Of a DNA stretch of 64,000 nucleotides, positions 1 through 64,000 are shown piece by piece (position 1 is the first letter of the stretch; each line of letters opens with the position of its first letter). Source of the stretch: Ranitomeya imitator (lineage: Eukaryota). The DNA lies in assembly GCF_032444005.1 (NCBI RefSeq), contig NC_091290.1, positions 150,846,001-150,910,000 of the forward strand, read 5' to 3'. A program made the translations under genes and the position numbers. The notes below the pieces were generated by a model. That model was given only the letters and a program-made list of their open reading frames with translations. It ran no database searches and was not told where the DNA came from.

Positions 1-3000
1 TATACAGAGATACATGATAAGATCCTGTCAGCAGTCACCACTAGGGGGAGCTCCCTGTATACAGAGATACATGATAAGATCCTGTCAGCAGCCACCACTA
101 GGGGGAGCTCCCTGTATACAGAGATACATGATAAGATCCTGTCTGCAGCCACCACTAGGGGGAGCTTCCTGTATACAGAGATACATGATAAGATCCTGTC
201 TGCAGCCACCACTAGGGGGAGCTCCCTGTATACAGAGATACATGATAAGATCCTGCCTGCAGTCACCACTAGGGGGAGCTCCCTGTATACAGAGATACAT
301 GATAAGATCCTGTCTGCAGCCACCACTAGGGGGAGCTCCCTGTATACAGAGATACATGATAAGATCCTGTCTGCAGCCACCACTAGGGGGAGCTCCCTGT
401 ATACAGAGATACATGATAAGATCCTGCTTGCAGCCATCACTAGGGGGAGCTCCCTGTATACAGAGATATATAAGATCCTGTCTGCAGCCACCACTAGGGG
501 GAGCTCCCTGTATACAGAGATACATGATAAGATCCTGTCTGCAGCCACCACTAGGGGGAGCTCCCTGTATACAGAGATACATGATAAGATCCTGTCTGCA
601 GTTACCACTAGGGGGAGCTCCCTGTATACAGAGATACATGCTAAAATCCTGTCTGCGGTCACCACTAGGGGGAGCTCCCTGTATACAGAGATACATGATA
701 AGATCCTGCCTGCAGCCACCACTAGGGGGAGCTCCCTGTATACAGAGATATATAAGATCCTGTCTGCAGCCACCACTAGGGGGAGCTCCCTGTATACAGA
801 GATACATGATAAGATCCTGTCTGCAGCCACCACTAGGGGGAGCTCCCTGTATACAGATATACATGATAAGATCCTGTCTGCAGCCACCACTAGGGGGAGC
901 TCCCTATATACAGAGATATATAAGATCCTGTCTGCAGCCACCACTAGGGGGAGCTCCCTGTATACAGAGATACATGATAAGATTATATCTGCAGCCACCA
1001 CTAGGGGGAGCTCCCTGTATACAGAGATATATGATAAGATCATGTCTGCAGCCACCACTAGGGGGAGCTCCCTGTATACAGAGATACATGATAAGATCCT
1101 GTCTGCAGCCACCACTAGGGGGAGCTCCCTGTATACAGAGATACATGATAAGATCCTGCCTGCATCCATCACTAGGGGGAGCTCCCTGTATACAGATACA
1201 TGATAAGATCCTGTCTGCAGCCACCACTAGGGGGGAGCTCCCTGTATACAGAGATACATGATAAGATCCTGTCTGCAGCCACCACTAGGGGGAGCTCCCT
1301 GTATACAGATACATGATAAGATCCTGTCTGCAGCCACCACTAGGGGGAGCTCCCTGTATACAGAGATACATGATAAGACCCTGTCTGCAGCCACCACTAG
1401 GGGGAGCTCCCTGTATACAGAGATACATGATAAGATCCTGTCTGCAGTCACCACTAGGGGGAGCTCCCTGTATACAGAGATACATAAGATCCTTTCTGCA
1501 GCCACCACTAGGGGGAGCTCCCTGTATACAGAGATACATGATAAGATCCTGTCTGCAGCCACCACTAGGGAGAGCTCCCTGTATACAGAGATACATGATA
1601 AGATCCTGTCTGCAGTTACCACTAGGGGGAGCTCCCTGTATACAGAGATACATGCTAAAATCCTGTCTGCGGTCACCACTAGGGGGAGCTCCCTGTATAC
1701 AGAGATACATGATAAGATCCTGCCTGCAGCCACCACTAGGGGGAGCTCCCTGTATACAGAGATACATGATAAGATCCTGTCTGCAGTCACCACTAGGGGG
1801 AGCTCCCTGTATACAGAGATACATAAGATCCTTTCTGCAGCCACCACTAGGGGGAGCTCCCTGTATACAGAGATACATGATAAGACCCTGTCTGCAGCCA
1901 CCACTAGGGGGAGCTCCCTGTATACAGAGATACATGATAAGATCCTGTCTGCAGTCACCACTAGGGGGAGCTCCCTGTATACAGAGATACATAAGATCCT
2001 TTCTGCAGCCACCACTAGGGGGAGCTCCCTGTATACAGAGATACATGATAAGATCCTGTCTGCAGCCACCACTAGGGAGAGCTCCCTGTATACAGACATA
2101 CATAAGATCCTGTCTGCAGTCACCACTAGGGGGAGCTCCCTGTATACAGAGATACATGATAAGATCCCGCCTGCAGTCACCACTAGGGGGAGCTCCCTGT
2201 ATACAGAGATACATGATAACATCCTGTCTGCAGTCACCACTAGGGGGAGCTCTCTGTATATAGAGATACATGATAAGATCCTGTCTGCAGCCACCACTAG
2301 GGGGAGCTCCCTGTATACAGAGATACATGATAAGATCCTGTCTGCAGCCACCACTAGGGGGAGCTCCCTGTATACAGAGATACATGATAAGATCCTGTCT
2401 GCAGCCACCACTAGGGGGAGCTCCCTGTATACAGAGATACATGATAATATCCTGTCTGCAGCCACCACTAGGGGGAGCTCCCTGTATACAGAGATACATG
2501 ATAAGATCCTGCCTGCAGCCACCACTAGGGGGAGCTCCCTGTACACAGAGCTACATAAGATCCTGTCTGCAGCCACCATTAGGGGGAGCTCCCTGTATAC
2601 AGAGATACATGATAAGATCCTGTCTGCAGCCACCACTAGGGAGAGCTTCCTGTATACAGAGATACATAAGATCCTGTCTGCAGCCACCACTAGGGGGAGC
2701 TCCCTGTATACAGAGATACATGATAAGATCCTGCCTGCAGTCACCACTAGGGGGAGCTCCCTGTATACAGAGATACATGATAACATCCTGTCTGCAGTCA
2801 CCACTAGGGGGAGCTCTCTGTATATAGAGATACATGATAAGATCCTGTCTGCAGCCACCACTAGGGGGAGCTCCCTGTATACAGAGATACATGATAAGAT
2901 CCTGTCTGCAGCCACCACTAGGGGGAGCTCCCTGTATACAGAGATACATAAGATCCTGTCTGCAGCCACCACTAGGGGGAGCTCCCTGTATACAGAGATA

Positions 3001-3769
3001 CATGATAAGATCCTGTCTGCAGCCACCACTAGGGGGAGCTCCCTGTACACAGAGATACATGATAAGATCCTGTCTGCAGCCACCACTAGGGGGAGCTCCC
3101 TGTATACAGAGATACATAAGATCCTGTCTGCAGCCACCACTAGGGGGAGCTCCCTGTACACAGAGATACATGATAAGATCCTGTCTGCAGCCACCACTAG
3201 GGGGAGCTCCCTGTATACAGAGATACATGATAAGATCCTGTCTGCAGCCACCACTAGGGGGAGCTCCCTGTATACAGAGATACATAAGATCCTGTCTGCA
3301 GCCACCACTAGGGGGAGCTCACTGTACACAGAGATACATGATAAGATCCTGTCTGCAGCCACCACTAGGGGGAGCTCCCTGTACACAGAGATACATGATA
3401 AGATCCTGTCTGCAGCCACCACTAGGGGGAGCTCCCTATATACAGAGATACATGATAAGATCCTGTCTGCAGCCACCACTAGGGGGAGCTCCCTGTATAC
3501 AGAGATACATAAGATCCTGTCTGCAGCCACCACTAGGGGGAGCTCCCTGTATACAGAGATACATGATAAGATCCTGTCTGCAGCCACCACTAGGGGGAGC
3601 TCCCTGTACACAGAGATACATGATAATATCCTGTCTGCAGCCACCACTAGGGGGAGCTCCCTGTACACAGAGATACATGATAAGATCCTGTCTGCAGCCA
3701 CCACTAGGGGGAGCTCCCTGTACACAGAGATACATGATAAGATCCTGTCTGCAGCCACCACTAGGGGGA
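1..3769 (+). repeat. 55-bp tandem repeat (52-bp variants), about 68 copies, intronic in the meckelin-like gene; each unit has a CTCF-like motif
   Basis: Unit TATACAGAGATACATGATAAGATCCTGTCTGCAGCCACCACTAGGGGGAGCTCCCTG; the array runs off the window start. Confidence 0.97.
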
Positions 3770-3877
3770 TAACTTTTAAAGTTTAATTTATGTAAGTACA
3801 TACGGTGAGCTTTTTAAAGGTTGTAAGCTTACATTATCCATTTTTGAAACTGTGAAATACTGTGATATTTGCGGCAG

Positions 3878-3994
3878 GTGTCGGTTTTCATCCTGACTCA
3901 CAAGTGTTATGGATATTATATCCACGGACGGTCGGTGCATGGACAGGCGGACGTCAGTATGGAGGCTATGCTGGATCACCTGCGTAAAGAGGAG
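3878..3994 (+). CDS. TMEM67: Meckelin (TMEM67)-like, coding exon (117 bp)
   Basis: cag|GTG...GAG|gtacgt; VSVFILTHKCYGYYIHGRSVHGQADVSMEAMLDHLRKEE matches the meckelin motif CFGYYIHGRSVHG. Confidence 0.93.
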
Positions 3995-4252
3995 GTACGT
4001 GCAGCGTCGGACCGGAGCACCTTGGTCCCTCCAGAGAAAATCATTCTTGGGGCCCACTATGTAGCTACATAGAAATAAATACAAGACCACCAATTGTGCT
4101 GTAAAACACGCTAATATCAGGGTATAATATACAGTAAGGTAGTACACGGCTTTATGATTTAGCAGAGGTTGGGGTAGCTCCCTCATAGAACAGAATGCAA
4201 TCCTACAGTATTATGGCCACCACGTACTCACTCGCTCACTGATATGTATATA

Positions 4253-4560
4253 CCGTATTTTTCGGACCATAAGACGCACCTAGGCTGTAGAGGAGGAAAA
4301 TCGAAAAAAATTAGAAATAAAAAATGTAGTCAAGTCTGTACTAATATCCCCCACTGCTGCTGCTCTGCTCCGGACTCCGGTAAGTATTGTAAGTACCAGG
4401 GCCCTGAGCAGGCAGAGGGGCACTCACTGGCCCCCATCGCACGCCGGTGTCCTCAACAGCGAGTGACCTCCCCCCTCCTGCTCAGGGCCCCGTTACTTAC
4501 CCGGGTAACGACGCCAGCCCTGCTGCTCGCTATTAAAGTGTAATGAATATTCACTGCTCT
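4253..4560 (+). mobile_element. Truncated Tc1/mariner (Tigger-like) non-autonomous fragment
   Basis: TA followed by CCGTATTTTTCGGACCATAAGACGCA, a typical left terminus; no right terminus seen, right boundary approximate. Confidence 0.4.
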
Positions 4561-4870
4561 CACTATCCATGGGCGTGGAGAGCAGTGAATGTTCATTTCT
4601 CTTTAGCAGTGGGCACAGTCTTTATCTTCTGCCTCCTGTCACCCGTTGCTCCACAAGTGTCGGGCAGGCTCCCCTGACTGCCGCTATTAGCAACACACCA
4701 CTGGCTGGGGGGCCCTAGTCATCTGCCGGCCCTGTGTGCCTGCAGATGTCAGTGCCTGGGCCCACCGGACAATCCACTAGTTGGCCAGTCCGACCCTGGG
4801 TACATGCCATCTTCTAGAGGCCGGAATCCTTATCAGACAATCAGATTGTGACTTTTTCTGTCTCTCGCAG

Positions 4871-4987
4871 GAAAACTTGTGTCCCCTGCGCGGCTTGGAG
4901 CCCGGATCGGAGGTGCAGACGTTTGAGGTGCTGCTGAGCGAGCGGGTGCGGGAGCAGTACGAGAAGATCATGCAGCCCCTCATGGAG
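4871..4987 (+). CDS. TMEM67: Meckelin-like, coding exon (117 bp)
   Basis: cag|GAA...GAG|gtaatg; ENLCPLRGLEPGSEVQTFEVLLSERVREQYEKIMQPLME (human ENLCSQRGL...QTFE). Confidence 0.93.
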
Positions 4988-5100
4988 GTAATGGAGACCC
5001 TGCTGTTCCTGGCCACCAGCTATGTATAATGAGGGGGCAGGGGCGCTGTGCTTGTATGGGGGGTGCGGGGCTGCCGATGCTTAATCTGTTCTTGTTTTAG

Positions 5101-5205
5101 GCTCCCAGGGGCCCAAAGGGAGGAAACGACAAGAACCCAATGTTACAGCAAAGGATAAAAACTTATTACACCATTAACCGCTTCCTGTCCTGCTTCCTGG
5201 AGCAC
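5101..5205 (+). CDS. TMEM67: Meckelin-like, coding exon (105 bp)
   Basis: tag|GCT...CAC|gtgagg; APRGPKGGNDKNPMLQQRIKTYYTINRFLSCFLEH, in phase with neighbouring exons. Confidence 0.9.
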
Positions 5206-5702
5206 GTGAGGGGACTCTTTTAATTTCTATGTATGGTGTTAAAGGGGTCACATACTATTATGGGGAGGAGGGTCCCGTGATTTATGCTAAAATATGGGTT
5301 GGGGGGGGACTCTGCTTCATGTAAATCATGAACAATCATAAGAAGTGTATTTAGAATTTATTTGTTCCACTTTTTCTAGCTCTCTGCTTGCTGAGCGGGA
5401 ACGAAAACCTTTCCGGTTACAGGCGCAGAGTGAAAACTCGTCCGAACCGAAAGTTGTCATCAGCTTTGGGTTTGTTACACAGTATCCAGTGTAAACGACA
5501 GGCTGGAAGTGAGACTGAGACATTGTGACAAACCCTCTGCTGTGAGAAGTGTTAGGTCCTGTTCATGGTCAGCAAGCAGAGATTTTGAAAACGGTGAAGA
5601 AGTCCAGTACATGATCTGCTTGTACTGAAGGTGAGGTGTCGGATGGGGGGTGTCCTGGTGTTTCCTCTCCGTAGATAATGCCGCACCCCGTGTGTCCCGC
5701 AG

Positions 5703-5805
5703 GTCTATAAGGACATGGATTACTTGGTGAAGGACAAGCTGTTCCTGGAGAGCGTCCTGGACGTGGAGTTCCAGCAGCCGATCGACAGATCCATATTATA
5801 TACCG
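5703..5805 (+). CDS. TMEM67: Meckelin-like, coding exon (103 bp)
   Basis: cag|GTC...G|gtgag; VYKDMDYLVKDKLFLESVLDVEFQQPIDRSILYT (human MDYFIKDKLLLERILGMEF). Confidence 0.93.
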
Positions 5806-5940
5806 GTGAGAGGACGCCGACAACCCACATACTTCATTTACTAATAAGTTGTCACCCTTCTTTCCCAGAATCCTGAACAGTAAGTCCATCTCGTCCTATT
5901 CAATCCATCCTCTGCTCCAAGACATCTGGGAAACTGCCGG

Positions 5941-5989
5941 ACCACAACTCCCAGCATCCTGACGGCCATAAACTGCTGGGAGTTGTAGT
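5941..5989. repeat. Short foldback element (ACAACTCCCAGCA...TGCTGGGAGTTGT)
   Basis: 16-bp inverted arms around a 17-bp loop; a type of short palindromic repeat common in anurans. Confidence 0.7.
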
Positions 5990-6087
5990 TTAGCAGGAGT
6001 TGGATCAGTCTCGTTTGCGCCTCCGGACCCCAATTGTTCCCTCTCCTGGATCCGCACCCCCATCATCCTCCTATCTTTCCATTGCAG

Positions 6088-6230
6088 ACGATCGGTTCCG
6101 CTTCAGCCGGAATCTGTTCTACAGTAACGAGCTGGTGCTGCTGCTCTTCGACACCCTCCTGTTCTGCGTCATCGATCTGGGGACACAGAATTTTGTGCTG
6201 GCGACGATTATCACCTTCGTGGTGCAGACG
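6088..6230 (+). CDS. TMEM67: Meckelin-like, coding exon (143 bp), last transmembrane segment
   Basis: cag|AC...ACG|gtaagg; FSRNLFYSNELVLLLFDTLLFCVIDLGTQNFVLATIITF (human LLIFDLLFFCVVDLACQNF). Confidence 0.93.
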
Positions 6231-6339
6231 GTAAGGGTCTAGTCTGGAGTCTGTGAGCTAGATTTCAATATGGCTTCCGTCCACCCCCCAGAGGCTTACC
6301 CCGGGGGCCACACATGCACTAGGCTTGCTTCCGGAAGCT

Positions 6340-7262
6340 TCATTTTACCATGTCTTGTTCTAGAAAATGGGGAAAAAATTCCAATTGTGTTTAAATTGCA
6401 AAAAAAAAGTGCAATCTCACACTTGTTTTTTGTTTGGCTTTTTTGCTAGGTTCATTAAATGCTAAAACTGAGCTGCCATTATGGTTCTCCAGGTCATTAC
6501 GAGTTCATAGACACCAAACATGTCTAGGTTCCTTATTATCTCAGTGGTGACAAGAAATCCAAACTTTGTTTAAAAAAAAAAAAAAAAAATTTGCTCCATT
6601 TTCCGATACCTGTAGCATTTCCATTTTTCGAGATCTGGGGTCAGGTGGGGGCTGATGTATTTATTGATAACGTTTTTGTGCAGATATGTTCTTTTGATCT
6701 CCCGTTATTGCATTTTAATCCAATGTTGTGGTGACCAAAAAAAACCGGAATTCTGGCGTTTTGACTTTTTTTTTTTATCGGTACGGCGTTTAGCGATCAA
6801 GATAATCTTTTTTTATTGATCGGGCGATTCTGAACACGGCGATACCAAATATGTGTAGGTGTGTTTTTTTTTTTGTTTTTTTTAATTATTGTTTTATTTT
6901 GAATGGGGTGAATTGGGGGTGATTTAAATTTTTATATATTTTTTTAATTTTTGTAATATTTTTAAAAACTTTTTTTTTTTTTTTTACTTTTGTCATGCTT
7001 CAATAGTCTCGATGGGAGGCTAGAAGCTGATATAGCCTGATCGGCTCTGCTACTCACAGCAAGACCGGAACTGACAACCATAGAGGTCTACGGGGACCTC
7101 AGGTTGTCATGCCAACACACCGGTGACCTGCAATCTCGTGTCTGGGGTCACCGGTGTGCATATTTCAGTCCCAAAGCAGTGTTTGACAGTGGCATTTAAC
7201 GGGTTAAGTAGTGATTCCACCCGCGGCTATAGCGGACACATGTCGGCTGTTCAAAAGCAGAA
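6340..7262 (+). mobile_element. Terminally truncated copy of the 1.3-kb piggyBac-like MITE family, in the last meckelin-like intron
   Basis: Collinear with 54840-56114 (AAAGTGCAATC, TTCATAGACACCAAACATGTCTAG, GGGCGATTCTGAAC); boundaries approximate. Confidence 0.8.
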
Positions 7263-7320
7263 AGCTCAGGGCGGCCTCGATCAGTAACCGCAGATTCTTG
7301 CCTTTTTCTCCATTTTGCAG

Positions 7321-7401
7321 TTTGTGAAGATTTTGCGATCAGAAATTGGAAGGAAGAATTTGTCCATGCAAACGATGGTGGAGGAAAACTTCCTAATATG
7401 A
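7321..7401 (+). CDS. TMEM67: Meckelin-like, terminal coding exon (81 bp)
   Basis: ttttgcag|TTT...TGA; FVKILRSEIGRKNLSMQTMVEENFLI* (human ...GQKNLASKTLVDQRFLI*). Not in the ORF track. The six exons splice to 221 aa plus stop. Confidence 0.92.
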   Translation, partial: FVKILRSEIGRKNLSMQTMVEENFLI

Positions 7402-7408
7402 GACGGCG

Positions 7409-8546
7409 GAGAGCGGCGGCCATGTCCAGATACAGGCACGTACGGCAGAGAGCGGCGGCCATGTGCAGATACAGGCACGTACGGCAGAGAGCGGCGGCCA
7501 TGTGCAGATACAGGCACGTACGGCATAGAACGGCGGCCATGTGCAGATACAGGCACGTACGGCATAGAACGGCGGCCATGTGCAGATACAGGCACGTACG
7601 GCATAGAGCGGCGGCCATGTGCAGATACAGGCACGTACGGCAGAGAGCGGCGGCCATGTGCAGATACAGGCACGTACGGCATAGAACGGCGGCCATGTGC
7701 AGATACAGGCACGTACGGCAGAGAGCGGCGGCCATGTCCAGATACAGGCACGTACGGCAGAGAGCGGCGGCCATGTGCAGATACAGGCACGTACGGCAGA
7801 GAGCGGCGGCCATGTGCAGATACAGGCACGTACGGCAGAGAGCGGCGGCCATGTGCAGATACAGGCACGTACGGCAGAGAGCGGCGGCCATGTCCAGATA
7901 AAGGCACGTACGGCAGAGAGCGGCGGCCATGTGCAGATACAGGCACGTACGGCAGAGAGCGGCGGCCATGTGCAGATACAGGCACGTACGGCAGAGAGCG
8001 GCGGCCATGTGCAGATACAGGCACGTACGGCAGAGAGCGGCGGCCATGTGCAGATACAGGCACGTACGGCATAGAGCGGCGGCCATGTGCAGATACAGGC
8101 ACGTACGGCAGAGAGCGGCGGCCATGTGCAGATACAGGCACGTACGGCATAGAGCGGCGGCCATGTGCAGATACAGGCACGTACGGCAGAGAGCGGCGGC
8201 CATGTCCAGATACAGGCACGTACGGCAGAGCGGCGGCCATGTGCAGATACAGGCACGTACGGCAGAGAGCGGCGGCCATGTGCAGATACAGGCACGTACG
8301 GCAGAGAGCGGCGGCCATGTGCAGATACAGGCACGTACGGCAGAGAGCGGCGGCCATGTGCAGATACAGGCACGTACGGCAGAGAGCGGCGGCCATGTGC
8401 AGATACAGGCACGTACGGCAGAGAGCGGCGGCCATGTGCAGATACAGGCACGTACGGCAGAGAGCGGCGGCCATGTGCAGATACAGGCACGTACGGCAGA
8501 GAGCGGCGGCCATGTGCAGATACAGGCACGTACAGTAGAGAGCGGC
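7409..8546 (+). repeat. 39-bp GC-rich minisatellite, about 29 copies, starting 8 nt after the meckelin-like stop
   Basis: Unit GAGAGCGGCGGCCATGTGCAGATACAGGCACGTACGGCA. Confidence 0.97.
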
Positions 8547-8630
8547 CGCAATCAGAATCCCCCAATTTAAAAATCTAACAACTAATGTATCAAGAGGTTT
8601 CTCGAAATTCTCCACAAATTCTTATTTAAT

Positions 8631-8727
8631 GACTCCTGCAGTCCCATGTAACACCACAGATAACACAGTGATAACTCTCATAGTACAGATAATGTCTATG
8701 GTGTTACATGGGACTGCAGGGGACATG
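8631..8727. mobile_element. Short foldback element, same family as 63858-63950
   Basis: CTGCAGTCCCATGTAACACCA...TGGTGTTACATGGGACTGCAG inverted arms. Confidence 0.75.
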
Positions 8728-8794
8728 TACTTGCCAAACTCTCCCCTCCCCAGTCTGTCTTGAACGCTGCAGCCAGGATCATATTCCTCACTAT

Positions 8795-8956
8795 TAGTGA
8801 TGAGCGAATATACTCGTTACTCCAGATTTCCCAGCATGCTCGGGGGTCCTCCGAGTATTTTTTAGTGCTCGGAGATTTAGTTTTCATCGCCGCAGCTGAA
8901 TAATTTACATCTGTTAGCAGCATAAGTACATGTGGGGGTTCCCTAGCAACCAGGCA
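8795..8956 (+). mobile_element. Left half of a palindromic hAT MITE, truncated at the hairpin centre
   Basis: Begins TAGTGATGAGCG and matches the left arm of 51935-52222; ends abruptly at the TAT-rich repeat. Confidence 0.8.
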
Positions 8957-9520
8957 TATTATTATATCACTCTATATTATTATTATTACATCACACTATA
9001 TTATTATTATTGTTATTATTCTTACAATCATTTGATTATTATTACACTATACTATTATTATTATTATTGTTACAATCGCCAATATTACATCACACTATAC
9101 TATTATTATTATTGTTATTATTATATCACTCTATATTATTATTATTACATCACACTGTGGTATTATTATTATTATTATTGTTATTATATCACTCTATATT
9201 ATTATTACATCACTCTATATTATTATTATTATTGTTACAATCATTGATTATTATTACACTATACTATTCTTATTGTTACAATCACCAATATTACATCACA
9301 CTATACTATACTATTATTATTATTATATCACTCTATATTATTATTATTACATCATACTATATTATTATTATTGTTATAATCATTGATTATTATTACACTA
9401 TACTATTATTATTATTGTTATTATTATTATATCACTAATATTACATCACTCTATACTATTATTATTATTATTGTTACAATCGTTCTTATTAATATTGTTA
9501 CTATTGTTCTATTATCATGA
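8957..9520. repeat. (TAT)n-rich compound repeat
   Basis: TATTATTAT runs interleaved with TACATCACACTA/TATCACTCTA units. Confidence 0.92.
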
Positions 9521-9629
9521 TGAGTAGAGTCCTTGTGTTTGTGGACAGAACTACAAGTTGCAGCCAGCTGTGTCAGTAGTGGGGCTGCTGCGCCTTGTAG
9601 TTCCCTGACTGAGCCTTGTGTCCCCCCAG

Positions 9630-9784
9630 GTGTGCCCAGGTATCACTCCCAGTCCCCCAGCATGAACGACAGGAAGGAGTTTGTCTTCTCCTTTAATGCC
9701 ATGGCCTCCTCCATGCACGGGGGCAGCGGCTCCTACTACCACCAGCAGGTCAGCTACCAGGACATCAAGCCCTGTGTGATGTGA
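9630..9784 (+). CDS. FOXF1: Forkhead box F1 terminal exon (exon 2); exon 1 not found in the window
   Basis: ccccccag|GT (phase 1); (G)[64 protein letters not shown] and YQDIKPCVM are FOXF1-type (FOXF2 has DRKDFVLNFNG). Confidence 0.93.
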
Positions 9785-10173
9785 GGACCCTCGGATCGGG
9801 GCGGACCCCCAGTGTCACAGACCCCCAGTGTCACAGACCCCCAGTGTCACAGACAGTGAAGGACCATGCGTGGTGCTGATCCACAGGGACGAGACCACCT
9901 GCAACAATGTATCCGCCAGACCCTAATGTATCTCCCGCTGGGGGTCTCCAGACGTCGGTGGTCCTGCTGCAGGCCCGGAACCCTCCACACTTTGTGGCAC
10001 CTGTGATGTTTCCTTATATTTATTGATCCTGTACCGGCAGATCCGCGCCCCCTGCACTTATCACCAGGACTTTGGGGGCTTTTCTTGGCAATATTTGCCG
10101 TGTGAAGGGTTTTTGTTTTTTTTTTAACAATTTTGGTTGCTGTAAATTCAGAAGATTCGATGTTCGGTTTCTA

Positions 10174-10206
<33 letters not shown>

Positions 10207-10332
10207 CTTCGCTATAAACGACGCTTTGTATTTGGGAATTTTCCGATCTTATTTTTCTCTGCACTGTAAAAAAAAAAATATCATTTTTTTGTGTTTGTAA
10301 ATTTAAAAAAAAAAAAAAAAGGAAAAAATCAA

Positions 10333-10338
10333 AATAAA
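10333..10338 (+). promoter_or_regulatory. Candidate polyadenylation signal of FOXF1
   Basis: AATAAA about 550 nt after the stop, followed by T-rich sequence. Confidence 0.5.
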
Positions 10339-10529
10339 ATTTTTATTCTATTTGTTAATTTTAAGAGAAATTCTCATTATTTTATTTATTTAATAGATGT
10401 CACGGTAATGAGGAGATCGGCCATTATTCCCTTATGTCACAACACAAATGTAATTATTAAATGATCAAAGTGGAATTGCCCCAAACAGAGAAAAGGAGAA
10501 ATCCGAGAAATCTGATGGTGAAACCACTA

Positions 10530-10755
10530 CAAGTAGAAGTACTACAAGTACCATAAATACCACTATTACCACTAGAGGTACTACAAGTACCACTATTACC
10601 ACTAAAAGTACCACTATTACCACTATTATGAATACAAGTGCTACAAGTACCACTATCACTATTACCACTACAAGTACTACAAGTACCACTATTACCACTA
10701 CAAGTACCACTATTACCACTATTATGAATACAAGTGCTACAAGTAACACTATCAC
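10530..10755. repeat. Low-complexity ACTACAAGT/ACCACTATT compound repeat
   Basis: 9-bp-based repeated motifs. Confidence 0.85.
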
Positions 10756-11452
10756 TACTGCTCAAGTGTTCAGGGGGAGATGAGTGTCTGCAGCGTCTGT
10801 GGGGAGAAGAGGAAATAAAATGAAACAAACAATAACCTGCTGTGGAAGGGGGTGACTGTGACTTGGGGCCGGGAACAGCAGCCGCTCAGCACTAATCACA
10901 GCAAGATCCAAAATCCTTCATTCCCAAGAATCAGAACATTAAAGAAAGTTCATCTCTATAAAACTGCAGCCACTTTATGGGATGAATCCTCTGCAAATCT
11001 GCACAGAAATACTAATAACATAAAACCCATCAATCAATGTTCTGTTTCTGGATCTCTGCAGAATCTTTCTCCATCTCAGGGAAGGTTATTGGGACAATCA
11101 GTGATTATCTGATCAATCTCCATCATCCTCTGCTGAGGGTCTCGCTGCAGTCTTCATGGTTCTTTCTATTTGTTTCTTCCGGTATCTGATACATTCACCA
11201 TCTCATTATCAGGTATTTTGTGTCCGTTTTTGGTTCTGTAATCAGAGAAGAAGAAGAAGAATCTCCTCACTGAGCTGCTCCAGCCGGAGAGACTGTGCTG
11301 TTCTGTAGGCCACAGATATAAATGTGTAAGTGTAAGCCCCCCGGATCGGAGGCCGAGCCCCCATATAAGAGGTGGCACAGGCTCCTGGTGGGAAATAATC
11401 ACTTGTAACAGAGACAGATCGATGTCATTCTCTGAATCCAGACTCCTGCTCA

Positions 11453-11620
11453 GGCCTCGTTCACACCGTCAGTATTCGCTCAGTATTTACATCAGTATTT
11501 GTAGCCAAAACCAGGAGACGAACAATCGGAGGAAAAGCGTAAGAGAGACGTCGCCACTTCTGGATTATCACCAGGATGGCTACAAACACTGATGTAAATA
11601 CTGCGCGTGTGAACGTGGCC
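11453..11620. mobile_element. Short MITE (GGC-starting TIR)
   Basis: GGCCTCGTTCACAC...GTGTGAACGTGGCC, with internal arms CAGTATTTACATCAG/CTGATGTAAATACTG. Confidence 0.75.
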
Positions 11621-11626
11621 TGTGGA

Positions 11627-13068
11627 GAGTAATGCTGTGTCTCACCAGTAATGCTGCCCCTCGCCAGTAATGCTGCGCCTCTCCAGTAATGCTGCCCCTC
11701 GCCAGTAATGCTGCTCCTCACCAGTAATGCTTCCCCTCACCAGTAATGCCGCTCCTCACCAGTAATGCTGCGCCTCGCCAGTAATGCTGCACCTCCCCAG
11801 TAATGCTGCCCCTCGCCAGTAATGCTGCTCCTCGCCAGTAATGCTGCTCCTCGCCAGTAATGCTGCGCCTCACCTGTAATGCTCCTCCTCGCCAGTAATG
11901 CTGCACCTTGCCAGTAATGCTGCACCTCGCCAGTAATGCTCCTCCTCGCCAGTAATGCTGCGCCTTGCCAGTAATGCTGCACCTCGCCAGTAATGCTGCT
12001 CCTCGCTAGTAATGCTGCACCTCGCCAGTAATGCTGCGCATCGCCAGTAATGCTGTGCCTTGCCAGTAATGCCGCGCCTCACCAGTAATGCTGCCCCTCA
12101 CCAATAATATCATGCCTCACCAGTAATGCTGCCCCTCACCAGTAATGCTGCCCCTCACCAGTAATGCCACGCTTCACCAGTAATGCTGCCCCTCACCAGT
12201 AATAACGTGCCTCACCATAATGCTGCCCCTCACCAGTAATATCGCCCCTCACCAGTAATGCTGCCCCTCACCAGTAATGCCGCACTTCACCAGTAATGCT
12301 GCCCCTCACCAGTAATCTCGTGCCTCACTATAATGCTGCCCCTGACCAGTAACGCTGCCCCTCACAAGTAATATCGCCCCTCACCAGTAATGCTGCCCCT
12401 CACCCGTAATATCGCTCCTCACCAGTAATGCTGCCCCTCACCAGTAATATTGCGCCTTACCAGTAATGCTGCCCCTCACCAGTAATATCGCCCCTCACCA
12501 GTAATGCCGCACTTCACCAGTAACGCTGCCCCTCGCCAGTAATCTTGTGCCTCACCATAATGCTGCCCCTGACCAGTAACACTGCCCCTCACCAGTAATA
12601 TCGCCCCTCACCAGTAACGCTGCTCCTCACCAGTAATATCGCCCCTCACCAGTAACGCTGCCCCTCAACAGTAATGCCGCACTTCACCAGTAACGCTGCC
12701 CCTCGCCAGTAATCTCGTGCCTCACCATAATGCTGCCCCTGACCAGTAACGCTGCCTCTCACCAGTAATGCTGTATTTCACCAGTAATGCTGCCCCTCAC
12801 CAGTAATATCGCCCCTCACCAGTAATGCTGCCTCTCACCACTAATATTGCGCCTCACCGGTAATGCTGCCTCTCACCAGTAATATTGCGCCTCACCAGTA
12901 ACGCTGCCCCTCACCAGTAATATCGCCCCTCACCAGTAATGCCGCATTTCACCAGTAATGCTGCCCCTCACCAGTAATATCGCCTCTCACCAGAAATGCT
13001 GCCCCTCACCAGTAATGCTGCCCTTCACCAGTAATATCGCCCCTCACCAGTAATATCGCGCTATGTGC
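11627..13068 (+). repeat. 19-bp minisatellite, about 75 copies
   Basis: Unit CCAGTAATGCTGCCCCTCA with variants. Confidence 0.96.
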
Positions 13069-13135
13069 CCATGTTTGCGGATTTGTGTGCGGATTTTTCT
13101 GCACCGTTTTTGAAAAATCCGCAGGTAAAACGCTC

Positions 13136-13638
13136 TGCCATTTTCCGATACCCGTAGCGTCTCCATTTTTCGGGATCTGGGGTCGGGTGAGGGCTTAATT
13201 TTTGCGAACCGAGCTGACGTTTTAGTGATACCATTTCGGTGGAGATACGTTCTTTTCATCGTCCGTTATTGCATTATAATGCAATGTTGCGGCGACCAAA
13301 AAAAAAGTAATTCTGGCGTTTCAATTTTATTCTTGCTACGCTGTTTAGCGATCAAGTTAATGCTTTTTTTATTGATAGATCGGGCGATTCTGAACGCGGC
13401 GATGCCAAACATGCTTAGGATTGATTATTTTTTTTAATTTTGAATGAGGCTGTCAGAGTTTAACAGCAGCATTTAACTAGTTAATAGGCGTGGGTGGATC
13501 GTGATTCCACCCGCGCCTCTTGTGGGCACATGTAAGCTGTTCAAAACAGCTGACATGCCCCAGCTTTGATGCGGGCTCACCGCCGGAGCGGGGGATACTG
13601 ATATCGGACGTACTATCCCGTCTGATGGCAGTAAGGGG
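13136..13638 (+). mobile_element. Internally deleted piggyBac-like MITE, right end intact
   Basis: Homologous to 54840-56114; ends GGGG|TTAA (13639-13642). Confidence 0.8.
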
Positions 13639-14336
13639 TTAATAAATAACATTTCCCTCATGTCGCCTTTACATCGGCACAATTTATTAAATGTTATTTT
13701 ATTTGTTACCATTTTAGGAGGTTTTATAATTTTTTTATTTTTTCAAGGAAATTTACAAAAGTTATTTTTGTAGGGACCTATCCCGGTTTGAAGTCACTTT
13801 GAGGGTCCTAGATAGTGGAAAACCCCTAAAAGTGAAACCATTGTAAAAACAGCACTTTCCTCCCGATATCCTGAGTGTTCAGGAAGCCGCAGGGACATTC
13901 TATGTAGAGGAAGTCTGGCTCTGCTCGGTGGGCCGGGACCCTCGCCGTGTCACACGCACTCATCTCCACCATTGTCCTCCTGTCCGCAGAGGCGCAAACA
14001 ATGGAGACGTATTTATAACATCAGCGGGAACCGCTTCACTTCTTGGAGGATTACATTTAACCTTTACAAAAAAAATCCCCCCTAATATTTCTGCAGCTGG
14101 GAAAGCTGGGTAGCCAGCAGCGTTCGCGGTCCCTCACTCAAATGACGGCACATCGCTAGCGCACGCCCATTACAAACAATGGCGGCGTTAACGGACTGCG
14201 TTACACCACGCTATGCCGCGGTGTAACGTAGTCCGTTAAACGGGTTCACATAACGTAATGTGAGCCTAGCCTTAAGCTTGCAATTATGAACAATACTGAC
14301 TTACATAGTGTGTGATATCCGAGCCTCGTTCCTCCA

Positions 14337-14372
14337 CCCCGACGCACGTTTCATCCACACTTCTTCAGGGGG
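14337..14372 (-). ncRNA. Degenerate minimal type I hammerhead ribozyme motif
   Basis: Minus strand CCCC CTGAAGA AGTGTGGAT GAAA CGTGCG TC GGGG: stem I, core and GUC triplet present; stem II weak. Confidence 0.45.
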
Positions 14373-14395
14373 CGTCAATCACTATGTATATGTCA

Positions 14396-16188
14396 GGAGG
14401 AGCAATGCTCTGTAGCATATATCACTGTGTATCTGTCAGTAGGTGGAGGAGCGATGCTCTGCAGGAGGGCAGTGGTGTAATAACCTGCAGATATATCATT
14501 ATGGAGCGGTCAGGAGGAGCGATGCTCTGCAGGAGGGCAGTGGTGTAATAATCTGCAGATATATCATTATGGAGCGGTCAGGAGGAGCGATGCTCTGCAG
14601 GAGGGCAGTGGTGTAATCATCTGCAGATATATCAGGATGGACCGGTTAGGAGGAGCGATGCTCTGCAGGAGGGCACTGGTGTAATAATCTGCAGAATATA
14701 TATCACTGTATCTGTCAGGGGGTGGAGGAGCAATGCTCTGCAGAGGGGCAGTGGTGTAATAATCTGCAGAATATATATCACTGTGTATCTGTCAGGTGGA
14801 GGAGCGATGCTCTGCAGGAGGGCAATGGTGTAATCATCTGCAGATATATCACGATGGAGCGGTCAGGAGGAGCGATGCTCTGCAGGAGGGCAGTGGTGTA
14901 ATCATCTGCAGATACATCAAGATGGACCGGTTAGGAGGAGCGATGCTCTGCAGGAGGGCAGTGGTGTAATAATCTGCAGAATATATATCACTGTGTATCT
15001 GTAAGGAGGTGGAGGAGCAATGCTCTGCAGAGGGGCAGTGGTGTAATAATCTGCAGAATATATATCACTGTGTATCAGTCAGGAGGTGGAGGAGCGATGC
15101 TCTGCAGGAGTGCAATGGTGTAATCATCTGCAGATATATCACGATGGAGCGATCAGGAGGAGCGATGCTCTGCAGGAGGGCAGTGGTGTAATCATCTGCA
15201 GATATATCAGGATGGACCGGTTAGGAGGAGCGATGCTCTGCAGAGGGGCAGTGGTGTAATAATCTGCAGAATATATATCACTGTGTATCTGTCAGGAGGT
15301 GGAGGAGCGATGCTCTGCAGGAGGGCAATGGTGTAATCGTCTGCAGATATATCACGATGGAGCGGTCAGGAGGAGCGATGCTCCGCAGGAGGGCAGTGGT
15401 GTAATCATCTGCAGATATATCACGATGGAGCTGTCAGGAGGAGCGATGCTCTGCAGGAGGGCAGTGGTGTAATCATCTGCAGATATATCAGGATGGACCG
15501 GTCAGGAGGAGCGATGATCTGCAGGAGGGCAGTGGTGTAATCATATTCAGATATATCAGGATGGACCGGTCAGGAGGAGCGATGCTCTGCAGAAGGACAG
15601 TGGTGTAATCATCTGCAGATATATCAGGATGGACCGGTCAGGAGGAGCGATGCTCTGCAGGAGGGCAGTGGTGTAATCATCTGCAGATATATCAGGATGG
15701 ACCGGTCAGGAGGAGCGATGCTCTGCAGGAGGGCAGTGGTGTAATCATCTGCAGATATATCAGGATGGACCGGTCAGGAGGAGCGATGCTCTGCAGGAGG
15801 GCAGTGGTGTAATCATCTGCAGATATATCAGGGTGGACCGGTCAGGAGGAGCGATGCTCTGCAGGAGGGCAGTGGTGTAATCATCTGCAGATATATCAGG
15901 ATGGAGCGGTCAGGAGGAGCGATGCTCTGCAGAGGGCAGTGGTGTAATCATCTGCAGTAGATGGACCGGTCAGGAGGAGCGATGCTCTGCAGATGGCAGT
16001 GGTGTAATCATCTGCAGTAGATGGACCGGTCAGGAGGAGCGATGCTCTGCAGGAGGGCAGTGGTGTAATCATCTGCAGATATATCAGGATGGACCGGTCA
16101 GGAGGAGCGATGCTCTGCAGGGGGCAGTGGTGTAATCATCTGCAGTAGATGGACCGGTCAGGAGGAGCGATGCTCTGCAGAGGGCAGT
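14396..16188 (+). repeat. About 68-bp tandem repeat, about 26 copies, with variant subunits
   Basis: Unit GATATATCAGGATGGACCGGTCAGGAGGAGCGATGCTCTGCAGGAGGGCAGTGGTGTAATCATCTGCA. Confidence 0.95.
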
Positions 16189-16284
16189 GTGTATCACTTG
16201 CTGTATTCTGGATACATTGGAGCTGTTCCTTCCTGGTGATTAGGGATCTGTATGTGGAGACCCAGAGTTTATATCATGTGATGT

Positions 16285-16303
16285 GAGCGACACCTAGTGG
16301 CCA
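16285..16303 (-). promoter_or_regulatory. Candidate CTCF site in unique sequence
   Basis: Minus strand TGGCCACTAGGTGTCGCTC versus consensus TGGCCACCAGGGGGCGCTA. Confidence 0.5.
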
Positions 16304-19300
16304 AAATGTGCAAAGCAGCGAATCCTCCACAGTGATCTGCAGACAGGCGGTTAGGCTACAACGCACATTAGCGGAACGCTAATGTGAACGTAGCCTTAGT
16401 GAAATAAAGTCAGAGAATTCCTGCAGGTGATGAGAGAGGAGCGCACTGATCGAAAGGGACAGGATAGAGCGCCACAGCAGCACAGAGGATTTCAGCGGAC
16501 GGTACGGAGGGCCTGGTGTCCTGGGTTCACTCTGACTGAGGACAGTGAGATTCCTCCTCTCAGACATCTTAGAAAATGAAAACAAGAGACCTCAAATGAA
16601 ACCTGCTCTTCCTTTTCATGACCTGTTGGTGGGCACTGATAGACATATTGATGACCGAGCCATCAGGTAATTCTGTGGTGGCTCAGTGGTTAGCTCCATT
16701 ACCTTTTGATGTTTGGGTCCCTAGTACAATTTTGACTGAGGTCGGAGTGATTCTACCTCTTAGTTGTATTTTAGAAATTGCAAATGGACCTGCCCTAGTT
16801 TTTCCTGATCTTCCCATTGGTGCTGGTAGTTATATCAATGACTTTGACAAAACATATCTTCCGAGCAGCACGGTGGCCCAATGGAAAGGACTGGTGCTTA
16901 GCGGCATGGGAGTCCAGGGTTCTAATCCCACCACGAGAAATTGCAAGTGAATCTCTTATAGTTTTTCTTGATCTTCCCATTCGTGCTGGTAGTAATATCA
17001 ATGACTTCGGAGAAGATTACTTTGTGAGTAGCACGGTGGCCCAGTGGAAAGTACTGGTGCTCTGCAGCATGGGAGTCCAGGGTTCTAATCCCACCATGGG
17101 AAATACCAAATGGACCTGCTCTAGTTTTTCCTGATCTTCCTGGTGCTGGTAGTAATATATATGACTTCCGAAAAGGTTATTTTCAGAGCAGCACGGTAGC
17201 CCAGTGGAAAGGACTGGTGCTCTGCAGCATGGGAGTCCAGGGTTCTAATCCCACCATGGATGACATCTGCAAGGAGTTTGTATGTTCTCCCTGTGCTCAG
17301 GTGGGCGGCTCTAAAAACATACAGGTGTGGACAAGTGCTGTGGCAAATGATGTGTCACCTGAACAGCATCCAGGAGGGCTGCTTGCCTGTCCCCCCTTTG
17401 GGCAAGTATCCTGATCAGCTGTTATATATGCAGCTCAGCCTAGCTGAGCTGCACAAAGTCCTTTTGGACTTAGCCAAAATTTTCACCATTTCTTCCCTCT
17501 CATTTACCTAAATCCTAATATTCCTCCTGTCTTCACAAACACAGGTCAGTTACTTGACACAAGTAACACTTTCATCACTGTATGTCTTTAGATCATGGGT
17601 GGCCACCCACCTGAGCACAGGGAGAACATACAAACTCCTTGCAGATGTCATCCATGGTGGGATTAGAACCCTGGACTCCCATGCTGCAAAGCACCAGTCC
17701 TTTCCACTGGGCTACCATGCTGCTCTGAAAATAACCTTTTCGGAAGTCATAGATATTACTACCAGCACTAGGAAGATCAGGAAAAACTAGAGCAGGTCCA
17801 TTTGGTATTTCCCATGGTGGGATTAGAACCCAGAACTCCCACGCCACAAAGAACCTGTGCTTTCCACTGGGCCACCGTGCTGCATTAAACCCCACTATGA
17901 GAAATTGCAAATGGACTTGCTTTAGTTTTCTTATCTTCCCATTGGTGCTGGTAGTAATATCAATGACTTCTGCAAGTGTTATATTCTGAGCAGCACGGTA
18001 GCCCAGTGGTTAGGACTGGTGCTTTGCAACATTGGAGTCCAGGGTTCAAATCCCACAATGGGAAATACCAAATGAACTTTTGTTTTTTCCTGATCTTCCT
18101 GGTGCTGGTAGTAATATCTATGACTTCCGAAAAGGTTATTTTCAGAGCAGCACGGTAGCCCAGTGGAAAGGACTGGTGCTCTGCAGCATGGGAGTTCAGG
18201 GTTCTAATCCCACCATGGATGACATCTGCAAGGAGTTTGTCTGTTCTCTGATGGGTGGGCACCCATGATCTAAAGACATGCAGTGATGAAAGTGTTATGT
18301 GTGTCAAGTAAGTATCCTGTGTTTCTGAAGATGGAAGGAATATCAGGATTTAGAGAAATGAGTGGGAAGAAATGGTGAAAATTTTGGTTAAGTCCAAAAG
18401 GACTTTGTGCAGCTCAGCTAGGCTGAGCTGCATATATAACAGCTGATCAGGATACTTGCCCAAAGGGGGGACAGGCAAGCAGCCCTCCTGGATGCTGTTC
18501 AGGTGACACATCATTAGCCACAGCACTTGTCCACACCTGTATGTTTTTAGAGCCGCCTACCTGAGCACGGGGAGAACATACAAACTCCTTGCAGATGTCA
18601 TCCATGGTGGGATTAGAACCCTGGACTCCCATGCTGCAGAGCACCAGTCCTTTCCACTGGGCTACCGTGCTGCTCACAAAGTAACCTTCTCCGAAGTCAT
18701 AGATATTACTACCAGCACCAGGAAGATCAGGAAAAACGAGAGCAGGTCCATTTCATATTTCCCATGGTGGGATTAGAACCCTGGACTCCCATGCTGCAGA
18801 GCACCAGTCCTTTCCACTGGGCTATTGTGCTGCTTGCAAAGTAACCTTCTCCGAAGTTATAGATATTACTACCAGCACCAGGAAGATCACGAAAAATGAG
18901 AGCAGGTCCATTTCATATTTCCCATGGTGGAATTAGAACCCTGGACTCCCATGCTGCAGAGCACCAGTCCTTTCCACTGGGCTACCGTGCTGCTCACAAA
19001 GTAACCTTCTCCGAAGTCATTGATATTACTACCAGCACGAATGGGAAGATGAAGAAAAACTATAAGAGATTCACTTGCAATTTCTCGTGGTGGGATTAGA
19101 ACCCTGGACTCCCATGCCGCTAAGCACCAGTCTTTTCCACTGGGCCACCGTGCTGCTCGGAAGATACGTTTTGTCAAAGTCATTGATATAACTACCAGCA
19201 CCAGGAAGATCAGGAAATACTAGGGCAGGTCCATTTGCAATTTCCCATGGTGGGATTAGAACTCTGGACTCCTATGCTGCAGAGCACCAGTCCTTTCCAC

Positions 19301-19981
19301 CGGGCTACCATGCTGCTCACAAAATAACCTTTTCTGAAGTCATTGATATTACTACCAGCACCAGGAAGATCAGGAAAAACTAGAGCAGATGCATTTGGTA
19401 TTTCCTATGGTGGGATTAGAACCCTGGACTCCCATGCAGAAAAGCACCAGCTCTTTCCACTGGCCCACTGTGCTGCTCAGAAGACAAGTTTTGGCAAAGT
19501 CATAGATATTACTTCCAGCACCAATAGGAAGATCAGGAAAATCTAGAGCAAGTCAGTTTGCGATTTCTTATGGTGGGATTTGAACCGTGGTCTCACATGC
19601 TGTAAAGCACCAGGCCTTTCCACTGGGCCACAGTGCTGCTCAGACGACAGTCTTTGGCAAAATCATTTATATCACTCATTGCACCAATGGGAAGATCTAG
19701 AAAAACTAGAACAACTTAGAGGTAGAATTACTCATACCTCAATCAGAATTGTACTAAGGACCCCAGCATTGCCAGGTAATCGAGCTAAACACTGAGCTAC
19801 CATGCTGCTCAAGAAAGAGACTTTGGTAAAATCATTGCTATCAGCAAAAACTAGAAGAGGGCCATTTGCAATTTCCCATGGTGGGATTAGAACCGTGCAC
19901 TCAAATGCTGCAAAGCACCAAGGATTTCCACTGGGCGACCGTGCTGCTCTAAAGAGAAACTATGGCAAAATCGTTGATATG

Positions 19982-22900
19982 CAGGGCTGCCACTAGAAAT
20001 TTCGGGGCCCCATACTGGCAAAATTTTCGGGGCCCCCTTGAAACTCCGCCCAGGCTCCACCCCAGTCCAGGCTCCACCCCACGAACTGTCCACAGTCCCA
20101 CCACTCTCTCTTGGAAAATCTCAACTTCTCACCTATCACACATTGACAGTTCCCATCACCAGATCACACATATAGCCGGCAGCTTTTGTTTTGGCCAAAA
20201 GATTTTTTAAGCCGCCACCACAACAAGGTAGACACTTTTGGCCGGGCCCTACTCTACTGTAACCTACTAAATATTTGTTAAAATATGCAATACAATTTAG
20301 GTATATTTTTATTTATTTTTCAATTTTTAAAATGACCTATAATACTACATACAAGGAACAAATACCACAACACTATGACCAGATGACATATTACCACCAC
20401 AGTGATCGAATAATATAAAATACAAGGAACAAATACCGCTACACCATGACCAGACCACATATTACCTCCACATCATGACCAGACCACATATTACCAACAA
20501 TGACTGAATACTACAATACTGATCAGTAATACAAAAAAAACCCACAATACTATCACCATCAGTGCCATTATGCACAGGAGATCTGTAATTAGTAAGCAGT
20601 GTCTGTGTACAGATAATACAGTGATCACTGGTGACATTACACACAGGAGCTCTGTATATAATGTATAGATAATACAGTGATCACTGGTGACATTGTACAC
20701 AGGACCTCTGTATATAGTATACAGTGTATAGTGTAAGTGTATAGGTAACACTGACTCACCAGTGACGTCTCTAGGTGAAGTCCTTCATCTTTCATCCAGC
20801 ACAGACCGCCATCACTTTATCCAGCCAGGACTCGTCTCTGCAGGAAATAAAACAGTTATCTCGAGTTCCGCTTGTAGAACACATTACTTAATTTTCCCAA
20901 CTTCTACATTACACCACATGAAGAAGGCAACATAGTATCACTCTACACAGTAACAGGACTGCCCCCCCCATTTAAAACAGTATACTCAAAAAATAAAATA
21001 AATACATCACTGCAATAATAATATCCCTTAATTAGCCCCTATGGTAATATTCGCCATCCTGGCCACCGTGTGTCTCATTTCAGGCTCCAGCCATATGTTC
21101 TCTCATCCTGCCCTCATGAGTATCCATTCTACCCCATATGATCTCCCCATCCTGCCCCATCTGTCTCCATCGTATCCATCCTGCCCCATCTGTTTCCAAT
21201 CCTGCACCATCTCTGTCCAGCACTCTGCCCCATCTCTGTCCAGCACTCTGCCCCATCTCTGTCCAGCACTCTGCCCCATCTCTGTCCAGCACTCTGCCCC
21301 ATCTCTGTCCAGCACTCTGCCCCATCTCTGTCCAGCACTCTGCCCAGCACTCTGCCCAGCACTCTGCCCCATCTCTGTCCAGCACTCTGCCCCATCTCTG
21401 TCCAGCACTCTGCCCCATCTCTGTCCAGCACTCTGCCCCATCTCTGTCCAGCACTCTGCCCCATCTCTGTCCAGCACTCTGCCCCATCTCTGTCCAGCAC
21501 TCTGCCCCATCTCTGTCCAGCTTTCTGCCCCCCATGTGTCCAGCTTTCTGCCCCCCATGTGTCCAGCTTTCTGCCCCCCATGTGTCCAGCTTTCTGCCCC
21601 CCATGTGTCCAGCTTTACTGCCCCCTCTGTGTCCAGCCTTCTGCCCCCCCTGTGTCCAGCTTTACTGCCCCCCTGTGTCCAGCCTTCTGCCCCCCGTGTC
21701 CAGCCTTCTGCCCCCCCGTGTCCAGCTTTACTGCCCTTCTGTGTCCAGCGGCCTTCTGCCCCCCCCCCCGTGTCCAGCTTTACTGCCCCCGTGTCCAGCG
21801 GCCTTCTGCCCCCTCTGTGTCCAGCTGCCTTCTGCCCCCCTGTGTCCAGCTGCCTTCTGCCCCCGTGTCCAGCTGCCTTCTGCCCCCTCTGTGTCCAGCT
21901 GCCTTCTGCCCCATCTGTGTCCAGCTGCCTTCTGCCCCATCTGTGTCCAGCTGCCTTCTGCCCCCCTGTGTCCAGCTGCCTTCTGCCCCCTCTGTGTCCA
22001 GCTGCCTTCTGCCCCCCTGTGTCCAGCTGCCTTCTGCCCCCTCTGTAACCAGCTGCCTTCTGCCCCCTCTGTGTCCAGCTGCCTTCTGCCCGCTCTGTGT
22101 CCAGCTGCCTTCTGCCCCCTCTGTGTCCAGCTGCCTTCTGCCCCGTGTCCAGCTGCCTTCTGCCCCCCTGTGTCCAGCTGCCTTCTGCCCCCTCTGTGTC
22201 CAGCTGCCTTCTGCCCCATCTGTGTCCAGCTGCCTTCTGCCCCCGTGTCCAGCTGCCTTCTGCCCCCTCTGTGTCCAGCTGCCTTCTGCCCCCCTGTGTC
22301 CAGCTGCCTTCTGCCCCCCTGTGTCCAGCTTTACTGCCCCCCTGTGTCCAGCTGCCTTCTGCCCCCTCTGTGTCCAGCTGCCATCTGCCCCCGTGTCCAG
22401 CTGCCTTCTGCCCCCGTGTCCAGCTGCCTTCTGCCCCCTCTGTGTCCAGCTGCCTTCTGCCCCATCTGTGTCCAGCTGCCTTCTGCCCCATCTGTGTCCA
22501 GCTGCCTTCTGCCCCCCTGTGTCCAGCTGCCTTCTGCCCCCTCTGTGTCCAGCTGCCTTCTGCCCCCCTGTGTCCAGCTGCCTTCTGCCCCCTCTGTAAC
22601 CAGCTGCCTTCTGCCCCCCTGTGTCCAGCTTTACTGCCCCCCTGTGTCCAGCTGCCTTCTGCCCCCGTGTCCAGCTGCCTTCTGCCCCCTCTGTGTCCAG
22701 CTGCCTTCTGCCCCCCTGTGTCCAGCTGCCTTCTGCCCCCCTGTGTCCAGCGGCCTTCTGCCCCCCTGTGTCCAGCGGCCTTCTGCCCCCCTGTGTCCAG
22801 CGGCCTTCTGCCCCCCTGTGTCCAGCGGCCTTCTGCCCCCTCTGTGTCCAGCGGCCTTCTGCCCCCTCTGTGTCCAGCTGCCTTCTGCCCCCTCTGTGTC

Positions 22901-25095
22901 CAGCTGCCTTCTGCCCCCTCTGTGTCCAGCTGCCTTCTGCCCGCTCTGTGTCCAGCTGCCTTCTGCCCCCTCTGTGTCCAGCTGCCTACTGCCCCGTGTC
23001 CAGCTGCCTTCTGCCCCCCTGTGTCCAGCTGCCTTCTGCCCCCTCTGTGTCCAGCTGCCTTCTGCCCCATCTGTGTCCAGCTGCCTTCTGCCCCCCTGTG
23101 TCCAGCTGCCTTCTGCCCCCTCTGTGTCCAGCTGCCTTCTGCCCCCCTGTGTCCAGCTGCCTTCTGCCCCCTCTGTGTCCAGCTGCCTTCTGCCCCCGTG
23201 TCCAGCTTTACTGCCCCCGTGTCCAGCTGCCTTCTGCCCCCTCTGTGTCCAGCTGCCTTCTGCCCCCCTGTGTCCAGCTGCCTTCTGCCCCCGTGTCCAG
23301 CTGCCTTCTGCCCCCTCTGTGTCCAGCTGCCTTCTGCCCCATCTGTGTCCAGCTGCCTTCTGCCCCATCTGTGTCCAGCTGCCTTCTGCCCCCCTGTGTC
23401 CAGCTGCCTTCTGCCCCCTCTGTGTCCAGCTGCCTTCTGCCCCCCTGTGTCCAGCTGCCTTCTGCCCCCTCTGTGTCCAGCTGCCTTCTGCCCCCCTGTG
23501 TCCAGCTTTACTGCCCCCCTGTGTCCAGCTGCCTTCTGCCCCCGTGTCCAGCTGCCTTCTGCCCCCTCTGTGTCCAGCTGCCTTCTGCCCCCCTGTGTCC
23601 AGCTGCCTTCTGCCCCCCTGTGTCCAGCGGCCTTCTGCCCCCCTGTGTCCAGCTGCCTTCTGCCCCCCTGTGTCCAGCGGCCTTCTGCCCCCCTGTGTCC
23701 AGCGGCCTTCTGCCCCCTCTGTGTCCAGCGGCCTTCTGCCCCCTCTGTGTCCAGCGGCCTTCTGCCCCCTCTGTGTCCAGCGGCCTTCTGCCCCCTCTGT
23801 GTCCAGCTGCCTTCTGCCCCCTCTGTGTCCAGCTGTCTTCTGCCCCCTCTGTGTCCAGCTGCCTTCTGCCCCCCTGTGTCCAGCTGCCTTCTGCCCCCTC
23901 TGTGTCCAGCTGCCTTCTGCCCCATCTGTGTCCAGCTGCCTTCTGCCCCCCTGTGTCCAGCTGCCTTCTGCCCCCTCTGTGTTCAGCTGCCTTCTGCCCC
24001 CGTGTCCAGCTGCCTTCTGCCCCCCTGTGTCCAGCTGCCTTCTGCCCCCCTGTGTCCAGCTTTACTGCCCCCCTGTGTCCAGCTGCCTTCTGCCCCCGTG
24101 TCCAGCTGCCTTCTGCCCCCCTGTGTCCAGCTGCCTTCTGCCCCCCTGTGTCCAGCTTTACTGCCCCCCTGTGTCCAGCTGCCTTCTGCCCCCCTGTGTC
24201 CAGCTGCCTTCTGCCCCCCTGTGTCCAGCTGCCTTCTGCCCCCCTGTGTCCAGCTTTACTGCCCCCCTGTGTCCAGCTGCCTTCTGCCCCCCTGTGTCCA
24301 GCTGCCTTCTGCCCCCTCTGTGTCCAGCTGCCTTCTGCCCCCCTGTGTCCAGCTGCCTTCTGCCCCCTCTGTGTCCAGCTGCCTTCTGCCCCCTCTGTGT
24401 CCAGCTGCCTTCTGCCCCCTCTGTGTCCAGCTGCCTTCTGCCCCCTCTGTGTCCAGCTGCCTTCTGCCCCCTCTGTGTCCAGCTGCCTTCTGCCCCCCTG
24501 TGTCCAGCTTTACTGCCCCCCTGTGTCCAGCTGCCTTCTGCCCCCGTGTCCAGCTGCCTTCTGCCCCCTCTGTGTCCAGCTGCCTTCTGCCCCCCTGTGT
24601 CCAGCTGCCTTCTGCCCCCCTGTGTCCAGCGGCCTTCTGCCCCCGTGTCCAGCTGCCTTCTGCCCCCCTGTGTCCAGCGGCCTTCTGCCCCCCTGTGTCC
24701 AGCGGCCTTCTGCCCCCTCTGTGTCCAGCCTTCTGCCCAAACTCCCCCCCCCCCCCCCCGATCGCCGCTCTTAATAGAAAAAAAAAAAGTTCTACTTACC
24801 TGCCGCGCTCCTCTCTCCACGCAGCTGCACTGTGCACTCGCCGGCGACTGACAATGATGTCAGACGCCGGCGACCTGCACGCTGCGGCTGGCGGCTGTTA
24901 ACTATTGACGTGCGGGCGCGGGCCCGCATGTCAATAGCGTACAGCTGCAGCGCCGGCCGCCGCTAAGGGCCCGGTTCAGCCTGCGGCTGCCGGTAGGGGC
25001 CCGGTGAGCAGGTAAGAGGGGGCCCGATGCGGGCCCCCTCTGCTCACCGGGCCCCTTACGCCAGTCACGGCTGTAATGCCCTGATGGCGGCCCTG
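19982..25095. mobile_element. Non-autonomous hAT element (5.1 kb) carrying an internal satellite
   Basis: TIRs CAGGGCTGCCA / TGGCGGCCCTG; exact 8-bp TSD TTGATATG (19974-19981 and 25096-25103). Confidence 0.92.
21176..24730 (+). repeat. 23-25-bp satellite inside the hAT element (two subarrays)
   Basis: CCATCTCTGTCCAGCACTCTGCC, then CTGTGTCCAGCTGCCTTCTGCCCC(CT). Confidence 0.96.
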
Positions 25096-25409
25096 TTGAT
25101 ATGACTCGCAGCACCAATGGGAAGATCAGGAAAAACTAGAGCAGGTCCATTTGCAATTTCACTTGATGGAATTAGAACCATGGACTCCAATGCTGCAAAG
25201 AACAGACGCTTCGCAACAGCCACGTACCAACTGAAGTCAGAAAGATGTTTTATCATATTTTCTTTGTGTTATTGGCTAGATTTTCAAGTAGTTTGTTTTG
25301 GTTACATGTTCATATGTCTACTTGAAACAAAAGAGAAAATTGGGTCGAAACTCTCTCCTTGGTTTTTTGGTAAAGTGTATTTTGTTTTCCAGGAGTAACC
25401 CTGTCTACC

Positions 25410-28400
25410 ATGGATTATAAAAGCCGGGACACTAACTGGCTCTCACAGATATCTACAATTTTTGGGGACAATCCAGATAAGAATATTGTTGTTAATGTTA
25501 ATACTGATGTTTTAATGGCAGACAGACGGCAGCTAAGGGATCTTTTGTTTAAACGCACCAAAACCTGGTGGAATAGTAAAACTCTTGAACAGTATTTACA
25601 ACGTAAATTTGTACCCAGAGGGCTGCGTGTGCAAATATTCCCCTCATTCATAATTGATGATGTGGGGATAAAAAACAAATGGGAGGAAGCTTGTAATAGC
25701 TGTTCCAGAACTTTTTTGGAGCTGTTAATTTCCCTTGATCAGAAAAAAATGGAAGTAATAGAGGGACAGATACGGATCATTCAAGATAGGCTTAAAGAAA
25801 AAATGACAACAGTGGAAATGACTGTATTTGAGGAGGAATTAAATAGAGACTACATTAAGTGGGAAGAGGATCTCAAGAAAACCAAAACTCAGAAATTTCA
25901 GAGGGATCAAGCTGATTATCAGCAGAATATGGTTTACAGATGGAGAAAGAACGAAAACATTATTCGTACAAATTCCATTGCTTCAGTTTCGAGTAGTTCT
26001 TCACACATATCAACTGAGTCGAATGCATCAGCCAATCCAAGGCGATATAATACTCGCCAAAGGACTAATGGGCGGAATTATAATAAGTATCAGGAGCCAG
26101 CACAAAGTAACAGTCTAAAGGTAATTAATTTATCTTACACTGTTTTGTCACCAGCTCAAATTTCGGTTCTCTCTTTGGGTTTGACTTTTTGCCCCACGTC
26201 TAATTTTGATGCCTTTGTAGCAATTAAGGATGTTTTCTTGTTTGCACGAAAACTTCTTTTGAAGAAGTTCCATGAAGGTAAAAACCATTCTAATACACTC
26301 TTTTCAACAGAGGCAGAAATGGAAGCACTTCGCGCACTAGAAGAACTACTTCTCGAGCAAGAGGAACAAGCACCAAGTAAGTTTCCGGATTTCATAAGAA
26401 AAAAGTCAACAAATTTCCCACCCATCTCCTTGAATTCATCTGTGGAGATTTTTGTTAGGATGGTTTGTAATGAGTTGTATCAACTTAAGATACACCGACC
26501 ATTTGATAACCTAACAGTGGCACAGCGGCAAGCATTAAACGAACTAAAGAATATGAAACAAGTCGTCTTTAAACCGGCCGACAAAGGCGGTAATGTGGTG
26601 GTCTGGCCAGTTCAACTTTATGAAAAGGAAGCATTCAAACAGCTTAATAATACTGAATGCTATCAGAAATTAGCTTCAGACCCCACAACCGCCTTTCAAA
26701 GGCAATTGTTTAATACCCTGGACGACGCACTAGAGAGAGGCCTTATCACTAAAAGCATCTGGGAGGGCTTACGCACTAACCATCCTGTAATTCCAACAAT
26801 ATATTTCCTACCTAAGGTGCATAAAGATCTGTCCAACCCACCCGGTAGACCAATAGTATCAGGGTGTGGTGGACTGAATGAACCGGTCTGTAAATTTCTG
26901 GATTACTATTTGAAGCCCTGTGTAGAGGAATTACCCTCCTATGTAAGAGATTCTGCAGATGTTCTTCAGAGATTACAAGGGATAACATTGGAACCAGATA
27001 TGTTTCTTATTACTGGAGATGTAGAATCTCTTTACACCTGCATAAAGCATGAATAGGGAATCTCAGCAGCAAGATTCTTCTTGTCAAATAAAGGCATTGA
27101 TGGTGAACTATTATGCTTACTATTGGAATTGTTGGAGCATGCATTGACCCATAACTATTTTACGTTCAAGGACAGATATTATGTACAGCAACGAGGCGTG
27201 GCTATGGGGGCGGCTTTTGCGCCCTCATATGCCAACCTCTTTATGGGTCAATGGGAACGTGAACATATGTTGCCATACCTGAATGATGTTCAAGGTCCCT
27301 CTGTGGTGAGTTGGATGCGATTCATCGATGACCTGTTGTTTATTTGGCAGGGGGAGAGAAAGGAGCTGGACAAATTTCTTATGCATTTGAATGACAACGA
27401 TTGGAATGTAAAGCTGACCTTTAAAGTTACCACCAACAAGATGGATTTCTTGGATCTACAACTAACGGTGGACCAGATGGGTTGTATTCACAGTACAATT
27501 TTCCGGAAAGAAACAAGTACTAATTCTGTGTTACATGCGAAGTCAGCACATCCGGGACACACTATTAGGGCGATTCCAAAGGGCCAGTTTATTCGCGCTA
27601 AAAGAATCTGTGATACTGATAAAGAATTTGAGTCACAGGCCCGAGATATGACCTGTAGATTTTTGGATCGAGGATATAAATTTCAGGACATCAATAGAGG
27701 TTATCAACAAGCCAAAGAACTGGATCGAAATCTGTTATTACAGAATAAAGTCACAAAAAAAGGAGATTCTCGATTGCGAATAATTACGAATTACCATGGG
27801 AGATGGAATGATATGAACAGTATTTTTAATCAGTTCTGGACAATTCTTAAACAGGATCCAAGTCTTGCAAAGTTTGTAGAGGATCGGCCATTGGTTGTGG
27901 CAAGGAGAAGTAGAACCATTGGTGAGACTATCACACATAGCCACTATGTAGCACCTAAATCCAGCTTTATCTTTGACTCAAGAGGACCCAAATGGGGATC
28001 ACGTGCATGTGGCACATGTAGTGCCTGTAAATACATGGTCAAGACGGAAACATTCAGTAATTCTACTAAAACACGGGATTTCAAAATTGTTCACCCGATT
28101 AACTGCAGAACTATGTCAGTTATATACTATTTGACCTGCCCATGTGGGCTTATTTATGTGGGACTTACGTCAAGACAACTTCGGGTGCCAATATTAGAAC
28201 ATATAAGAGACATTAGATCCGCGAGACTCTTGGACTCGGAAAATTTGCAGAAGGAGGACTTTGTGAAATTAAAAACGATACCAGCTCATTATCGAGAATT
28301 CCATCCTTCTGGTCCGATTGAACTCCAAGTAAGAGGTATTGATGTAGTTCACTTGGGCATTCGCGGGGGCAATATCATGAAAAGACTAGCCCAAAAGGAA

Positions 28401-28478
28401 TGTCGTTGGATCACCAATTTGAGAACAGTGAAGCCACACGGTCTTAATGACCAGTGGGGCTTTTCTAGTTTTCTGTAA
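25410..28478 (+). pseudogene. PLE reverse transcriptase/GIY-YIG endonuclease ORF with a single premature TAG at 27054-27056
   Basis: ORFs 25410-27056 and 27081-28478 share a frame; motifs KPADKGG, LPKVHK, PGRPIVS, GDVESLYT, GVAMG..FAPSYANLFM, RFIDD, CGTCSAC linker, VIYYLTCPCGLIYVGLT. Confidence 0.95.
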
Positions 28479-29864
28479 TAATCTCCTGTTTCCTTCTCCC
28501 TCTGATCTCTGCGCTGTCGTCTGCCTGATTTTACTTTTATTTCTATTTTGTTTTTATCCAAATGTTTTTAATTTTTGTATTTGTCCTTCATGTATATATT
28601 TCTTCTATATAGGGTGGCAATTGCTGGCTGATTTTTATATGAGATCTGAATTGTTATGGCTATGATCGTAATTACTTTTGTTTTTTCATTATTTTTAGAA
28701 CTGTGATAGGTCTGTAATATATGGATACGCACCGGGATGGGTTGGCAAAGTGAGAGAACAGACAAAGCATTCCTGGTGGAAATTCCGGATTTCAACACGA
28801 ATAGTGCTTATTTATGCACAGTATTTCAAAATGGGATTATTGTTTGTTTCATAGTATATATTATTATACTTTTATATTTTTCATAATTCTGGAAAATAAT
28901 TTATTTATTATTTTCACATGCACATTTTAATCTCACTTGTTTTTGTGCCATATTTATTATTATGTATGTGGTGCATGTATACAATATACATTTAGATTTA
29001 TAAATGAGTATTACAATATAATTTATTTATTTTTTCACTTGTATTATTTGATGGGTCTAGCATTTCCCCTTGTAATGCATGGCTTATGTTACAACTGTTC
29101 ATATATACTATATACCATATAGATTTCCCTAAAAAATATATGATCTATAACTTGCCTGGTATATTAAATTGAATTTGTGTGATGCCGGTACGCGTCTTCT
29201 GCCCCCGCTGCATTTATGCCCCGTTGTGTTTTCCTGCGTGGCGCTGCGGAGAATGCTTAGGCATTTTTCTGGGGCGCCGCTGTGGGTTTCACGCTGTGGG
29301 TCGTGGGCGCTGCGGTGGTGTTTGGGGCGTTATCCGGTTACCACACTTTCCGGTATTTTACATCACTTAATTAATATCTGGACCCTTGTTGCCCGTATAA
29401 CTGCCTTATTCTATCATGGCAGGTTTGGTACTTGTGCGCATCTCTGTGGCTGGGGGGACGCCCCTGGTTACGTGATCCGCTTGCGGCGTCGCGGGCGGCG
29501 CTTTGGCGCCTCCCTGTGACGTTGCCGCGGGTCATGTGCCGGGGGTGCCTTCACCTTGGTCACATGAGATGCGCCGCCTCCGGTATCATCAGCCAAAATT
29601 CTTTGCCCTTACTTTTGCCCAGCACCTATATGGCGGTCGTGGCGCTTGTGCGCATCCTCTGTGTACTGGGTGGGCGGGTCCTGTCACGTGGTCCGCTTGT
29701 GACGTTGCTGGCGGCGCTCAGGCGCTTTCCTGTGACGTTGCCGCGGCCCATGTGCCGGGGACGCTAACGCTGCAGTGGCGGGGGATGCGCCGCCTTTAGT
29801 GCCATGATTGGCCTAAACTTTAGTGGGCAACACATAAAAAGCTGACAGCATAGCCATCCTATAC

Positions 29865-29908
29865 CACTCCCTGAGGAAGCGACGTGCTGCGAAACGCGCG
29901 TTGGAGTG
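29865..29908 (+). ncRNA. Minimal type I hammerhead ribozyme in the PLE 3' region
   Basis: CACTCC CTGAGGA AGCGACGTGCTGC GAA ACGCGCGT T GGAGTG: 6-bp stem I, intact core, palindromic stem III. Confidence 0.75.
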
Positions 29909-30764
29909 CGGGGTTGAGGCACATCATGAGCACTGGTAAGGTCAGCCACATTTATAATGCACCTTATTTTTCTTGTACTTTATAGATACTAATATATGGA
30001 GAAGTTATAGGTATTATACCTTATATCGTCACTACTATTGCTATTAGCATCATGCACAGTGCACTTTACTATACATCTTTCTCTATTTGATAGTGGTTCT
30101 TTGCCGTGTCTCATACATACCTGTTGAGCAAAAAAAGAAAGGACATAATATTACTATACTGTATATACACGGTTATCAGTGGTCCTTATATAGAAACTTT
30201 GATATCTTTATTTGTGTATTTTTGTGCCTCCTCCGACTGTCTGTGTTATTGTTTGTTAGTGTCTTTATATTTAATAAAATATTATGTTTTATCATATTTT
30301 CTGTGTGTTATTGGCTAGATTTTCAAGTAGTTTGTTTTGGTTACAGGAAGTCAGAAAGAAGCCTTAGACTTACCTGATAGCTACGTCATCAATATGTCTA
30401 TCAGTGCCCAACGACAGGTCATGAAAAACTAAAGCAGGTCCATTTTCAGTTTCTAAAGTACAACTGAGAGGGAGAGTTACTCCGACCTCAGAACTAAGAA
30501 CCAAAGCACTGAAAGGTAATGGAGCTAACCACTGACCCACCATAGAAGTACCCGATGGCTCGGTCATCAATATGTCTATCAGTAACCACCGACAGGTCAT
30601 GAAAAGGAAGAGCAGGTTCCCTTGTGGTCACTGATCATTTTCTGAGATGTGTCTGAGAGGAGGAATCTCATTGTTCTTGGTCAGAAGTGAACCAATGAAA
30701 ACAGCAACAAGAAAAAGAAAGCAACAGTGTTACCATGCTGCCCCATGGGTGCTTAACCACCAGC

Positions 30765-33700
30765 AACAGCAGGCTGTGCACGATCTATGAGATGGGAACA
30801 TAACAGCAGGCTGTGCACGATCTATGAGATGGGAACATAACAGCAGGCTGTGCCCCGATCTATGAGATGGGAACATAACAGCAGGCTGTGCACTGATCTA
30901 TGAGATGGGAACATAACAGCAGGCTGTGCCCCGATCTATGAGATGGGAACATAACAGCAGGCTGTGCACCGATCTATGAGATGGGAACATAACAGCAGGC
31001 TGTGCCCCGATCTATGAGATGGGAACATAACAGCAGGCTGTGCACCGATCTATGAGATGGGAACATAACAGCAGGCTGTGCACCGATCTATGAGATGGGA
31101 ACATAACAGCAGGCTGTGCCCCGATCTATGAGATGGGAACATAACAGCAGGCTGTGCACGATCTATGAGATGGGAACATAACAGCAGGCTGTGCACGATC
31201 TATGAGATGGGAACATAACAGCAGGCTGTGCACGATCTATGAGATGGGAACATAACAGCAGGCTGTGCCCCGATCTATGAGATGGGAACATAACAGCAGG
31301 CTGTGCACGATCTATGAGATGGGAACATAACAGCAGGCTGTGCCCCGATCTATGAGATGGGAACATAACAGCAGGCTGTGCCCCGATCTATGAGATGGGA
31401 ACATAACAGCAGGCTGTGCACGATCTATGAGATGGGAATATAACAGCAGGCTGTGCACGATCTATGAGATGGGAACATAACAGCAGGCTGTGCACCGATC
31501 TATGAGATGGGAACATAACAGCAGGCTGTGCCCCGATCTATGAGATGGGAACATAACAGCAGGCTGTGCACGATCTATGAGATGGGAATATAACAGCAGG
31601 CTGTGCACGATCTATGAGATGGGAACATAACAGCAGGCTGTGCACCGATCTATGAGATGGGAATATAACAGCAGGCTGTGCACGATCTATGAGATGGGAA
31701 CATAACAGCAGGCTGTGCACGATCTATGAGATGGGAACATAACAGCAGGCTGTGCACGATCTATGAGATGGGAACATAACAGCAGGCTGTGCACGATCTA
31801 TGAGATGGGAACATAACAGCAGGCTGTGCACCGATCTATGAGATGGGAACATAACAGCAGGCTGTGCCCCGATCTATGAGATGGGAACATAACAGCAGGC
31901 TGTGCACCGATCTATGAGATGGGAACATAACAGCAGGCTGTGCACCGATCTATGAGATGGGAACATAACAGCAGGCTGTGCCCCGATCTATGAGATGGGA
32001 ACATAACAGCAGGCTGTGCACCGATCTATGAGATGGGAACATAACAGCAGGCTGTGCCCCGATCTATGAGATGGGAACATAACAGCAGGCTGTGCACGAT
32101 CTATGAGATGGGAACATAACAGCAGGCTGTGCACAATCTATGAGATGGGAACATAACAGCAGGCTGTGCCCCGATCTATGAGATGGGAACATAACAGCAG
32201 GCTGTGCACGATCTATGAGATGGGAACATAACAGCAGGCTGTGCCCCGATCTATGAGATGGGAACATAACAGCAGGCTGTGCACGATCTATGAGATGGGA
32301 ACATAACAGCAGGCTGTGCCCCGATCTATGAGATGGGAACATAACAGCAGGCTGTGCCCCGATCTATGAGATGGGAACATAACAGCAGGCTGTGCACGAT
32401 CTATGAGATGGGAACATAACAGCAGGCTGTGCACGATCTATGAGATGGGAACATAACAGCAGGCTGTGCCCCGATCTATGAGATGGGAACATAACAGCAG
32501 GCTGTGCACCGATCTATGAGATGGGAACATAACAGCAGGCTGTGCACCGATCTATGAGATGGGAACATAACAGCAGGCTGTGCCCCGATCTATGAGATGG
32601 GAACATAACAGCAGGCTGTGCCCCGATCTATGAGATGGGAACATAACAGCAGGCTGTGCCCCGATCTATGAGATGGGAACATAACAGCAGGCTGTGCCCC
32701 GATCTATGAGATGGGAACATAACAGCAGGCTGTGCCCCGATCTATGAGATGGGAACATAACAGCAGGCTGTGCCCCGATCTATGAGATGGGAACATAACA
32801 GCAGGCTGTGCCCCGATCTATGAGATGGGAACATAACAGCAGGCTGTGCACGATCTATGAGATGGGAACATAACAGCAGGCTGTGCCCCGATCTATGAGA
32901 TGGGAACATAACAGCAGGCTGTGCACCGATCTATGAGATGGGAACATAACAGCAGGCTGTGCCCCGATCTATGAGATGGGAACATAACAGCAGGCTGTGC
33001 ACGATCTATGAGATGGGAATATAACAGCAGGCTGTGCACGATCTATGAGATGGGAACATAACAGCAGGCTGTGCACCGATCTATGAGATGGGAATATAAC
33101 AGCAGGCTGTGCACGATCTATGAGATGGGAACATAACAGCAGGCTGTGCACGATCTATGAGATGGGAACATAACAGCAGGCTGTGCACGATCTATGAGAT
33201 GGGAACATAACAGCAGGCTGTGCACGATCTATGAGATGGGAACATAACAGCAGGCTGTGCACCGATCTATGAGATGGGAACATAACAGCAGGCTGTGCCC
33301 CGATCTATGAGATGGGAACATAACAGCAGGCTGTGCACCGATCTATGAGATGGGAACATAACAGCAGGCTGTGCACCGATCTATGAGATGGGAACATAAC
33401 AGCAGGCTGTGCCCCGATCTATGAGATGGGAACATAACAGCAGGCTGTGCACCGATCTATGAGATGGGAACATAACAGCAGGCTGTGCCCCGATCTATGA
33501 GATGGGAACATAACAGCAGGCTGTGCACGATCTATGAGATGGGAACATAACAGCAGGCTGTGCACAATCTATGAGATGGGAACATAACAGCAGGCTGTGC
33601 CCCGATCTATGAGATGGGAACATAACAGCAGGCTGTGCCCCGATCTATGAGATGGGAACATAACAGCAGGCTGTGCACGATCTATGAGATGGGAACATAA

Positions 33701-33860
33701 CAGCAGGCTGTGCCCCGATCTATGAGATGGGAACATAACAGCAGGCTGTGCACCGATCTATGAGATGGGAACATAACAGCAGGCTGTGCACCGATCTATG
33801 AGATGGGAACACAACAGCAGGCTGTGCCCCGATCTATGAGATGGGAACATAACAGCAGGC
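30765..33860 (+). repeat. 37/38-bp satellite, left part (about 82 copies)
   Basis: Unit GATCTATGAGATGGGAACATAACAGCAGGCTGTGC(AC/CCC/ACC). Confidence 0.97.
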
Positions 33861-35929
33861 CAGTGGCGTAGGAAGGGGAGTGCGGGGGGGGCGGTCCGCC
33901 CCGGGCGGCACAATGCGGGGGGGGCGGCCGGCGCTGCAGGAGAAGAAGAAGAAAAAAAAAAAAGACGCCCCTTTAAATCTTCGGGCGGCGCCGTCCGCCG
34001 CCACGACCAGGGCCAGCTCCCCAAAAACCGGGCCCCGCCCCCGCCCCCCGCTCTAATACTCACCTCTCCTGGTTCCTGCGGCTTCAGCGTCCTCTGACTC
34101 TGCGACGTCTCAGGGCAGAGGGCGCGATGACGTCACTACTGTGCGCGCCGCTCTGCCTCTCTGTCCTGAGCGTCGCAGAGCCGGAGAGACGCTGACTGGC
34201 TGCACCGGACCTGCGCTAGGAACGGGAGAGGTGAGGATTTTACTTTTTTTTTTCTTTTCTTTATGTCTGACTGTCTGGGGCTGGGGCAATGCTGGAACAC
34301 TGGGGCAATACTGGAGACCATGGGGCAGATTGCTGGACACACTGGGGCAGTACTGGAGACCATGGGGCAGAATGCTGGACACACTGGGGCAGTACAGGAG
34401 ACTATGGGGCAGATTGCTGGACACACTGGGGCAATACAGGAGACCATGGGGCAGATTGCTAGACACACTGGGGCAATACAGGAGACTATGGGGCAGATTG
34501 CTGGACACACTGGGGCAATACTGGAGACCATGGGGCAGAATGCTGGACACACTGGGGCAATACTGGAGACCCTGGGGCAGATTTCTGGACACATTGAGGC
34601 AATGCTGGAGACCCTGGGGCAGACTTCTGGACACACTGGGGCAATGCTGGACACTGGGGCAGATTGCTGGACACACTGGGGGTAATATGCTGGACACACT
34701 GGGGCAATGCTGGACACTGGGGGTAATATGCTGGACACACTGGGGCAGACTGCTGGACACACTGGGGAAAGGCTGGACACTGGGGCAGATTGCTGGACAC
34801 ACTGGGGGCAGTGCTGGACATACTGGGGCAGATTGCTGGACACACTGGGGGTAATATGCTGGACACACTGGGGCAGATTGCTGGACAACATGGGGGTAAT
34901 ATGCTGAACACACTGGGGCAGATTGCTGGACAACATGGGGGTAATATGCTGGACACACTGGGGGCAGGACTTGAGGCATGGGCAGAATGTAGATACGGGG
35001 CATGATTGGAGACACGGGGCAGGATTGGATCATGGGGCAGGACGGATACGATGCAGGCTGGTGGGGCAGGATGGGGAGATCATATGGGGTAGAATGGATA
35101 CTCATGAGGGCAGGATGCGAGAACATATGGCTGGAGCCAGGAATGAGATAAACGGGGCCAGGGTGGGGAATAGTGTTACCATAGGGGATAATTAAGGGAT
35201 ATTATTACTGCAGTGATGTATTTATTTTATTTTTTGAGTATACTGTTTTAAATGGGGGGCAGGCCTGTTACTGTGCAGAGTGACACTATATCACCTTTTT
35301 TTCTTCATGTGATGTAATGTAGAAGTTGTGAAAAATTAAGTAATGTGTTCTGCAAACGGAGCTCGAGATAACTGTGTTATTTCCTGCAGAAACGAGTCCT
35401 GGCTGGAAGGAATGATGGCGGTCTGTGCTGGATGAAAGATGAAGGACTTCACCTAGAGACGTCACTGGTGAGTCAGTGTTACCTATACACTGACACTATA
35501 CACTGTATACTATATAGAGGTCCTGTGTATAATGTCACCGGTGATCTCTGTATTACCTCTACACAGACACTGCATACTAAGTACAGATCTCCTGTGAATA
35601 CTGGCACTTATGGTGATAGTATTGTGTTTTTTTTTTTATTACTGATCAGTATTGTAGTATTCAGTCACTATGTGGTGGTAATATGTGGTCTGGAAATGGT
35701 GCGGTGGTATTTGTCCCTTGTATGTAGTATTATTCGGTCACTATGTGGCCTGGTCATGGTGTGGTGGTATTAAGTCACAGGTGTGGCATGTGGGAGTGAC
35801 ACCATTAGGCCCAGTTTAAGTTCTACAAAACAGGAAAACCATTTTTGGTAACCTTTGTGTGTATTGAGCCGGGGGGGGCGCCAAACTCGGGAACAGCCCC
35901 GGGCAGCAAAAGCTCCAGCTACGCCTCTG
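33861..35929. mobile_element. Non-autonomous hAT element (2069 bp) inserted in the satellite
   Basis: TIRs CAGTGGCGTAG / CTACGCCTCTG; 8-bp TSD CAGCAGGC (33853-33860 and 35930-35937); internal 22-bp repeat. Confidence 0.92.
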
Positions 35930-36943
35930 CAGCAGGCTGTGCACGATCTATGAGATGGGAACATAACAGCAGGCTGTGCCCCGATCTATGAGATGGGAAC
36001 ATAACAGCAGGCTGTGCCCCGATCTATGAGATGGGAACATAACAGCAGGCTGTGCTCGATCTATGAGATGGGAACATAACAGCAGGCTGTGCACGATCTA
36101 GGAGATGGGAACATAACAGCAGGCTGTGCACCGATCTATGAGATGGGAACATAACAGCAGGCTGTGCCCCGATCTATGAGATGGGAACATAACAGCAGGC
36201 TGTGCCCCGATCTATGAGATGGGAACATAACAGCAGGCTGTGCACGATCTATGAGATGGGAACATAACAGCAGGCTGTGCACGATCTATGAGATGGGAAC
36301 ATAACAGCAGGCTGTGCACCGATCTATGAGATGGGAATATAACAGCAGGCTGTGCCCCGATCTATGAGATAGGAACATAACAGCAGGCTGTGCCCCGATC
36401 TATGAGATGGGAACATAACAGCAGGCTGTGCCCCGATCTATGAGATGGGAACATAACAGCAGGCTGTGCCCCGATCTATGAGATGGGAACATAACAGCAG
36501 GCTGTGCACGATCTATGAGATGGGAACATAACAGCAGGCTGTGCCCCGATCTATGAGATGGGAACATAACAGCAGGCTGTGCACCGATCTATGAGATGGG
36601 AACATAACAGCAGGCTGTGCCCCGATCTATGAGATGGGAACATAACAGCAGGCTGTGCCCCGATCTATGAGATGGGAACATAACAGCAGGCTGTGCCCCG
36701 ATCTATGAGATGGGAACATAACAGCAGGCTGTGCACGATCTATGAGATGGGAACATAACAGCAGGCTGTGCCCCGATCTATGAGATGGGAACATAACAGC
36801 AGGCTGTGCACCATCTATGAGATGGGAACATAACAGCAGGCTGTGCACTATCTATGAGATGGGAACATAACAGCAGGCTGTACCCGATCTATGAGATGGG
36901 AACATAACAGCAGGCTGTGCACGATCTATGAGATGGGAACATA
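35930..36943 (+). repeat. 37/38-bp satellite, right part (about 27 copies)
   Basis: Same unit resumes after the TSD. Confidence 0.97.
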
Positions 36944-36944
36944 A

Positions 36945-37329
36945 GGCTATGTACACACGTAAGAAATGTGGTGCAGAATTTTCTGCACTAAATCTGCATC
37001 TCCTGGCAGAATCCGCAGGTGCGTTTTTGATGCGTTTTTTTGTGCGGAATTGATGCAGATTTTGTGTAGTTTTTACCACTGCGGATTTCTATTAATGGAG
37101 GGGTGCAGAAACGCTGCAGAAACGCACAAAAGAAGAGACATGCACTTCTTTTAAATCTGCAGCGTTTCTGCACAGATTTTTCTGCACTATGTGCACAGCT
37201 TTTTTTTTTTCACATTGATTTACATTGTACTGTAAATCACAGTGCAGATTTGCAGCGTTTCTGCAGCAGAAAAATCTGCTGCAGATCTGCACTAATTTTG
37301 TACTAAATCTGCATTGTCTGCACATACCC
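36945..37329. mobile_element. PIF/Harbinger-like MITE
   Basis: TAA on both sides; TIRs GGCTATGTACAC / CTGCACATACCC; internal GCAGA/TCTGC subrepeats. Confidence 0.75.
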
Positions 37330-37844
37330 TAAGGCTTTTAGTCTCTGTGTCCTCAGTCAAGAGACCGGTGAGGGCGGCCGTTCACTGTGGGACATTTCTG
37401 ACACTTCCATGTACTAGAAAACATCATGTAATAATCTCCATGACACGTTCTCCAGAGCTCGGTGCACAAGTGTCCTAGATCCATCCCATTCTTGAATGGA
37501 GCAGAGGTGTGTGGGCTTATCCTCCACTACATTCATTGTCTATGGGACTGTCTGGAAATAATGGAGCTCTGCTTTCCCAGATTATCCCATTCCAGTCCTG
37601 TCTGCTGCTGCTGCTGCTGCTTTTACAGATATTTCTACACATAGCCCCAGATATCAGGGGCCAGGAATAATTATTTTTTTTTGGAATCCTAATCCTGATT
37701 ATTTGCTTAACAAGCAATCCAGTGAACATCATTTTTCTTCTCCATGTGATTGTTGGTACTGCAGAATACAGCCAGATCCTTTGCACATTACAGCTCTAAA
37801 AATCCAGCTATTTAAAACTATACTTCCCCCCTTCGAGTGTGTTA

Positions 37845-38256
37845 GGCTGCTTTCACACATCAGTTTTTTGCCATCAGTCGCAATCCGTTGAATTTTGAAA
37901 AAAACAGATCCGTCGCAGATTGTGAAAAACTGATGCGACAAATCCGTTTTTTTGCCGGATCCGACTAGCAGATCCGGCTAATTGGATCCTAAAAAATCTG
38001 AGCATGCTCAGTTTAAAAAAACAGAATCTGTTGCCGGATTCCGTTCTTTCGACAGACACAAAAAACGTTCCTTTGTGCATTGTCTCCAGCCGGCGGACCG
38101 ACAATTTTTGACAGATCCGGCGAACGACACAATCCGTCGCTAATACAAGTCTATGAGAAAGAAACGGATCCGGCGGCATCAGTCGCTGGATCTTTTTTTT
38201 TTCAAAATTCGACGGATCGCGGCTGATGGAAAAAACTGATGTGTGAAAAAGCAGCC
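37845..38256. mobile_element. PIF/Harbinger-like MITE
   Basis: TTA|GGCTGCTTTCACACATCAGTTTT...AAAACTGATGTGTGAAAAAGCAGCC|TAA. Confidence 0.78.
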
Positions 38257-38259
38257 TAA

Positions 38260-38654
38260 GGCTGTGTACACACAATGCGGATTTAGTGTGGATCGGCAGC
38301 GTTTTTTTCCACGCAGAAATGCTGCAGATCCGCAAAGTGATTTACAGTACAATGTAAGTGAATAGGAAAAAAAATGCTGTACTAATGGTGCGGAAAATTC
38401 TGCATGAAAAACACTGCGGATGAAAAGAAGTAGCATGTCACTTCTTTTGTGCGGATCTGCAGAATTTCTGCACCATTCCATTATAGAAATCTGCAGTGGT
38501 AAAAATGCATGAAATCTGCACAAAATCCGCAACAAAAACGCACAAAATCTACAAAAAAAAAACCGCATCAAATCTGCACCTGCGTTTTCTGCCAGGAGAT
38601 GCGGATTCTGTGCAGAAAATTCTACACCCCAATCCGCAAGGTGTGCACATAGCC
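38260..38654. mobile_element. PIF/Harbinger-like MITE abutting the previous one
   Basis: TAA|GGCTGTGTACACAC...GTGTGCACATAGCC|TTA. Confidence 0.75.
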
Positions 38655-38779
38655 TTAGAAAAGTTATTGACACCAGTTTGCTGTTAAAAAATAGTTACCT
38701 ACAGGCCAGCTATTTAAAACTGTGGTTTGTCCGTCACACGGATCACATAAAAGTGCGCTCAAAATTCTGCCATTTGTAG

Positions 38780-41700
38780 TGAACGTGGAAAATATTGTCC
38801 TCCATTTAAAATGGGCAAGGCGCGTGGCAAGGGATGGGGAACTGGACGTGACGGTGATGGTGAACGCAGAGGCCGAGGCCATGGGCAAGCTGAAATTATG
38901 CTACAACAAACACCCACATCTTTTTGCCCAACCTTCCTGTCCCAATTACTAGGGGACTGCAGCAGCACACCATTATTGACCCAGAGCAGTATCAAAAGGT
39001 TCTTGGTTGGATAGCGGGTAATGCTTCCAGTCACTTTGCCACCACCACCATGTCTTCTACACCGTCAAGTCAGTAGCCGTGTGTCTGGACTGCATATTCC
39101 TCACCCTGATTCTCCTTCCTCCCACCATGCCAAGTGCCTGGAGACAACTGATCCCACACTTGGACACTCCGAAGAGCTGTTCACTTTTCCATTTATAGAT
39201 TCGGGCCTCTTGCCCGGTCCACTTGAAGCGGGGCAAGATGAGATCGCATGTAGCGATGCCCAAATATTTGAGCAGCCACGGTCACACGAAGGCAGCGGTG
39301 GGAAAGTGTCAGAAGAGATGGACGATGATGAAACACAATTGCCAGAAAGTCAAGAGGAGGATCAGGGTGCGGAAGTGGACGACGAGGTGGTGGATGATAT
39401 AGTAACTGACCCAACTTGGCAGGACGACATGCAAAGCGAGGACAGCAGCACACAGGGGGAGGGAGGTGTAGCACCCCAACAGGCAAAAGGAAGCTGTGTG
39501 GTGACCACAGACAGAAGGCGGGCAACCGTTCCCTGTAACACCAACACAACGGAAGTTGCCAGCACAACTGTTAGGTCTTCCCGGGTTTGGTTGTTTTTTA
39601 AAGACTCTGCTGACAACCTTAAAATGGCCATTTGCACCACCTGCCATGCCAGCATCAGCAGGGGTAGCAAAATTACCAGCCTGACCACCACCAGCATGAT
39701 CAGGCACACGACAGCAAAGCACCCCACTTTGTGGGTCGATCCCCAGGGTCCAGGAACAGTGTCTGCGGGTTCAACACTGCTTCTTCTGCTGTTGTGCGTG
39801 CAAGCCAATCACCTGTTCATGGCGCATGCTAAGATGCCTCCTGCCCTGCACCTGTCGTTGCACACACTCAATTAGCACAATCAGCAAGCACGTCAACGTC
39901 CTTGTCCCAGTGCAGCGTTCAGTTGTCCAAACCCCAGTCCTTGGAACACAAGCGCAAATATGTAGCCAACGCCTCACAGGCCATACTACTAAATTCACAC
40001 ATTTTGCTACTGCTTGTGCTCAAAATGTAGCCTTTTAGGCTCACGGAGACAGAAGCTTTCCGCAACCTGATGGCGTCAGCCGTCCCTTGGTACTCAGTCC
40101 CCAGCCGTCCCTATTTCTCCCAGTGTGCCGTACCAGCATTACACCAGCACGTGTCCCACAACATTACCCGTGCCCTCAGCAATGCAGTTACTGGGAAAGT
40201 CCATCTACCCACGGACACGTGGATAAGTGCTTGTGGGCAGGGATGGTATATCTTACTGATGGCACACTGGGTTAACATAGAGGAAGCGGTGACCCAATGA
40301 GACCTTGAGATGGAACATGTCCTCCCAATGTTGAGACTTGAGGGCCATAGGTCAATCAGGGTTGCCCCCACAGTCTACAGCACCTGCACCTCATCCTCCT
40401 CTTCAGCCTCCATCTTTGAAATGACCACATCAGTCACAAGCTGGAAGCACTGCCTTAGCCAAGCAGCAACAGGCTGTGCTGAAGCTAATATGCTTACTTG
40501 ACAAATCACACAATGCTGAAGAGTTGTGGACAGCTCTAAAAGAGCATGCAGATCTATGGCTGACACAGCTGAACCTACAGCCAGGCATGGCCATGTGTGA
40601 TAATGGCAGTAACTTGGTGGTGGCTCTGAGGCGAGGTGAGCTCACACACATACCATGCCTGTAGTAAAGAAAAATGGGGCTGACAGCACTCACACAGAAG
40701 GGCGCTCGTTCCTTGGTCCAGGGAACCAACCTGGATATACGTGTAATCCAAAGAGAAGAGATGAACAGCGCTCCAAACGGGTGTTGTAGTATCAAAACGA
40801 AATCTTTATTGGTCCATGAAAGAGCAACGTTTCGACCAGTATCCTGGTCTTTGTCAAGCATCTTGACAAAGACCAGGATACTGGTCGAAACGTTGCTCTT
40901 TCATTGACCAATAAAGATTTCATTTTGATACTACAACACCCGTTTGGAGCGCTGTTCATCTCTTCTCTTTGGATTACACATACCATGCCTGGGTCATGTG
41001 CTTAACCTCGTGGTTCAGCGGTTTCTCAAAACCTACCCCGAGCTGCTGGATCTGATTGTGAAAGTATGCTGCCTGTGTGCCCATTTTAGAAAGTCATCTA
41101 CAGCTTCAGCCGCCCTTGCCGTGCTTCAGCAGTGTTTGCAGCTTCCTGCTCACTGACTGGTGTGTGATATCACGATGCGTTGGAACTCTACACTGCATAT
41201 GTTGGGAAGGATTTGTGAGCAGAAGAGGGCAGTTGTTGAATTCCAGCATCAACAAGGCCATCAGTATTCAGTTCAGACTTCACACATAAGACCTCAGGAA
41301 TGGACATGGATGTCAGACAAATGTACCATCCTCCAAAACTTTGAGGACTCCACCAAGATGGTGAGCGGTGACGACACCATAATTAGTGTCACCATCCCGC
41401 TTCTCTCTGGTAACAGTCAAAGAGGATGCATTGTAGGTGGAGCACGATGAGATGGAGCAAGGAAGCATACAGGGTGATTACACACAGCCCAGTCTCATTT
41501 TATCCCAACATGGATTGGGTGACAAAGAGGAAGAGAAGGAGGAGGAGGAAGAACAGGAGCTACTTTCATGCACTATAGATGGTACTACCTGCACAACTGT
41601 CATGCCGTCTGTTCAGCGTGGATGGCCTGAGGACAAGGAGGAGGAGGAGGAGGACAGCATGATCAGTCGTCCTCTTGGTGAGGACATGGAAGTTTTGCCT

Positions 41701-42200
41701 GTTAGCAGTCTTGCACGCATGGCTGAGTTTATGTTATGCTGCGTTTCCCATGACCCTCGCATTCTCAAAATTTTGGGGCACAGTCATTACTGGTTGGTGA
41801 CACTTCTAGACCCATGCTACAAGGAGAACTTTCTATCTCTCATTCCCAAGGTGGACATGTCTACTAAAATGGGACAGTTGTTGCGGAATTATTTAAAAAA
41901 TTCCATCTGAAAATGCTGGCGGCAGAGGTCACACTTGGACAACCAAGGAGTACAGGCGATAGAGACAACTCCAATCCAGCAGAGGCAGGGGAACACTGGC
42001 AAAGTTCTGGGAGAGTTTTCTCAGACCCTCCCATCGCACAGGCCCGAGGCGCGGGGTATTCTCACAAGGAGTGCAAAGTTTGGGAAGATGCTGAGGGTTT
42101 ATTCATTCCAGGCGCAGGACAGAAGACTAGGGGTAATTATTGTGACTGCCCGGAAATATGTAACAAATGTGTCAGCCATTACAGCTCCTGTCCTCTGTTA
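38780..42200 (+). pseudogene. Decayed hAT (BED-finger) transposase
   Basis: BED finger VWLFF...AICTTCHASISRG...TTSMIRHTTAKH; catalytic-region fragments VHLPTDTW, MCDNGSNLV, HIPCL/GHVLNLVVQRFL, MRWNSTLHML; several stops and frameshifts; boundaries approximate. Confidence 0.88.
40662..40975. mobile_element. Short insertion containing a 239-bp palindrome, probably a PLE pseudo-LTR remnant
   Basis: 16-bp TSD ACACATACCATGCCTG (40646-40661 and 40976-40991); arms 40741-40858 and 40862-40979. Confidence 0.75.
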
Positions 42201-42254
42201 TCAGCCACTCTCCCACATTCCTGGAAGTCTGCTCACTTCTCAAGTTTGTTGTCG

Positions 42255-42811
42255 TCAGGTTGAATTATATTTTCCCATCCTCAGAACAGCATGCGTTTCT
42301 GCCAGTTCTCCACAGGTGACGACTATTTTCTTGTGGGGTCCCCTGTGTGTGGAGTCATGGCTTCTCTTCCTCTGATCCTTGTGCTCTTTGTCCCACTGGG
42401 TTCTGGCCATTTCTACCTGCACTCGCTGCACCCCAATACTCAGCTTCTCCAGGATGGGCAGAGCCCTCTGGGCCGTGTAGTCCAGGAAGGCTCGGCGCTG
42501 GGTTCCCTGCCAGGTCAGGTGCACCGGAGAAGCCCCCCGCTCTCGTAATATGCCCTTCAGCTCACCCCACTCTCGTAATATGCCCTTCAGCTCACGGACT
42601 CTGGTAGTGGTAGGGTTTATTCCCCATATACAGAGCGCTAACCTGGCTCTGGTCTGGGTGATCTGTGGTGGGCCGCTCGTGTTGACCCCCTGGTCGGGCT
42701 CCTCATGGGCGGCTCCTCTTCACTCTTCAGCGTCACGTCTTTCCCAGCTCTCCGCTCCATTTCTTGCAGTCTCCTCAGGATCGGAATCTTACTCATTAGG
42801 TCTCGACTGAT
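42255..42811 (-). pseudogene. MTHFSD: MTHFSD terminal exon (RRM domain), disrupted
   Basis: cag|ISRDLMSKIPILRRLQEMERRAGKDVTL (human ISLEMMEKIPILRSL...AGKDVTL), then [15 protein letters not shown]...[10 protein letters not shown] (human RLTWQGPRRRAFLHY...VALARQQRDK); TAG at 42638-42640, frameshift, 30-bp duplication. Confidence 0.9.
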
Positions 42812-42995
42812 CTGAGTGTCTGGGGGGGGAAAAAACAGTCATCAACATTCTCAAAAAGAGCAGAATCCCACCCCAAATCCTGACGTTCTGCAGCTTCATG
42901 ACAAACTTTAGGGTACATACTACAGCAAGCAGCCATATTCCAGGCACCTGCTGGACCCCAATATACGGGAGCCCCTGTATAGACCCCATACTGAC

Positions 42996-43121
42996 CTTGG
43001 ACTACATAATCCCCTGTGGCTTTGGGCGAGTGCAGCCGGTTTTGATGACCCGTGTGGGGGTGAGGATATTATCCACGGTCAGGTTGTGATCATCCAGCAG
43101 ACTCTCCGGGAAATCCAGAAC
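42996..43121 (-). pseudogene. MTHFSD: MTHFSD exon (126 bp) with a premature stop
   Basis: cag|[41 protein letters not shown]|gtcagt (human [31 protein letters not shown]); TAG at 43002-43004 replaces W. Confidence 0.92.
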
Positions 43122-43192
43122 CTGCAGATGACAAGATGACAATGGCGCCTCTCACCTTACACCAAAACAAAACCATCCCAGACTCCACTTAC

Positions 43193-43300
43193 CTGACAGT
43201 CATGGACCACAGTGACCAACACGGTCCGCTCTGTCACCGTGCTCATGGCCACCATCATCGCAAACTCCATATCTGTAAATCTCTCTTCCGATTCTCCACC
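43193..43300 (-). pseudogene. MTHFSD: MTHFSD exon, degraded
   Basis: [33 protein letters not shown]|gtaag (human [20 protein letters not shown]...VVTIVHDCQ); acceptor AG lost and KGEG motif disrupted. Confidence 0.88.
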
Positions 43301-43349
43301 ATGAGGACAATGGAAGAAGTCACATTATTCCCATAATGCCTCAATGGTT

Positions 43350-44100
43350 GTTAACCCCATTTCTTGTGTGCGATGGTGGGATGTCTGGGTCTTCTCAGGA
43401 GCTGGAACTATTCTCTTGTGAGGTTTGATGAGACATTTAGGACTCCATCTCTTTTGTGGAGTGATGAACACCTGGCTCTCCTAGGGGCAGAACCTCATAT
43501 TTTCTTAGGGGTGATGCAACATCTAGGGCTCCTCGGAGGCTGGACCTATTCTCTTGTGAGTGGTGATGGGACATCTGAGTCTCCTCAGGGGCTAAACTCC
43601 ATCTCCTATGTGGCGTGATGGGCCATCTAGGACTTGTGAGGGGCTGGACATATTCTCTTGTGTGGAGTGATGGAACACCTGGGTCTCCAAGGGGCAGGGC
43701 TTCATATTTTGTTAAAGGTGATGCAACACCTAGGTCTGCTTGATGGCTGGACCTATTCTCTTGTGAGAGGCGATGGGCCATTTGGGTCTCCTCGGAGGCT
43801 GGATCTATTCTCTAGTAAGGGGTGATGGGACATTTTTGTTTCCTCAGGGGCTGAACTCCATCTATTGTGTGGAGTGACGGGCCATCTTGGATTCCTCGGG
43901 GGCATGACACATTCCCTTGTGAGAGGTGATAGGACATCTAGGTTTCTTTGGGGCTAAACTCCATCTCTTGGGTGAAGTGATGGGCCATCTGGGACTCCTC
44001 CGGGACAAAGATCATACAGTTGCAAAAAGGCAAATGTCCATCAAGTTCAACCACCAGTTGATGGGACATTTTGTTCTTCTTTGGGGTTGGACCAACTTTG
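43350..44100 (+). repeat. Degenerate tandem repeat of about 60 bp in an MTHFSD intron
   Basis: Recurrent GATGGGACATCT...GGCTGGACCTATTCTCTTGTG. Confidence 0.7.
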
Positions 44101-44195
44101 TTGGGTTAATGACGGTTCTTGAATCTCATTGAGGGCTGGACCCTTGTGTCTGTATAACCGAGTGCTCCATGGTCCCGACTTGTGTTTCCTGTTAC

Positions 44196-44277
44196 CTTTC
44201 TCTGATACAGCGACAGATCCCAGATCTACCCGAATCCCAGAATCCAGGCCCAACAGGATGCTGAAATCCTTCACCCC
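44196..44277 (-). pseudogene. MTHFSD: MTHFSD exon (82 bp) with an in-frame 9-bp deletion
   Basis: cag|[28 protein letters not shown]|gtaac (human [31 protein letters not shown]); VVV missing. Confidence 0.88.
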
Positions 44278-44481
44278 CTGCAGGAAAAGCGAAAATATGA
44301 GTGGACAATGTCCCGGAGATCAGCTGAATGAGGACCACATCCTCAGTCCATTGCCACATCAGCCTCACATTGTTTTGATTGCAATCTTCCATTTTCATCA
44401 CTGTATCATCAGTTAAGATTTAGTAAGAACCGGATCAGTGCCCACTGTGCCGGGTCCTGAGGCTTTGTGCTGTGTGCTTAA

Positions 44482-44720
44482 AGGGAACCGGTCACCTGAA
44501 TTGGGCGGGACCAGTTTTTGGTCATATGGGCGGAGTTTTCGGGTGTTTGATTCACCTTTTCCTTACCCGCTGGCTGCATGCTGGCCGCAATATTGGATTG
44601 AAGTTCATTCTATGTCCTCCGATGCAGCCAGCGGGTAAGGAAAGGGTGAATCAAACACGCAAAAAACTCCGCCCATATGACTAAAAACTGGTCCCGCCAA
44701 ATTCAGGTGACCGGTTCCCT
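44482..44720. mobile_element. Palindromic T2/Kolobok-type MITE
   Basis: TTAA|AGGGAACCGGTCACCTGAATT...AATTCAGGTGACCGGTTCCCT|TTAA; arms about 100 bp. Confidence 0.85.
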
Positions 44721-45479
44721 TTAATTGAGACTGGTTCTGAGCTGCAGTAATCAGTACAGCTACTACAGAACATGGGGCGCTAACGGGCACAAGGTGCTCT
44801 ATATTCGGGTGACAGTTTCTATGCACCAACGCTCCGCACAAGATGTAAAGTTTGCAGTGCACACTGTGATCCTAGTGTGTGAGCCCACCTGCCAATGACA
44901 AGACGGCCTCACAGCCGAGACCCCACACTACAGACTCGCCTCTCTCTGAGCCCAGGCCGCACATGACCTGGAGGAGCGTGGGATCCAGCACACCTCACTA
45001 AATGCAGACACGTGAAGATGGTAGATGGGTGCAGTGCGCAGGAGGATGCAGTGTACACTGCATGTACACAGAGGCCGATCTGGCGCAGTGCATGCGAGGC
45101 CTGGACTCAGGGATGCGAGGCTGAAGTATATATAGAGAGAGAGATCGCCTTGTTAGATTATCAAATGTGCGCAAAGACCCTGATGTTATATGCGTATTGA
45201 AGGGGAAGTCATGTGCACAAGGTGTACGGAGAGCGGGTGCGGGTGTTTGTGCCAGATTATTCACAGTTTTATTCCAAATCATCTAGTTTATTCTCATTAA
45301 TAATAATGTTATTTCTATAGCGATAACATATTCCACAGCGCTGTACAATAAGCTGCGACGTATACAGACAATAAGACTTCACAGAACAACACACAGATCA
45401 CCAATTACAGGAGGAGCGAGGGGCCAGCTGCCGGCTGCCAGGTGGTGGTACATGATCCAGCTCAATATATTCTGCTACA

Positions 45480-46010
45480 AGCCAGTCTCCCTCCCCCTCT
45501 GACAATAATAAATAGAGTCCCCAGCAAGTCACCTTTCAGTCTCCTTCCCCCTCTGGCAGCTACAATTAAAGACCCTAATAATTGTCCACTCACTCTCCTC
45601 CGCCCTCTGGCAGCTGTATATAAGATCCACAGTAAGTGTTCAGTCAGTCTCCTCCCCCCTCTGAAAGCAGTAAATAAATTCCTGATTAGGTTTACATTCA
45701 TTATGCCACTGTGACAGATGTAAGCAAAGATCGCCAGTAAGTTGCCCTCCTTCCCCCTCTGGCAGCAGTAAATATTGTCCCTAATATTTATCCATCCAAT
45801 TTTCTCCCTTCTACAGAGGCCATAAACATAAGCCCCAGTAAGCATTTTGTCAGTCTCCTTCTCCCTCTGGCAGCTGTAAATATGGTCCACAGTAAGTCTC
45901 CTTCACACTCTGGCAGCATTAAATAAATTCCTCAGTAGATTTACTTTAACTATCCCCCTGACAGATCTACGCATAGTCACCAGTAAGTTGCCCTCCTTCC
46001 CCCTCTGGCA
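45480..46010 (+). repeat. Degenerate repeat of CTCCTTCCCCCTCTGGCAGC-containing units
   Basis: Motif recurs at roughly 60-bp spacing. Confidence 0.6.
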
Positions 46011-46434
46011 GGTATCTATCCTCAATTCAGTGTTCTCTGCTGAGCTAATGACATCACGTGTTGAAAATTTACCGCACACTCGGAGTCAGTATGATGCAAA
46101 AATATTTCACAAGTTTATTGTGTATACAGTCTATGTTGCCACAAAGGAAAGAAAACGTGTTGATAGAAACCCAGAAACCCAACGTTTTGACCCTCCCGGG
46201 TCTTATTCATGGGGTTACTTGTTTAAGGTCTGCAAATAATGCATTTTTTTTGACCATTTCTCATTTTCAGAAAATAATTACAAAATTTATTGCTTGGAAC
46301 TTCAGAGACATACTGTCAGAAGTTTATAGAATAAAAAAACAAATTACATTTTACTCAAAAATATCTATAGAGAGAAAAATCAGACAAACTGAACATTTTG
46401 CAGTGGTCTTTTTTTTCAGAGCTTTTTTTTGTCA

Positions 46435-47360
46435 GAGCTGTATTGTTACTATGTATCACTGTCAGTATATTGTTACTACATGTCAGGAGGATACAGTATT
46501 GTTACTATGTGTCAGTATATTGTTACTATGTGTCAGGAGGATACAGTATTGTTACTATGTGTCAGGAGAATACAGTATTGTTACTATGTGTCAGGAGGAT
46601 ACAGTATTGTTACTATGTGTCAGGAGGATACAGTATTGTTACTATGTGTCAGTATATTGTTACTATGTGTCAGGAGGATACAGTATTGTTACTATGTGTC
46701 AGGAGGATACAGTATTGTTACTATGTGTCAGGAGGATACAGTATTGTTACTATGTGTCAGTATATTGTTACTATGTGTCAGGAGGATACAGTATTGTTAC
46801 TATGTGTCAGTATATTGTTACTATGTGTCAGGAGGATACAGTATTGTTACTATGTGCCAGTATACTGTTACTATGTGTCAGGAGGATACAGTATTGTTAC
46901 TATGTGCCAGTATACTGTTACTATGTGTCAGGAGGATACAGTATTGTTACTATGTGCCAGTATACTGTTACTATGTGTCAGGAGGATACAGGATTGTTAC
47001 TATGTGTCAGTATACTGTTACTATGTGTCAGGAGGATACAGGATTGTTACTATGTGTCAGTATATTGTTACTAGGTGTCAGAAGGATACAGTATTGTTAC
47101 TATGTGTCAGTATACTGTTACTATGTGTCAGGAGGATACAGTATTGTTACTATGTGTCAGTATATTGTTACTATGTGTCAGAAGGATACAGTATTGTTAC
47201 TATGTGTCAGTATACTGTTACTATGTGTCAGGAGGATACAGGATTGTTACTATGTGTCAGTATATTGTTACTAGGTGTCAGAAGGATACAGTATTGTTAC
47301 TATGTGTCAGTATACTGTTACTATGTGTCAGGAGGATACAGTATTGTTACCATGTGTCCC
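46435..47360 (+). repeat. Composite 29-bp/21-bp minisatellite
   Basis: GTATTGTTACTATGTGTCAGGAGGATACA alternating with GTATATTGTTACTATGTGTCA; decays into AT-rich sequence to about 47660. Confidence 0.93.
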
Positions 47361-48580
47361 TGCGTTCTAATATTGTACTATATGTACCTGTAGCAGCAGG
47401 TTATGATACAAGATACTGATGCAAAGTAATACCATCACTACTATGTAATCTTCTCTTCTAGTATTGTTACTATGTTACATATAAATATTGTTACTATATC
47501 TGTTATAATATTATTACTCTGTTATAATATTACTATATATCAGTGACATTGTTACTATGTATCAGCGTCCTATTATATCATTACTGTGTCCTTGTGGGAT
47601 AATATTACTATGTAACATAATATTGTTACTATGTTGCACATTGTGATACTATATACGGATGTATTATAGGATTGTTACAATCTCTCGACCACTTCATGTG
47701 TGTCTCTGAATAGTAAGGGGATAACGTTTTGTGTAAAAAAAAAATCTGGCAGGTGCCCCGCCCCCTATCAAATTGATATTAAAGTGTATTAACCCCTTAA
47801 TGCTATTGGACAGGATAGTACATCCGATGGCAGTATCCCCCACTTTGAGGTGGGTGGTGAGTCCGCATCAAAGCTGGGACTTGTCAGCTGTTCAAAACAG
47901 CTGACATGTGCCCGAAATAGACGCAGGTGGAATCGTGATCCACCCACGCCCATTAACTAGTTAAATGCCACTGTCAAACTGACCGTGGCATTTAACGAGC
48001 GCTTCCGGCCATCTGGCTGGAACTACACGCACCGCTGACACCCCCTGTCACGTGATCGGGGGTCATCGGCATAACAATCAGGGGTCTCCTTGTGACCTCT
48101 ATATTTGTTGATGCCGGATTGCTATGGGCGCCATCCTGTGGTCGGCGCTCCTAGCAATGCAGTAATTCTGGTTCATAGAGGCGATCTAAGCATCGCTCCT
48201 AAGTAACAGAGCCGATCGGGTTATGGCAGCTTGTAGCCTCCCATGGACACTATTGAAGCATGGCAGAAGTTTAAAAAAAAAAAAAAAAAAAAAGTTTAAA
48301 AATATTTAAAAAAAATAAATTAAAAGTTCAAATCAACCCCTTTTTCCCCATTCAAAATAAAATAATGTAACATTTGGTATCGCTGCGTTCAGAATCGCCT
48401 GATTTAAAAAAAAACAAAAAAAAAAAAAACAAACCTGATCGCTAAATGGCATAGCGAGAGAGTAAAAAAAAAAAAAAAAAAAAGCGAAATGCCAGAATTG
48501 TTTTTTTTTGGTCGCTGCGACATTGCAATGCAATAACGGGCGATCAAAAGAACGTATCTGCACCAATATGGTATCATTAA

Positions 48581-51218
48581 CCCCTTCACCCCCGGAGCTT
48601 TTCCGGTTTTTCATTTTCGATTTTTTGCTCCCCTCCTTCCCAGAGCCATAACTTTTTTTTATTTTTCCGTCAATTTGGCCATGTGAGGGCTTATTTTTTG
48701 CGGGACGAGATGTACTTTTGAACGATACCATTGGTTTTACCATGCCATGTAACAGAAAATGGGAAAAAGTGATGAAATTGCAAAAAAAGTGCAATCCCAC
48801 ACTTGTTTTTTGTTTGGCTTTTTTGCTAGGGTTAACCAAATGCTAAAACTAACCTGCCATTATGATTCTCCAGGTCAGTACGAGTTCATAGACACCAAAC
48901 ATGTCTAGGTTATTTTTTATCTAAGTGGTGAAAAAAAAATCCAAACTTTGCTTAAAAAAAAATAAATTGCGCGATTTTCCAATACCCGTAGTGTCTCCAA
49001 TTTTCGTGATCTGGGGTCAGGTGAGGGCTTATTTTTTGCGTGACGAGCTGGCGTTTTTAATATTATTTTGGTGTAGATACGTTCTTTTGATCGCCCGTTA
49101 TTGCATTTTAATGCAATGTCGCGGCAACCAAAAAAACGTAATTTTGGCGTTTTGATTTTTTTTCTCGCTACGCCATTTAGCGGTCAGGTTAATCCTTTGT
49201 TTTTATTGATAGATCGGGTGATTCTGAACGCGGCGATATCAAATATGTGTATGTTTGATTTTTTTTTAAATGGTTTTATTTTGATTGGGGCGAAAGGGGG
49301 GTGATTTGAACTTTTATATATTTTTTATTTTTTTTATATTTTTAACCCTTTCACGACATGCGCAGTAATAGTACGGCGCATGTCGTGTCTCCCCCTTTGA
49401 TGTGGGCTCCGGCGGTAAGCCCACATCAAAATCGCAACATGTCAGCTGTTTTGTACAGCTGACATGTGCGCACAATAGCGGCGGGTGAAATCGCTATTCA
49501 CCAGCCGCTATTAACCTGTTAAATGCCGCTGTCAAACGCAGACAGCGGCATTTAACCGGCGCTTCCGGCCGGGCGGCCAGAAATGTCATCGCCGACCCCC
49601 GTCACATGATCGGGGTCAGCGATGCATCAGGAAGGTCACCATAGAGGTCCTTGAGACCTCTATGGTTACTGATGCAGGTCTGCTGTGAGCGCCCCCCAGT
49701 GGTCGGCGCTCACAGCACACCTGCATTTCTGCTACATAGCAGCGATCTGATGATCGCTGCTATGTAGCAGAGCCGATCAGGCTATGCCAGCTTCTAGCCT
49801 CCCATGGAGGCTATTGAAGCATGGCACAAGTAAAAAAAAATGTTTTTAAAAATATGAAAAAAATATAAAAAATATAAAAGTTTAAATCACCCCCCTTTCG
49901 CCCCATCCTAAATAAAACAATTAAAAAAAACCTACACGTATTTGGTATTGCCGCGTTCAGAATCGCCCGATCAATAAAAAAAAAGCATTAACCTGATCGC
50001 TAAACAGCGTAGCGAGAAAAAAATCTGAAACGCCAGAATTACGTTTTTTGGTCGCCGCAACATTGCATTAAAATGCAATAACGGGCGATCAAAAGAACGT
50101 ATCTGCACTGAAACGGTATCATTAAATATGTCAGCTCGGCACGCAAAAAATAAGCTCTCACCCGACCCCAGATCACGAAAAATGGAGACGCTTCGGGTAT
50201 CGGAAAATGGCACTTTTTTTTTTTTTTAAGCAAAGTTTGGATTTTTTTTTCACCACTTGGATAAAAAATAACCTAGACATGTTAGGTGTCTATGAACGCG
50301 TACTGACCTGGAGAATCATAATGGCAGGTCATTTTTAGCATTTAGTGAACCTAGCATAAAAGCCAAACAAAAAACAAGTGTGGGATTGCACTTTTTTTGC
50401 AATTTCACCGCACTTGGAATTTTTTTCCCCGTTTTCTAGTAAACGACATGGTAAAACCAATGGTGTTGTTCAAAAGTACAACTTGTCCCGCAAAAAAATA
50501 AGCCCTCACATGGCCAAATTAATGGAAAAATTAAAAAAAAGTTATGGCTCTGGGAAGGAGGGAAGTGAAAAATAAAAACGCAAAAACGAAAAAGGGCCGC
50601 GACTTGAAGGGGTTAATCACTTTTTTTTCTTAAATTTTGGCATGCTTCATTAGCCTCCATAGGAGGCTAGAAGCATGCACAACTCGATCGCCTCCGCTAC
50701 ATAGAGGTGATGCACAGATCAGATGATGTGTGCAAACTGTAAAGCGTTGCGGAATATGTTAGCGCTATATAAAAAAGATAATAATAATAATAATAATAAT
50801 AATAATTATTATTACTATTACCTTATGTAGCAGAAATGCAGGGTTGCTTTGAACGCCGACCACAGGGTGGCGCTCAAAACAATCCGCCATCAACAACCAT
50901 AGAGGTCTCAAGGAGACCTCTGGTTGTTATGGCAATGCACTGCTGACCCCCGATCATGTGACGGGGGCCAGCAGTGCGAGAACACCTGGCCGCGCGGCCG
51001 GGAGCGCTAGTTAAATGCCGCTGTCAGCGCTTGACGGCGGCAATTAACTAGTTAATGGGCGCAGGCAGATCGCGATTCCGCTTGCGCTCATTGCGCACAC
51101 GTCAGCTGTACAAAACAGCTGACATGTCGTGGCTTTGAGGTGGGCTCACCGCCGGAGCCCACCTGAAAGCAGGGGATCTGCCAGCTGATGTACTATTCCG
51201 TCAGCTGGCAGAAAGGGG
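48581..51218 (+). mobile_element. piggyBac-like MITE B (middle; 48581-49345 plus 50617-51218)
   Basis: TTAA TSD at 48577-48580 and 51219-51222. Confidence 0.88.
49346..50612 (-). mobile_element. piggyBac-like MITE C (inner, complete, 1267 bp)
   Basis: TTAA TSD at 49342-49345 and 50613-50616; CCCTTTC / GAAGGGG termini. Confidence 0.9.
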
Positions 51219-51934
51219 TTAAACACATCAGCTTGGCGCACAAAAAATAAGCCCTCACCCAACCCCAGATCACAAAAAAAATAGAGACGCTACAGGTATC
51301 GGAAAAAAAATAGAGACGCTACAGGTATCGGGAAAAAAAATGTTTACATTTTTTTTAAGCAAATTCGGGAATTTTTTTTCCACCACTTAGATAAAAAATA
51401 ACCTAGACATGTTAGGTGTCTATGAACTCGTACTGACCTGTAGAATCATAATGGCAGGTCAGTTTTAGCATTTAGTGAACCTAGCAAAAAAAGCCAAACA
51501 AAAAACATGTTTTGTGATTGCACTTTTTTTTGCAATTTTACGGCACTAGGAATTTTTTTCCCTGTTTTCTAGTACAAGACATGTTAAAACCAATGGTGTC
51601 GTTCAAAAGTACAACTTGTCCCGCAAAAAAACAAACCCTCACATGACCATATTGACGGAAAAATAAACAAAGTCATGTCTCTAGGAAGGAGGGGAGCGAA
51701 AAACAAAAACTTAAAACCGAAAAAAGCTCCAGTCATGAAGAGGTTAAAAAGATTTCATCTGGATATCGTAGTGTAGCAAAGTGTATTAAATTGATTACGG
51801 ACACGATTCCCAGTAATTATATCTTTTATAAGTCAATCAATACAATAATCAGAATTGTTTCATTGTACCTATTATTAATAGAGACAATAATCATTCTCTT
51901 TTATAGACTTTGACACCTATTATTTACATAGGAC

Positions 51935-52222
51935 TAGTGATGAGGGAGTATATACTCATTGATCGGGTTATTTACCCGAGCGTGTGATCTCCGAGTATTT
52001 GTTAGTGCTCGGAGATTTAGTTATCATCGCGGCAGCTGAGTGATTTACAGCTACTAGCCAGGCTGAGTACATGTGGGGGTTGCCTGGTTTCTTAGGGAAT
52101 CCCCACATGTAATCAGCCTGGCTAGTAGCTGTAAATCACTCAGCTGTCGTGATGATAACTAAATCTCCGAGCAATAAATACTCTGAGGTCACCCGAGCAA
52201 CGAGTACACTCGCTCATCACTA
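51935..52222. mobile_element. Palindromic hAT MITE (288 bp)
   Basis: TIR TAGTGATGAG / CTCATCACTA; 8-bp TSD CATAGGAC. Confidence 0.9.
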
Positions 52223-52711
52223 CATAGGACCTATTATTTATAGGTTCGATATTTACTATTGACAATTTAATACGATAGACAGTACTGATTATTGTAAAAT
52301 AAAAGGACACTTTTTTTTATAAAGATAAAAGTAATAATGTTTATTGAACAAAATCAATTACATTTTATATAGACATCTGAATAAATGTAATTGTTCAATT
52401 AGATTCAATCAATTCAATCAGTTCCATCACATTTCTTGAACTCCACAATACACCGCAAATAAATCAAATTAATCATCACTGAACACTCACTGTTACAATC
52501 ATACAGATGACTCGGAACTTAATGTATATACATAATATTTCTTACATAATTTATAGCAATACCATTGATAACGGCTACATAGTGAGCCACGTGGATTGTA
52601 GTATCGGCGAGACTCTTGGTTTAAGCCTCATTGGTCCTTTAGCGATACTTAGTGGTGAGGAGTGTGAAGGACGGAATAGAGGTCGTGGCTTAGATGTTCC
52701 ATCAGTTTCGA

Positions 52712-53137
52712 TCATTGGAATTTTTCAAAATCGATCAAATTGTTCTCTAGTAGCGATTTACCCACAACGGCGGATGGCATATTTAATCCCGCCATAGCCG
52801 GCATAAACGTATCCCAGCCCCGGGGTAAATTCCTGCTGGACATGGCAGGACTCAGAGTTGTGGAATTGTTAGAGCCGGGAATTACACTTCCTTTGAATAT
52901 AAATTCACTTCTGTCATTCCACAATGTAATATTTTGTTTCTGTAACAGTCTGCTTAGTAAAAATTCTGCATTCTTTTTATATCGCGGATTTACATGACTT
53001 ATTACAGTTTCATTAACATCTGTATTGTCATCAGGTTCTGAATTCAACAATTGTTGGTGATCAGATTCAGGAGCGCTAATGAGTTTTAAAGTTGATCGTT
53101 CCTCTGCATCATGTTTAGCACGAGTCAAGGATCTCAC
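52712..53137 (-). pseudogene. Polinton-associated uncharacterised ORF remnant
   Basis: KNAEFLLSRL...WNDRSEFIFKGSVIPGSN...LPRGWDTF directly downstream of the ATPase; family assignment from recall only. Confidence 0.5.
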
Positions 53138-53149
53138 TATATTCTTTAA

Positions 53150-53800
53150 TTTTCACATCGTCTGATATATCATTGTAAAGTCTCAGCAATTTCACCATCA
53201 AGATGCATCGTCAAGTGAAGTTCCTCGGGGGTACCGGCTCTTAATTCAAGCCTCAAATACCCATAAGGTTCACGCGTGGCATCCTCCAAAGCTAAGAAAA
53301 ATCGTTTTTCCCGGGTAAATTTGTCGCGATCGTGTTAAAATTTGTAATTTATCTCGAGGATTTATTTAAAAAAGTACCACGTATTTTGTGTTTAAGCTTA
53401 TTGCGCGACTTTTCTTTCCTTGACAAAATAGGTTTTGCCCCAGGTAGAAAATGCTGAGATTTCTGTGATGTACATACTTGGTAAAGGCTTTTGTTTCACT
53501 ATCACTAGCAGCACTCTCCATGAGATCACCAACAATAGTCAAAGTTTACCTTTTCAGGAGGGAATAATTCGTCATCTACGAATGTATGCGGCAGACCCTT
53601 CACAAATCTGATGCTGGGAAAAGAAAAAGAGTAATTTCGTCATATAGTTTTTGCGAATAAAACCAAACAAAGTTATGGTGTTTGTGACAAAACGGAGTTT
53701 CAATATTATGTAACAGCCGTTTCACAAAATAACTTTTGTCCAGAATTAGGACGGCCCTGCTAGAATGCTAGAGAATGGGTGTTACAGACGGGGGATCCAT
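53150..53800 (-). pseudogene. Polinton A32-like packaging ATPase, frameshifted
   Basis: Reconstructed HPFSSILAGPS(N)SG(K)SYFVK (Walker A) and FTKYVHHRNLS..QN.FCQGKKSR..SLNTKYVVLF.NPRDKLQI. Confidence 0.85.
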
Positions 53801-53814
53801 CACAAACCGTAACC

Positions 53815-54835
53815 AATAGCCAGGAGGGACGGTGGTAAAATCATCTAACAGTAGACGTTTTGCGTTTTGCGTAATGCTCTTGTTCCAATACTTTTTATTT
53901 TTCACGATGCCGGGCTTTTCAATTATAAGAATTTGGAATTCCGCAGACAGTCCAGAACTATAACTTTTAGACTTATGAAATCAATAGATTGCGCGTTATT
54001 GACATTTACCGTCATCCCCTTCACTTTTTAAGACAGTTTTACCAGTGTTGAGTTTGTAGCTGTAAATTTTTGGGACCTGCAGATACAAATTCAGTGATGT
54101 AAGTATCATCAAGTCTCTCAGGTCAATTCCCCCAGGTAATCATCTAAAGGAGGACTCCGCTCACCACCTCTCAGCACAAAAACAACAACCTGAAAAAGCT
54201 CTTTAGGTTTGCTAATAATGCTGGTACATGATAAGTTAGATCTCTGGGCAAACTTTCCCAATGAAGAATTTAAGAAAAGTTTAGAGACTTGTCTCTTAGC
54301 AGAATTCAATCCTATATTTTCAGGCATTATTTGTACACCACCTTTTCCAATGAAGGCGTCAATGTGCTGCTGTCTGTGGTCATCAGTGCACCAGCTGGGA
54401 TAACCCGAGGCCTCCTGCTTATCCCCAAGATGTAATGTACGGTGCCAACAGATCGTCACTGGCGTTAGGAAAACGCCATATTTCATAGATGTGGGCGATC
54501 CTGTACCCTTTCTCCATCTCAAGCTCTACAGTGAACCATGTTCCTGTCAGAGATCGCTCTTCATCACTGTGTGTGCAAACCTCGGTCTGAATTTACAGTG
54601 CATGTATAGCAAAGGGGGAACATTCATTTTTTGTCCAGTTTTACTGGAAGTGGAAAAAATAAATCCCTCGGTGGGTAGATTGACGATACCAAGGTCATTT
54701 TAATGAATCTAAATCCCTCAGATAATATACGAGGATGGCCTACAGGATATGTTATAGTTTTGTTTACAAAGGGATACAGACTGGTGAAATCATAGTAATG
54801 TAGGGACTCTCCAGATTTCAGGCTGTGATAAGAGA
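53815..54835 (-). pseudogene. Protein-primed family B DNA polymerase, C-terminal half, disrupted
   Basis: HYYDFTSLYP, QEASGYPSWC, KRQVSKLFLNSSLGKFAQR, FVSAGPKNY, KRLLLDDFTT.PPGY. Confidence 0.9.
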
Positions 54836-54839
54836 TTAA

Positions 54840-56114
54840 CCCCTTCACCCCTGGAGCTCTTTTCAGTTTTTGCGTTTTCGTTTTTCGCTCCCCTCCTTCC
54901 CAGAGCCATAACTTTACTTTTCCCATCAGTATTGCCACGTGAGGGCTTCTTTTTTTACGGGGCGAGTTGTACTTTTGAACGACACATTGGTTTTACCCTG
55001 TCACATAATAGAAAAAAAAATCTAAGTGCGGTGAAATTGCAAAAGAAAAAAAAAAGTGCAATCCCACACTTGTATTTTGTTTTGCTTTTTTTTGCTAGGT
55101 TCACTAAATGCCAACACTGAGCTGCCGATATGGTTCTCCAGGTCATTACGAGTTCATAGACACCAAACATGTCTAGATTACTTTTTTATCCAAGTGGTGA
55201 AAAAAAAAAAAAATCCAAAACTTTGTTAAAAATAAATGGCGCCATTTTCCGATACCCGTAGCGTCACTATTTTTCGGGATCTCGGGTTGGGTGAGGGCTT
55301 ATTTTTTTGTGCGCCGAGCTGACGTTTTTATTGATACCATTGTAGTGCAGATACAAATCATTTGATCGCCTCTTATTGCATTTTATTGTAATGTTGCAGC
55401 GACCAAAAAAAACGTAATTCTGCCTTTTGATTTTTTTTTTCTCACTACACCGTTTTACCAATTGGATTAATTCTCTTTTTTTATTGATCGGATTAATTCT
55501 TTTATATTAATAGATTGGGCGATTCTGAACTTGACGAATCCAAATGTGTATATTTAATTTTTTTTTTAGTGTTTTATTTTGAAAGGGGGGGTGATTTGAA
55601 TTTATATATTTTTTAATATTTTAAAAAACGTTTTGACATTTTACTTGCTTCAATAGTCTCCATGGGAAACTAGAAGCTGCACTTGTCTGATCGGCTCTGC
55701 CACACAGGGCTGCAGTCCTGCTCTATGTAGCAGATATGCTGCTCACTTGTTATAGGCGCCGACCACCAGGCGGCGCTCATAGCAATCCAGCAATGACAAT
55801 CACAGGGGTCTACTGCTGACCCCAGGTTGTCATGCCAACCCATCGGTGACCCGCGGTCATGTGACACGAGCGCCGATGGGAGGAGGTAAAGATGCGCTTC
55901 CTGCACGTGCATGTTAAATGCCGCCATCAGCGTTTGACAGCGGCATTTAACATGTTAACAGCTGCGGGTAAAGCGCGATTCCACCTGCAGCTGATCCGGG
56001 CGCATGTCAGGTGATCAGATCAGCTGTCATGTGCTGGAAAAAGCGGGGGCTCATCGCCGAAGCCGCACTAATAGGGGGAGGCGTCCAATGACTGTGTCCA
56101 CGTCCGTGAAGGGG
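54840..56114 (+). mobile_element. piggyBac-like MITE (complete, 1275 bp) at the 5' edge of the pPolB remnant
   Basis: TTAA TSD at 54836-54839 and 56115-56118; CCCCTTCAC / GTGAAGGGG termini. Confidence 0.9.
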
Positions 56115-57610
56115 TTAATCCAAAGAAAGCAGTGTATGATAAATATACAAAGATTTTACAAAGAGGATAAAAAGTATAAACAGTTACATAAAATAAGAGG
56201 GATTATCAGAAGAACTTACTACCCCGATCGCAGAGATGATTCAGCTTAGCCCCAGGAGAGCGCTTCGATTTGGCCGCCAATAAACGGGGTCCCTACATAC
56301 AGGATATGTAACTCTCTGCACGAACACTGATGATAATTGGGACTGATCTTTTCTCAGACCCCGAGTCCCACCCACACACCCCTCTACGATGACCTTACAT
56401 GGGCCAGGTGGCGAAATCCCAATTTAGGCAATAACCCCTCATTGGACGATCACCGAAGGTCGAGACGGATGTCGTGTTTTGTATCGGGATTTTATCTACG
56501 CTTAGAGACCCCACATGGTCCAGCTGCTGGCGCTTATATGGCCCCTATGGATTTGGGGCCTGTTGGTGGGGGTTATAATCATGAGAAAATATATATATAT
56601 CAGTTTCCTTGGATGCCAACAATGTAGATCTCATTAATATCGGATGTATATAAACTCCAATATTCCATATATTCTCCCGGAGACTGACTGCGCCGATGTA
56701 ACAGCAGTGACCATAGCCGTTTGTACAAGGTGTCAGATCTTCCTTTCATCCACTCAAAACCTAATAAACCTTCTCCTGTCTCTCCATCTATGGACAATAC
56801 ACGTCCTGTTCAGTCACCTGGGCATAAAGAGTAATCCCTGCATGTTTAATGGCGCTGCTTCACATCGCTGTACACCGCCATTTTACATAAAGGCAGCTTG
56901 GAGTGCTAGCCCCTGTCTCCTTAGGGCAAATGGTAGAGAAAAGAATAAAGGGAGGGGGGGGGGGGGGGGGAGCTACAGGACCTGTAGGATTTTTAATATA
57001 TTCTATGACACCTATACAATTTTCCCATGTGGCAAGCAAGTTTTTGGTAAAGGAAAATTTCTTCCACAGTTCCACTGGAACGGCAGCATGCTGATGAAGG
57101 GATCCATGCGCCACTTAGGTGACGTTTAGTTTGCGCCTATTTGCACAACCATTGCAGGTGAGTGAACAACTTTCCTTCTCCCTGGTGCCAGTACTCACTA
57201 CGCTCAGATGGCGCCTTCTGCTTTCTCCGCTTAGGTGTTAAAGATGTGCAAAGACAGACAGATAAGAAAATTTGGCAGCACTACAAAAAAAAAAACAAAA
57301 AAAAAAAAAAACAACAACATGGCACTCGCAGCATAACTGACAGGTTATAATAGAATAGAGAGACTAGATATATGTATGTGTGTATATCAGTGTGTATATA
57401 TGTATTGATATTGCACAGAAAGATAGAAGAAAAGCCGGTAATTCATCTACTGCCTTCTGTAAAATCACTGCAGGAGACGACAGGATAGAAGAGATTGATT
57501 ACATACAGTAAATACATATAGAATAGGTAGATACTGTATATAGAGGTCAGTGACAAATACAATTAGTACAGTGTGTGCAAATTACCGAACATGAATAAAA
57601 GATTTTACGG

Positions 57611-57641
<31 letters not shown>

Positions 57642-58157
57642 GTGTGCTCCCACGCAATTTTCACAACCAGCAGAGGGAAAGCCAGCGTCTGGGGGCAGAT
57701 GTTCATAGCATGGGAAGAAGGTAATACCCATGGTACCCTATTAATAGCCTAGGAAGGGGCCATAAATACCGGTTTTTACGTACCGGTAATAGGATTTTAC
57801 AGAGTCCACGACAGCACCCATACGAGAGAGGGGATCCGCCCACCATCTGGACAGGAACCTACAGGATTTAAAGGGGCGGTCCCCCTCACCACTCCAGTTT
57901 GTGTTTCAGAGTATAAGGGACACCGCCATTGAGTTAGTACACAATCATAAATACTTAAACATTACTAAATACCATCACCTTCTAGAGAGTGACAATTAAA
58001 AGCACACCTTCCAATAGAGTGCAGGAAACCAGTGATTAACTACGGGGGGGAATGTGCGGGTGCTGTCGTGGACTCTGTAAAATCCTATTACCGGTACGTA
58101 AAAACCGGTTTTCCTATCGCCACGACAGCACCCATACGAGAGACTTTAAAAGACCAA

Positions 58158-60965
58158 TCACCTGGGAGGGACTACAGCACTAAGTACTGAACGGCCAAAG
58201 TCTAAATTGGCCTTACATGATAGATCAAGACGGTAATGATTATAAAAGGTGGAAGGAGATGACCATGTTGCCGCCTTACATATCACGTCTATGGAGACGT
58301 CCGTTCTCTCCGCCCAGGATGAGGCCATGGCTCGGGTGGAGTGGGCCTTGATGCCTTCTGGTGGAATTTGACCTTTGGCAGTATAGGCAAGGCATATCGC
58401 ATCTCTGATCCATCTGGCAATAGAGCCCTTTGTTACACTCGCCCCCTTCCTTGGATTCTGAAAGGAAACAAACAGAGCCCTACTCTGCCTCCAAGGTTCT
58501 GTTTTGTGCAGGTATTGTAATACTGCTCTTCTAACGTCTAGCATATGACATTTCTGCTCCTCTGCTGAAACTGGATTATCACAAAATGATGGTAAATATA
58601 TTTCTTGACTTCTATGGAATTTAGAAGCTACCTTTGGCAGATATGCTGGATCCGGTTTTAAAACTAACCTATCCTGAAAGACCATTAGATAAGGAGGGTC
58701 TACCGACAACGCTTGCATATCACTCACTCTTCTAGCAGAAGTCAAGGCCACTAGCAGAGCCGTCTTTAAAGTTAAATTTTTAATGGAGACAGAATCTAAT
58801 GGCTCAAAGGGGGGTTCTGTTAAAGCATCCAAAACCAAATTTAGATCCCATGGCGGTAATCTAACAATATGTACAGGGTTACTACGTTCCATAGCTCTCA
58901 TGAATCTAGATACCCATCTATTTCCTGCCACATTGCTATTGTATAATGCCCCCAGGGCAGAAACCTGAACTCTAAGGGTATTTACCGCCAAACCCAATTC
59001 TCGGCCTTTCTGCAAGAATTCCAGAATAGCCGGAATTGGAATTTTATCCGTAAAGGGCTGTTGATAAAAGGCAAGGAATTTTTTCCAGATTTTACAGTAA
59101 ATTTTAGTAGTGACTTCTTTCCGGCTACTTAAAAGGGTAGATATTAAAGCGTCAGAAAAACCCCTCCTTTTTAATAATTCCCTCTCAAATTCCATGCCGT
59201 CAAATGCAGAGATTCCACATTCGGATAACGAAATGGACCCTGAGAAAGGAGTTCCGGACTCACCGGCAACACCCAGGGGTCGGTCACGGACATTGCCCTG
59301 AGTAAGGAGAACCATGCCCTTCTGGGCCAGAAGGGGGCAATTAGGATTACTCTCGCCCCCTCCTTCCTGATCTTCCTGAGAACTAGAGGGATCAGACATA
59401 GTGGGGGAAATGCGTAGGCTAGAGGGAAATCCCAATGAATCTGAAGGGAGTCTACTACAGAAGGTTTGTCCGCTACCCGAAGGGATGCAAACTTCTTGGT
59501 TTGTCTGTTTTCCCTCGTAGCAAACAGATCTATAACAGGTAACCCCCAGAGACCCACTATCTGTTTGAAAACTAGCCGATTTAGGACCCACTCTCCCTGA
59601 CGCAGAGAATGACGGCTGAGGTAATCTGCCTCTATGTTGTGTTCTCCTCGTATGTGAACCGCTGAAAGAGAATGAAAATGAGCTTCGGCTATGTTGAATA
59701 TGTCTGCGGTGGTGATCATCAGAGACTTTGACCTCGTTCCTCCCTGATGGTTGAGATATGCGACCACTGTCGTGTTGTCCGACTGAACTCTTACATGCGA
59801 GCCCCGCAGGAACGGTAGCCATCTGAGCAGGGTATTTTTTACTGCCATAAGCTCTTTCCAATTTGAGGATCTTTGGGCCTCTAAGCGAGACCATTGTCCT
59901 TGAGCCCAAACCTCTCCTATGTGAGCTCCCCATCCTATTGGACTGGCATCGGTTGTGACCGTGTTGTCTGGAACTATTTCCCAATGTACCCCTTTTGCCA
60001 GATGTTCCATATTTAGCCACCATTCTAGACTCTTTAGAGTGGTGGTAGATAGCTTGAGTCTTCCGCTTAAGTGACCTTGAAGACTCCTCTCTGTATCCAG
60101 GACCTGGGCTTGCAATATCCGAGTGTGGAATTGAGCCCACTGAACAGCCGGTATGCATGATGTTAACGATCCCAATAGGGACATTGCGTCTCTTAAGGTC
60201 AGATCCGGTTTCTTTATCACAGTCCTGACTGTGTATAATCTTCTGCTTCTTTTCCTCTGGAAGAAAACACAGCTGATGTTCTGAATTTAGCAAAATACCC
60301 AGGAAAATCTGATTTGTTGATGGGTTTAGTTTTGACTTCTCTAAGTTGACCAGCCAACCTAGGTCCTGTAGGGAAGATATTATACAGTTTAGGCGATCTT
60401 TACACTGAACAAACGAATTACCCACTACTAGGAAGTCATCCAAGTAGGGTATAACTAATGTATCCTGTTCTCTGATATGAGCCATTACTTCCGCAATGAC
60501 TTTAGTAAACACTCTTGGCGCCATAGATAATCCAAATGGCATTGCCGTAAACTGAAAGTGCCTGACCTGATTGTTTAAGCACACCGCCATTCTGAGGAAC
60601 CGTTGGTGATCTTCGTGAATGGGCAGATGGTAGTACGCATCTTTTAGATCCAGGACTGTCATATAACACCTGGGAAAAAGAAGTTTAGTCGCTGATTTAA
60701 TTGATTCCATCTTAAAAGCATGGTATTGTAGGAATTTGTTCAGTTTCCGTAAATTTATGATGGTTCGAAAGGAACCATCAGGTTTGGAGATTAAAAATAA
60801 AGGGGAATAGAATCCTTCCCCCTCCTGCTCTTTTGGAACCTCTACAATAACTTCTTTCTGTCTCAGTGTCTGAATCTCTTTTTCCAGGGCCTTCTGTTGG
60901 TCTAAGGAACCAGGGGCAGTCAATATATAATAATTTGAAGGTTTTTCCCGGAACTCTAATCTCAA
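58158..60965 (-). CDS. DIRS RT fused by frameshift (near 60235) to the tyrosine recombinase frame (935 aa)
   Basis: FYSPLFL, LDLKDAYYH, PFGLSMAP, YLDD, followed by YR motifs SARRVSDM, HSTRAMA, TFYNHY. Confidence 0.85.
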   Translation of the reverse strand: MRLEFREKPSNYYILTAPGSLDQQKALEKEIQTLRQKEVIVEVPKEQEGEGFYSPLFLISKPDGSFRTIINLRKLNKFLQYHAFKMESIKSATKLLFPRCYMTVLDLKDAYYHLPIHEDHQRFLRMAVCLNNQVRHFQFTAMPFGLSMAPRVFTKVIAEVMAHIREQDTLVIPYLDDFLVVGNSFVQCKDRLNCIISSLQDLGWLVNLEKSKLNPSTNQIFLGILLNSEHQLCFLPEEKKQKIIHSQDCDKETGSDLKRRNVPIGIVNIMHTGCSVGSIPHSDIASPGPGYREESSRSLKRKTQAIYHHSKESRMVAKYGTSGKRGTLGNSSRQHGHNRCQSNRMGSSHRRGLGSRTMVSLRGPKILKLERAYGSKKYPAQMATVPAGLACKSSVGQHDSGRISQPSGRNEVKVSDDHHRRHIQHSRSSFSFSFSGSHTRRTQHRGRLPQPSFSASGRVGPKSASFQTDSGSLGVTCYRSVCYEGKQTNQEVCIPSGSGQTFCSRLPSDSLGFPSSLRISPTMSDPSSSQEDQEGGGESNPNCPLLAQKGMVLLTQGNVRDRPLGVAGESGTPFSGSISLSECGISAFDGMEFERELLKRRGFSDALISTLLSSRKEVTTKIYCKIWKKFLAFYQQPFTDKIPIPAILEFLQKGRELGLAVNTLRVQVSALGALYNSNVAGNRWVSRFMRAMERSNPVHIVRLPPWDLNLVLDALTEPPFEPLDSVSIKNLTLKTALLVALTSARRVSDMQALSVDPPYLMVFQDRLVLKPDPAYLPKVASKFHRSQEIYLPSFCDNPVSAEEQKCHMLDVRRAVLQYLHKTEPWRQSRALFVSFQNPRKGASVTKGSIARWIRDAICLAYTAKGQIPPEGIKAHSTRAMASSWAERTDVSIDVICKAATWSSPSTFYNHYRLDLSCKANLDFGRSVLSAVVPPR
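59171..60220 (-). CDS. DIRS RNase H plus adenine methyltransferase-like domain, detached from RT
   Basis: TTDASPIGWGAH, ELMAV, SDNTTVVAYLNHQGG, IDLFAT..N, YAFPP, LIAPFWPRRAWF. Confidence 0.9.
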   Translation of the reverse strand: MIKKPDLTLRDAMSLLGSLTSCIPAVQWAQFHTRILQAQVLDTERSLQGHLSGRLKLSTTTLKSLEWWLNMEHLAKGVHWEIVPDNTVTTDASPIGWGAHIGEVWAQGQWSRLEAQRSSNWKELMAVKNTLLRWLPFLRGSHVRVQSDNTTVVAYLNHQGGTRSKSLMITTADIFNIAEAHFHSLSAVHIRGEHNIEADYLSRHSLRQGEWVLNRLVFKQIVGLWGLPVIDLFATRENRQTKKFASLRVADKPSVVDSLQIHWDFPLAYAFPPLCLIPLVLRKIRKEGARVILIAPFWPRRAWFSLLRAMSVTDPWVLPVSPELLSQGPFRYPNVESLHLTAWNLRGNY

Positions 60966-61062
60966 TCCTGACCTAATTATACCCAGGATCCAATTACTGG
61001 AAGTTATCCTGGCCCACTGAGTATAGAAATGTTTTAGTCTGCCCCCTACAGGAAGATTTGAA

Positions 61063-62511
61063 TTAACGATAGTTTCGCCTACGTCTTGAGGAAGATGATG
61101 TATTGAAGTCTGAACTTCTCTTCTTCGGCTCTGGCGCCTCCCAATTTCGGGCTGAGTAGGGTCTCCGGTACGGGAAGCGTCTCTTGAAGGTATTCCTAAA
61201 GGTGGGATTGAACACTTTAGGAAAACCTCTATTCCTATCCTCAGCCTTAGCTAGGATGTCATCTAGCACCGGGCCAAATAAGTACTCACCCCTGCATGGA
61301 ATGGTACATAGTTTAGCTCTAGCCTGTGCGTCTCCTTTCCAGGTTTTAAGCCATAAAGCCCGCCGGGCAGCATTTGAAAGTCCTGCTGATCTGGCCGCCA
61401 GTTTCAAGGAATCCACCGAGGCATCCGCCAAATACGCCACACCATCCCGAATCTGGGACAGTGAATCCAGCAACTTATCACGAGGTATTTTAGTTTTAAG
61501 CTGCTCCTCCAGCTGGGCTACCCAGACCATAACTGATCTGGCTGTGCAGGTACCTGCGATTGCTGGTTTAAAAGCACCTGACGATGCTTCCCAAACTTTT
61601 TTAAGAAACATGTCTGCTTTCCTATCCGAAGGGTCTTTCAGAAGACCTACATCCTCCAGTGGTAAGGTGCCTGATTTAGATGTGGAGGCCACAGCCGCAT
61701 CCACTTTAGGTATTTTCACCCACTCTGCTAGGACTTTATCATCAAAAGGGTACCTTCTCTTTGCTGATGATGGTAGGAAACCCTTATCCTGTTTGTCCCA
61801 CTCACGCTTAATAAGGTCCTTCACAGTATCTACCACAGGAAACGATTTACGGCTTCTCTGGCACAACCCTGCAAACATTAAGTCCTGGGTTGACCTTGGC
61901 TCCTTGTTCTCTACAACCCCCATGGTTGTGCGAACTGCCTTAACCAGTACGTCCATTCCATCTACTGAAAAACAAGGTCTCCCTTCTTCGTCCGAAGAGG
62001 ACGGTGATGATGAACGTGAGCATTCACCTTCCTGCAACAACGGACTGGATCCTGGTGATACTTCCCTGGATCTCTCATGCCGACTGCTTCTAAGGGAACA
62101 ATCAATTTCCTCCCTTATAACTGCTCTGAGATCTGATGCACGAAGGGGAGCCTCTTCTTCTAAGGTCTGGCAAATACAAGTTTGGCAGAGCCTTTTCTGA
62201 TAACTATCAGGTAAGGGAACTGTACATAGGGCACATTGCCTGTGCTTAGATTTGGCTGATTTCTTTGCCTAAAACAAAGCACAATGACAGACAGACTATA
62301 TCAGCTACCAGGTGATTTTCGTCATGACACTCACCAAGGCTGAACTGCGCAGTACCGGTCTCTGAGGGGAATCCGTATGTGACGTTGAGGCACCCGCATG
62401 CTGCTGCCCCCGTACCACACTGCTGCTGCTTTTGGAGCGGCTGCTGTCGCTCTTCTTGCGCTGGTCAGGCACCTCCACCTGAAGGTGCTCTGTGTCCGCA
62501 ACCGAGGACAT
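61063..62511 (-). CDS. DIRS gag-like ORF1, predicted two exons (62511-62335 and 62268-61063)
   Basis: 66-bp GTGAGT...TTTTAG intron, phase 0, joins MSSVAD...RSSAL to AKKSAKSKHRQCALC...LCQTC; a possible upstream ATG lies at 62604. Confidence 0.75.
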
Positions 62512-63857
62512 TTCTTTGCCGCACGTTGCTCTGCAGCCTCTGCCGCTTAATACCCGCAGCCGCGCCTCCTCCCCCAGCAGTCCTACCTTCCACTTCCGGG
62601 TCATCGGTATGAAGGGACGCTGAGCGCGCTCACGCGACCCAGGGCGGCACTGCCCGACCCCTGGGATCGCATCCGTACGGCCAGACGAGGAGGGGTCTGA
62701 AAAAGAACACCCCCGACGCTGCTTCCAGAGTCCCCGATTCTGCCGTTCTCAAGGATACCGCGCAGAGGCCTGGTGGACCTGGGTAAGAGACATCCTGCAG
62801 GGTCCTACCATCCGGACAGGAACCCAAACTGGAGTGGTGAGGGGGACCGCCCCTTTAAATCCTGTAGGTTCCTGTCCAGATGGTGGGCGGATCCCCTCTC
62901 TCGTATGGGTGCTGTCGTGGCGATAGGAAAACTGTCCCCTTCCTGGCTAAAAACCATCAGCTCTCAGCCACCCCAGAAAAGGCACATCTTTAAGATGCAC
63001 CAGTTCTGGCACTTAGCGTCGTTCTTCCCACTTGCCCTGTAGCGGTGACAAGTGGGGTGATAGTTTGGGGGGAAGGGGGGTGTTGATGTCACCGTCAGAC
63101 ATCAAGCCCTGAGGTTAGTAAGAGAGGAGTCAATAAAACACCCCCATTACTAACCCAATAGTCACATTGCAAGAAAACACACCCAGCAAAAACTCATTTA
63201 CTATTCTTAATTAAACCATACTTACAGCAAGCACAGCGCGAAACGGCCGTCGTTTGCTCCTGCTCGCATGAGCTCCTTTCCTCACTCCCCCGGCCATGAA
63301 TTTTTATATGAAGATTGAATAAAGATTGCCAACTTTTAGATCGGTGAGTGCCTTCCTTTTTTCTTGCCTGCACTAAGCCATACTTACCACCTCACCCATT
63401 CCCCCGATGCCTGTGTCATCTGCAAAAGAGTATTCCTCCTTGTGCTCAGTGTCTGACCTGCTATTCCCTGACTGAGGGCACCGCGAGCGTGGGTAAGTTC
63501 TCCTGCTCGCGGTGCCATCTGACAGGTCCCGGGATTTTACAGCCAATGAACTCACTTCACCTTTCTGACGTCATGTGAGCGCCGTGGAAAATTTCCCACG
63601 GTGCTCGTCACATAGGTGGTGAATTTTCAGCAGTTTTTGTGATTTTAGGATTTTTTTTTTCCTATTCTGTAAAATGTGAACACAGAGGAAGATTCCCGAT
63701 CCCACAAGAAGCTGCAGACGTGAAGATCACAGATTATCCATCAATATTACACTATGCCGCAAGCACTCAGTACAGTGGATTCAGCCAGATCAGACCCACC
63801 GGAGCCCAGGATCCCTGCAGCAACAGATCTACAAGAACAAGGAGAATGTAGTGATGT

Positions 63858-63950
63858 CACCCGCAGTCCTATGTAACACCACAGATAACAGTGATGCATC
63901 TCCGAGTACATATAATGTCTATGGTGTTACATGGGACTGCAGGGGACATG
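63858..63950. mobile_element. Short foldback element, same family as 8631-8727
   Basis: GCAGTCCTATGTAACACCA...TGGTGTTACATGGGACTGC. Confidence 0.7.
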
Positions 63951-64000
63951 TACTTCAATGCTGACTACAGACAATGTAGTAGAGGTCACCTGCAGTCCTA

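Follow-up and report, generated by a model that had tools for sequence, protein, structure and literature searches.

A FOXF1 last exon parted from its forkhead exon and joined to TMEM67 in Ranitomeya imitator: probably the 3' remnant of a second, truncated copy or of a rearranged haplotype

TMEM67 and a lone FOXF1 exon

The stretch of R. imitator DNA analysed here, which at its full length of 64 kb we refer to as the window, begins inside a gene that we identified as TMEM67 (meckelin); its 3' end is intact and consists of six collinear exons (3878-7401, + strand). These exons were assessed one by one as pieces of 26-47 residues, with no joined gene model, and when each was scanned singly five of the six matched Pfam PF09773, collinearly and over positions 605-825 of 825. 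The sixth (5101-5207) gave no match in the Pfam scan and was assigned by its position, open frame and splice sites. AG/GT splice sites were present in all six exons and the stop codon is at 7399-7401. At the window start, a 57-bp satellite of ~67 copies occupies a TMEM67 intron (1-3769). The features on this side, up to the point at which FOXF1 sequence begins, are as follows.

~3878-3996, 4871-4988, 5101-5207, 5703-5806, 6090-6232 and 7321-7401, + strand: last six coding exons of TMEM67 (Pfam, open frame, splice sites)
7403-8546, no strand: 39-bp satellite, 29 copies (TRF, 97% matches)
8629-8726, no strand: small palindromic repeat element (window self-BLAST; second copy at 63854-63955)
8795-8956, + strand: left arm and central loop of a hAT-like hairpin MITE (alignment to a full copy at 51936-52222)

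The 39-bp satellite begins 2 nt past the TMEM67 stop codon and is followed by ~80 unique bases before the palindromic element at 8629. We found no canonical poly(A) signal (AATAAA or ATTAAA) on the + strand between the TMEM67 stop codon and position 10333, where the signal of FOXF1 lies; as TMEM67 has no canonical signal of its own in this arrangement, its transcripts here would either use a non-canonical site or extend through the FOXF1 exon as far as the poly(A) signal of that gene. Splicing of the penultimate TMEM67 exon (phase 0) into the FOXF1 exon at 9630 (phase 1) would be out of frame.

The last coding exon of FOXF1 is located at 9630-9784 (+ strand), is intact and in phase 1, and ends in a stop codon at 9782-9784. 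Its reading frame (9632-9781) translates to 50 residues, not counting the stop, and this peptide matched FOXF1 C-termini with 84-92% identity and E-values down to 4e-20, as against ~52% identity to FOXF2; the C-terminus of human FOXF1 was outside the close matches in this protein comparison. The AG of the splice acceptor ends at 9629, and a poly(A) signal scan placed an AATAAA at 10333-10338 in the 3'UTR. A word search with the 50-residue peptide identified 13 short models, all from other species and with 88% identity at most, and no gene model for the FOXF1 copy in the window was present in the protein collection. Exact look-ups of two other ORFs of the window, of 548 aa and 284 aa, matched no recorded protein.

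A tblastn search of the 64-kb window with a full-length FOXF1 (P0015, in which the Forkhead domain occupies residues 71-156) found no forkhead exon, decayed ones included; the sole match was that of residues 341-393 to 9629-9781, with nothing better than E 4 in the rest of the window. A six-frame search of the window for forkhead motif patterns likewise gave zero matches. Thus, of the parts expected of a functional FOXF1, the conserved C-terminal exon, the phase-1 acceptor and the gene's own 3'UTR are here, but the window lacks the forkhead exon that would precede them on that strand. The original prediction, made from the sequence by itself, had described just such an orphan exon with its phase-1 acceptor and 3'UTR, and translation, protein matches and locus alignment bear this out; its claim that the window holds no forkhead ORF agrees with the tblastn and motif searches, and the 2.2 kb back to what it called a meckelin-like stop are indeed filled by the 39-bp satellite, the palindromic element, half a MITE and a TAT-rich array, with no forkhead exon among them. 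Because it lacks the promoter and exon 1, together with most of the intron, the copy as read from its sequence would be unable to make a FOXF1 protein.

Complete FOXF1 loci and the block shared with them

A word search with P0015 identified FOXF1 proteins in dendrobatid frogs, whose clusters contain those of R. imitator (XP_069595547.1) and R. variabilis, and four complete loci were then retrieved for comparison.

L001: R. imitator GCA_958301615.1, 1.6-Mb contig; FOXF1 intron of 5.1 kb
L002: Dendrobates tinctorius, 12-Mb contig; FOXF1 intron of 11.2 kb
L003: R. imitator VGP assembly GCA_032444005.1, CM064367.1 (158 Mb), at 151.89 Mb; FOXF1 intron of 5.8 kb
L004: R. variabilis CM120275.1 (1.118 Gb), at 620.57 Mb; FOXF1 intron of 2.9 kb

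All four have a forkhead exon 1 with the phase-1 donor CAAG/GTAAGT, one intron and then exon 2, the two exons being 2.9-11.2 kb apart; the phase of the acceptor in the window agrees with this donor. The protein encoded at L003 (P0173, XP_069595547.1) has 375 residues, its exon 1 being at 10001-10976 and its exon 2 at 16766-16920 of the retrieved sequence. This complete locus, for which the VGP assembly has an annotation on CM064367.1, is the working FOXF1 gene of R. imitator; it is an intact locus in the same species and may be allelic to the copy in the window. FOXF1 is intact in R. imitator and, since a complete gene exists elsewhere in the species, nothing essential is missing. In R. imitator the complete gene sits close to one end of a small chromosome (158 Mb), and in R. 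variabilis it is in the middle of a 1.118-Gb chromosome; either the karyotypes truly differ or one of the assemblies is wrongly scaffolded. We also observed that four public FOXF1 models (P0001, P0003, P0004 and P0116) have unrelated or frame-shifted sequence joined to a correct exon 2; in P0116, from the older R. imitator assembly, exon 1 is frame-shifted and the model reads through into a stretch that matches the 3'UTR in the window.

Alignment of the window to these loci identified the following features.

8956-8957, no strand: junction between TMEM67-side sequence and FOXF1-intron sequence (homology to L001 and L003 starts at 8957-8960)
8957-9505, + strand: TAT-rich minisatellite, corresponding to the 3' portion of the intronic FOXF1 array, which measures ~0.9 kb at the complete loci (TRF, alignment to L001 and L003)
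9506-9629, + strand: unique tail of the FOXF1 intron, 124 nt, with pyrimidine tract and AG acceptor (100% identity to L001)
9785-10360, + strand: FOXF1 3'UTR (98% identity to L001, with differences chiefly in homopolymers and microsatellites)
8957-19700, + strand: collinear block shared with the complete FOXF1 loci of R. imitator (alignment up to the end of the retrieved flanks)

The window is collinear with the complete loci solely from 8957 downstream, over at least 10.7 kb that begin in the tail of the intron, run through exon 2 and the 3'UTR and continue for 10 kb or more downstream, and the satellite arrays within this block differ in size. Such collinear homology, which takes in intron and flanks and has a sharp boundary, is as expected of a partial segmental duplicate. 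A processed retrocopy was ruled out by the retained intron tail and the more than 10 kb of downstream sequence. The truncated FOXF1 copy was absent from the part of the older R. imitator assembly that we retrieved.

In its unique parts the block has ~0.8-1.3% substitutions relative to the complete R. imitator loci. Over two unique stretches, of 1103 and 769 nt, the window has 9 and 10 substitutions relative to L003 and 8 and 9 relative to L001, as against 1 and 7 between L001 and L003; in unique stretches R. variabilis is 6-12% divergent from each of these three. The window has 14 sites private to it, L003 has 5 and L001 has 3, and based on this excess the window copy is a recent, slightly deeper branch within R. 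imitator. A divergence of ~1% fits a young paralogue and a divergent or allelic haplotype alike.

Exon 2 itself, over all 155 nt, has no difference to L001, L003 or even L004 of R. variabilis, and eight differences to D. tinctorius; with the 3'UTR 98% identical to L001, this assigns the window to R. imitator. At 1% divergence only ~1.5 changes would be expected in an exon of this length, and as the copy is so little diverged and the exon is invariant between the Ranitomeya species, its unchanged state is uninformative on selection.

Two other differences in the block were observed. The 19-bp satellite downstream of FOXF1 extends over 1.4 kb in the window (11628-13054), ~0.13 kb in L001 (19630-19764) and 0.65 kb in L004 (17978-18629), and ~1.2 kb that is present in L001, L003 and R. 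variabilis is missing from the window between 10626 and 10764.

A junction at the tip of a MITE hairpin

The MITE at 8795-8956 stops where, by alignment to the full copy, its second arm would start. The full hAT-like element (51936-52222) is 287 bp long, has a target-site duplication of 8 bp (CATAGGAC) and takes the fold of an almost perfect hairpin (dG -112.6 kcal/mol, z -22.6). The break is therefore at the centre of a hairpin-forming palindrome, as is characteristic of palindrome-mediated rearrangement; hairpin tips are known to be fragile, which speaks for a real break. That the MITE was cut at its hairpin centre and that 8956 marks a likely breakpoint had both been proposed from the sequence of the window; we confirm the first by the alignment to the full copy and the second by the start of homology to the complete FOXF1 loci at 8957. 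Relative to the two genes, the break lies 0.67 kb before exon 2, in the TAT-rich array, and 1.55 kb downstream of the stop of TMEM67.

No part of L003:1-15718, which comprises 10 kb upstream of the gene, exon 1 and the first 4.7 kb of the intron, was found in the window. Conversely, window 1-8956 had no match in L003 or L004, and window 3770-8975 had none in L002 and low-complexity matches only in L001. The 10 kb that precede each complete FOXF1 locus contained no TMEM67 exon, and the TMEM67 exon peptides had no significant match at the four loci; the MITE and the TMEM67 3' end are both absent from the complete loci, and the 39-bp satellite has no counterpart at any of the four. A derivation of the 39-bp satellite from the satellites of the FOXF1 intron was considered and rejected by comparison.

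No repeat is shared across the junction, the left side being the MITE half and the right side the TAT array, so it does not have the position in a repeat common to both source loci that marks a chimeric contig. As the two sides share no repeat, a real break is favoured over a false overlap. There are no assembly gaps, in that no N occurs in the 64-kb window, which also speaks for a real junction.

Origin of the truncated copy

Our preferred explanation, which is based on comparison of sequences, is that the lone exon is probably the 3' stump of a truncated second copy of the FOXF1 region, or of a rearranged haplotype, and that the junction is real DNA; the junction taken by itself is most likely real frog DNA. 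We propose that DNA would have broken within the TAT-rich array of a FOXF1 intron, 0.67 kb before exon 2, and that this end may then have been joined to a break at the tip of the hairpin-forming MITE, 1.55 kb past the stop codon of TMEM67. As to which of the two forms the copy takes, a recent partial segmental duplicate is a reasonable candidate at somewhat under even chances, and a rearranged haplotype of the sequenced animal is a more doubtful one. In either case this would be an ordinary kind of thing, a truncated copy of a gene region, as it would be if it proved an assembly fault. The junction is supported by one assembly.

An assembly artefact is accordingly the explanation to be set against a real junction, and we consider it improbable though of real weight. 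On this view each haplotype of the frog would carry a single, ordinary FOXF1 locus, the junction would not exist in the animal, and a chimeric read or molecule, or a misresolved graph, would have joined the 3' flank of TMEM67 to a retained haplotype copy of the 3' region of FOXF1. A divergence of ~1% from L003 is what is expected of a retained second haplotype, and false duplications are documented in primary assemblies, those of the VGP included (10.1101/2021.04.09.438957, 10.1101/729962). The window is moreover very rich in tandem repeats by TRF, as is the genome in repeats, and the placement of FOXF1 on a 158-Mb chromosome in R. imitator and on a 1.118-Gb chromosome in R. variabilis hints at scaffolding trouble in one of the two. 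To our knowledge TMEM67 and FOXF1 are on different chromosomes in other vertebrates, which we also count in favour of an artefact. However, there is no repeat common to both sides of the junction that could have caused a false overlap, the 64 kb are without a gap, and at normal depth a long-read assembly rarely lets a lone chimeric read through.

The remaining alternatives retain a normal gene at this place, or deny the frog one. In the first of these, a TMEM67 segment would have been inserted in the FOXF1 intron, with exon 1 located upstream of the window start and still spliced to exon 2. The window does begin inside a TMEM67 intron, such that exon 1 could sit further upstream, and the FOXF1 introns of dendrobatids already span 2.9 to 11.2 kb; but this requires an insertion of at least 9 kb, probably of the whole of TMEM67, in the same orientation and bringing its own splice sites, it would leave the 4.7 kb of intron that adjoin exon 1 on the far side of the insertion, and the annotated complete FOXF1 elsewhere makes it unnecessary. 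We regard it as very improbable. Hardly credible at all is the collapse or drop-out of a GC-rich exon 1 from an otherwise correct locus, or a true loss of FOXF1 from the frog. The public models P0001, P0003 and P0004, which join junk to exon 2, do suggest that exon 1 is often lost from assemblies, but here at least 15.7 kb are missing and an unrelated gene, TMEM67, is in their place, exon 1 is 59% GC and was assembled in three Ranitomeya assemblies (both of R. imitator and that of R. variabilis), and a complete FOXF1 of 375 residues is annotated in R. imitator.

Three options had been offered in the original prediction, and these results separate them. Its first, that an assembly collapse removed a GC-rich exon 1, fails for the reasons just given, and the conservation of exon 2 that was advanced in its support is non-discriminating, the exon being identical even in R. 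variabilis. The second, a segmental duplicate that broke within the FOXF1 intron, is the best fit, with a complete FOXF1 in the same species that is ~1% different. The third, a true deletion or rearranged allele, is a less likely candidate. A decayed MTHFSD nearby had been taken as support for a duplicate; this argument does not hold, as visible decay could not arise at 1% divergence and the 3' exons read open. These MTHFSD-like 3' exons (42258-44284, - strand) are open, so that a claim of pseudogenisation is not obviously right for this part, and the last coding exon has an in-frame 30-bp tandem duplication at 42535-42595. A Pfam scan of the MTHFSD exon pieces found no family above the cut-off.

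The truncated copy has counterparts in several known systems. An orphan copy of Dmrt1 exon 2 has been described on another chromosome of the R. imitator VGP assembly, in a preprint that notes that genomic raw data were unavailable for verification (10.1101/2025.06.11.659201). The two cases are alike in species and most likely in assembly, each being an exon of an essential developmental gene that lies away from the intact gene; whereas the Dmrt1 copy is a single exon, that of FOXF1 extends collinearly over at least 10.7 kb, and its boundary could be placed to the nucleotide, at the tip of a MITE hairpin. Haplotypic false duplications (10.1101/2021.04.09.438957, 10.1101/729962) resemble the FOXF1 copy in placing a second copy at heterozygosity-level divergence in one assembly, but they usually occur at contig ends by gaps, while this copy is joined gaplessly to an unrelated gene, by way of a junction whose sides have no repeat in common. 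The models P0001, P0003 and P0004 have, like the window copy, the exon 2 peptide without a forkhead domain; in them, which are models only, the N-terminus is unrelated or frame-shifted, whereas in the window exon 1 is truly off-locus and an intact copy exists elsewhere.

The junction itself can be compared to palindrome-mediated rearrangements, of which the human PATRR translocations are an example. With these it shares a breakpoint at the tip of a strong hairpin palindrome and an AT-rich partner, and it differs from them in that the partner is a TAT-rich minisatellite, with no second palindrome, and that a reciprocal product was not seen within the window.

The case is cautionary, in that an apparent loss of the forkhead exon from an essential mesoderm gene resolves to a truncated extra copy in a species that has a normal FOXF1, and it marks a spot in the R. 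imitator reference that deserves scrutiny. After Dmrt1 exon 2, it is the second case in which a fragment of a developmental gene lies astray in the giant, repeat-rich genome of this frog. A real junction would offer a cleanly mapped break at the tip of a transposon hairpin, and in that event TMEM67 may have borrowed a 3' end. It is unlikely that the junction is both real and either alters the expression of TMEM67 or is allelic to FOXF1. In the former case a break at a MITE tip would have put the end of FOXF1 behind TMEM67, with TMEM67 transcripts ending on the last exon and 3'UTR of FOXF1; in the latter the reference animal would be heterozygous for a rearrangement that knocks out one FOXF1 allele.

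Transposon ORFs were observed elsewhere in the window at 25410-28478, 58161-62040 and 39021-39872, and include two reverse-transcriptase elements. The reverse-transcriptase element at 58-62 kb has an ORF of 935 aa as well as a gag-like ORF that matches the LAP2alpha family, and a BED zinc-finger ORF, also among these transposon ORFs, is the remnant of a hAT-type transposase.
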